From Methanococcoides methylutens (GTDB taxonomy: Archaea; Halobacteriota; Methanosarcinia; Methanosarcinales; Methanosarcinaceae): a stretch of DNA of 32,000 nt. The DNA lies in contig NZ_JRHO01000014.1 in assembly GCF_000765475.1 (NCBI RefSeq), positions 61,574 through 93,573 on the forward strand, in the 5' to 3' direction. Position 1 is the stretch's first letter. Every line of letters begins with the position of its first letter. Under the pieces are notes generated by a model. It was given only the letters and a program-made list of their open reading frames with translations. It did no database searches and had not been told where the DNA came from. Made by a program: the position numbers and the translations under genes. Of the stretch, positions 1 through 32,000 are shown piece after piece.

Positions 1-2
1 CG

Positions 3-1532
3 ATCCCACAGGCAGTTCCGCAATCGGCTTACATCGACAATGAGTTCTGTGTTGGCTGCGGATTATGCAAACAGGCCTGCCCTGCAGATGCTATTGATTA
101 CAACCTCAAAGAAGAAGAATTCTCATTCACCGTCGGAGCCGTGATAGTTGCAACCGGTTATCAGGGGTTCGATGCAAAACGCAAGGAAGAATATGGTTAC
201 AGTGTCTATCCGGATGTCCTGACCAACATGGAGCTGGAAAGGCTTCTCAATGCATCGGGACCAACACGCGGTAGAGTGGTCGTTCCATCCACACACGAGA
301 CACCTGAAAAAGTTGCTTTTATCCAGTGCGTCGGATCAAGAGACGAGACCGTTGGAAACCCCTACTGCTCCCGTGTCTGCTGCATGTCATCCATGAAGAA
401 TGCACAGATGATCAAGGAGCGCTATCCTGACACCGATGTCACCATTCACTATATTGACATACGTGCAGCCGGTGAGATGTACGAGGAATACTACGTACGC
501 AGCCAGATGATGGAGATCAATTTCATCCGCGGCAAGGTCGCGGAAGTACAGCTTGACCCACAGGGACAGATGCAGCTCCGGTATGAGGACACACTTGAGT
601 GTGCCATTCGGGAGGAACCTTACGATCTAGTCATCCTGGCAACAGGAATGGAAGCCAGCACCACAACAGAGCCTATCGCAAAGATGTTGAACCTTTCAAA
701 AAGAACTGACAGGTTCTTGTCCATTGCACACCCGAAGATGAGGCCTGTGGATGCTCACATAAACGGCGTCTTCATCGCAGGCTGTGCATCGGGACCAAAG
801 GAGATACAGGCAGCCATCGCACAGGGAAGTGCAACTGCTGCAAGGTCCACCCGCCTGCTGGCAAAGGGAGAGCTTAAGAACGATCCATTCAGCGCACATG
901 TAGATCCGGAAAAATGTATCGGATGCCGCATATGTGAGAGTGTCTGCAATTTCAATACGATCAATGTCATAGACGGTAAAGCAGTGGTTGATGAGATCTC
1001 CTGCCAGACATGCGGTTCATGCAGTGCATCCTGTCCCACAGATGCCATAACCATGCCTCATAGTACCGATGAGCAAATCATTGCACAGATAAGGGCGGCT
1101 GTTGAGATCAAGGATGAGTTCCCGCTTATCATTGCGTTCCTCTGCAACTGGTGCAGCTATGGTTCCGCCGACCTTGCAGGAACATCAAGGATACAATACC
1201 CGACCAACGTAAGGATCATAAAGGTCATGTGCGCCGGACGTGTAGACCCTGACTTCGTACTGGAAGCATTGCAAGGGGGCGCGGACGGAGTACTTGTTAC
1301 CGGCTGTCGTCTTGATGAATGCCACTATATTCTGGGCAATATCGATGCAAAGCACAGGATGGAGAATCTCAAGGAAGTTCTCGATGAGATAGGCCTGGAT
1401 CCGCGAAGGCTGAGACTGCAATGGATATCCGCCGCAGAAGGGGATAAATTTGCAAAGACCATCGAGGATTTCGTTGACGAACTCACCGAACTTGGACCTG
1501 TTGGTTCCGAGTTGCCGGAGGAGCAGGAATGA
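3..1532 (+). CDS. hdrA: CoB-CoM heterodisulfide reductase subunit A-like protein (HdrA2-type) with C-terminal MvhD-like domain; 5' partial
   Basis: The reading frame of ORF 141..1532 stays open to the left edge (..IPQAVPQSAYIDNEFCVGCGLCKQACPADAIDYNLKEEEFSF..). Flavoprotein segment, then ferredoxin motifs CIGCRICESVC and CQTCGSCSASCPTDAI, then an MvhD-like tail IIAFLCNWCSYGSADLAGTSR..VMCAGRVDPDFVLEAL..GADGVLVTGCRLDECHY. Confidence 0.93.
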   Translation: MPQAVPQSAYIDNEFCVGCGLCKQACPADAIDYNLKEEEFSFTVGAVIVATGYQGFDAKRKEEYGYSVYPDVLTNMELERLLNASGPTRGRVVVPSTHETPEKVAFIQCVGSRDETVGNPYCSRVCCMSSMKNAQMIKERYPDTDVTIHYIDIRAAGEMYEEYYVRSQMMEINFIRGKVAEVQLDPQGQMQLRYEDTLECAIREEPYDLVILATGMEASTTTEPIAKMLNLSKRTDRFLSIAHPKMRPVDAHINGVFIAGCASGPKEIQAAIAQGSATAARSTRLLAKGELKNDPFSAHVDPEKCIGCRICESVCNFNTINVIDGKAVVDEISCQTCGSCSASCPTDAITMPHSTDEQIIAQIRAAVEIKDEFPLIIAFLCNWCSYGSADLAGTSRIQYPTNVRIIKVMCAGRVDPDFVLEALQGGADGVLVTGCRLDECHYILGNIDAKHRMENLKEVLDEIGLDPRRLRLQWISAAEGDKFAKTIEDFVDELTELGPVGSELPEEQE

Positions 1533-2818
1533 GTGATGAAGAAAAGTCCATGGAAGTCTCAAGGGAGATGGACATACAGGGCAACCACATCCTTTACAAG
1601 CTGATCTCCGACCGATCTGAAAAGACACTTGATTACGATTACAAAAGATGTGTGGGATGCGGGATCTGTGTAAGGATCTGCCCCACAAAAGCACTCGAAC
1701 TCGGACCTATCAAGGAAATAGCCACAGGCATGGATGCACCACCGGTGATGATGGACCTTGATAAGTGCACATTCTGTTCCATGTGCGTGAACTTCTGTCC
1801 TGTAACAGCTCTGGAAATGAGAACAGAAGGAGATTTCCCTGAAGAAGAACTCTATCCTGTGCTGGAATACAAGGTCGAGATGAACGAGAAATGTGTACCT
1901 TGTTCCCTCTGTGAGGCATCATGCCCGGAGGATGCCATTACTCTGGAATACACATTCCCTAAAAAGGAAGAGATAGCACCCCTGAAAGAGAACGCAGAAG
2001 GCGAGATAGAGATAGACACCGATAAGTGTAACCTCTGCGGCATATGTGCACATTTCTGTGATGCCTTCCTCATGCTGGAAAAGGAACCCACAGCAACTGA
2101 CCCCATGCCTTTTGAGCAACTTATTGTTGACGAGGATATGTGCGACTACTGCATGCTCTGCCAGGACATCTGTCCAGAGGATGCGATCAAAGTAAAGGGA
2201 GAGCGTCCCTGTGAACCGCCTGTAGTGTCAGGACATGTGACGGTCGATGATGATAAATGCACACGATGCGGCTGGTGTGATGCAGTCTGCCCTTATGATG
2301 CGGTCGATCTGGTAAAGCCATTCGAAGGCGATCTGGTACTTGTTGAGGAACACATCGAGAAATGTGACACACAGGGGTGTCATGCCTGCTTTAACATCTG
2401 CCCATCGCACCTCTGGTACGTCCCGGAAGATGGGAAGAACATCGCTGCGGTACACGACCTTTGCACCTATTGTGGAGCCTGCGTCAATGCCTGCCCCGTG
2501 GATGTGATGAAGGTAGCACGCAGCAAGGTCAATCATACGGATATACCCGATACGCCCTGGGCATCCGAATGGAAGGATGCCATTGATTCACTCCTCACAA
2601 AAGAAAGAAAGCGACCTGACCTCTCAAGGGCACTTGAGGTCGAGACCGAGCCACTGAAAGAGCATGTGGATATCGCATTCCCGGATGTCGATAAAGAGAT
2701 GATGGACAAGGTTTCCGAGAAGATGCAAACAGCCAGGGATGCACTGACCAAACCAAAGTTCAGGAAGATCCTGAACAAAGGTAAAGCAGAAGAGATACAC
2801 AGGTCCATGAAAAAATAA
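1529..2818 (+). CDS. Polyferredoxin with eight ferredoxin-type Cys motifs, translationally coupled to hdrA
   Basis: Start overlaps the hdrA stop (ATGAGTGATG). Motifs: CVGCGICVRICP, CTFCSMCVNFCP, CVPCSLCEASCP, CNLCGICAHFC, CDYCMLCQDICP, CTRCGWCDAVCP, CDTQGCHACFNICP, CTYCGACVNACP. Confidence 0.92.
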   Translation: MSDEEKSMEVSREMDIQGNHILYKLISDRSEKTLDYDYKRCVGCGICVRICPTKALELGPIKEIATGMDAPPVMMDLDKCTFCSMCVNFCPVTALEMRTEGDFPEEELYPVLEYKVEMNEKCVPCSLCEASCPEDAITLEYTFPKKEEIAPLKENAEGEIEIDTDKCNLCGICAHFCDAFLMLEKEPTATDPMPFEQLIVDEDMCDYCMLCQDICPEDAIKVKGERPCEPPVVSGHVTVDDDKCTRCGWCDAVCPYDAVDLVKPFEGDLVLVEEHIEKCDTQGCHACFNICPSHLWYVPEDGKNIAAVHDLCTYCGACVNACPVDVMKVARSKVNHTDIPDTPWASEWKDAIDSLLTKERKRPDLSRALEVETEPLKEHVDIAFPDVDKEMMDKVSEKMQTARDALTKPKFRKILNKGKAEEIHRSMKK

Positions 2819-2839
2819 ACCGGGAAATGCATCGAAGGA

Positions 2840-5455
2840 TTATTTTTTCAGGAAACAGATAGCATCCTGCTTCTCCGGGTCTGCTGATACACAAGCATGA
2901 GAACCTGTAACAGCAGGAACGTCGATCAGTTTTATTATATCGCTGAAGCTATCGTACCCAGGAAGTATATCAGAGAACGAATTTGCTGACCTCGCGAAGA
3001 ACTTCTCATTGAACTGCGACTCGGGCTCATCAGGATACAAAGGCAGGTAAATGATCTCTTCCTCGACAAGGTCCTGGAAGAAATGTGTACCATAGGAAAC
3101 ATCAGGCCTGTGCTCGGTGGTCTGGATGGCAACCTCGATTAGCACGGATGTGTTCCGGATCTCAGAATAGGTTACATTCACACCAAGTTCGAGGTTGCTG
3201 CTACCCCACCTTCCAGGACCCATCAGTATGAACTTCTCACCATCTTTGCCCAGTTTCTCGTTCAGATGACCTATGATCCTTCCAAGGGATTGCTTCTCTT
3301 CAAAATCAACATCTGTAGAATATATGATAGGGTCCACATAGACGATATAACGTATATCGGGAACAACCCCTCCGGAAATGGTCTTTGAAGACCTGAACAA
3401 TATTTCATCCTGACCCAGGTCAGCGGGCACTGAAAAAGATTCAGCCTTGCCGGGGATCTTCATCGGCCTGCACTGGAGGATGTTAAGCTTGATGTTGTTC
3501 GACTTACCTATAAATGCCGTGAATTCCACATCTACAGGCTGACCATATGCTTTTTCGATCGTCTGGATGGCATTGCCGATGATCTCAACGAGCTTTGTTT
3601 TGAATATTAGGTTATTGAAGGTCAGTATCAGCTTTCCATCAGCAGCCGAAATGAAATTTGTAACAGGATCCTTGACATAATCATCTTTGAGCAGTGAAGC
3701 ATACATATTCAGCTTAGGGTAATCGAAATCCTTAAGCAATGCAGAGACAGGAACAGTCCTGAACTCGTTTCTTTCAAGGTCCAGAAGGTCCACCTCTATC
3801 TGGGAATACCTGGCGACCTGACGCCCTCTCTCTGGTCTCAGCTGAGGGTGACTTACCGAGATTATGCGCGGGTAATCACGGTCAACGCGATCCACGGCCC
3901 GCGTACCCAATCCGAATACCAGACGGATCATGCCTTTGTTCGGATCGATCTGCTCGCTCCAGGCAAAGAGGTTCCTGGAGAATGTCACACCTGCCAGGGC
4001 CGGGAAGAAATAGTCCTTATAGTGAGTTCCTGATACACGCTGCACAAGGATAGCCATCTGTTCATCAGTGTTATCAAGACCATGCACTTTCCTGTAGATG
4101 AGGGCATCCGGGTCCAGTGCACTGGCATAGACAAGTTTAACGGCTTCCAGGAATGCTGCCATCCTTTCCTCAGGATCACCCTGGTTGGTACAGAACTCGC
4201 TCCGATATTTTCCTGCAAAGGCATTCCCGAAATTGTCCTCCAGCAGGCTGCTTGACCTGACGATTATGGGAGCCTGACCGAAGTAATCCAGCATACTGCG
4301 GAACTGCTCCATGATGTCATCCGGGAATGTTCCCTCAAGGAAGCGCTGTTCGACACTCTGGAATTCTTCTTTTGAGAGTCTGTATCCATTGGAAAGGTCC
4401 ATCTTCAGGCGAAAGAGGTCGTTGTTGATGAGGAATGTAAAGAAAACATCGGAACCGATGTAGAATGAATCATGAGGCTCCATGATCTTTGCGAATTCCC
4501 CGGAATCATCTTCCTTAAGGACTATGTTCCTTGAAAGCAGCATCCCGACACTTTTGCCTCCGATCATTCCGGAACCGATGATCCTTTCCCTGGTATAGAG
4601 CAGGTCATCGATATCGAAATACTTCTCAGCGAGTTCCCTGAACCGTGGCCTTTCCCCTATGATCATACGGCACAGTTCACTTTTGAGTGCCATCATTTCC
4701 TGTAGAGGGACCTTATCTTCCTCATAGAGCATTTGATACTGCAATGCCTTTCTATAGATCGTGTCCCAGGGAGCTATGCTACTTGCTCCGGGGTCAAGAA
4801 TATGATGGTCTTTCCCCCCTGATACAGAGGCTGCCTCCCCGCTATTGAACAATGGTACCCACTTGTCATCCTGCATGAGATGAGGAAGGAACATCTGGCT
4901 TGAATAGCGTCCATACACCTTCAGCGGATGGAGATATGCATTGCCTTCCACATGGTAGAAGTTCAGGAGCAACTGGGTAGTCTCCCTGATAGCCGCAATT
5001 GCCTGATGACCATGCCTACCTTTTGTAAGTGCGAAATACGTAACCGTATCAAGTTCATAGAGATAGGGGCATGTGGCCTTGAAGAAATTCGCGAGTAACT
5101 CGTCCGTTGCCCATTCCACAACCAGGGTGGAGAGGTTATCGAATACATAAAAGGTCTCACGGCCATAGCTCTCAATGATCCGGTGGACCTCAGTACTGAA
5201 ATAATCAAAACCATTTGCGGGATCTACTTCAACAATTTCAAGACCATCCATTGGCCTCAGGATCGGCTTATGAGGCGCGAACCTGATGTAAACGCACCTG
5301 TGACCTTCTTTTATCGCATTTTCCGTGAACTTCTCTGCAAAGAATATGTAATCTTCAAGTTCATCCACCTGCCAGACAACATTATCGCCGTACCAAAGGT
5401 TCTGAAGCAGTTCATCGAGTCCCCCTAATCCACTGCTTGCAATTCTTTTATCCAT
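2840..5455 (-). CDS. PEP synthase/pyruvate phosphate dikinase N-terminal (ATP-grasp) domain protein with N-terminal KaiC/RecA-like domain
   Basis: ORF 2840..5509; the internal ATG at 5455 (MDKRIASSGLGGLDELL..) is the more likely start. PPDK_N-like segments: GGKSVGMLLSRNI, PIIVRSSSLLEDNFGNAFAGKYRS, LVQRVSGTHYKDYFFPALAGVTFSRN, MGPGRWGS. The N-terminus resembles a KaiC-like fold (YVFDNLSTLVVEW). Confidence 0.8.
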   Translation of the reverse strand: MDKRIASSGLGGLDELLQNLWYGDNVVWQVDELEDYIFFAEKFTENAIKEGHRCVYIRFAPHKPILRPMDGLEIVEVDPANGFDYFSTEVHRIIESYGRETFYVFDNLSTLVVEWATDELLANFFKATCPYLYELDTVTYFALTKGRHGHQAIAAIRETTQLLLNFYHVEGNAYLHPLKVYGRYSSQMFLPHLMQDDKWVPLFNSGEAASVSGGKDHHILDPGASSIAPWDTIYRKALQYQMLYEEDKVPLQEMMALKSELCRMIIGERPRFRELAEKYFDIDDLLYTRERIIGSGMIGGKSVGMLLSRNIVLKEDDSGEFAKIMEPHDSFYIGSDVFFTFLINNDLFRLKMDLSNGYRLSKEEFQSVEQRFLEGTFPDDIMEQFRSMLDYFGQAPIIVRSSSLLEDNFGNAFAGKYRSEFCTNQGDPEERMAAFLEAVKLVYASALDPDALIYRKVHGLDNTDEQMAILVQRVSGTHYKDYFFPALAGVTFSRNLFAWSEQIDPNKGMIRLVFGLGTRAVDRVDRDYPRIISVSHPQLRPERGRQVARYSQIEVDLLDLERNEFRTVPVSALLKDFDYPKLNMYASLLKDDYVKDPVTNFISAADGKLILTFNNLIFKTKLVEIIGNAIQTIEKAYGQPVDVEFTAFIGKSNNIKLNILQCRPMKIPGKAESFSVPADLGQDEILFRSSKTISGGVVPDIRYIVYVDPIIYSTDVDFEEKQSLGRIIGHLNEKLGKDGEKFILMGPGRWGSSNLELGVNVTYSEIRNTSVLIEVAIQTTEHRPDVSYGTHFFQDLVEEEIIYLPLYPDEPESQFNEKFFARSANSFSDILPGYDSFSDIIKLIDVPAVTGSHACVSADPEKQDAICFLKK

Positions 5456-5662
5456 AATAGTACCCGGAAATAAGTTTCTGAATACTACAATAAATAATTT
5501 ACCAGTCACTTATGAATGATAAAAAATTAGGGACTTCTAAGCTAAAAGATCAAAATACAAAATGTTATAATACATTCCAGTGAACGGATAGCAAACAATA
5601 CTTTTATAATGGCTAACACGTTTTGTTGTCTAGATCGTGACAGAGTAATTGGTGATACTTCT

Positions 5663-7564
5663 ATGAGCAAAAAGATCGACTACCGTGAACTTGGATTAAA
5701 ATGCGGACTTGAGATTCATCAGCAGTTGAACTCAAAAGAGAAACTTTTCTGTAAATGCCCTACTAAGATACGTGACACGGATGAGTCGAACTTTGAATTT
5801 TTCCGTTACCTGCGCCCTACTGCAAGTGAGATGGGAGAGACCGACAGGGCAGCACTTGAGCAGACAAAGGTCAACAGGAAATACATCTACAAAGCATATG
5901 ACAGCACCTGCCTTGTGGAAAATGATGAGGAACCACCTCGTGAACTTAACAAAGAGTCACTTGACATCGCATTGTCGATCGCAAAGCTATTGCACATGAT
6001 ACCAGTGGAGCAGCTCCACGTCATGAGAAAAATAGTTGTGGACGGATCGAACACCAGTGGATTCCAGAGAACCGCTTTCCTCGCCGGAGGCGGACATCTC
6101 GACACTTCCGAAGGAGCCGTAGGCGTTGATGTCCTCTGTGTAGAGGAAGAGGCCGCACAAAAGATAGAGGACAAAGGCGACTCTATTCTTTATTCACTTG
6201 ACAGACTGGGAATACCGCTTGTGGAGATCGGTACAGCACCTGACATAATCTCACCGGCACATGCAAAGGAGACTGCTGCCAATATCGGCATGTTGCTTCG
6301 TTCTACCGGTAAGGTAAAAAGAGGTCTTGGAACCATCAGGCAGGATGTCAACATATCCATAGCAGAAGGAGCCCGTGTGGAGGTAAAAGGTGTCCAGGCC
6401 CTTGATCTTATCGAAACTATTGTTGAAAGGGAGGCCGAGAGGCAGGTTAACCTTCTCGAGATACGCAGGTCCCTTCAGGAAAGGAATGCAAGCGTCCATG
6501 ATGAGATATTTGACGTGACCGAAATGTTCAGTGGAACTGAATCAAAGGTCATAAAGAAGGCACTCAAGAAAGGGAAGGTACTCGCAGTCCTCCTGCCCGG
6601 ATTTGCAGGACATGTTGGAATGGAAGTGCAGCCAGGAAGACGCCTGGGCACCGAGTTCTCCGACCGTGCAAAGACCTCAGGCGTAGGTGGCATATTCCAC
6701 ACCGATGAACTGCCCAATTATGGCATAACCGAAGATGAGGTCGCTTCATTGCGTGAATTCGTTGGTGCGAAAGAAGGCGATGCTGTCGTTATGGTAGCAG
6801 ACAAAGAGAAACGTGCACTCGGTGCCATGGAAAGTGTGCTTATCCGTGCGCAGGAAGCACTTGAGTTCGTTCCCGAAGAAACAAGACGTGCACTTCCTGA
6901 CGGTAACAGCGCATACATGAGACCGCTTCCCGGAGCTTCGAGGATGTACCCCGAGACAGATGTACCACAGGTAGAGATCAAAAAGGAGTACTTTGATACT
7001 ATCGAGATCCCGGAGCTTCTAACAGAAAGGGCAAAGAGGTTCAGCAAAGATTACGGGCTCAACGAGGAACTTGCAGAGAAGATCGCATATTCACAGGACC
7101 TGGCGCTTTTCGAGGAATTGATGAGCAGGTACAACAATGACAAGAATGTCACTGCAACCCTTATCGTGACAACATTCACAGGACTTGTGCCTGAACTCAA
7201 ACGTGATGGTGTGGATGTCACGAAGATCAATGACGAGCACTTCAAACAGATGTTCGAGATCATATCTTCAGGTGATGTGGCCAAAGAGGGTATGGAGCAG
7301 ATACTCCGCTATGTTGCAAAGAAACCAAAGGCAAATATAAGGGACAGTCTGGAAGAACTTGGACTTACAGGTATTGACACATCCCAGATAGAAGAATTCA
7401 TTGCAAAGATCGTGGAAGAAAGACAGGACTTTGTGAAAGAAAAAGGACCGGCCGCCGTAGGACCTCTCATGGGAATTGTCATGGGCGAGTTCCGCGGAAA
7501 AGTTGACGGAAAGGTCCTCAGTGAACTCCTGAAACAAAAGATTAATGAGTGTATTAATACATAA
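5663..7564 (+). CDS. gatE: Glutamyl-tRNA(Gln) amidotransferase subunit E
   Basis: ORF 5609..7564; ATG at 5663 is preceded by a GGTGAT Shine-Dalgarno-like motif. Hallmarks: [81 protein letters not shown]-type tail domain. Confidence 0.95.
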
Positions 7565-7579
7565 TATTCGTTAGATATT

Positions 7580-8644
7580 ATGACACTTGGGAGAAACAAC
7601 ACTGGTACATTAGTCTTAAAGATTGCATTGATCGCGTCAATACTATTGATATCAACAGCTTTAGCAGGTGCTATATCGTTAGGAGAGACAGAACAACTTA
7701 CCTTTGACGTCAACCAGAGATCACCTGCCTGGAGTCCGGATGGCCAATTGATAACATATTCTTCTGAGCAGGCCATCTGGATAATGAATGCAGACGGATC
7801 TGATCAAACAAGGATATATGACACCATTGCATGGGAGGGGGAGCCTTCTTTCAGTTCAGATGGAAAATTCATATATTATGCTACAGAACATGTCCAGCCA
7901 TTCTCTTCCAAGTTCGTAAGTATCCGTGTAGTAGAGCTTGCTGACAAAAGCAATACTTCACAGATAACAGAAAATGCTGACAAAAGGGAACCCGTCATGA
8001 GTCCTGACGGAACAAAGATAGCATACCTTTCAAAGACTGCAGGAAACTATGACATATGGACAATGAACCCTGATGGTAGTGAGAACAGGCAAATAACCGA
8101 TTCATCCAGTAATGAAGGGGCACCATCCTGGTCACCTGAAGGCGACATGCTGGTATATTCACTGGAAGGAAAGATATGGACCGTTGACCCTGATAACAGG
8201 GTTCCAAAGCTCCTCAGGAATGATAATTTTGTGAACACAAATCCGGTGTTCAATCCTGATGGAACAAAGATAGCATTTGTATCTGACAGGTCAGGCAATT
8301 CTGATATATGGGTCATGAACTCAAATGGTGTAGGAATTGAACAGGTCACATTTGAAAATTCAACTCAGGAACATCCTGCATGGAGTCCGGAAGGCGATAA
8401 AATTGCGTTTTCATCTAACGAAGGTGGTGACTACAACATCTGGACAATTGCACTTTCAGACACAGATAGTCTGGTTGAGTTAGGACCTGATGAGGAACTG
8501 CTGGTGGAGGAAGAAAAGTTTGACATATTAAAAGAACTTGAAGCTTTTGCAACAAAGTCGCCACTGAGAACACTCATTATATTATTCTCACTCTCCGTAA
8601 TTGTAATAGTGATGTTCCTCAGGAACTTCCTGAAAGGGCTGTAA
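7580..8644 (+). CDS. Secreted/membrane-anchored TolB-like (PD40/WD40-like) beta-propeller protein
   Basis: N-terminal signal-like helix (LVLKIALIASILLISTALAGA). Repeated units: SPAWSPDGQLITYSS..IWIMNADGS, EPVMSPDGTKIAYLS..YDIWTMNPDGS, NPVFNPDGTKIAFVSDRSGNSDIWVMNSNG, HPAWSPEGDKIAFSSNEGGDYNIWTI. C-terminal TM helix TLIILFSLSVIVIVMFLRNFL. Confidence 0.88.
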   Translation: MTLGRNNTGTLVLKIALIASILLISTALAGAISLGETEQLTFDVNQRSPAWSPDGQLITYSSEQAIWIMNADGSDQTRIYDTIAWEGEPSFSSDGKFIYYATEHVQPFSSKFVSIRVVELADKSNTSQITENADKREPVMSPDGTKIAYLSKTAGNYDIWTMNPDGSENRQITDSSSNEGAPSWSPEGDMLVYSLEGKIWTVDPDNRVPKLLRNDNFVNTNPVFNPDGTKIAFVSDRSGNSDIWVMNSNGVGIEQVTFENSTQEHPAWSPEGDKIAFSSNEGGDYNIWTIALSDTDSLVELGPDEELLVEEEKFDILKELEAFATKSPLRTLIILFSLSVIVIVMFLRNFLKGL

Positions 8645-8776
8645 GAACAGTCCTCTTATTTTCTTTTGCATACATTACCTTTTATTATTCTATTATTTTG
8701 GAATTAAGAGTTCTATCACTCACATCTGTTCTGAAATCTATAAATTCCATCGTAACGCTTATAGCCTATTCATGAC

Positions 8777-9892
8777 ATGTATTCGCAGGTTCGGATGATG
8801 TCTGCAGTAATAGGATTAGAAGATGGAACAATTTTAAAAGGTACTGGTTTTGGTGCCGAAGGTATCGTTTGCGGAGAACTTGTTTTTACTACCCAGTACA
8901 CAGGATATGAGGAGTCTCTTACAGACCCGTCCTACACTGGTCAGATATTAATGTTCACGTACCCTTTGATAGGGAACTATGGTGTTAATAAGGACACTTT
9001 TCAGTCAGATGGTGTGAAGGCCGAAGGCCTTGTGGTAAGGGAAGCATGCCCTTCTCCAAGTCACCACCTTTCCACACGTAATATCTACAAATTAATGGAA
9101 GATGAAGGTAAGCCGGGAATTTCCGGCATTGATACCCGTATGCTTACCATCGGTACCAGAGAGCATGGTACCATGCGTGCTGCACTGATAAACGGCAGTG
9201 ACGATGGTGAAGAAGCAGTCAGGCTGGCAAGGGAACAACCTGATATTTCAAACCTTGATCTTGTTTCAAGGGTCACCTGCAAAGAGCCATATACAATAGA
9301 AAGTCAGGTAAAGACCGCTGACAGAAAGCACGTTGTGCTCTTTGATCTGGGCATGAAAAAGAACATCTCGTTAAGTCTTCTGAGAAGAGGCGTTGATGTT
9401 ACAGTAGTACCTGCCAATACACCTGCTTCTGTGATCGAGGATTACAACCCTGATCTGCTTTTCCTTTCCAATGGGCCGGGAGATCCACAGAACGCACAGA
9501 ATTCTATTGATGTTGTCAAGGATCTGGCAGGAACAATGCCAATATCAGGCATTTGTCTCGGACACCAGGTCATCTCAAGAGCACTTGGAGCAGATACATA
9601 TAAGCTCAAATTCGGACACCGTGGAGCAAACCAGCCGGTCAAGGACCTGGAATCCGGAATTGTCCATATAACATCACAGAATCACGGTTTTGCTGTTGAA
9701 GGTGACACATTTGACGATACAGATGTGACTGTCACACAGATCAACACTAATGATAATACTGTAGAAGGTATCGAACACAACGATCTTGACATATTCAGTG
9801 TCCAGTACCATCCGGAAGCACATGCCGGACCAAGGGACACGGAGAAGATATTCTTTGGGAAGGTCATGAAAGCTATGGGAGGCAGGGTATAA
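8777..9892 (+). CDS. carA: Carbamoyl-phosphate synthase small subunit
   Basis: GTGFGAEGIVCGELVFTTQYTGYEESLTDPSYTGQI, glutaminase motif PISGICLGHQ, SVQYHPEAHAGP. The true start may be the internal ATG at 8795/8798. Confidence 0.96.
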   Translation: MYSQVRMMSAVIGLEDGTILKGTGFGAEGIVCGELVFTTQYTGYEESLTDPSYTGQILMFTYPLIGNYGVNKDTFQSDGVKAEGLVVREACPSPSHHLSTRNIYKLMEDEGKPGISGIDTRMLTIGTREHGTMRAALINGSDDGEEAVRLAREQPDISNLDLVSRVTCKEPYTIESQVKTADRKHVVLFDLGMKKNISLSLLRRGVDVTVVPANTPASVIEDYNPDLLFLSNGPGDPQNAQNSIDVVKDLAGTMPISGICLGHQVISRALGADTYKLKFGHRGANQPVKDLESGIVHITSQNHGFAVEGDTFDDTDVTVTQINTNDNTVEGIEHNDLDIFSVQYHPEAHAGPRDTEKIFFGKVMKAMGGRV

Positions 9893-12800
9893 TGGCAAAA
9901 CGAACAGATATTAACAAGATCCTGCTGATAGGCTCCGGACCGATCATGATCGGACAGGGAGCAGAATTCGATTTCTCAGGAAGCCAGGCTTGCAGGTCAT
10001 TAAGAGAAGAAGGATATGAAGTAGTCCTTGTAAACTCCAATCCGGCAACCATTATGACAGATCCGGAGATGGCAGATGCTGTTTACATCGAACCCCTTGA
10101 AGCAAAGATAATAGCAAAGATAATCGAGAAGGAACTCCCCGACGGTATCATTGCAGGTATTGGTGGTCAGACCGGACTGAACCTTACAAGTGAGCTTGCT
10201 GATCTGGGAGTTTTCGAAAAGTTCAATGTCGAACTACTTGGAACATCTCTTGAAGCTATCAAGAACACCGAGGACCGTGAGCTTTTCAAGAAGAAGATGG
10301 AAGAGATCGGAGAAAAGGTCCCGAGAAGTGTGGCTGTTTCCACACTGAAAGAAGCTGAAGCGCTCATTGACGAGCTCGGACTTCCACTTATCATTCGTCC
10401 CGCATACACCCTTGGTGGTGCTGGTGGCGGTATCGCATACACAAGAGAACAGCTTCTCGAGATCAGTGAAAGAGGACTGCGCCGCAGCAGGATCAATCAG
10501 GTGCTTATCGAAGAGAGCGTACTTGGCTGGAAAGAGTTCGAATACGAGGTCATGCGTGACTCCAATGATACATGTATAGTTATCTGTAACATGGAGAACC
10601 TCGACCCGATGGGAGTTCACACCGGTGAGTCCATTGTGGTAACACCATCCCAGACACTGAACGATATCGAACACCAGATGCTGAGAACAGCAGCTATCAA
10701 GATCATACGTGCTTTAGGAATTGAAGGTGGATGTAACATCCAGTTCGCTGCAAAAGACGGTGAATACAGGATCGTAGAGGTCAACCCGCGTGTTTCAAGA
10801 TCATCAGCCCTTGCATCAAAGGCAACAGGTTACCCGATCGCCAGGGTGACTGCTAAGATCGCCATAGGCATGACACTTGATCAGATCCTTAATGATGTCA
10901 CAAAGAAGACACCTGCATCCTTTGAACCTACCATTGACTACGTAGTTACAAAGATCCCAAGGTGGCCTTTCGACAAGTTCGTGACCGCGGACAAGACATT
11001 GACAACCGCTATGAAGAGTACCGGTGAGGTCATGTCCATCGGACGCACCATTGAGGAATCACTCCAGAAAGCAGTCCGTTCCCTTGATATCGGAATGAAG
11101 TTCGGAAGCAAGACATGGGACCAGGCAGAAGCCAAAACCCTGCTAAAAACACCTACCAGTGAGAGGCTTTTCGTTATCTTCGATGCATTGAAGAATGGTA
11201 TGAGCGTTGAAGAGGTCTCGGAACTTTCAGGTTATGATATATTCTTCGTAACAAAGATCAACAACATCGTCGAGATGGAGAACGAGCTTGAGAACAGGCT
11301 TTTCGCAGGTGAGCCGGACATTGAGATGCTCAGGTCTGCCAAGCAGATGGGATTCACCGATGACAGGATCGCAGAGCTCACAGGCAAGAGCCGCGAGGAG
11401 ATCAATGACCTTCGCCGTGAGAACATCAGTGCGACCTACAAGATGGTAGATACCTGTGCTGCAGAGTTCGCTGCAGAGACTCCTTACTATTATTCATGCT
11501 ACGAGACCATGTGCGAAGACCAGCCAACTGACAGGAAGAAGATCCTGATCCTTGGTGCAGGTCCTATACGAATCGGACAGGGTATCGAGTTCGACTACTG
11601 TACCGTCCACGCTGTCACAGCCATCCGTGATGAAGGCCTTGAGGCGCACATAATCAACAACAACCCTGAGACGGTATCAACTGACTACGATACATCCGAC
11701 AAGCTGTTCTTCGAGCCTCTGACACTCGAGGACGTCATGAACATTATCGATCGTGAGAAACCATACGGTGTGCTTGTCCAGTTCGGTGGACAGACATCTG
11801 TCAACCTTGCAATGCCACTCCAGAAAGAGCTTGACCGCCGTGATGACATCGATACGATAATTCTCGGAACATCTCCGGAAGACATCGACATGGCAGAGGA
11901 CAGGGAGAAGTTCAACCTGATGATGAGCAAGCTTGACGTTGCACAGCCTGAAGCAGGTTATGCAACATCCGAAGAAGACGCCATTGCGATCGCAACACGA
12001 ATCGGATACCCTGTACTTGTCAGGCCATCATACGTTCTCGGTGGACGTGCAATGGAGATCGTCTATGAACAGTCTGACCTTGAACGCTACATGATCGAAG
12101 CAGTTCGTGTGTCCCCTGAGCATCCGATCCTTATCGACGACTTCCTTGAGGGAGCAGTCGAGATCGATGTGGATGCTGTCTGTGACGGCAAGGACGTGCT
12201 TATCGGTGCCATCATGGAACACATCGAAGAAGCAGGTGTGCACTCCGGTGACTCTGCATGTGTGATCCCACCATACTCACTCTCCGAGGAAACTCTCGCA
12301 ACAGTACGTGATTATACCCGCAAGATCGCACTTTCGCTCAATGTTAAGGGACTTATCAACATCCAAATGGCAGAGCAGAATGGCAAGGTATACGTGCTTG
12401 AAGCAAACCCACGTTCCAGCCGAACGATCCCATTCGTATCAAAAGCAGTAGGGATGCCACTTGCCAAGATAGCTGCACAGGTCATTATCGGACATACCCT
12501 TGAAGACCTTGGATATGCAGAACTTGATGAGACACCCGTAAAACATTACTCTGTCAAGGAAGTATTACTTCCATTCGACAAATTGCCAGGTGCAGACCCT
12601 GTGCTCAGCCCTGAGATGAAGAGTACCGGAGAGGTCATGGGAGTTGACTATGATTTCGGACGTGCTTTCTTCAAGGCACAGATCAGTGCAGACAATATAC
12701 TGCCACTTAGCGGTTACGTTTTCATGTCCATCAGACAGAACGACAAGGAAGCCTTTGTTGAAACCGCCCGCAAGATGCAGGATGCAGGGCTTAAGCTCAT

Positions 12801-13119
12801 CGGTACCAAAGGTACTGTGAACTTTTTAGCCGAGAAAGGCATCAATATGGAAGCGGTGATGAAAGTGCATGAAGGCAGCCCTAATGTCATCGATATGATG
12901 CGCAGGGATGAGGTTGCACTCATTGTGAACACACCAACAGGAAAGCAGTCACGAAAGGACGGATACACTATCCGCCGTGCAGCAGTGGACTTTAAGGTGC
13001 CGTATATCACCACGATCCAGTCTGCAAAAGCTGCGGCTGATGCTATTGTCTCAATGAAGGAAGGAGACCTTGCCATCAAGTCCATCAATGAATATCACAA
13101 AGAGATCGTCAGGAACTAA
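9892..13119 (+). CDS. carB: Carbamoyl-phosphate synthase large subunit
   Basis: Overlaps the carA stop by 1 nt. Two homologous ATP-grasp halves ([25 protein letters not shown] / [21 protein letters not shown]), C-terminal MGS-like domain. Confidence 0.98.
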
Positions 13120-13144
13120 TTATCAATTAACGGAGCGAATCAAC

Positions 13145-14329
13145 ATGTCAAAGAAAGTAGTACTTGCTTATTCCGGTGGATTGGACACATCCATCTGTAT
13201 CCCCCTCCTCAAAGAAGAATACGGATACGACGAGGTCATAACCGTAGCAGTCGATGTGGGACAGCCAAAGGAAGATGTCGCACAGGCAGAAGAGAAGGCA
13301 AAGAAGATCAGTGACCTTCATTTCACCCTTGATGTTCGCGAGGAGTTCGTGAACGATTACATTTTCCCTTTAATAAGAGCCAATGGTGATTATGAAGGCT
13401 ATGTTATGGGAACCTCCATTGCACGCCCGCTTATTGCCAAAAAGGTCGTCGAGATCGCAGAACAGGAAGGCGCTGTTGCACTTGCACACGGTTGTACCGG
13501 TAAAGGAAACGACCAGCTTCGTTTCGAGGCTGTGTTCAGGCTCACTGATATGGATGTCATCGCACCTATGAGAGAGATGAACCTGACCCGAGAATGGGAG
13601 ATCGAATACGCAAAGGAACACGGTATTCCAGTAGGTGTCACCACTGCAAAGCCATGGAGCGTTGACGAGAACATCTGGAGCAGAAGCATCGAGGGCGGAA
13701 AGCTCGAAGACCCTGGATACATCCCACCTGAGGAGATCTACAAGTGGACAGCTTCACCTGAAGATGCACCTGATGCACAGACCATCGTGATCGGTTTCGA
13801 GAACGGTGTGCCAGTGTCACTTGATGGTGAGAAGATGGACGGTGTTGAGCTCATTGAAAAGATGAACGTCATTGCAGGCACCCACGGTGTCGGACGTACT
13901 GACATGATCGAAGACCGTGTCCTCGGACTTAAAGCACGTGAAAACTACGAGCACCCTGCAGCAACCGTACTCCTTGCAGCACACAAAGACCTTGAAAAAC
14001 TGGTCCTCACCCGCTCTGAACTCAAGTTCAAGGCAATGGTAGACGAACAGTGGTCCGAGCTTGCATACTACGGTCTTGTGGACGAACCACTCTACGATGA
14101 CCTGAATGCATTCATTGACAAGACACAGACACGTGTAAACGGTACAGTCACCATGAAACTGTACAAGGGAAGCCTCACAATTCTTGCAAGGACATCCCCG
14201 GCAGCACTCTACTCAGAAGAACTTGTGTCCTTTGATGGAACAAGCATCGACCAGAAGGACGCCGAAGGATTTGCAAAATATCACGGATTCCAGGCACGCC
14301 TGTTCAGGAAATTCGTTGATAAGAACTAA
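13145..14329 (+). CDS. argG: Argininosuccinate synthase
   Basis: ORF 13070..14329; ATG at 13145 starts the canonical N-terminus [40 protein letters not shown]. Also [17 protein letters not shown] and [12 protein letters not shown]. Confidence 0.97.
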
Positions 14330-14340
14330 AATTAATTACT

Positions 14341-14376
14341 CGTATGCGGTTGTCGCATACGGGCTTCTTTTTTCTT
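14341..14376 (+). terminator. Putative intrinsic-like terminator after argG
   Basis: Perfect 8-bp inverted repeat CGTATGCG-gttgt-CGCATACG (14341-14348 / 14354-14361) immediately followed by a T-rich tract. Confidence 0.7.
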
Positions 14377-14742
14377 TTGTTGGTCTTGATTTGGATTGTT
14401 CTAAATTTATTACCCGGCTACTCATACTGTTTAAACGCATATTTTAAAACATACCCCAATTCTTAGGGTATGTTGCACTGCACTAACCCAAAAAAGTTAG
14501 AATCACTTCCCCCGCACAATCTTGCGGGGATATAGGTAAGTTGAATTTTTTGTACGAGATTGTGTGAATTGTTTGCACAACCTGTCTGTAAACATCTAAG
14601 AGAATCTAGCTATACTATTTTGGATGCTAATCAATTACAAATAAAAATATTATATATTATTATGTTATTACTGGTAATGTAAACTCTAATAACAAATTAT
14701 TTTTCTCGTTAAAATTTTGTGGTTATATTTGAAGGTAATATT

Positions 14743-15708
14743 ATGAACAAAATTGACATAGTTCCAGCTTGCAAAGGGATAATAACTAATTTAGACTTAT
14801 TAAAATCAGAAGGTACACTTCAATTTACTACGAGTCTTAGTGACTTAAAAGCTGGAGGAATCATTTTTGAAGTAAGTGGACCAGAGTTCAGCTTCATATT
14901 TGGTTCAAACGAAAAAGGACTTTTTGTAAAAAGAAACGAAGTTTTTTCAATATTGACTTATGATGATATAAAAGAAACCTCAGTAGAACCAATGATTTTT
15001 CTGACTTGGTCCTACAATAAAATTTCATTATATTTTTGTAGTGAAATTAAACATAAAAAAGCAGAAGCTCCAACAAAACCCTGTTCTCCTCCTCCATCAT
15101 TAATTAAATGGGCACGTAAACAAAATTTACTCCCAATGGTTGAATATGAAAGTGAGGAAAAATTACGCGAAAAAGTATATTCATGTTTGTTATCAATACA
15201 AGACAAAATTGATGAATATGGTGCAATAAATCCTTTTTGGGACATTAGTTATTCTGGTAAGAGTATTGTTAGCAGAACACCTAAAAAAGAAACAGATGTT
15301 CAACCTGTAATCAGCCTTTTGCTGTCGGATCAAATGCTAATGGCTGGAATAGAAGTTATACCTGAATATCAAACGGGCAGAGGTAATTTGGATTTTATGT
15401 TTATGGGGAATGTAAAAGACAATGGTATAACTAAAATATGTGCAGAATTTAAAAATGCTCATTCAAAAGATTTGTTTCATGGGCTTGAAAATCAACTTCC
15501 CCTCTATATGAAAAATCGTGAATGCAATTATGGGGCATATTGTGTCTTAAACTATAAAGGGGAATGGTTTACTAAACCTGACACATTTGAAAATAAATTG
15601 GATGTGGAACTCTCTATTCATCAAAGCAAATCTATCAATCCATTAGTCCATAACGGTATAAGGTGCTTTATATTTTCATTATCAAAAAAGAAAACTGCTA
15701 GTAAGTGA
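14743..15708 (+). CDS. Hypothetical protein with PD-(D/E)xK nuclease-like C-terminal motif, in AT-rich segment
   Basis: ORF 14719..15708; ATG at 14743 has an upstream GAAGGT SD-like motif. Motif EVIPEYQTGRGNLDFMFMG...KICAEFKNAHSKDLFHGLENQLPLYM fits E..D-x(n)-ExK (D codon 15391, ExK codons 15445-15453). Confidence 0.6.
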   Translation: MNKIDIVPACKGIITNLDLLKSEGTLQFTTSLSDLKAGGIIFEVSGPEFSFIFGSNEKGLFVKRNEVFSILTYDDIKETSVEPMIFLTWSYNKISLYFCSEIKHKKAEAPTKPCSPPPSLIKWARKQNLLPMVEYESEEKLREKVYSCLLSIQDKIDEYGAINPFWDISYSGKSIVSRTPKKETDVQPVISLLLSDQMLMAGIEVIPEYQTGRGNLDFMFMGNVKDNGITKICAEFKNAHSKDLFHGLENQLPLYMKNRECNYGAYCVLNYKGEWFTKPDTFENKLDVELSIHQSKSINPLVHNGIRCFIFSLSKKKTASK

Positions 15709-15819
15709 AATTATTATATAACATCCGAAACTATTTTGTAACCTAGACAAACTATTATACCCATATATGTTTTAATCCTTTTAGCAATAGGAATAGATAG
15801 GCGATAATTTTTGCATAAA

Positions 15820-16218
15820 TTAAGAAACGTCTATCTTTTTCCCCCATCCATCTAATCTCTCCCTAACATGAGCATTGAGAGTAAACGTGTTCTCACTTCT
15901 GACATTTTGCTTCATATAATGCAACGTACCTTTTGAGAAACCCATCTTCTTCCATTCAGTGTAGGATATATCAATGATCTTCTTCCTCAAATCATCCGAA
16001 TCATACCTTTCAATCTTATAGGAGGGCTTAACAAACTCAATCGTTTTCCTCTTCCTAACAAGATGATGACTCAACTCTCTCGCCTTAACCAACAGGATAG
16101 ATCCCCAGGAACTATTCTTTTCCCTGTACTCAACCTTCCCGTTAACCACATCATCTTCATAAACATAATACTGAGCAAACCTTGTTTTGATACTCGATAC
16201 ATTTTTATCGAATATTAT
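15820..16218 (-). pseudogene. Probable 5'-truncated cas1 remnant (C-terminal part of CRISPR-associated Cas1 only)
   Basis: Open frame from the stop codon at 16219-16221 down to 15820. It translates as IIFDKNVSSIKTRFAQYYVYEDDVVNGKVEYREKNSSWGSILLVKARELSHHLVRKRKTIEFVKPSYKIERYDSDDLRKKIIDISYTEWKKMGFSKGTLHYMKQNVRSENTFTLNAHVRERLDGWGKKIDVS, which resembles the C-terminal end of methanogen Cas1 proteins from recall. No Met start precedes it and no N-terminal domain is present. Confidence 0.5.
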
Positions 16219-16285
16219 TCAATGAGTATATTGTAAAATTTGCAAATAGTGCAAGTTAAAACAACTTAAATGGGAGAAAATAATA

Positions 16286-16462
16286 ATGGTAGCTATAGTT
16301 AACAGAGACGAATGTGTCGGATGCGGAGTATGTGTAGATGACTGCCCGGCCGAAGCAATATCAATGGACGGCGACAACATCGCTGTAGTAGATGCTGACA
16401 AATGTACTGAATGTGGTATATGTGTGGACTCCTGTCCATCCGAAGCAATTTCAATGGAATAA
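16286..16462 (+). CDS. Small 2[4Fe-4S] ferredoxin (58 aa)
   Basis: Not in the supplied ORF list because of its length. Reading frame [58 protein letters not shown]; GGGAG SD-like motif 9 nt upstream. Confidence 0.93.
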
Positions 16463-16536
16463 GCAGGTTTATTCCATTTATCTTTCTATTTTTAATATTC
16501 AGTAGTTTCGTTTCCAATTCCTGCCTACCTGTTGAT

Positions 16537-17172
16537 TCAATTCTTCCTGTCCTTAAATTTAGCATTGGAGTGCTGGCCATCACAGAATGGTTTATTTCCA
16601 GACGCACCGCATCTGCAGAGAGCATAATGGTCCTGGGTTTCAGGTACTGAATCATCAGGATCATCAAGACTGACTCCTGTAACATTGTAAGGTCCATCAT
16701 TCAGAACAAAAATTTCCGGGCCATGTGAATAATCCTTATACAATTTTCCATTAACAGTATAGCTCAATGCGCCAGAAGGACAGGTCCTGATGAGTTTTGC
16801 TATCTCTTCCGGATCAGCAGCATCCGGATCTGCCCAGGGTTCTTCACCCTTTCTGAAAACAGAAGGTAGATTACGAACACAATGGCCTACGTGAGAACAC
16901 ACATCCCTGTTACGATGAATGGTAATATGTTTTCCGACGTAAGTATCAACCCTGTCGGGAACACGGTCTTTTTCTTTTTCTCCGGAAAAATCGTTCTTTA
17001 CATGTGTTCCATCACAAAATGGCATATTTGCCGACCCTCCACATCTGCAAAGTGCCATAGCAGGTTTTGTCTCGATGAAAACACCCTTTGAATTCCTGAG
17101 TGTTTTAAGATCTTTCACAATATATGGTCCATTTTTTGATACTTTTATTGAAGGCCTGACTTCTTTCTCCAC
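16537..17172 (-). CDS. CDGSH iron-sulfur domain protein with central divergent 4Fe-4S (Fer4_19-like) domain
   Basis: Two CDGSH-type motifs, CRCGGSANMPFCDGTH and CRCGASGNKPFCDGQH, flank a C-x5-C...C type segment (DVCSHVGHCVRNLPSVF..LIRTCPSGAL). Confidence 0.88.
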   Translation of the reverse strand: MEKEVRPSIKVSKNGPYIVKDLKTLRNSKGVFIETKPAMALCRCGGSANMPFCDGTHVKNDFSGEKEKDRVPDRVDTYVGKHITIHRNRDVCSHVGHCVRNLPSVFRKGEEPWADPDAADPEEIAKLIRTCPSGALSYTVNGKLYKDYSHGPEIFVLNDGPYNVTGVSLDDPDDSVPETQDHYALCRCGASGNKPFCDGQHSNAKFKDRKN

Positions 17173-17517
17173 TCAAACACCTCTGTAAGAAAATCTGTTG
17201 ACATCGCATTTCTAATTTTTGTAAGGAACCGTTTTTTAACAAAATTAGTGATAGAAGCTGAAAAACTTATATTCTGTTCATTTAAAATGTTTACTGCAAC
17301 ATGATCTTTTTATGGCATACTTGATTCCAATTTCCGCCATATACAAGGTTTTCAAACTTTTTGAGATATATCAGATCTGCATGAAAGTTAAATTCTATAC
17401 CAAAGGAATTATATTTTTATTTATGTATTCAAGAAAATATAAGTACATATAAGATCAAATTATTAGATGGAGTAGAACTCTATAGTTAATTCTAACAATA
17501 AAAGTGGGGGTATTGAT

Positions 17518-18651
17518 ATGAAAACTAAACAAAACTTGCTTATTTGTTTCGGAATGTCCTTGATATTACTAATAATGTCTGCAGGAACTGCTGTAGCTCC
17601 GACAGTTACTTGTACAGATGTTGGGATAGGCGATCTCGTATGGGAAGACCTCGACGGGGATGGCATAAAGAATGCAGGCGAGCCAGGTATTGCTGGTGTG
17701 ACCGTTAAACTTTACGAGTGTGGAGCTACTAATCCTATTGCAACCACAACAACTGATGCAAATGGAATGTACCTGTTCACAGGTCTTGCACCTGGTGACT
17801 ACTATGTTGAGTTTGTTGCTCCGGTTGGATACATCTTCACACCACCGGATCAGGGTGCTGACGATGCAATGGACAGTGATGCAGATCCAACCACAGGAAA
17901 GACTGTATGCACCAACCTTGAGTCAGGTGAGACCGATCTTACGTGGGATGCAGGAATGTTGGGTACAACTGGCATTGGTGATCTCGTATGGGAAGACCTC
18001 GACAGAGATGGCATAAAGGATACAGGCGAACCAGGTATTGCTAGTGTGACCGTTGAACTTTATGAGTGTGGAGGTAATGCTCCTATTGCAACCACAACAA
18101 CGAGTTCTACTGGAATGTACCTGTTCACAGGTCTTGCACCAAGTGACTACCATGTTGAGTTTGTGGCTCCAGCTGGATACATCTTCACACCACAGGATCA
18201 GGGTGCTGACGATGCAATGGACAGTGATGCAGATCCAACCACAGGAAAGACTGTATGCACCAACCTTGGGTCAGGTGAGACCGATCTTACGTGGGATGCA
18301 GGATTTTATATGATAGTTACTAAAATCAATATTGATATCAAACCAGGTTCATTCCCAAATTCCATTAATCCAAATAGCAAAGGTGTTATTCCAGTTGCAA
18401 TATTGAGTACAGACGTTTTTGATGCAACAATGGTAGATCCTGTGACCGTGGTATTTGGTCCGAATGATGTATCACCACTAAGGTGGGCAACTGAAGATGT
18501 CGATAAAGATGGAGATCTGGATCTGGTATTTCACTTTAGAACTCAGGAAACTGGAGTAGAAGCAGGGGATACAGAGGCAACTCTGACAGGTGAAACTTTT
18601 GATGGCACAAACATCGAAGGCACTGATTCAGTAAAAATTGTTCCTTCATAA
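17518..18651 (+). CDS. Secreted protein with two tandem SdrD_B-like domains and a C-terminal IDIKPGS-type domain
   Basis: Signal peptide-like N-terminus (LLICFGMSLILLIMSAGTAVA). Repeated GIGDLVWEDLDxDGIKxxGEPGIAxVTVxLYEC.. domain twice, then INIDIKPGSFPNSINPNSKGVIPVAILSTDVFDA. Confidence 0.85.
   Translation: MKTKQNLLICFGMSLILLIMSAGTAVAPTVTCTDVGIGDLVWEDLDGDGIKNAGEPGIAGVTVKLYECGATNPIATTTTDANGMYLFTGLAPGDYYVEFVAPVGYIFTPPDQGADDAMDSDADPTTGKTVCTNLESGETDLTWDAGMLGTTGIGDLVWEDLDRDGIKDTGEPGIASVTVELYECGGNAPIATTTTSSTGMYLFTGLAPSDYHVEFVAPAGYIFTPQDQGADDAMDSDADPTTGKTVCTNLGSGETDLTWDAGFYMIVTKINIDIKPGSFPNSINPNSKGVIPVAILSTDVFDATMVDPVTVVFGPNDVSPLRWATEDVDKDGDLDLVFHFRTQETGVEAGDTEATLTGETFDGTNIEGTDSVKIVPS
17623..18304 (+). 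repeat. In-frame tandem duplication, period 348 bp (116 codons)
   Basis: cGATCTCGTATGGGAAGACCTCGAC at 17631 recurs at 17979; ACGTGGGATGCAGGA at 17941 recurs at 18289. Both give an offset of 348 bp, with near-identical sequence in between. Confidence 0.92.
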
Positions 18652-18656
18652 AAAAT

Positions 18657-18692
18657 GATTCTGGTTTAAAATCAGAATCTATTTTTTCTTTC
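18657..18692 (+). terminator. Putative terminator after the SdrD_B-like gene
   Basis: Inverted repeat GATTCTG (18657-18663) ... CAGAATC (18673-18679) followed by TATTTTTTCTTTCTT. Confidence 0.65.
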
Positions 18693-18746
18693 TTAATTCA
18701 GAATTATTATAGATTAGTTTTAAGCTAATTTTTAGACCTTCAGCCA

Positions 18747-19952
18747 TCACCCATTCAGGAAAGTATCGAGCCTCTTCATTCCCTCTTCAATATTCTCCAA
18801 ACTATTAGCATACGAGAACCTTATATACCCTTGCGCACCATCACCGAAATCAATTCCCGGTGTGACTGCCACGCCTGCTTCATTCAATATTGTACGACTC
18901 ATTTCCAGGGAATCTGTCCCGAACTCACTGGCATCAGCAAGCACATAGAACGCCCCCATTGGTTCGTATCCAACTCTGAAACCGATGTCCTTCAGTCTCT
19001 TCAGCATGTGTTTCCTGCGTTCGTCATATGTGGCCACCATTTCACCAACATGGTCCTGCGGACCACGAAGTGCAGCAATACCTGCCTCCTGCACAAAGCT
19101 GTTGGCACATATGAAGAAGTTCTGCTGGAGCTTTTGCAGCACCCTCATGCAATCAAGAGGTGCGATCATGTATCCAAGACGCCAACCTGTCATACAGTAT
19201 TTCTTGGAAAATCCATTGAGTACAAAGGCATTGTCAGTGTATTCCAGAATGCTGTGGTCTTTTCCACCATAGATAAGACCCTGATAGATCTCATCAGAGA
19301 TTATCGGGATATTGCCTTTATTTTCTGCTATCTCTGCGATTCCCTGCATCTCTCCTGATGACATAACATAGCCCGTTGGGTTTGAAGGGCTGTTGATCAG
19401 GATCGCACTGGTATCAGCATCAAGGTTCTCAGAAACAAGCTCCGGCGTCAGGCCAAATCCATTCTCTTCGGAGGTGTATGCAAAATTTGATTGGCAACCA
19501 AGAGCACTGACGAAGTTGGGATAGCATGCATAATGTGGATTTGACATCAGGACTCCATCACCCTGGTCCAGCAATGCCATGAAGGTTAGCATCAATGCAG
19601 GGCTTGTTCCGGATGTCACAAGGACCTGCTCAGGAACAAGGTCCAGCCCGAAGCGGTTGTTATAATCATCCACGATGGCACTTCTCAGTTCAGGCAGGCC
19701 CAGACTGTGAGTATAGCGGGTATTGCAGGATGCAAGGGATTGGTTTGCTGCCTCACAAATGTGAGGTGCTGTTGGGAAATCAGGCTCGCCTATCTCAAGA
19801 TGGATTATATCCCTGCCGGCTTGTTCCAGCTTCTGGGCACTTTCCAGCACCTCCATGACATAGAAAGGAGGTATGTTCATGGATCTTTCAGATAATGATA
19901 AAGAGGCAGGTGGATGTGACATTCTTGGTAGCTCCTGATCCTGGGTTTTCAA
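18747..19952 (-). CDS. Pyridoxal phosphate-dependent class I/II aminotransferase
   Basis: IHLEIGEPDFPTAPHI, YTHSLGLPELRSAI, SGTSPALMLTFMAL, NSPSNPTGYVMS, SDEIYQGLIY, NGFSKKYCMTGWRLGY (PLP lysine). The start may be internal. Confidence 0.92.
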   Translation of the reverse strand: MKTQDQELPRMSHPPASLSLSERSMNIPPFYVMEVLESAQKLEQAGRDIIHLEIGEPDFPTAPHICEAANQSLASCNTRYTHSLGLPELRSAIVDDYNNRFGLDLVPEQVLVTSGTSPALMLTFMALLDQGDGVLMSNPHYACYPNFVSALGCQSNFAYTSEENGFGLTPELVSENLDADTSAILINSPSNPTGYVMSSGEMQGIAEIAENKGNIPIISDEIYQGLIYGGKDHSILEYTDNAFVLNGFSKKYCMTGWRLGYMIAPLDCMRVLQKLQQNFFICANSFVQEAGIAALRGPQDHVGEMVATYDERRKHMLKRLKDIGFRVGYEPMGAFYVLADASEFGTDSLEMSRTILNEAGVAVTPGIDFGDGAQGYIRFSYANSLENIEEGMKRLDTFLNG

Positions 19953-20041
19953 TGTGTATTCTCTTGAGGTTTATGCAAGGATAACTTATAATACATATGA
20001 TAGAAGAAGATATTTCTTAACCAAAAATAAGGGATGATAAT

Positions 20042-20359
20042 ATGACAAAGATAACTGTCGATTCGACAATATGTGGATTTACCCATACGATTACCGGCCA
20101 GTTGGAAGGCGATAAGGTCATCATAGATATCGATACACCATGTGAAAAGATCAAGGAATTTTCCCACATGGAGGTCCCTACAATGGAGATATTCGGGATC
20201 GATGATAACTATGTCATCAGGAAAGCAAAGGATGCAAAATGCAGCTCTACTTGCCTGATCCCTTGTGCAGTACTTCACATGTGCAATCTTGAAGCAGGTT
20301 TCCTTTCAAAGAACCTGGCAGAGAGATCCGGAAGTATCAGTATAATTTTTGAACCGTGA
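20042..20359 (+). CDS. Small conserved-looking archaeal protein of unknown function with several Cys residues
   Basis: Well-formed ORF MTKITVDSTICGFTHTITGQLEGDKVIIDIDTPCEKIKEF...KDAKCSSTCLIPCAVLHMCNLEAGFLSKNLAE. Preceded by GGGATGATAAT and divergent from the aminotransferase. Confidence 0.72.
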   Translation: MTKITVDSTICGFTHTITGQLEGDKVIIDIDTPCEKIKEFSHMEVPTMEIFGIDDNYVIRKAKDAKCSSTCLIPCAVLHMCNLEAGFLSKNLAERSGSISIIFEP

Positions 20360-20394
20360 AGATCCTCCTGCTCACAAAATAAGAGAATCTTTCA

Positions 20395-21606
20395 TCACTT
20401 ATTGCAATATTCCTTTTCATCAGCAAGACAGGCTTCATATAGCTGTTCACGAAGGTCCGGCATAGCTGAAAGGGCACGGGTCCAATCAGGCATGAGCACA
20501 TCTGAAGGATGTTCAAGGTAATCTTCACCTGATCTCCTGATAACATTTGCGAACATATCAACATATAGCTCTTCTTCATGCCTGTTATAGCACAGACCAT
20601 TGCAAAGGGCATCAGCATGATACCTGCGTATAAGGTCCTGACCGAGGCGCTTGTATTTTACATGGATACCATGCAGGTAAGAAGGTGAAATTATATTATC
20701 CGTGGATTCTGTTGTGATCCTCATAAAGGTCGTGAAGATATCACCGACCATTTTGCATAGACCTTCTGATCTGTTGGAACCTACATCCTGATGCTTATGA
20801 TCATAGTAACCAAGATCAGTCTGGCAGATCTTCTTAGTTGTTGTGTTTCTGTAGACCTCTGCAAGAAGACCGACTTCAAGTCCCCAATCTGCAGGGATCC
20901 GTATGTTCATGGCAAGATCACTTGTCATAGCAAATTCACCTGCAAGAGTATACCTGAAAGCAAGAAGATATCGAAGTATGTCAGCCTTGGAATCCGCCTG
21001 TAAAGTATCGAGCAAAGGACGTACAAAAAGCCTGAAAACACGACCATGCATGGTCTTTGTTTCCATATTTATCCTTGCATAATAGCCTTTATTGAAAAAG
21101 AAGTTCAGTTCCGGTTCCACAATAGGATACAATAACTTTGCCGGGAAATCCTTGGAATAAGTGACAATATCAGCATCATGATAAGCGATAGCATAGGAAT
21201 CAAGGGTGGCGATCCCCGTAGCCAGCCAGACATCTTTCCCTTTACCCTTATAAGAAGTAATATCGATCCCCATCTTTTTCATCGTGAATAAAATGTGCTG
21301 GGCTCTGGGGCCATCACACCATACCACAATGTGAGGAGTTTTCAATTCTTTGAAAAATTCCACCACATGAACATATTCTTCTTCAGTTTCAGCTGCAAGG
21401 GCGATAACGACCTGATTAAGGCAAGTACACTCATTGAGATTGGAAATTATGTTCTTAAGAGGGGGATTGTTAACCTCTTCATACAAGATAGGAATGATGA
21501 GTGATGCAGGTCTGCGAGTTTTAAGTTCATGTATTCTTTTGATAAGCCTTTCTTTATCGATACTAAAATCATGAATTGTCGTAATATATTCTTGGTAAAA
21601 ATCCAT
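20395..21606 (-). CDS. gpgS: Glucosyl-3-phosphoglycerate synthase-like glycosyltransferase
   Basis: RRPASLIIPILYEE, NQVVIALAAETEEEY, GKGKDVWLATGIA, AYHDADIVTYSKDFPAKLLYPI, GEFAMTSDLAMNIRIPADWGLEVGLLAEVYRN. Divergent from an MPGP-family phosphatase. Confidence 0.85.
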   Translation of the reverse strand: MDFYQEYITTIHDFSIDKERLIKRIHELKTRRPASLIIPILYEEVNNPPLKNIISNLNECTCLNQVVIALAAETEEEYVHVVEFFKELKTPHIVVWCDGPRAQHILFTMKKMGIDITSYKGKGKDVWLATGIATLDSYAIAYHDADIVTYSKDFPAKLLYPIVEPELNFFFNKGYYARINMETKTMHGRVFRLFVRPLLDTLQADSKADILRYLLAFRYTLAGEFAMTSDLAMNIRIPADWGLEVGLLAEVYRNTTTKKICQTDLGYYDHKHQDVGSNRSEGLCKMVGDIFTTFMRITTESTDNIISPSYLHGIHVKYKRLGQDLIRRYHADALCNGLCYNRHEEELYVDMFANVIRRSGEDYLEHPSDVLMPDWTRALSAMPDLREQLYEACLADEKEYCNK

Positions 21607-21850
21607 CTAACTCCCCAGTAGATCTGATAGGCTGCAAAGTGTTCATAGCCCGGAATAAAGACTGGATCGAAATGCATTCCCCCAACTGTAGATGCATCCC
21701 AATATTCCCGTTATGATATGTTGAATATCTATATATAGAACATTTAATATAAGCTTTTATACAGACGGGGAATTCAAAACTGGCATCGGTAGACTAAAAT
21801 ATTTACATGCTGCCAAATATTTTTAAAAACTGCTGGCAGGAGGAATGATC

Positions 21851-22672
21851 TTGGGGTATATTATATTTACAGATCTTGATGGCACTTTAATAGACCATGA
21901 TACTTATTCTTATGAAGCAGCAAGGCCTGCGCTTAACCTGCTAAAACAAAAAGATGTACCTCTAATTTTCTGTACCAGCAAAACCCGTGCAGAGATCGAA
22001 GTCTATGTTGAGGAACTGGACTGTCGCCATCCCTTCATATCAGAGAATGGAGGAGGCATCTTCATACCGAAAGGATATTTTGATATTGATCTGAAGTTTG
22101 ATCACAGGATCGGGGACTATAATGTCATAGAACTTGGAACCAACTATTCCAATCTAAAAGATGCCCTCGTGGAGATTAGCAAGAGCGCCGGTATTGAGAT
22201 AATCAATTTCGCAAACATGACCACTGAAGAAGTAAGTGAGGATACAGGACTCGATATTCACTCTGCAGGACTTGCAAAGCTACGCGAGTATGACGAGGTC
22301 TTCCGGATAATTGATGAAACTGAAGAAAAAGCCTCCCTGATGATGGAACTTATAAGATCTGCAGGGTACAACCACACCAGAGGTGGCAGATACTGGCATA
22401 TTATCGGGAACAACGATAAAGGCAAAGCTGTCAGGATGCTAAGTGACATCTACAGAAAGCAGTTCACTGATATCACTACAGTAGGTCTGGGCGATAGCCT
22501 GAATGACCTGCCAATGCTGGGATCTGTGGATATACCTGTTCTTGTACAAAAGCCGGGCAGCTTACACGACCCATCAATAACCGATCCGAAAATAAAGCGT
22601 GTAAAGGGTATCGGACCCATAGGGTGGAACAATGCAGTCAGCGAGATAATAGAGAAGGGGTCTGAAATTTAA
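21851..22672 (+). CDS. gpgP: HAD-family mannosyl/glucosyl-3-phosphoglycerate phosphatase
   Basis: YIIFTDLDGTLIDHDTYSYEAARPALN, FISENGGGIFIPKGYF, VGLGDSLNDLPML, VKGIGPIGWNNAV. The supplied ORF starts at ATG 21845, but AGGAGG at 21838-21843 is spaced better for TTG 21851. Confidence 0.85.
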   Translation: MGYIIFTDLDGTLIDHDTYSYEAARPALNLLKQKDVPLIFCTSKTRAEIEVYVEELDCRHPFISENGGGIFIPKGYFDIDLKFDHRIGDYNVIELGTNYSNLKDALVEISKSAGIEIINFANMTTEEVSEDTGLDIHSAGLAKLREYDEVFRIIDETEEKASLMMELIRSAGYNHTRGGRYWHIIGNNDKGKAVRMLSDIYRKQFTDITTVGLGDSLNDLPMLGSVDIPVLVQKPGSLHDPSITDPKIKRVKGIGPIGWNNAVSEIIEKGSEI

Positions 22673-22699
22673 TTTTAAGAACATAAAGGGGTACATGGA

Positions 22700-23230
22700 A
22701 TGATACGAATTGAGAATATGATATCAAGAGCCTTTTTGATAGGGATTATCAAGATGGTGGACAAGAATGGGGTCCAGAATGCACTGGAATGGTTACGTGA
22801 GATCGGGGAAGAATTAGCTGAGATCGAAGGACCTGGATTTGAAGGTGCTCGTGAAGATGACATTAACTATTTGCCGGTCTGTCCGTTTTCAAATACTCTC
22901 CTTGATTTTATAGCGATATATGGAGAGAGACCATCACAATTCGTAGAACTTGTAAACCTTTCCAACAAGCAAATGATGGAGGCAGAAGATGGATGGGAAT
23001 ATCCGGCACTGACAACTGTCACAGGCATACTTCATCACAGCTACATTAAAAAACGAGGATTGTTGGCAGGTGTTGAACTTCTTAACGTGGGATCAAGATG
23101 TCCCCGTACCAACAATATAGTCTACAACGAAAAAGCCCTTGAAAAAGCAAATATGACAAAAGAAGATGTGGATAAGTATCTTGAAAAAGCATATTACGTT
23201 TGTAAGATCAATTACCTTAAAAAGGAGTGA
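22700..23230 (+). CDS. Hypothetical protein, between gpgP and GH15-like gene
   Basis: ATG at 22700 with GGGGT 7 nt upstream. Tight spacing with gpgP, and its stop overlaps the next ORF start region. Sequence includes INYLPVCPFSNTLLDFIAIYGERPSQFVELVNLSNKQMM..SRCPRTNNIVYNE. Confidence 0.75.
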   Translation: MIRIENMISRAFLIGIIKMVDKNGVQNALEWLREIGEELAEIEGPGFEGAREDDINYLPVCPFSNTLLDFIAIYGERPSQFVELVNLSNKQMMEAEDGWEYPALTTVTGILHHSYIKKRGLLAGVELLNVGSRCPRTNNIVYNEKALEKANMTKEDVDKYLEKAYYVCKINYLKKE

Positions 23231-23235
23231 ATTCT

Positions 23236-24459
23236 TTGAACCTGATCGAAGCTGAAAAACTCTACGAGAACAGCGTAAAGATCCTGAAGAACAACCAGCA
23301 TGAAAAAGGAGGATTTTATGCAAGTCCGCCAGGAACACGATATCCTTTTATCTACCCTCGAGACCACTCGGTGGCAATACTTGGCTGCATTGATGCCGAA
23401 ATGCTGGACGAGGCCAGAAGGGGTCTTGAATTTGTCCTGAACTCCCAAAAGCCCCTGGGAGAATTTTCCCAGAGATATGATGTTGACGGAAATGACGCCA
23501 GCTACAAGGACCTGCAGATCGATGGGAACGGACTGGTCCTTTTTGCAATGGGAAAATATTTCGAAGCAACGGGCGGACTCTTCTTTGAATCGATGGCCGA
23601 CAGGACTTTTGTGGAAAAGCACTGGGAAACTGTCAAGAAAGCCGTTGAGTTCATACTGATGAACAAGAACGAAGAGGTCGACCTGATCCATACCGTGAAC
23701 AGCATCCACGAATATCCCGCCTACGAGCATGGTTTTGAGATCTATGCCAACTCTGCCTGTTGTGCAGGGATCCTCGCAGCAGTAAAAATGGGAGAAGCTC
23801 TTGGTGAAGATGTCGCCAACTGGAAAGCTGAGGCTGAAAAGATAAGGGAAGCCATTCTTACACGGATGTATAGCCCGCGTAGGCGCTCATTTATCAAATG
23901 TATCCGTGTAAAAGAGAAAAGCAGCAACCCTATCGGATATGATGCATTCGCCTCAAGCGTCATCGATGTGGATGTTGTGGAATACGCACCTGCATATTTT
24001 GAGCTCATCGATCACCATGACATAAAGAATCGTTATACTGTCAGGAGGATACATGATAGGCTCTGGGACAAAGAGATCGGAGGCTTGAACCGCTATCCGG
24101 AAATGTGGGACAGGAATAACGGAGGATATGGCCCATGGTGCCACTTCACCTGCCAGCTTGCAAACCATTATATTGCTATTGATGACCAGGATATGGCAGA
24201 GATGTATATGGGCTGGGTAGTGGATATGGCACACAACTACCTCCTGCCTGAACATATCTCAACAATTGAAAGGTTTGAGATATGGCATGAAGACTATACC
24301 AACGCAAAGATCCTCAGGGATAGTAAACTCACCATGATCGAGAAAGTGCGTAACCATCCAAAATGGAAAGACGGGATGGCATACGTAACGATACCCCTGA
24401 TATGGCCTCATGCAGAGTATATCAGGACTTACAAGAGCTATATTGAGAAGTTTGGATAA
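23236..24459 (+). CDS. GH15-like glycoside hydrolase (glucoamylase/(alpha/alpha)6-barrel family)
   Basis: KGGFYASPPGTRYPFIYPRDHSVAILGCIDAEMLDEARRGLEFVL, YKDLQIDGNGLVLFAMGKY, GLNRYPEMWDRNNGGYGPWCHFTCQLANHYIA. ORF given from GTG 23227; TTG 23236 has better SD spacing. Confidence 0.75.
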   Translation: MNLIEAEKLYENSVKILKNNQHEKGGFYASPPGTRYPFIYPRDHSVAILGCIDAEMLDEARRGLEFVLNSQKPLGEFSQRYDVDGNDASYKDLQIDGNGLVLFAMGKYFEATGGLFFESMADRTFVEKHWETVKKAVEFILMNKNEEVDLIHTVNSIHEYPAYEHGFEIYANSACCAGILAAVKMGEALGEDVANWKAEAEKIREAILTRMYSPRRRSFIKCIRVKEKSSNPIGYDAFASSVIDVDVVEYAPAYFELIDHHDIKNRYTVRRIHDRLWDKEIGGLNRYPEMWDRNNGGYGPWCHFTCQLANHYIAIDDQDMAEMYMGWVVDMAHNYLLPEHISTIERFEIWHEDYTNAKILRDSKLTMIEKVRNHPKWKDGMAYVTIPLIWPHAEYIRTYKSYIEKFG

Positions 24460-24601
24460 GAGAGGAACATTCCTTTATTCGAGAAATCGTTCTTTTTAAA
24501 AGCAAAAATGAGTGCAGGTATCATGTTCCTACTATTACAGGATGTCTGCACTTGTTTATAATAATCGCTTATTTTTACCCCGAATAAACAACAAGAGCAG
24601 A

Positions 24602-25378
24602 TCAGAGCGGGAGACAGACCTTCCTTTGTACGGAACTAACATGATCGATAGCAACATCGATCCCATATGCAAGTGTCATGTTCTCTTTTGTTATTACTTC
24701 TTCAGCAGTCCCCTGAGCTATGAAATTATTCTCAAGCATTATGGCAACATTTTTTGAACCTATAAAAGCATGATCCGGGAAATGTGTGCTCATTATTACA
24801 GAAGTCCCCTGAGAAGAAAGTTTGTCAATAAGGTTCAAAACACGTACCTGGTTCCCAAAATCCAGATGGGATGTCGGTTCATCCAGGAGCAATATTTCCG
24901 GTTCCTGAGCCAGTGCCCTTGCGATCAAAGCCAGTTGCTTTTCACCACCACTTATTTCTGTGACAGAACTATCCATCAGATGAGAAATGCCTACTTTAAC
25001 GATGGCATTTTCCGCGATCTTAAGATCCTTTTCGCCCGGAGAGGAGAAAAAAGGAAGATGCGGTGCTCTGCCAAGCATTACAAAATCCAGAATGGAAAAG
25101 GGAAATACCGACTGATCTGCCTGTGGGACATAGCCTATCTTTTTAGCTATCTCTGTTCTGCTCATCGAAGAGACATCCCTGCCGTCAATATATGCATTCC
25201 CATTACTCAAATTCAGCACGTTGCCAAGGCATTTGATCAGGGTTGATTTACCTATCCCGTTCGGACCAAGTATGCATAAGGTTTCACCTTTATTTAAAGA
25301 AAAAGATATGTTCTCAAATACATTCTTCTTCCCGTCATACGAATATGAAGCATTGTTCACTCTTAAGATCATGACCAA
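24602..25378 (-). CDS. ABC transporter ATP-binding protein, FecE/BtuD type
   Basis: Walker A LGPNGIGKSTLIKCL, signature SGGEKQLALIARAL, Walker B ILLLDEPTSHLD, H-loop STHFPDHAF. Overlaps the permease gene. Confidence 0.95.
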   Translation of the reverse strand: MVMILRVNNASYSYDGKKNVFENISFSLNKGETLCILGPNGIGKSTLIKCLGNVLNLSNGNAYIDGRDVSSMSRTEIAKKIGYVPQADQSVFPFSILDFVMLGRAPHLPFFSSPGEKDLKIAENAIVKVGISHLMDSSVTEISGGEKQLALIARALAQEPEILLLDEPTSHLDFGNQVRVLNLIDKLSSQGTSVIMSTHFPDHAFIGSKNVAIMLENNFIAQGTAEEVITKENMTLAYGIDVAIDHVSSVQRKVCLPL

Positions 25379-26478
25379 CCAACCTTCTTTCTTTGTAAAA
25401 GATAAGCAAAAAACGGAGCTCCTATTAGTGCCGTAAGAACTCCCAGGGGAATCTCTATACTCATTAAACTCCTTGCCAGATCGTCCACCACCAAAAGGAA
25501 GGATGCACCAAGGAAAATTGACATTGGCAAAAGCTTTTTGTGCTCAGGCCCGACGATCATTCTTGCAATATGAGGCACAACAAGACCAACCCATCCAATG
25601 ATCCCGCTTATACTGACTGCGGAAGTGGTGATCAGAGTAGCACAAATTACAACCAATATTGTCATTTTCCGGGTATCTATTCCCAATGATTTTGCCTCGT
25701 CCTCTCCTAAAGAAAGTATATTGATGCGCCATCCGATTAGAACTAAGATAAGCATAGAGACCAGCATCCCGGGTGCTACATAGACAAGATCATCAAACCG
25801 GACAGAGGACAGGCTTCCCATAAGCCAGAATACCATCTCAGGAAGCTTGTCGTATGGATCTGCAACATATTTTACCAGGGATGTCAAAGCAGTGAAAACC
25901 GCACCTACAATAATACCTGAAAGCACCAGGACCAATGTAACCGTTGCCCTGCAGAATCTGCTCAGACCGTAGGACAGAAAAGCTGCAGATAAACCAAAAG
26001 AAAACGCCATTAATTGGATCATGATTATGTTCTCACTTATCAGGATACCAAAACAAGCGCCAAACCCGGCACCTGCTGCCACACCCAGAATATGGGGAGA
26101 AACCAGCGGATTGCGGAAAAGCCCCTGGAAAGAAGCTCCAGATACTGATAATCCAGCACCTACCAGCATGGCGGCAATGATCCTTGGAAGACGGACCTGA
26201 AATATTACAGTATCCACATTTGAAGAGCTTGCAGGATCCACCGACACAAAAAGCGAAACGATCAGGGATACCAAATGGGAAACAAGGCTGCTCATTATAG
26301 TAAGCGGAGGAATCGAATACCTCCCAATGAAAAAGGAGAATCCAAAAAGAAAGACCATAAGGAAAAATACAAGGAGAATCTGATTATTACTACCAGACAG
26401 CCTGTGAATGATCCACCATAACCTTGAACTTTTTTTTATTCCAGTATCAGACACCATATCAAACCCATATCCTAACAT
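25369..26478 (-). CDS. FecCD/BtuC-family ABC transporter permease
   Basis: RLPRIIAAMLVGAGLSVSGASFQGLFRNPLVSPHILGVAAGAGFGACFGI, GEDEAKSLGI, SISGIIGWVGLVVPHIARMIVGPEHKKLLPMS, GIPLGVLTALIGAPFFAYLL (IEIPLGVLTALIG in this protein). Multiple TM segments. Confidence 0.95.
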   Translation of the reverse strand: MLGYGFDMVSDTGIKKSSRLWWIIHRLSGSNNQILLVFFLMVFLFGFSFFIGRYSIPPLTIMSSLVSHLVSLIVSLFVSVDPASSSNVDTVIFQVRLPRIIAAMLVGAGLSVSGASFQGLFRNPLVSPHILGVAAGAGFGACFGILISENIIMIQLMAFSFGLSAAFLSYGLSRFCRATVTLVLVLSGIIVGAVFTALTSLVKYVADPYDKLPEMVFWLMGSLSSVRFDDLVYVAPGMLVSMLILVLIGWRINILSLGEDEAKSLGIDTRKMTILVVICATLITTSAVSISGIIGWVGLVVPHIARMIVGPEHKKLLPMSIFLGASFLLVVDDLARSLMSIEIPLGVLTALIGAPFFAYLLQRKKVGWS

Positions 26479-26508
26479 GCATACATGATAATTTTGTTGA
26501 ATCAGTTA

Positions 26509-28251
26509 TTACTTAGATGAAGCACCGTAAAAAGACCTGTTCTGCCTTGAAGGATCAAAGGAAAAACCATAGAACTTTTCATAAAACCGGTTTGCTTCCT
26601 TTTCAATGTCAAAATCAAAGATATCCGGATGCAACTTGTTTGCGATATACATCAGTCCCAATATCCATCTCGGACTTCCGAAATCCCAGGATGGCCGAAG
26701 GCCGTATATCTGTCTGCTCTTTACAGCATCTGCCGAAAGACCATGCTTTTCACAATAATCATATGAATCGGAAACAGGGGTTGAAAGAAAACCGGATATG
26801 AATATAAATTCAGGATTCATTTCGGCAAATTCTTCCTGAGAAATATTAACTCCGGGTTTACCCTCTCTCTTGATCAGCTGATTTACACTTTCCCCGCCGG
26901 CAGCTTCAACAAGATTGTTCTCAATACGCTCTCCGTTGAGCGCAAAAAGAGGATATCCCATAGAATAATAAACCCGTGGCCTTCCAGTGTTTTTTACTCC
27001 CGACCTGATAAGGTCCAGTTTCTCCTTCATATAATCCACAAGTTCCATTCCTTCCCTTTTTTTGTCTGCAAGGGCGGCAAAATGCTCAATTACATCAAAA
27101 TAGGAATCAAGGTTCTGTGAACTGGTATGAAGCTCCTCCAAATATCCGGTTTCCATGACATTTAGCCATATTTCGGCAAGTTTCCTGTCGTCTCTTATCC
27201 CAAGGCAGATCAGAATCGCATGGATCATCTCCAGAGCCCGGGTAAGCCTGTATCCTCCCATAAAACCCGGTTCATGATGATTTTTTTTGCTGATGTAGCC
27301 CCTGAAAAGATCCGGGACGGAGCATTCACATTTTCCTTCAGGCAGGTATGCTATTGTGCGTGAACCCATGGGACCGAAGAACTCCCTTTGAAAAATCACC
27401 TGACCACATTCGGGACATACCGTATTCAAATATTCGGTACCCGGAGAATTAAACAAATAGACATAAGTAAGATCTTGCCTTAATTTGTCACACAGAATTT
27501 CAGCGTCCCTGATCGTTGGTTCGATCTGCGGGACTGCATCCCCAAAAGGCACAAACCTCATAATCTGGAACGGTATATCCTTTGAAAGAGAAAAAACATA
27601 TTTAGCAGTATTTATAACCTCATCTTCTGAACCTTTGATGTAGATGGTAGAAACTTCAACATGAACATCACTTTCATTCAATAGTTTCAGATTCCTGAAA
27701 ACAGGTTCTGAGCTTTTGACCCCGCAGGAAATATATCTTTCATCGGAGAAGCCTTTTATTCCGACATTTACAAAATCAATTAACGGGATAAGTTCTTTTA
27801 ATGCGCTTTCTGCAAAATAGCCATTTGTTGAACACCCGATAAACAGGTCGTTTTCCTTAGCCTTTCTGGCAAGGTCCTTAAACGTGAAAAATGAAACGAT
27901 CGGATCGTTAAGACAAAAAACGATCCCGATACAATCTTCCTCAAGAGCTTTTTTTATTACCTGGTCATTACTCATTCCGCCATTCTTTTTACCTGAAACA
28001 AGCCGTGAAGCAATGATCTCTGATACGCAACCCTCACATTTAAAATTGCAGCCAATGGTACACACCTGCAGGAATTTTCCTCGTGGATGAAAATGAAGGA
28101 TCGGAACAGTTTCAATAGAAATTGGCAGCATCGTAAAGTAGTTGCATGGGAATCTCTCAACGATCTTATCGCCCTCAATGGCATACATACGACATTGGCC
28201 ATATTTTCCTTCTGCGATATTGCAACCGATCTCACATATGGTGCATTGCAT
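26509..28251 (-). CDS. Radical SAM protein (AmmeMemoRadiSam/PflA-like) fused to the C-terminal portion of a Fe/B12-type substrate-binding protein fold; predicted cytoplasmic
   Basis: N-terminal CTICEIGCNIAEGKYGQC, then CTIGCNFKCEGC (CX3CX2C radical-SAM motif, codons within 28027-28062). C-terminal RVYYSMGYPLFALNGERIENNLVEAAGGESVNQ..VNISQEEFAEMNPEFIFISGF..WDFGSPRWILGLMYIANKLHPDIFDFDIEKEANRFYEKFYGF resembles the C-lobe of Peripla_BP_2 proteins. No signal peptide. Confidence 0.82.
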   Translation of the reverse strand: MQCTICEIGCNIAEGKYGQCRMYAIEGDKIVERFPCNYFTMLPISIETVPILHFHPRGKFLQVCTIGCNFKCEGCVSEIIASRLVSGKKNGGMSNDQVIKKALEEDCIGIVFCLNDPIVSFFTFKDLARKAKENDLFIGCSTNGYFAESALKELIPLIDFVNVGIKGFSDERYISCGVKSSEPVFRNLKLLNESDVHVEVSTIYIKGSEDEVINTAKYVFSLSKDIPFQIMRFVPFGDAVPQIEPTIRDAEILCDKLRQDLTYVYLFNSPGTEYLNTVCPECGQVIFQREFFGPMGSRTIAYLPEGKCECSVPDLFRGYISKKNHHEPGFMGGYRLTRALEMIHAILICLGIRDDRKLAEIWLNVMETGYLEELHTSSQNLDSYFDVIEHFAALADKKREGMELVDYMKEKLDLIRSGVKNTGRPRVYYSMGYPLFALNGERIENNLVEAAGGESVNQLIKREGKPGVNISQEEFAEMNPEFIFISGFLSTPVSDSYDYCEKHGLSADAVKSRQIYGLRPSWDFGSPRWILGLMYIANKLHPDIFDFDIEKEANRFYEKFYGFSFDPSRQNRSFYGASSK

Positions 28252-28253
28252 AT

Positions 28254-28907
28254 TTATTCCACCTTCCTGAACAGTATCCAGAAACCGGATTCATCTTCTA
28301 TTATCTCATAATGCCCTATTTCGGCAGTTAACAGCGCCTTTTTAAAAGAGTCGAGTTTGGATCGTTCCAATCTTTTTGCGGCAGTTTGGGACCAGTTCTC
28401 ATCCCTTTTTTCCATTTCCCGTGTGATCTTTGACTTCAGTTCAGCTGTTCCGAAGCCACCCCCTATATAGGCTGATCCACCGGGTTTCAGTACCCGGTAT
28501 ATCTGCCTGAAGGCTTCAGGCACATTTTCCCAGAAAAAGAGGGAACCACGACTTACGATCAGCTCAGCAAAGTTATCATCAAAAGGCATGTCATGAACAT
28601 CCCCCAGTACAGGGATCACCTTCTCGTCGAGGTTGCCTGAATCAATCCTTTTCTTTGCTATAGCAACCATTTTTTCAGAGAAATCCATTGCATAGACCTG
28701 ACCAACCATGATCTTGCTAATGGCAATTGCAAGTGATGCGGGACCACTGCCCACATCAATGCAAATCCCACTGTTGATATTGCACCTGTCTATAATCTGC
28801 TCTGAAATAACAGGATATATAGGTGCAAAGACATTGGTCGCAACATCTTCAAACTCTTCGGCATAATCATCATGAAATCGAACTTTATCACTTGATCTGT
28901 CTATCAT
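28254..28907 (-). CDS. Class I SAM-dependent methyltransferase
   Basis: ICIDVGSGPASLAIAISKIMVGQVYAMDFSEKMVAIAKKR, VLGDVHDMPFDDNFAELIVSRGSLFFW, IYRVLKPGGSAYIGGGFG. Almost abuts the radical SAM gene. Confidence 0.9.
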   Translation of the reverse strand: MIDRSSDKVRFHDDYAEEFEDVATNVFAPIYPVISEQIIDRCNINSGICIDVGSGPASLAIAISKIMVGQVYAMDFSEKMVAIAKKRIDSGNLDEKVIPVLGDVHDMPFDDNFAELIVSRGSLFFWENVPEAFRQIYRVLKPGGSAYIGGGFGTAELKSKITREMEKRDENWSQTAAKRLERSKLDSFKKALLTAEIGHYEIIEDESGFWILFRKVE

Positions 28908-28936
28908 TTAATCCACCTTCTGTTTTGTAAAAACCA

Positions 28937-30019
28937 TTAATTGGATTTAGAAGCTGGATTCAATAGTTCATCCAACTCAGTTCCCGACAGTTCATAGTGA
29001 TAGAACTCTGAATAGAATTCCTTAACAAAACCCCTGAGGTCAAGATCGCTGAACTCTTCCGGATACAGCACTTTGGCTGTCCATGGTATACCGATTATCC
29101 TGTTCACTCCCGGTGGCCTGTCAAACCAGCAAAAAGGAGCATCCGGGAATAGATATACCTCATGGTCCTTTACCGCAGTGATATCATGCCAGAGAGGGTC
29201 TTCATATATATTTTCATAGAAGTCACGGTCACCTGTGATGATGACTTCAGGATCCCATTGCAATACCTGTTCGATGGATACCTCTGACCTTCCGTATCCT
29301 ATGTCAAGCGGACATTCTGCTACGTTGATGCCACCACATATTTCGATCAATTGACTGTGGGGAGAGCCCTTAGGATCTGTCAGCAGCCCTTCCGGACCTT
29401 CTGCATAATAGACACGCTTCCTTTCATCTTCAGGTATCTGTGAGACCTTTGTAGTGACAGTGTCAAGTGTTCCTTTATAGAAAGAGATTAATTGCCCTGC
29501 CCGTTCTTCTTCCCCCAGAAGTTCACCCATAAATCGTATTGGTTCTTCATAGGCCGTGGCATCGGTTGTCGATTCAATACCTACAACAGGAATTGTACCA
29601 AACTTTTCCTGTCTTGCATTGATAGTAGAAGTAACATCCCCTCCGCTATTGTAGCCTTCAAAGACAACATCAGGACCGATAGATATAATGGTTTCATAAT
29701 TTCCATCCTGTTTACCAAACCACCCGCCAATCACAGGAACAGCCTGGTACTCTGGTTTCAGATATGTTTCCGATTCCTGTGGCAGAAAATTCCAGCCTGC
29801 CAATTTATCGGGAGCCAGCATGTAAATGAGCATTGTTGCAGGAGGAGAGGTAGCAACTACTTTGTTCACATCGGCTGGAATTTCAACTGTCCTTCCTGCC
29901 ATATCGGTTATCGATATTGTGTTCTGCGCATAAGTTTCTTTTTGATCAACACATGCGCTTGAGCATACCGCAAACAAGACCACACATATCAATAAAATGG
30001 ATCTGAATTTTTTATTCAT
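28937..30019 (-). CDS. ABC transporter substrate-binding protein (Fe3+/B12/metallophore type, Peripla_BP_2), probable lipoprotein
   Basis: Signal region MNKKFRSILLICVVLFAVCSSACVDQ (lipobox-like SSAC). ITDMAGRTVEIPADVNKVVATSPPATMLIYMLAPDKLAGW, ISIGPDVVFEGYN, QLIEICGGINVAE, FDRPPGVNRIIGIPWTAKVLYPEEF. Confidence 0.9.
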   Translation of the reverse strand: MNKKFRSILLICVVLFAVCSSACVDQKETYAQNTISITDMAGRTVEIPADVNKVVATSPPATMLIYMLAPDKLAGWNFLPQESETYLKPEYQAVPVIGGWFGKQDGNYETIISIGPDVVFEGYNSGGDVTSTINARQEKFGTIPVVGIESTTDATAYEEPIRFMGELLGEEERAGQLISFYKGTLDTVTTKVSQIPEDERKRVYYAEGPEGLLTDPKGSPHSQLIEICGGINVAECPLDIGYGRSEVSIEQVLQWDPEVIITGDRDFYENIYEDPLWHDITAVKDHEVYLFPDAPFCWFDRPPGVNRIIGIPWTAKVLYPEEFSDLDLRGFVKEFYSEFYHYELSGTELDELLNPASKSN

Positions 30020-30054
30020 GGAATATCCTCTATAATAAGAACTTTACTTCTACC

Positions 30055-30070
30055 ACATATTGCGATATGT
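30055..30070. promoter_or_regulatory. Short inverted repeat ACATAT-tgcg-ATATGT upstream of the ABC/radical-SAM operon, candidate operator
   Basis: Perfect 6-bp arms with a 4-nt spacer, 36-51 nt upstream of the start codon at 30019 in the minus-strand leader. Confidence 0.35.
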
Positions 30071-30239
30071 TTGGATGAACATAACGATAGATAAAGTTTT
30101 CTAAATGAGTCGAGATGCTAACAGGACCAAAAAGATTCTCAAAGAAGAAAAGAAAAGAAAAGAAAACCGAACAACTCGAATTAATCAAGCCAGTCTTTAA
30201 AAAAAGAAAGTGGAAATACAGATCAAAACATTTATGCCT

Positions 30240-31985
30240 TTAAATTTTTTTATCTTCCACTATTGGAGATACCAGACTAAAAGTATCTACATCAAAAAGC
30301 CCCATATCCGTAAGCCTTAAAGAGGGAATCACCGGGAGAGCTATGAAAGAGTGGGTTATGAACGGTGCCGGAAGGCTGCAACCGATACTTTTTACTGCCA
30401 TGTGAAGATCGTTCAATCTTTTTTCAACCTCTTCGACCGGAAGAGTGCTCAACAGCCCGGCAAATGGTAGTTCAAGCTTGCCCACCACCTTACCATCGCT
30501 GACAACACATATACCGCCATTCATCTCACGGATGGTATTGGCACACAATGCCATATCCGAATGGTTGTCCCCGGTTACAACAACGTTATGACTGTCATGA
30601 CCTATACTCTGGCCGATAGCACCATTGCTGATACCTATTCCTTTGATAAAGCCAAGACCGATGTTACCATTCCTGCCATGCCTTTCGATTACGACAACAC
30701 TCAAGATATCGTTACCAAGGTCCGGAAGCAGTACACCATTGGTGTCTGAATGAAGTATAACACTTTCTTTTTCCGTAAGGATCAGGTCGGGCAGGACCTT
30801 TATCACTGAAACTCGGTGATCACTGTCGGGACCTGCTGTCAGTTGCAGATCAGACGGCCTGACCTGTGGGAATCGCACCGTATCAAAAACCACATTCGGA
30901 TAGTCATAGGAAGCAGTAAAACCTTCAACAGCCTTTCCTGCAGCATATACCGAATCTATGCTGAAAGTATCAAGGTCGTTAAGTACGACCAGATCGGCCT
31001 TCCTGCCAATTGAAATAGAGCCAACGACATTGTCAAGATGATAGTGCTTTGCGGTATTGATGCTTGCCATGCAGATCGCATCGATAGGGGAAAGTCCCAT
31101 TGCTATAGCTCTCCTGACGATCACATCCATATAGCCTTTCATCAGGTCGGATGGATGCTTGTCATCGGTCACAAAGAAAACGTTCTCAAGGGAAACTCCA
31201 TCCTCAATAAGTCTTGGAAGGAACCTATCAAGGGATTTAGCTGCAGACCCCTCCCTTATCATAAGCTTCATTCCAAGACGCAGTTTCTCCAGTGCCTCTT
31301 CATATTCAATAGATTCGTGGTCCGTAGATATTCCGGCTGCCATATAACCCCATAATTGTTCTCCGGAAATTGCCGGACAGTGACCATCGACCACGAGCCT
31401 GTCCTTAAGTGCAGCCCTTATTATGGACAACTTGTTCTCATCCCCGAACAATACGCCGGGATAGTCCATCATCTCACCAAGGCCAACAACATTCTCGTTA
31501 TCGATCAGCGAATCAATATCATCTGCACTGATGGATGCACCTGCTGTTTCAAAAGTGGTTGCAGGAACACAGGATGAGATTGCTACAAAAGCATTCAAAA
31601 GCAGTGATGACGCTTCTTCAAGCACAAGTTCGATGCCTTTTTTACCAAGGACATTGGCTATCTCATGGGGATCAATCACAACAGATGTTGTACCGTGTTG
31701 CAGAGCAGGTACCGAAAACTGACTCAGGGTAACCATACTTGATTCAAAATGGACATGTCCGTCGACAAGCCCCGGACAGATGTAGCGACCACTTACATCG
31801 ATGAGATGAGTGGCATCTCCTTTAAGGCAGGAAACATCACCGATGCCTACAATGTAACCGTCCTTAACTGCAATGTCCCAGTCCAGAATCTCTTTCGTAT
31901 TAACGTTAACAATACAACCACCAGTAAAGATCGTGTCTGCTTTAACTTTGCCTGTAGCTGCAAATATCCTGTCCTTTATGTCCAT
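30240..31985 (-). CDS. ade: Adenine deaminase
   Basis: GRYICPGLVDGHVHFESSMVTLSQFSVPALQHGTTSVVIDPHEIANVLG, VVDGHCPAISGEQLWGYMAAGISTDHESI, VTGDNHSDMALCANTI, PFAGLLST. Confidence 0.94.
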   Translation of the reverse strand: MDIKDRIFAATGKVKADTIFTGGCIVNVNTKEILDWDIAVKDGYIVGIGDVSCLKGDATHLIDVSGRYICPGLVDGHVHFESSMVTLSQFSVPALQHGTTSVVIDPHEIANVLGKKGIELVLEEASSLLLNAFVAISSCVPATTFETAGASISADDIDSLIDNENVVGLGEMMDYPGVLFGDENKLSIIRAALKDRLVVDGHCPAISGEQLWGYMAAGISTDHESIEYEEALEKLRLGMKLMIREGSAAKSLDRFLPRLIEDGVSLENVFFVTDDKHPSDLMKGYMDVIVRRAIAMGLSPIDAICMASINTAKHYHLDNVVGSISIGRKADLVVLNDLDTFSIDSVYAAGKAVEGFTASYDYPNVVFDTVRFPQVRPSDLQLTAGPDSDHRVSVIKVLPDLILTEKESVILHSDTNGVLLPDLGNDILSVVVIERHGRNGNIGLGFIKGIGISNGAIGQSIGHDSHNVVVTGDNHSDMALCANTIREMNGGICVVSDGKVVGKLELPFAGLLSTLPVEEVEKRLNDLHMAVKSIGCSLPAPFITHSFIALPVIPSLRLTDMGLFDVDTFSLVSPIVEDKKI

Positions 31986-32000
31986 GACAGGTTTTTTGGC

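Follow-up and report, generated by a model that had tools for sequence, protein, structure and literature searches.

A Conserved Operon under a Mo-Box Operator in Methanococcoides methylutens, Probably Part of a Molybdenum/Tungsten Regulon, Encodes an ABC Importer with a Methyltransferase and a Radical SAM Fusion Protein

Five adjacent minus-strand genes were analysed in the window (the whole 32,000-nucleotide stretch of contig NZ_JRHO01000014.1 of M. methylutens). They encode an extracellular substrate-binding protein (SBP), a SAM-dependent methyltransferase (MT), a fusion of a radical SAM enzyme with half of an SBP (RSF), a permease, and an ATPase. The best explanation of the operon as a whole, to which we give an even chance, is that it is a Mo-box-controlled Mo/W import operon in which MT and RSF process the cargo. 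In this operon, a Mo/W-type importer under an E. coli-like molybdate operator is combined with a pair of uncharacterised SAM-using enzymes; the combination suggests a so far undescribed route by which strict anaerobes acquire or process Mo/W.

Organization of the Operon

A sequence-only reading of the window had described five tightly packed ORFs on the minus strand. All five are present at exactly the coordinates that it claimed (Table 1), the junctions are 29 nt, 2 nt, and 30 nt, followed by an overlap, and the domains assigned to the genes are confirmed by Pfam and NCBIfam profiles. The TAA stop codon of MT is separated by 2 nt from the ATG of RSF, and a Shine–Dalgarno-like GGTGGA within the 3' end of the MT gene precedes the RSF start. 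The ATG at 25372 (256 aa; ATGA overlap with the permease stop codon) is a more likely start of the ATPase than the TTG at 25378. A T-rich tract just past the ATPase stop codon is a possible archaeal oligo-T terminator; a convergent GH15-like gene ends at 24459.

The flanks of the operon within the window contain housekeeping and compatible-solute genes unrelated to it. Pfam and NCBIfam profiles revealed no mod, moa, or fwd genes adjoining the operon within the window; thus, this copy is tied to Mo/W by its operator only.

Table 1. Features of the operon and its promoter in the window.
Feature	Position	Strand	Description
TATA-like box TTTATCTA	30088..30095	(-)	directly upstream of operator
ModE-type Mo-box operator	30063..30086	(-)	9-6-9 inverted repeat
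SBP	28937..30019	(-)	class III, extracellular, 360 aa
MT	28254..28907	(-)	class I SAM-dependent methyltransferase, 217 aa
RSF	26509..28251	(-)	radical SAM + half-SBP fusion, 580 aa
Permease	25369..26478	(-)	FecCD-family type II ABC importer permease, MolB-like, 369 aa
ATPase	24602..25378	(-)	ABC ATPase, MolC-like, 258 aa from TTG at 25378
T-rich tract CTTGTTGTTTATT	24583..24595	(-)	just past ATPase stop codon

Conservation of the Five-Gene Unit

Conservation was analysed in 80 genome loci of methanogens, ANME-1, Desulfobacterales, and Spirochaetota. In 74 of the 78 evaluable loci, MT immediately precedes RSF and is co-directional with it; in the remaining four, MT lies elsewhere in the locus. 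All three transporter parts were found in 34 of the 38 loci whose flanks extend to 4 kb or more in each direction. Four gene orders can be noted among Methanosarcinales, Methanomicrobiales, ANME-1, Methanolliviera, Desulfobacterales, and Spirochaetota, and Methanococcus also carries the unit of MT–RSF and transporter. In Methanosarcinales, as in the window, MT and RSF are embedded between SBP and permease genes. A few loci (L012, L015, and L036) contain MT–RSF without the transporter, and many loci have two to four SBP genes. ORF clustering of the loci revealed no sixth conserved gene.

The five-gene arrangement is far beyond chance, and there is hardly any doubt that the unit is real and conserved. 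Across Archaea and Bacteria, the two enzymes genuinely and consistently accompany the transporter. Neighbourhoods with SBP, permease, and ATPase alone and without co-occurrence of the enzymes, which the sequence-only reading had named as evidence against itself, are not what the above counts describe, and its view that the system differs from a plain importer of iron or B12 is supported. No paper on the MT–RSF pair was found in the literature.

The Transporter and Its Relation to MolBC-A

The SBP (Pfam Peripla_BP_2, 82.8 bits) has a signal/lipobox-like N-terminus. Its similarity to PDB proteins decreases from 4PAG (2e-54) and 4OVK (6.5e-29) to MolA (3PSA, 1.7e-24) and BtuF (2e-6), and it belongs to a MolA-related sub-clade. 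For the permease (Pfam FecCD, 300 bits), the best match among solved structures is HI1471/MolB (2NQ2_A, 1.7e-71), followed by FhuB (1.2e-49), HmuU (1e-47), and BtuC (7e-39). The bit scores are nearly equal for MolB (245) and for the haloarchaeal BtuC model NF007081 (238; cut-off 461, not reached), and similarity of sequence by itself is not decisive. The best importer-type solved homologue of the ATPase (Pfam ABC_tran) is HI1470/MolC (2NQ2_C, 3.9e-43). The curated BtuF cut-off is not reached either (31 vs. 234), and the NCBIfam models for Fe, haem, and siderophore transport all score below cut-off (FecD 188 vs. 406, haem ATPase 177 vs. 261, IsdE 29 vs. 299). Public annotations give the transporter names such as 'iron complex transport system'.

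MolBC-A of H. influenzae (HI1470/HI1471/HI1472) is a type II ABC importer for molybdate/tungstate, and molybdate binding by MolA is weak (PMC4031551); the physiological cargo is thus debatable even for this reference system. Like the window transporter, MolBC-A consists of a class III SBP, a FecCD-fold permease, and an ATPase, and its parts are the best or near-best solved homologues of each window component. Both systems occur alongside ModABC and have a connection with Mo homeostasis. In contrast, the methyltransferase and radical SAM partners are present in the window operon only, and MolA is the third-best match of the window SBP, after the uncharacterised 4PAG and 4OVK. The cargo of the window transporter may be another Mo/W species.

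The Mo-Box and the Mo/W Context of Related Loci

On the minus strand, the operator has the sequence CGTTATGTT-CATCCA-AACATATCG, and 43 nt separate its end from the SBP start codon downstream. It is a palindrome of the ModE-type form CGnTATnTT-N6-nACATAnCG, and it fits the pattern CGWWATG-N10-CATWWCG exactly. Sites with the latter pattern were found 24 times in 1.16 Mb, compared to approximately 2.4 in shuffles, and all 24 are located in promoters. The E. coli modA promoter contains CGTTATATT-GTCGCC-TACATAACG, which coincides with the window operator in 15 of 18 half-site positions and has the same spacer length. The E. coli and archaeal sites are both 9-6-9 palindromes with an outer CG at a promoter; however, the archaeal sites stand directly after the TATA box, and ModE-type control of the window operon is putative. 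The TATA-like box of the window is a putative archaeal promoter element, and TTTATA(T/C)C is found in the same position, directly before the operator, in Methanosarcinales loci. All Methanosarcinales RSF operons are preceded by the operator. The Methanoculleus, Methanococcus, Desulfobacterales, and Spirochaetota loci yielded no canonical Mo-box, and no regulator gene is adjacent to the operon.

In Methanobacterium, the operator precedes a FecCD-type operon as well as modA (TIGR01256, above cut-off) and fwdF (NF042909, 468 bits, cut-off 375). A blind scan of metagenomes with the operator as the query revealed sites upstream of modABC (loci L126, L129, and L141), of FmdE and polyferredoxin genes (L153 and L155), of bacterial modB/modC/TOBE genes (L164, L115, L088, and L093), and of other FecCD operons (L151 and L152). 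A Methanosarcinales relative (L067) has a single in-frame ORF encoding a ModA domain (216.6 bits, cut-off 62.5) together with the SBP orthologue, preceded by the operator and followed by MT, RSF, permease, and ATPase genes. In Methanoregula, RSF is abutted by modCBA, and the modCBA and RSF promoters have a common element with 21 specified bases. The neighbours of orthologous transporters without RSF are Mop/TOBE, FmdE, DUF364, and ModABC genes; the same Mo/W context has been reported for DUF364 genes (PMC2954201).

It is highly probable that the operon is a member of a Mo/W regulon, and homology and context make a Mo/W species the likelier cargo of the transporter. The earlier view that the sequence does not reveal the substrate thus appears too cautious, as the MolBC-A-like parts, the Mo-box, and the ModA fusion and modABC linkage in relatives point to Mo/W. 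Ferritin and ZIP genes are located near the M. maripaludis copy; given this and the lack of a Mo-box in several lineages, the cargo might differ between lineages.

The Methyltransferase and the Radical SAM Fusion Protein

MT matches Pfam Methyltransf_11/25 and is orthologous over its full length (E = 2e-61) to MMP1179 of M. maripaludis, a structural-genomics SAM-dependent methyltransferase with a crystal structure (PDB 3DLC), whose gene immediately precedes that of the M. maripaludis RSF. Published mention of 3DLC is limited to its structural resemblance to the C-methyltransferases CouO and Coq5, with a large cavity for the substrate (PMC5289526). The MT orthologue was also found in Methanobacterium clusters without RSF.

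The radical SAM–SBP fusion noticed earlier is real, its SBP portion being only a half that comprises the inter-lobe helix and the C-lobe (about residues 380–580). The protein matches Pfam Radical_SAM (47.3 bits) and, at its C-terminus, Peripla_BP_2 (residues 379–519). It has no signal peptide and is cytoplasmic. An N-terminal Cys cluster (C3, C6, C10, and C20) is followed by a PFL-activase/AmmeMemoRadiSam-like radical SAM core with an invariant CX3CX2C motif (C68/C72/C75), a second Cys set (C279, C282, C308, and C310), and a helical linker. The AlphaFold2 model (pLDDT 91, pTM 0.91) is compact and has two domains. Foldseek matched them to PFL-AE-like structures (3CB8 and 8FO0) and to half of a class III SBP, with no match for the whole chain. 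The first 300 residues have the fold and CX3CX2C motif of PFL activase and AmmeMemoRadiSam enzymes, whereas the C-terminal half-SBP and the two extra Cys clusters distinguish RSF from them.

The C-terminal domain aligns to residues 150–344 of the operon SBP (26% identity, E = 2e-9), and by sequence similarity the half-SBP is assigned to the same SBP sub-clade; this module occurs in the RSF architecture only. The invariant residues of the cleft loops differ between the half-SBP and the extracellular SBP; therefore, recognition of the same ligand by both remains putative. The best family match of RSF is TIGR04337 (114 bits, below the cut-off of 220), and the PFLA cut-off of 232 is not reached (25 bits). 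No glycyl-radical enzyme is encoded in the window or by the conserved neighbours, and the latter include no AMMECR1/Memo genes. RSF has no Pfam match to the N-terminal B12-binding Rossmann domain (PF02310).

Proposed Mechanism and Alternative Explanations

We propose that the operon is a single Mo-box-controlled transcription unit of the Mo/W homeostasis regulon. Judging by the operator, a putative ModE-type repressor would bind the palindrome just past the TATA box and keep the operon off when Mo/W is sufficient. After derepression, the MolA-like SBP would capture a Mo/W species outside the cell, and a dimer of the MolB-like permease with the MolC-like ATPase would import it as a type II ABC importer, as homology and context suggest. 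ModABC is also present in the cells, for plain molybdate. Since ModABC is already available and only strict anaerobes of sulfidic habitats carry the RSF-operon family, ModA probably handles the cargo poorly; speculatively, this cargo would be thio-molybdate, thio-tungstate, or a ligand-bound form. MT and RSF, which are translationally coupled, would act as a pair in the cytoplasm. The half-SBP may pack on the open radical SAM barrel as a substrate-binding cap that receives the imported species, and radical SAM chemistry with SAM-dependent methylation would make this species usable for cofactor synthesis. Such processing by MT and RSF can be suggested only tentatively, and we know of no Mo/W-handling chemistry that requires a methyltransferase and a radical SAM enzyme together. 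Of the two mechanisms offered by the sequence-only reading, modification after import is favoured over metallophore synthesis.

MT and RSF might instead be co-regulated Mo/W maturases, acting on the pterin cofactor or on an enzyme such as formylmethanofuran dehydrogenase and not touching the cargo. FmdE takes its name from the Mo-formylmethanofuran dehydrogenase operon, and FmdE-domain and DUF364 proteins accompany the MT orthologue in RSF-less lineages. For DUF364, action on pterin/flavin-like molecules has been proposed (PMC2954201). The MT–RSF loci without a transporter fit such a role, as do the weak matches of RSF to a tungsten-cofactor oxidoreductase radical SAM maturase (28.5 bits) and to MoaA; however, these matches are far below their cut-offs. 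The RSF C-domain descends from the SBP lineage of the transporter itself, which favours a connection with the cargo, and both genes are embedded within the Methanosarcinales operon; maturation appears unlikely. The synthesis of a metallophore appears improbable as well. MT and RSF would then build a SAM-derived chelator of Mo/W or another metal, by chemistry perhaps comparable to that of nicotianamine, opine metallophores, or azetidine formation, and its complex would be re-imported by the ABC system after release. Bulky chelates are typical cargo of type II importers, the loci often have several SBP genes, and several SAM-using enzymes are found near these transporters (MT, Methyltransf_23 and O-MT paralogues, DUF364, and RSF). 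A precedent is the DUF364 enzyme that cyclises a SAM derivative produced by a radical SAM enzyme (PMC12930334), but only about 9 of the 80 RSF loci contain DUF364. Neither an exporter nor a further biosynthetic gene is conserved among the loci, no CntL/CntM/NAS-type synthase was matched by Pfam or NCBIfam, and 3DLC, which contains bound SAM, shows the usual fold of a small-molecule methyltransferase (PMC5289526). A cytoplasmic half-SBP also suits the receipt of a ligand better than its synthesis.

The promoter Mo-box, common to modABC, speaks against a BtuFCD-like cobamide importer, in which RSF would be a new cobalamin-dependent radical SAM methylase with the corrinoid held by its half-SBP and the methyl group loaded by MT. 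Haloarchaeal corrinoid ABC models do match the permease (238 bits) and the ATPase (176 bits), the SBP and the RSF C-domain are weakly similar to BtuF, and MT weakly matches the corrinoid-protein-associated methyltransferase CpaM (33 bits); nevertheless, all these model scores are well below the curated cut-offs, and the similarity to BtuF is far weaker than to the MolA clade. The window and 10 bacterial loci gave no Rfam match, a cobalamin riboswitch included, cob/cbi genes are not recurrent near the loci, and RSF holds just half of a B12-binding cleft. We consider this function very unlikely. Little probability is also left for an importer of an Fe-chelate or haem whose ligand MT and RSF would destroy anaerobically to free iron, by analogy with ChuTUV and ChuW. 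It would agree with the public names and with the ferritin and ZIP genes of M. maripaludis, and ChuW, which combines methyl transfer with radical SAM chemistry on haem, is a precedent. However, RSF is PFL-activase-like and not HemN/ChuW-like, the iron, haem, and siderophore models stay below cut-off, the nearest haem SBPs are far more distant than the MolA clade, and the Mo-box, ModA fusion, and modABC linkage point elsewhere.

ChuTUV/ChuW is also, as an analogy only, comparable to the preferred reading of Mo/W import with subsequent processing. There, a type II ABC importer is accompanied by a cytoplasmic radical SAM enzyme, and methyl transfer processes the imported haem; in both cases, the importer is encoded with a radical SAM enzyme. 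ChuW is a single HemN-like enzyme, whereas the window operon has a separate class I methyltransferase, and its radical SAM enzyme comes from a different clade. By regulation and genomic context, the window operon is linked to Mo/W and not to haem.

Organization and Conservation of the Operon

The five ORFs on the minus strand occupy exactly the coordinates at which the sequence-only reading had placed an import-and-modify operon. Pfam and NCBIfam searches identified a class III substrate-binding protein (SBP) with a Peripla_BP_2 domain, a class I SAM methyltransferase (MT), a FecCD permease, and an ABC ATPase; the remaining gene encodes a 580 aa protein (RSF) in which a Radical_SAM domain is followed by a Peripla_BP_2 match at the C-terminus. 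The genes are closely spaced and translationally coupled. Only 2 nt lie between the MT and RSF genes, and a Shine–Dalgarno-like GGTGGA lies within the end of the MT gene. The ATPase probably starts at the alternative ATG listed in the table and not at TTG 25378 chosen by the longest-ORF rule, given the overlap of this ATG with the permease stop codon and the motif that precedes it.

Coordinates of elements and genes (window positions unless a comparison locus, L, is named)
Feature	Position	Strand	Details
Mo-box of the operon	30063-30086	minus	CGTTATGTT-CATCCA-AACATATCG, 9-6-9 inverted repeat
ATPase alternative start	25369-25378	minus	ATG 25372, ATGA overlap with permease stop, GGTTGG ahead
Methanoregula element	L074:5391-5419, 12710-12738; L076:7228-7256; L077:13165-13193		ATTTACTTTT-N8-TTAAATGAAAA
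ModA–SBP fusion gene, Methanomethylovorans sp. MAG	L067:5360-7369		669 aa, uninterrupted
Gene of a 776 aa protein, Methanobacterium	L083:2577-4907		Mo-box-like operator at L083:2506
GAGCTC palindrome, examples	L089:1798-1821; L143:9700-9723; L150:2041-2064		CGTTATGTT-GAGCTC-AACATAACG
Second RSF paralogue, Methanoculleus	L045:3333-5060; L046:5059-6687		~575 aa
Second module, Desulfobacteraceae, example	L019:626-6472		
Compatible-solute group	20395-24459		
FlpD/MvhD-like and polyferredoxin genes	141-2818		
Polyferredoxin, rejected homologue	1619-2569		

The genes around the operon are unrelated to it. Adenine deaminase is encoded upstream, and housekeeping genes lie farther out. Downstream is a compatible-solute group that comprises a glucosyl-3-phosphoglycerate synthase (NF040724, 748 bits), a HAD protein of the mannosyl-3-phosphoglycerate phosphatase family, an uncharacterised 176 aa ORF, and a GH15/mannosylglycerate-hydrolase-like protein, which suggests glucosylglycerate or mannosylglycerate turnover. 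Elsewhere in the window, a gene for a 429 aa polyferredoxin comes after that of an FlpD/MvhD-like protein with 4Fe-4S motifs. A supposed homology between a window gene and a Methanobacterium neighbour proved spurious: the polyferredoxin had matched FwdF-like Fe–S repeats.

The proteins of the window operon were mapped onto 80 genome loci with their flanks, and the five-gene unit is conserved. In 74 of the 78 evaluable loci, the MT gene lies immediately upstream of the RSF gene on the same strand; the remaining four have it at another place in the locus. Of the 38 loci whose flanks both extend for 4 kb or more, 34 contain the SBP, permease, and ATPase genes. The genes are arranged in one of four orders: SBP-MT-RSF-permease-ATPase, SBP-MT-RSF facing ATPase-permease, permease-ATPase-SBP-MT-RSF, or SBP-permease-ATPase-MT-RSF. 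When the ORFs of the loci were all clustered, no sixth conserved partner emerged. The co-occurrence of the two enzymes with the transporter, on which the sequence-only reading relied, therefore holds for the RSF-containing family, where transporter-only neighbourhoods are not the pattern.

M. maripaludis S2 also carries the unit. Its MT is MMP1179 and its RSF is CAF30736, which corresponds to MMP1180 by accession arithmetic and agrees with how mmp1176, mmp1177, and mmp1181 are annotated in the literature; under this accession-based numbering, the orthologues are MMP1179-1183. Orthologues are present in M. acetivorans too. The M. maripaludis locus (chromosome 1154369-1172126, L082) contains four SBP genes, of which one is broken into two ORFs (mmp1176/1177), and a gene for an O-methyltransferase with a dimerisation domain, and adjoins ferritin, ZIP, and peroxiredoxin genes. 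Its promoters have AT-rich TGTAAT...ATTACA-like palindromes in common, which are not Mo-boxes. The neighbouring SBP MMP1176 falls under H2 limitation, which is uninformative here. No description of the MT–RSF pair, the RSF fusion family, or the operon was found in full-text literature searches, and the Fe/S and Mo omics papers on M. voltae and M. maripaludis, supplements aside, do not mention the operon.

The Methyltransferase and the Radical SAM Fusion Protein

The MT (METHYLTRANSFERASE) is an orthologue of M. maripaludis MMP1179, whose structure, PDB 3DLC (E = 2e-61), is a structural-genomics entry with bound SAM and no assigned function. One paper points out its similarity to the C-methyltransferases CouO and Coq5 and the large size of its substrate cavity (PMC5289526).

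The RSF family is large, its members being ~580 aa long. They were found in Methanosarcinales, Methanomicrobiales, Methanococcales, Ca. Methanolliviera, Desulfobacterales, Desulfatiglandales, and Spirochaetota, and the genome loci add ANME-1. RSF of the window is 100% identical to a public protein whose 90% cluster includes Methanococcoides methylutens, so the window derives from an archaeon of the Methanococcoides type. In public databases, the proteins of the operon are named "radical SAM protein", "pyruvate formate-lyase-activating enzyme", or "iron complex transport system". Alignments of 16 and then 73 members indicated that the CX3CX2C motif (C68, C72, C75) and an N-terminal cysteine set (C3, C6, C10, C20) are invariant, and the CxxC...CxC set (C279, C282, C308, C310) is nearly so. 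The loops VYYxMGxPLFALN, RxE, GKPG, SG, and WDFGSPRW of the C-terminal domain are very strongly conserved; the invariant half-SBP loops comprise Y428-N439, R442/E444, K465-G467, and W522-G525.

The AlphaFold2 model of RSF is one compact body predicted with confidence (pLDDT 91, pTM 0.91). In a Foldseek search against the PDB, residues ~1-300 resembled pyruvate formate-lyase (PFL) activase, the last ~200 residues superposed on one half of a class III SBP (target-normalised TM-score ~0.5), and no solved structure matched the whole chain. The C-terminal domain aligns with residues 150-344 of the operon SBP, that is, with the inter-lobe helix and the C-lobe (26% identity, E = 2e-9). Its best PDB sequence matches are 4HN9, CeuE, 4OVK, 4PAG, and MolA, which largely belong to the sub-clade of the operon SBP. 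The C-terminal cap is a half-SBP and comes from the same lineage as the SBP of the transporter. Since RSF has no signal peptide and contains Fe–S motifs, the enzyme is cytoplasmic. In an exhaustive search of 1.8 billion representatives, all proteins with the complete linker and half-SBP module were ~540-604 aa long and had the module in the same place, so this architecture defines one diverse family.

RSF scores below the cut-off of every curated radical SAM family model, the best being AmmeMemoRadiSam (114 bits vs 220), and the AMMECR1 and Memo partners of that family are absent. It is also under the cut-off for PFL activases and has no glycyl-radical partner. Unlike class B cobalamin-dependent methylases, it has no B12-binding domain, and a relationship with Mmp10 or another B12-dependent radical SAM enzyme was rejected, as no such protein was among the top Foldseek matches. 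The idea that the half-SBP retains the ligand-contact residues of the SBP was not supported either, the invariant loops being different.

A ModE-Type Operator at the Promoter

Every Methanosarcinales RSF operon, including that of the window, has an inverted repeat immediately after a TATA-like box. In the E. coli K-12 modA promoter, the corresponding region, established as the ModE operator, reads CGTTATATT-GTCGCC-TACATAACG; 15 of 18 half-site positions are identical in the window operator, and the spacer has the same length. As judged from its sequence, the window promoter appears to contain a ModE-type Mo-box.

A search of 1.16 Mb with the pattern CGWWATG-N10-CATWWCG yielded 8 exact and 16 one-mismatch sites, compared with 0 and 2.4 in composition-preserving shuffles, and all of these sites are in promoters. 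Those of Methanobacterium precede a FecCD-type operon, modA (two sites), and fwdF (468 bits vs cut-off 375), whose product is a tungsten formylmethanofuran dehydrogenase subunit. When metagenome contigs were scanned blind for the operator in its Methanosarcinales form, sites were located upstream of modA-modB-modC (L126, L129, L141), FmdE and polyferredoxin genes (L153, L155), further FecCD-type operons (L151, L152), and, on high-GC bacterial contigs, modB/modC/TOBE genes (L164, L115, L088, L093). No canonical Mo-box was found in the Methanoculleus, Methanococcus, Desulfobacterales, and Spirochaetota loci. Adjacent regulator genes are limited to DUF134-like and ArsR-like ORFs, which occur sporadically in some Methanosarcina loci.

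About half of the matches in the metagenome scan were discarded as noise, being an unrelated GAGCTC-centred repeat beside integrases and transposases. This palindrome recurs in many gut and environmental contigs (L086-L165), where it adjoins phage-type integrases, Mu-like or DDE transposases, and small (~110 aa) ORFs. It looks as if a widespread mobile element used it as a terminal or attachment repeat, and its resemblance to the Mo-box half-sites is fortuitous. In Methanobacterium, a 776 aa protein without Pfam or NCBIfam matches is encoded between fwdF and methyltransferase/DUF364 genes under its own Mo-box-like operator; it is a candidate unannotated member of the Mo/W regulon.

Cargo of the Transporter

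Five independent lines of evidence, one of them the operator described above, point to molybdenum/tungsten as the cargo class, within which Mo is not distinguishable from W. Among all solved structures, the permease is by far closest to HI1471 (MolB) of H. influenzae (1.7e-71), compared with FhuB (1.2e-49), HmuU (1e-47), and BtuC (7e-39). The best importer-type solved homologue of the ATPase is HI1470 (MolC), and the SBP matches MolA at 1.7e-24, after two uncharacterised structural-genomics SBPs. MolBC-A imports molybdate and tungstate as a type II system, and its MolA is a low-affinity binder (PMC4031551). By sequence comparison, the window components can provisionally be assigned to the MolBC-A type. 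However, the permease scores similarly against haloarchaeal BtuC (238 bits, cut-off 461) and MolB, so homology alone would not decide the cargo. In the window, no Mo/W gene lies beside the operon, whose one link to Mo/W is the operator.

Methanobacterium and Ca. Methanoliparum have close SBP orthologues (55-60% identity) that are encoded in SBP-FecCD-ATPase operons without RSF. These operons sit among genes for an MT orthologue (38-49% identity to the MTs of the 80 loci), other methyltransferases, DUF364, FmdE-domain, and Mop/TOBE proteins. They adjoin a transporter whose ModA (TIGR01256) and Mo-type permease (TIGR01581) both exceed the cut-offs of these models and whose ATPase is WtpC/ModC-like. 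The paper on the DUF364 structure had already pointed out that STRING connects DUF364 with genes for tungstate and molybdate transport (PMC2954201).

In a Methanomethylovorans sp. MAG (Methanosarcinales), the first gene after the operator encodes a lipoprotein signal, a low-complexity Ser/Thr/Asn-rich linker, a ModA domain, and the operon-type class III SBP, and is followed by MT-RSF-permease-ATPase. The ModA domain is a bona fide class II molybdate SBP (TIGR01256, 216.6 bits vs cut-off 62.5); a fusion of two SBPs that spans SBP classes is unusual. In Methanoregula, modCBA lies directly after RSF in convergent orientation. A lineage-specific element of 21 specified bases is common to the promoters of the SBP-MT-MT-RSF operon, 16 nt upstream, and of the divergent modA, ~50-80 nt upstream. 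The MT gene is tandemly duplicated here, with a TrmO-like and a TOBE gene in the vicinity.

Possible Function and Alternatives

We classify the operon as a MolBC-A-type, Mo-box-regulated importer that has gained a conserved MT and a radical SAM enzyme of new architecture. Judging by homology, the transporter presumably works like MolBC-A. Under Mo/W sufficiency the operon would be repressed; when expressed, it would import a Mo/W species. Because the cells also have ModABC and the family is limited to strict anaerobes of sulfidic habitats, this is probably a form poorly handled by ModA. The MT and RSF may jointly process it in the cytoplasm, with the half-SBP serving as a substrate-binding lid above the radical SAM barrel; speculatively, sulfido or organic ligands could be S-methylated or removed by radical chemistry.

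Thio-molybdates and thio-tungstates are the dominant Mo/W species of sulfidic waters. It is conceivable, though we consider it improbable, that MT–RSF is the missing machinery by which strict anaerobes use them. The MolBC-A-like pump would bring in the thio-anion, the half-SBP would pass it to the radical SAM/Fe–S active site, and SAM-dependent methylation would strip or swap sulfido ligands, for example as methanethiol, leaving Mo/W fit for assembly of the pterin or nitrogenase cofactor. If true, this would mean new metal-anion-processing enzymology as well as a new radical SAM architecture.

The two enzymes might instead serve co-regulated cofactor or enzyme maturation, with which the alternative FmdE and DUF364 partners of the RSF-less lineages agree. 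They might also make a SAM-derived metallophore that is then taken up again, as the many SAM enzymes nearby could suggest; a DUF364 enzyme is known to cyclise a SAM derivative made by a radical SAM enzyme (PMC12930334). The loci contain neither an exporter nor further biosynthetic genes, which weakens this explanation. A corrinoid system, to which the similar BtuC score might lead, is weakened by scores under cut-off, the absence of riboswitches, and the presence of the Mo-box. Rfam models found no riboswitch in the window or 10 bacterial loci, so the ligand is not named by any. An iron or haem system, as the public names imply, is opposed by scores below the cut-offs of all such models and by an RSF that is not ChuW-like. 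Among the public annotations of methanogen, ANME, and sulfate-reducer proteins, hundreds that read "iron complex transporter" may be wrong.

Mo and W are essential for methanogenesis (formylmethanofuran dehydrogenase), formate and aldehyde oxidoreductases, and nitrogenase. Payne et al. (2024) demonstrated growth of M. maripaludis on tetrathiomolybdate and considered that further MoO4/MoS4 transport systems probably await discovery (PMC11484787). The Mo/W importer proposed here is a concrete, widely conserved candidate for this role under sulfidic conditions and makes anaerobic Mo/W acquisition testable in genetically tractable methanogens. It supplies a physiological context for a large radical SAM family with a new domain architecture, for the orphan structure 3DLC and, by association, for DUF364 and FmdE-domain proteins.

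Additional MT–RSF Modules

Several genomes (L011-L015, L036) have a second MT–RSF pair with no transporter nearby. A divergent second RSF paralogue (36% identical) is found in Methanoculleus, convergent to the first RSF and apparently co-transcribed with permease and ATPase genes. In Desulfobacula and other Desulfobacteraceae (L017, L019, L021, L024, L025), a parallel second module precedes MT–RSF; it encodes a Methyltransf_23 MT, SBP, FecCD permease, ATPase, a stand-alone radical SAM enzyme (~340 aa, ~31% identity to the N-terminal domain of RSF), and a conserved ~400 aa protein without a Pfam match. After RSF, the Desulfobacteraceae loci encode a membrane protein of ~760-800 aa with multiple haem-binding motifs.

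Follow-up and report, generated by a model that had tools for sequence, protein, structure and literature searches.

A radical SAM enzyme fused to the C-terminal lobe of a class III solute-binding protein, encoded beside an ABC importer and a predicted ModE-type operator in Methanococcoides methylutens

In the genome of Methanococcoides methylutens a gene for a radical SAM enzyme runs on, in the same reading frame, into what looks like one half of a solute-binding protein, which raises the questions whether such a fusion is real, whether its binding-protein half is still in use, and what an enzyme might do with part of a transporter component. The window, i.e. the whole stretch of DNA analysed here, comprises 32,000 nt (GCF_000765475.1, NZ_JRHO01000014.1 positions 61,574-93,573, forward strand). 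The fusion gene is predicted to belong to a five-gene operon coding for a binding protein, a methyltransferase, the fusion protein, a FecCD permease and an ATPase, with the following features:

30063-30086, no strand assigned: predicted ModE-type operator, palindrome CGATATGTTTGGATGAACATAACG on the plus strand
28937-30019, minus strand: class III solute-binding protein of 'type A', predicted to be secreted or lipid-anchored; first operon gene
28254-28907, minus strand: class I SAM-dependent methyltransferase (Methyltransf_11, 9.7e-21)
26509-28251, minus strand: radical SAM/half-binding-protein fusion, 580 aa plus stop, one uninterrupted ORF
28192-28245, minus strand: N-terminal Cys4 motif (C3, C6, C10, C20), C-x2-C-x3-C-x9-C
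28027-28050, minus strand: CX3CX2C (C68, C72, C75), SAM-cluster motif
27322-27417, minus strand: C-terminal CxxC...CxC (C279, C282, C308, C310), conserved in at least 90% of 61 homologues
27316-28251, minus strand: radical SAM domain, residues 1-312 (from Pfam, TIGR04337 and Foldseek)
27061-27315, minus strand: helical linker, residues 313-397 (from secondary structure, pLDDT and invariant columns)
26527-27060, minus strand: binding-protein-like module, residues 398-575, backbone helix (398-419) plus C-lobe
25369-26478, minus strand: FecCD-family permease of a type II ABC importer (FecCD, 1.6e-89), present in 65 of 85 related loci
24602-25378, minus strand: ABC transporter ATPase (ABC_tran, 4.1e-32), present in 69 of 85 related loci

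The fusion gene is exactly the ORF delimited in the initial annotation (26509-28251, minus strand, 580 aa), and a Shine-Dalgarno-like GGAAGGTGG lies 7 nt 5' of its ATG at 28251. The cysteine strings quoted there, CTICEIGC...GQC and CNFKCEGC, correspond to C3/C6/C10/C20 and C68/C72/C75, respectively, and the segments RVYYSMGYPLFAL, MNPEFIFISG and SPRWILGLMYIANKLHPDIFD are all found in the C-terminal part of the fusion, as are their counterparts in the 360-aa binding protein encoded two genes upstream (28937-30019). A search for the same fusion in other methanogens and anaerobes, which had been proposed at the outset, recovered a single ORF of about 580 aa at 220 genome loci from methanogens, ANME-1, Desulfobacterales and Spirochaetota, and more than 500 protein clusters at 48-81% identity, with divergent subfamilies keeping the same architecture. 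Likewise, the gene is a single ORF in two close relatives (L007, L008) and, of the 80 loci inspected for a possible artefact, in the majority, and the AlphaFold model of the entire protein is confident and compact (pLDDT 90.9, pTM 0.91). The fusion of a radical SAM enzyme to one binding-protein lobe is genuine. Its family is large, and its members are already in databases under the name 'radical SAM protein', both Pfam domains being precomputed for them; a full-text search found no paper on the family, and the earlier remark that there is no characterised precedent is right as far as the literature could be searched.

With respect to the N-terminal part, the Pfam domain Radical_SAM (PF04055) matches residues 65-217 (3.3e-12; 47.3 bits against a gathering cut-off of 29.5), and the cysteines of the N-terminal and the SAM-cluster motifs are invariant among 61 homologues. 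Motifs and profile score thus place the protein in the radical SAM superfamily, and it is predicted to cleave SAM. The AmmeMemoRadiSam radical SAM model TIGR04337 matches residues 1-294 with an E-value of 6.7e-33; however, at 114 bits against a cut-off of 220 the domain is best classed as a paralogous relative and not as a member of that family. What it shares with the AmmeMemoRadiSam and PflA-type enzymes is the C-x2-C-x3-C-x9-C and CX3CX2C motifs and the overall domain over residues 1-294, whereas the 270 extra residues, the lack of AMMECR1/Memo partner genes (none in the Pfam-annotated neighbourhoods of eight loci, nor among the recurrent neighbour clusters) and the pairing with a class I methyltransferase and usually an ABC importer set it apart. 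The glycyl-radical activase models, too, give scores below their cut-offs (YjjW as the best with 45.8 bits against 250, PFLA with 25 against 232), and no glycyl-radical enzyme or PFL-like gene was found in the annotated neighbourhoods of the fusion loci. In a Foldseek search with the whole model the radical SAM part matches PflA-AE best, together with NifB and MoaA. The N-terminal part had been described as AmmeMemoRadiSam/PflA-like, which stands, and as ending at about residue 350, which does not: the domain ends near residue 312, and a stand-alone radical SAM paralogue aligns with residues 1-308 of the fusion. A protein of 387-393 aa encoded after this paralogue in Desulfobacterales was considered as a detached lobe and rejected, as neither BLASTP nor hhalign detected any similarity.

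The linker that follows is the least conserved region of the protein (mean pairwise identity 0.43) but has a set of invariant residues (E327, G329, GGYR 332-335, R338 and H375), and homology to binding proteins already begins with its last helix. From there on, residues ~376-575 are predicted to fold like a class III solute-binding protein from its backbone helix through its C-lobe. At the sequence level, residues 379-519 match positions 91-232 of the 235 positions of Pfam Peripla_BP_2 with an E-value of 3e-6 and 27.2 bits, which is 0.3 bit below the gathering score of 27.5. In addition, the fusion matches 4HN9 in a sequence search of the PDB (E 9.5e-11), BLASTP aligns the fused lobe with the window's own binding protein (26% identity over 204 aa, E 2e-9), and a profile-profile comparison by hhalign with the binding proteins of related loci gives 99.9% probability (E 1.8e-31). 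Modelled on their own, residues 376-580 reach a pLDDT of 91.6, and the best 50 Foldseek matches of this model in the PDB are all class III binding proteins, with 4HN9 as the best (query TM 0.80, rmsd 2.0 Å, 187 columns); the target TM of only 0.52 means that half of the target is covered. The combination of AlphaFold and Foldseek, by which it had been suggested to examine the C-terminal part, confirms for both the whole and the domain-only model that this region corresponds to a class III C-lobe with its backbone helix.

Compared to the two lobes of a class III binding protein, the fusion has the helix and C-lobe only. These superpose at 2-3 Å on the class III (cluster A) proteins 4HN9, TM0189/2ETV, 4PAG, MolA/HI_1472, CeuE, YiuA and BtuF, and a W-D loop and an SPR motif at a helix start are common to both; in contrast to these proteins the fusion is without an N-lobe and signal peptide. 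No hydrophobic N-terminus was found in a hydropathy scan of the fusion, where the maximum over 19 residues is 1.47 (0.04 at the N-terminus) as compared to 2.38 for the signal/lipobox segment of the true binding protein, and in place of an export signal the N-terminus consists of the invariant Cys4 motif. The protein is accordingly predicted to be cytoplasmic, and the claim that signal peptide and N-lobe are both missing has held up. As the whole model aligns with 4HN9 over 278 columns (target TM 0.59-0.61) as compared to 187 columns (0.52) for the lobe alone, the model suggests that the upstream parts of the fusion may be located where the N-lobe would be.

Conservation in turn bears on whether the lobe is still in use. 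With a mean pairwise identity of 0.53 the fused lobe almost equals the catalytic domain (0.55) and is under strong purifying selection. In BtuF, Glu72 and Glu202 are the conserved glutamates, one per lobe, that form salt bridges to the permease. At position 473, the equivalent of BtuF Glu202, glutamate is found in 90 of 90 neighbouring binding proteins but in only 44 of 76 fusions (58%); the window's fusion retains Glu473, the docking glutamate of the N-lobe being absent together with its lobe. Similarly, Trp478 and Trp535, invariant or nearly so in the true binding proteins, are relaxed in the fusions, and the invariant residues specific to the family lie in loops after beta strands of the fused lobe. 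By its pattern of conservation the lobe would be functional but repurposed. It is closer to a second binding-protein subtype (2ETV/TM0189-like, 74 bits) than to the window's own binding protein (43 bits); since the subclades of the fusion track the binding-protein subtype only loosely, no co-adapted specificity is claimed. A comparable arrangement in principle may be that of NifB, in which a radical SAM barrel with auxiliary Cys sites is joined to a NifX-like cofactor-carrier domain for a metal-containing cargo; the carrier domains are, however, not homologous, and the fusion lacks a nif context.

What the repurposed lobe might bind can be approached by way of the neighbouring genes. The methyltransferase gene, whose stop codon lies 2 nt before the ATG of the fusion, is found directly upstream of it in 73 of 78 loci. 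Its product has weak matches to the ArsM family and aligns over its full length with PDB 3DLC (MMP1179 of M. maripaludis, E 2e-61), for which a likeness to CouO and Coq5 and a substrate cavity of unusual size have been described (PMC5289526). CouO and Coq5 are aromatic C-methyltransferases, and this likeness of the orthologue together with its large cavity suggests a small-molecule substrate. The binding protein has a Peripla_BP_2 match of 3.2e-23, matches 4PAG (2e-54) and MolA/HI_1472 (3PSA, 1.7e-24) in the PDB, and starts with a hydrophobic N-terminus and a Cys-containing lipobox-like motif. The ATPase gene has a TTG start and overlaps the permease gene by 10 nt. Among the 41 loci with at least 5 kb of sequence on both sides, the set of binding protein, FecCD permease and ATPase is complete within 5 kb in 28, partial in 10 and missing in three, and no other gene family recurs in most of the related loci. 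The suggestion of the initial annotation that the fusion acts within the cytoplasm on the imported ligand, by capturing or modifying it, is strengthened by the methyltransferase beside it and the type II ABC importer nearby, by the strong purifying selection on the lobe and by the relaxed permease-docking glutamate.

As to the nature of this ligand, a ModE-type palindrome upstream of the operon is new in this analysis. Located 44 nt upstream of the start codon of the binding-protein gene and just 3' of an AT-rich TATA-like stretch, the site at 30063-30086 has one mismatch to CGTTATGT-N8-ACATAACG and is the sole such site in the window (0.09 expected); this consensus agrees with the E. coli modA operator, as read from NC_000913, at 15 of 16 positions. 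In all, 17 Methanosarcinales loci have the same box in this position, and it is also found 5' of two selenocysteine formate dehydrogenase genes that adjoin the module in Desulfobacula. In metagenomes, the exact motif precedes genes of ModA-type, ModE-like, MoeA, XdhC and FmdE proteins and is enriched for perfect palindromes (67/120). The operon promoter thus carries a ModE-type operator at which binding of the regulator is predicted; no gene for a ModE-family regulator was found within the 32-kb window. The box was found only in the Methanosarcinales modules and beside the Desulfobacula formate dehydrogenase genes, the loci of Methanomicrobiales and Methanococcus having other palindromes, of which the one 5' of the M. 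maripaludis genes was rejected as a signal because it is not above chance in AT-rich DNA. In five Methanoregula loci, two of them without other module genes, ModA/ModB/WtpC operons abut the fusion gene, although the confinement of this adjacency to one genus counts against a molybdenum or tungsten cargo, and one Spirochaete locus harbours a MOT1 molybdate transporter. A further pointer to these metals are the DUF364 genes in about 15 loci, a family that has been linked to Mo/W/Fe transporters (PMC2954201). Finally, the window has the composition of a MolBC-A-type importer, i.e. a MolA-homologous class III binding protein, a FecCD-type permease and an ATPase, and its operator matches that of the ModE regulon. 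The molybdate/tungstate importer MolBC-A (HI1470/71/72) itself, however, has no associated radical SAM enzyme or methyltransferase, and the window's binding protein is closer to 4PAG than to MolA. An iron chelate or corrinoid had been named among the possible ligands; the imported ligand as such has been kept, but not specifically one of these, since molybdenum or tungsten is indicated by the ModE-type operator, by the ModABC genes next to the fusion and by the likeness of the binding protein to MolA.

Our preferred reading, to which a probability of roughly 0.45 may be given, is that of a molybdenum/tungsten-regulated import module whose cargo the methyltransferase and the fusion enzyme would process in the cytoplasm; the operon is probably switched on when these metals are scarce. 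While cargo, composite binding site and chemistry are what we infer, the sequence of events might be as follows. A MolABC-like type II ABC importer, joined in Gram-negative hosts by a TonB-dependent receptor, would bring in a molybdenum- or tungsten-containing species other than plain molybdate, which is the task of ModABC, with a thio-oxyanion or else an organic chelate as candidates. Inside the cell the recycled C-lobe would no longer dock on the permease but, with the linker and the radical SAM barrel, form a site for substrate capture. The enzyme would cleave SAM reductively and direct the resulting 5'-deoxyadenosyl radical at the bound cargo, the methyltransferase, which is co-translated, might methylate the same molecule before or after the radical step, and the metal would then be released or turned into a usable form. 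Radical SAM chemistry and methyl transfer meet on an ABC-imported metal chelate in the anaerobic heme degradation by ChuW/HutW, and on an inorganic oxyanion in arsinothricin synthesis by ArsL and ArsM. However, ChuW is HemN-like and ArsL belongs to another radical SAM class, so that homology exists only at the level of the superfamily, and neither has a binding-protein domain. Furthermore, no radical SAM enzyme is known to act on molybdenum or tungsten species, and the nearest radical SAM relatives, PflA and AmmeMemoRadiSam, have proteins as their known or supposed substrates. The module genes are absent from the main text of the papers on M. voltae proteomics and M. maripaludis molybdenum transcriptomics.

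A more far-reaching version of this import-and-processing reading must be considered doubtful, namely that the module constitutes a new molybdenum/tungsten route of strict anaerobes, by which a non-molybdate species would be imported and its metal freed by the radical SAM/lobe enzyme and the methyltransferase. The cargo would then be a thiomolybdate or thiotungstate of sulfidic habitats or a 'molybdophore' complex, and the catalytic barrel of the radical SAM domain would take the place of the N-lobe of a binding protein.

Among the alternatives, the one that survives best, albeit as an improbable one, retains import and processing but assumes the cargo to be an iron (or nickel or cobalt) chelate or a tetrapyrrole. 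The enzyme pair would in that case anaerobically destroy or tailor a siderophore-like ligand or a heme or corrinoid, as a functional counterpart of ChuW/HutW or of the siderophore esterases and reductases. Indeed, the characterised ligands of Peripla_BP_2 proteins are Fe-siderophores, heme, B12 and Ni-His2, the characterised relatives of the binding protein mostly bind Fe-catecholates, Ni-His2, heme or B12, with only MolA binding oxyanions, and CeuE, YiuA (Fe with DHB-Arg-Ser), IsdE, BhuT and BtuF are among the structural neighbours. Moreover, O-methyltransferases occur in 10 loci, and in M. maripaludis the module has genes for ferritin and a ZIP transporter as neighbours, which counts against molybdenum or tungsten. 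Sets of a TonB receptor and ExbBD are found in loci of Spirochaetota and Desulfatiglandales; the receptor, which also adjoins CcsA/ResB-like heme-handling proteins, scores best against B12 and heme receptor models, but far below the family cut-offs. Against such a cargo, an Rfam scan of six loci (the window and five others) revealed no riboswitch, be it for cobalamin or any other, and, to our knowledge, Methanococcales and Methanomicrobiales make no heme. Above all, the operator and the ModABC, MOT1 and formate dehydrogenase neighbours point to molybdenum or tungsten instead.

Less likely still is a biosynthetic role, in which methyltransferase and fusion would make a small SAM-derived metallophore or cofactor that is exported and re-imported by the adjacent transporter, the lobe binding the product or a precursor. 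In line with this, extra methyltransferases are present in 10-13 loci, the larger Desulfobacterales clusters contain the stand-alone radical SAM paralogue and other enzymes, and one member of the DUF364 family, whose genes occur in about 15 loci, cyclises methyl-SAM (PMC12930334). However, the conserved core consists of two enzymes only, without an exporter or a scaffold-building enzyme, the transporter is of the importer type with a binding protein, and the three of 41 loci lacking a nearby transporter have nothing biosynthetic either.

It is very unlikely that the fusion is a protein-directed activase or maturase, e.g. for a transporter component or a molybdenum/tungsten enzyme, with the half-binding-protein module serving as a protein-protein docking domain. 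Such a role would fit its closest sequence families, AmmeMemoRadiSam and the glycyl-radical activases, and its closest fold, PflA-AE, but the scores for all these families are far below cut-off, genes for a glycyl-radical enzyme, AMMECR1 or Memo are missing from the annotated neighbourhoods, the partner methyltransferase resembles small-molecule C-methyltransferases, and the loops after beta strands of the fused lobe retain invariant residues and have gained others. Finally, that the fusion arose from an assembly or frameshift error, or is a pseudogene in decay, as might be read from an in-frame stop within the linker in three of 80 related loci and from frameshifts in the M. profundi gene, is refuted by the uninterrupted ORF with its ribosome-binding site, the confident model, the strong conservation of both halves and the recurrence of the architecture in archaea as well as bacteria, across hundreds of assemblies that are independent of each other.

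Molybdenum or tungsten enzymes such as formylmethanofuran dehydrogenase and formate dehydrogenase are required by methanogens, by anaerobic methane oxidisers and by sulfate reducers, all of which live in habitats where both metals are tied up as sulfides. M. maripaludis grows on tetrathiomolybdate and molybdenite, a dedicated uptake route not having been identified in that study (PMC11484787), beyond which no other work on molybdenum/tungsten acquisition from such forms by these organisms was found. The module is a concrete and genetically tractable candidate for such acquisition, in M. maripaludis as MMP1179-1183 with the structure of the methyltransferase already solved. If the more far-reaching version of the import-and-processing reading is true, the fusion would be a first in two respects, as a radical SAM enzyme that serves trace-metal acquisition and, among known enzymes, as one that binds its substrate by a class III binding-protein lobe. 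For enzymology the module would give the radical SAM superfamily a new type of substrate-recognition domain, and it would exemplify the recycling of a transporter binding protein into a cytoplasmic enzyme. Should some other metal chelate prove to be the cargo, the family would still be a large one that is conserved across two domains of life.

The protein of interest is encoded in an operon, listed here in the order of transcription:

28937–30019, minus strand: class III binding protein
28254–28907, minus strand: class I methyltransferase
26509–28251, minus strand: fusion of a radical SAM domain with half of a binding protein, 580 aa
25369–26478, minus strand: FecCD permease
24602–25378, minus strand: ABC ATPase

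In Pfam, Radical_SAM is found above threshold at fusion residues 65–217 (E = 3.3e-12), followed at residues 379–519 by the second half of Peripla_BP_2 (profile positions 91–232 of 235, E = 3e-6), the latter match lying, at 27.2 bits, 0.3 bit under threshold. The fusion is a member of the radical SAM superfamily, and in NCBIfam its residues 1–294 are nearest to the AmmeMemoRadiSam radical SAM enzyme (E = 6.7e-33, 114 bits against a cut-off of 220). Since neither its score nor its partner genes are those of the AmmeMemoRadiSam family, it does not belong there; an assignment as glycyl-radical activase was likewise rejected, as the NCBIfam scores for these enzymes are much lower still. For the C-terminal part, PDB sequence matches are solely with class III binding proteins (4HN9 at 9.5e-11, H. 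pylori CeuE and MolA), and the match with the secreted binding protein encoded two genes upstream, aligned by hand in the initial annotation, is borne out by 26% identity over 204 residues (E = 2e-9). No hydrophobic segment was found in the fusion, and the true binding protein of the window has a signal/lipobox at its N-terminus. Being cytoplasmic and possessing a single lobe, the fusion does not qualify functionally as a binding protein itself.

A ribosome-binding site (GGAAGGTGG) lies 7 nt upstream of the fusion ATG at 28251 and the methyltransferase stop codon 2 nt before it; the ribosome-binding site and the alignment of homologues support this ATG as the start. In the public gene call for this protein (P0001, 559 aa, 100% identity, 96% coverage), translation appears to begin at Met22 (window 28189–28251), which would drop the invariant C3/C6/C10/C20 motif.

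An AlphaFold model of the whole fusion, built with a 61-sequence alignment, is confident and compact (pLDDT 90.9, pTM 0.91). Class III binding proteins top its Foldseek list against the PDB (4HN9 at E = 2.9e-13; 4OVK, 4PAG, MolA and CeuE over about 200 columns at 2.6–3.0 Å), with PflA-activating enzyme, NifB and MoaA ranked after them for the N-terminal part. The class III lobe fold proposed for the C-terminal region was also recovered when residues 376–580 were modelled alone (pLDDT 91.6), the top 50 PDB matches all being class III binding proteins. The best of these, 4HN9, gave a TM-score of 0.80 when normalised to the query and 0.52 when normalised to the target (rmsd 2.0 Å), indicating that the region corresponds to half a class III binding protein, namely the backbone helix and the C-lobe.

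Two subtypes can be told apart among the neighbouring binding proteins: type A, which includes the window's own and resembles 4PAG and MolA, and type B, which resembles TM0189/2ETV (E = 3.5e-88). The fused lobe is nearer to type B than to type A (74 vs 43 bits; hhalign E = 1.8e-31 vs 2.2e-21). When fusions and binding proteins are aligned together, all 90 binding proteins but just 44 of 76 fusions have the counterpart of BtuF Glu202, the residue that forms a salt bridge to the permease; two Trp positions, kept by 83 and 85 of those 90, are not retained in the fusions. In turn, fusion-specific invariant residues (M431, P434, F436, N439, R442, E444, N457, GKPG 464–467, SGF 486–488, C500, WDFG 522–525) are placed in loops after beta strands, the side that faces the ligand cleft in binding proteins. 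This residue pattern fits a domain that has given up docking on the transporter yet still binds something specific.

With respect to gene neighbourhood, four partners recur across 85 related loci, and no others were found: a class I methyltransferase of 215 aa, seen in 81 loci, a class III binding protein in 70, an ABC ATPase in 69 and a FecCD permease in 65. In 73 of 78 loci, the methyltransferase gene directly precedes the fusion and is read from the same strand. For 41 loci the flanking DNA extends 5 kb or more in either direction; a full transporter lies within 5 kb in 28 of them, part of one in 10 and none in three. In Gram-negative hosts the module also includes a TonB-dependent receptor together with ExbB, ExbD and TonB, and genes seen now and then encode DUF364 (about 15 loci), O-methyltransferases (10) or a further methyltransferase (13).

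In Desulfobacula (L002 7171–7341, also L024, L025 and L026), a 56-aa Cys/His-rich ORF (MCDCNCQHPEKLKDKPENCTPQQVEECHGKTGDHPCTCH...) without Pfam or NCBIfam match directly upstream of the methyltransferase gene could code for a small metal-binding protein. Desulfobacterales also have a second, parallel module (L002 4210–6420; L087 4129–6329) in which a methyltransferase of 277 aa and a binding protein are joined by FecCD, an ATPase, a stand-alone radical SAM paralogue (340–348 aa, 31% identical to fusion residues 1–308) and a 387–393-aa protein of no detectable family. In Spirochaetota and Desulfatiglandales, the module is adjoined by a conserved set (L005 1549–6728; L088 3896–9017; L015, L064) of a TonB-dependent receptor, a 362-aa lipoprotein, a ResB-like membrane protein, ExbB/ExbD/TonB and a divergent CcsA-like protein with WGSPFRWGTRH replacing the usual WWD motif; that heme-handling-like proteins accompany a TonB uptake system is unusual. 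Elsewhere in the window, G + C content dips to 0.345 at 14001–16000 (about 0.44–0.49 outside), where a 329-aa ORF (14719–15708) has no Pfam match, and a HAD-family phosphatase, a 176-aa ORF without family and a GH15/mannosylglycerate-hydrolase-like protein, grouped at 21845–24459, may serve the compatible-solute metabolism of this halophilic methanogen.

Upstream of the first operon gene, the Methanosarcinales loci have in common an inverted repeat with the full form CGTTATGT-N8-ACATAACG:

30063–30086: putative ModE-type box, window copy with a single mismatch, 44 nt ahead of the binding-protein ATG

No other site occurs in the 32 kb, where 0.09 would be expected. In E. coli, the modA operator, which immediately precedes modA and reads CGTTATATTGTCGCCTACATAACG in NC_000913, matches the palindrome at 15 of 16 positions. 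In a scan of 1.44 Mb of fetched DNA allowing up to three mismatches, 17 of 21 sites lie ahead of the binding-protein gene in modules of Methanosarcina, Methanolobus, Methanomethylovorans, Methanohalophilus and the window, two precede formate dehydrogenase alpha-subunit genes flanking the module in Desulfobacula toluolica, and the others are E. coli modA itself and a stray. Formate dehydrogenases are Mo/W enzymes. An exact-match scan of metagenome contigs yielded 120 sites, 67 of them perfect palindromes against 25% expected; the 86 ORFs directly downstream include seven ModA-type binding proteins, five PBP_like_2, three to four ModE-like regulators (HTH_1 + TOBE) and single ORFs for MoeA, XdhC, FmdE and a xanthine-dehydrogenase-type [2Fe-2S] subunit, and 11 unrelated matches stem from a repeated integrase-bearing element. 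The match to the modA operator and the molybdenum-related neighbours thus identify the motif as a ModE-type operator.

The D. toluolica boxes (L002 10670–10693 and 15693–15716) lie one per formate dehydrogenase alpha-subunit gene; the two genes are convergent, beside the module and a DUF364 gene, and as each has an in-frame TGA in the canonical HCAR-U-HAPTV motif, their products probably contain selenocysteine. Within the metagenome loci (L090–L209), exact boxes also stand beside phage-integrase (11 ORFs) and amidoligase_2 (6 ORFs) genes and there apparently belong to a repeated mobile element that has nothing to do with molybdenum. In Methanoculleus (L032, L035, L037, L039, L049, L051, L059), a different conserved palindrome, TTAACAT-N7-ATGTTAA, is found upstream of the binding-protein gene, at the module promoter in Methanomicrobiales; it has the ATGT/ACAT core in common with the ModE-type box, in the opposite arrangement.

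As to the cargo, five Methanoregula loci, two of which have no other module gene, encode a genuine ModA (scoring above the NCBIfam cut-off), ModB and a WtpC-like ATPase right next to the fusion; a MOT1 molybdate transporter occurs in one Spirochaete locus, MolA is a homologue of the type A binding protein, and DUF364 has been tied to tungstate, molybdate and iron transporters (PMC2954201). We tentatively favour, with a probability of about 0.45, a metal-regulated and probably Mo/W-regulated import module whose cargo would be processed chemically in the cytoplasm. Against Mo/W, the box was seen solely in Methanosarcinales modules and beside Desulfobacula formate dehydrogenase genes, other lineages carry other, unassigned palindromes, ModABC adjacency is seen in one genus only, and the ligands of the binding proteins' characterised relatives are mostly Fe, Ni, heme or B12 chelates. 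The TonB receptors with CcsA/ResB-like neighbours also hint at a bulky cargo, perhaps tetrapyrrole-like or chelated. Fe, Ni, Co or a tetrapyrrole as cargo is the foremost alternative, although a somewhat unlikely one; speculatively, a chelated Mo/W species would reconcile both lines of evidence.

For the Mo/W import module, the cargo might be captured in a composite site formed by the fused lobe, the linker (invariants E327, GGYR 332–335, R338 and H375) and the radical SAM barrel, where it would be acted on by the radical SAM domain and by the methyltransferase, whose translation is coupled. PDB 3DLC, which is MMP1179 of M. maripaludis, is orthologous to the window methyltransferase (E = 2e-61), so that the fusion would be the next gene, MMP1180; MMP1181 is annotated as a binding protein. 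3DLC has been likened to the aromatic C-methyltransferases CouO and Coq5, its cavity being much larger (PMC5289526), which argues for a sizeable small-molecule substrate. A role of the two enzymes in biosynthesis instead of cargo processing is unlikely, and action on a protein substrate is less probable still.

The fusion is found in more than 500 protein clusters at 48–81% identity, all of about 580 aa, from Methanococcoides, Methanohalophilus, Methanosarcina, Methanothrix, Methanoculleus, Methanococcus, ANME-1, Ca. Methanolliviera, Desulfobacterales and Spirochaetota, and at 220 loci in a scan of species-representative genomes; the initial reading as a genuine fusion therefore stands, and an artefact is hardly conceivable. 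By its 79–81% identity to L006–L008 and L014, the window belongs to a Methanohalophilus-like organism. A lobe-only search of 1.8 billion representatives detected divergent subfamilies of the same architecture (28–30% identity in the lobe), and amongst 42 multidomain proteins radical SAM was the sole cytoplasmic enzyme partner, the others, Oxidored_molyb-like (5 proteins) and ModA-like SBP_bac_11 (2), being fused to full-length binding proteins. The lobe (residues 398–575) is conserved to the same degree as the catalytic domain (mean pairwise identity 0.53 vs 0.55), the linker being lowest at 0.43.

In three of 80 related loci, the fusion gene has an in-frame stop, always in the interdomain linker:

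L028, codon 354: TAA
L058, codon 362: TGA
L083, codon 360: TGA

Two of these replace one and the same conserved Trp (W362 in the window protein), and ORFs resume 34, 22 and 205 nt past the three stops; the loci may be natural two-gene split versions or pseudogenes. The MAG of L083 also carries an intact copy (L065). In Methanohalophilus profundi (L014 10001–11740, 81% identity), frameshifts near fusion codons 93 and 510 are due either to sequencing error or to a pseudogene.

Amongst known systems, NifB, in which a radical SAM domain is linked to one that holds the cargo, may be likened to the fusion in principle. ChuW and ArsL/ArsM perform radical and methyl-transfer chemistry on imported metal species, a combination that the module might parallel; specific homology of the fusion exists to none of them. 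NCBIfam holds no model for the fusion family, and no literature on it was found. The family is large, conserved and uncharacterised, with an unusual domain, and it can now be connected, in a concrete and testable way, to how methanogens acquire Mo/W.
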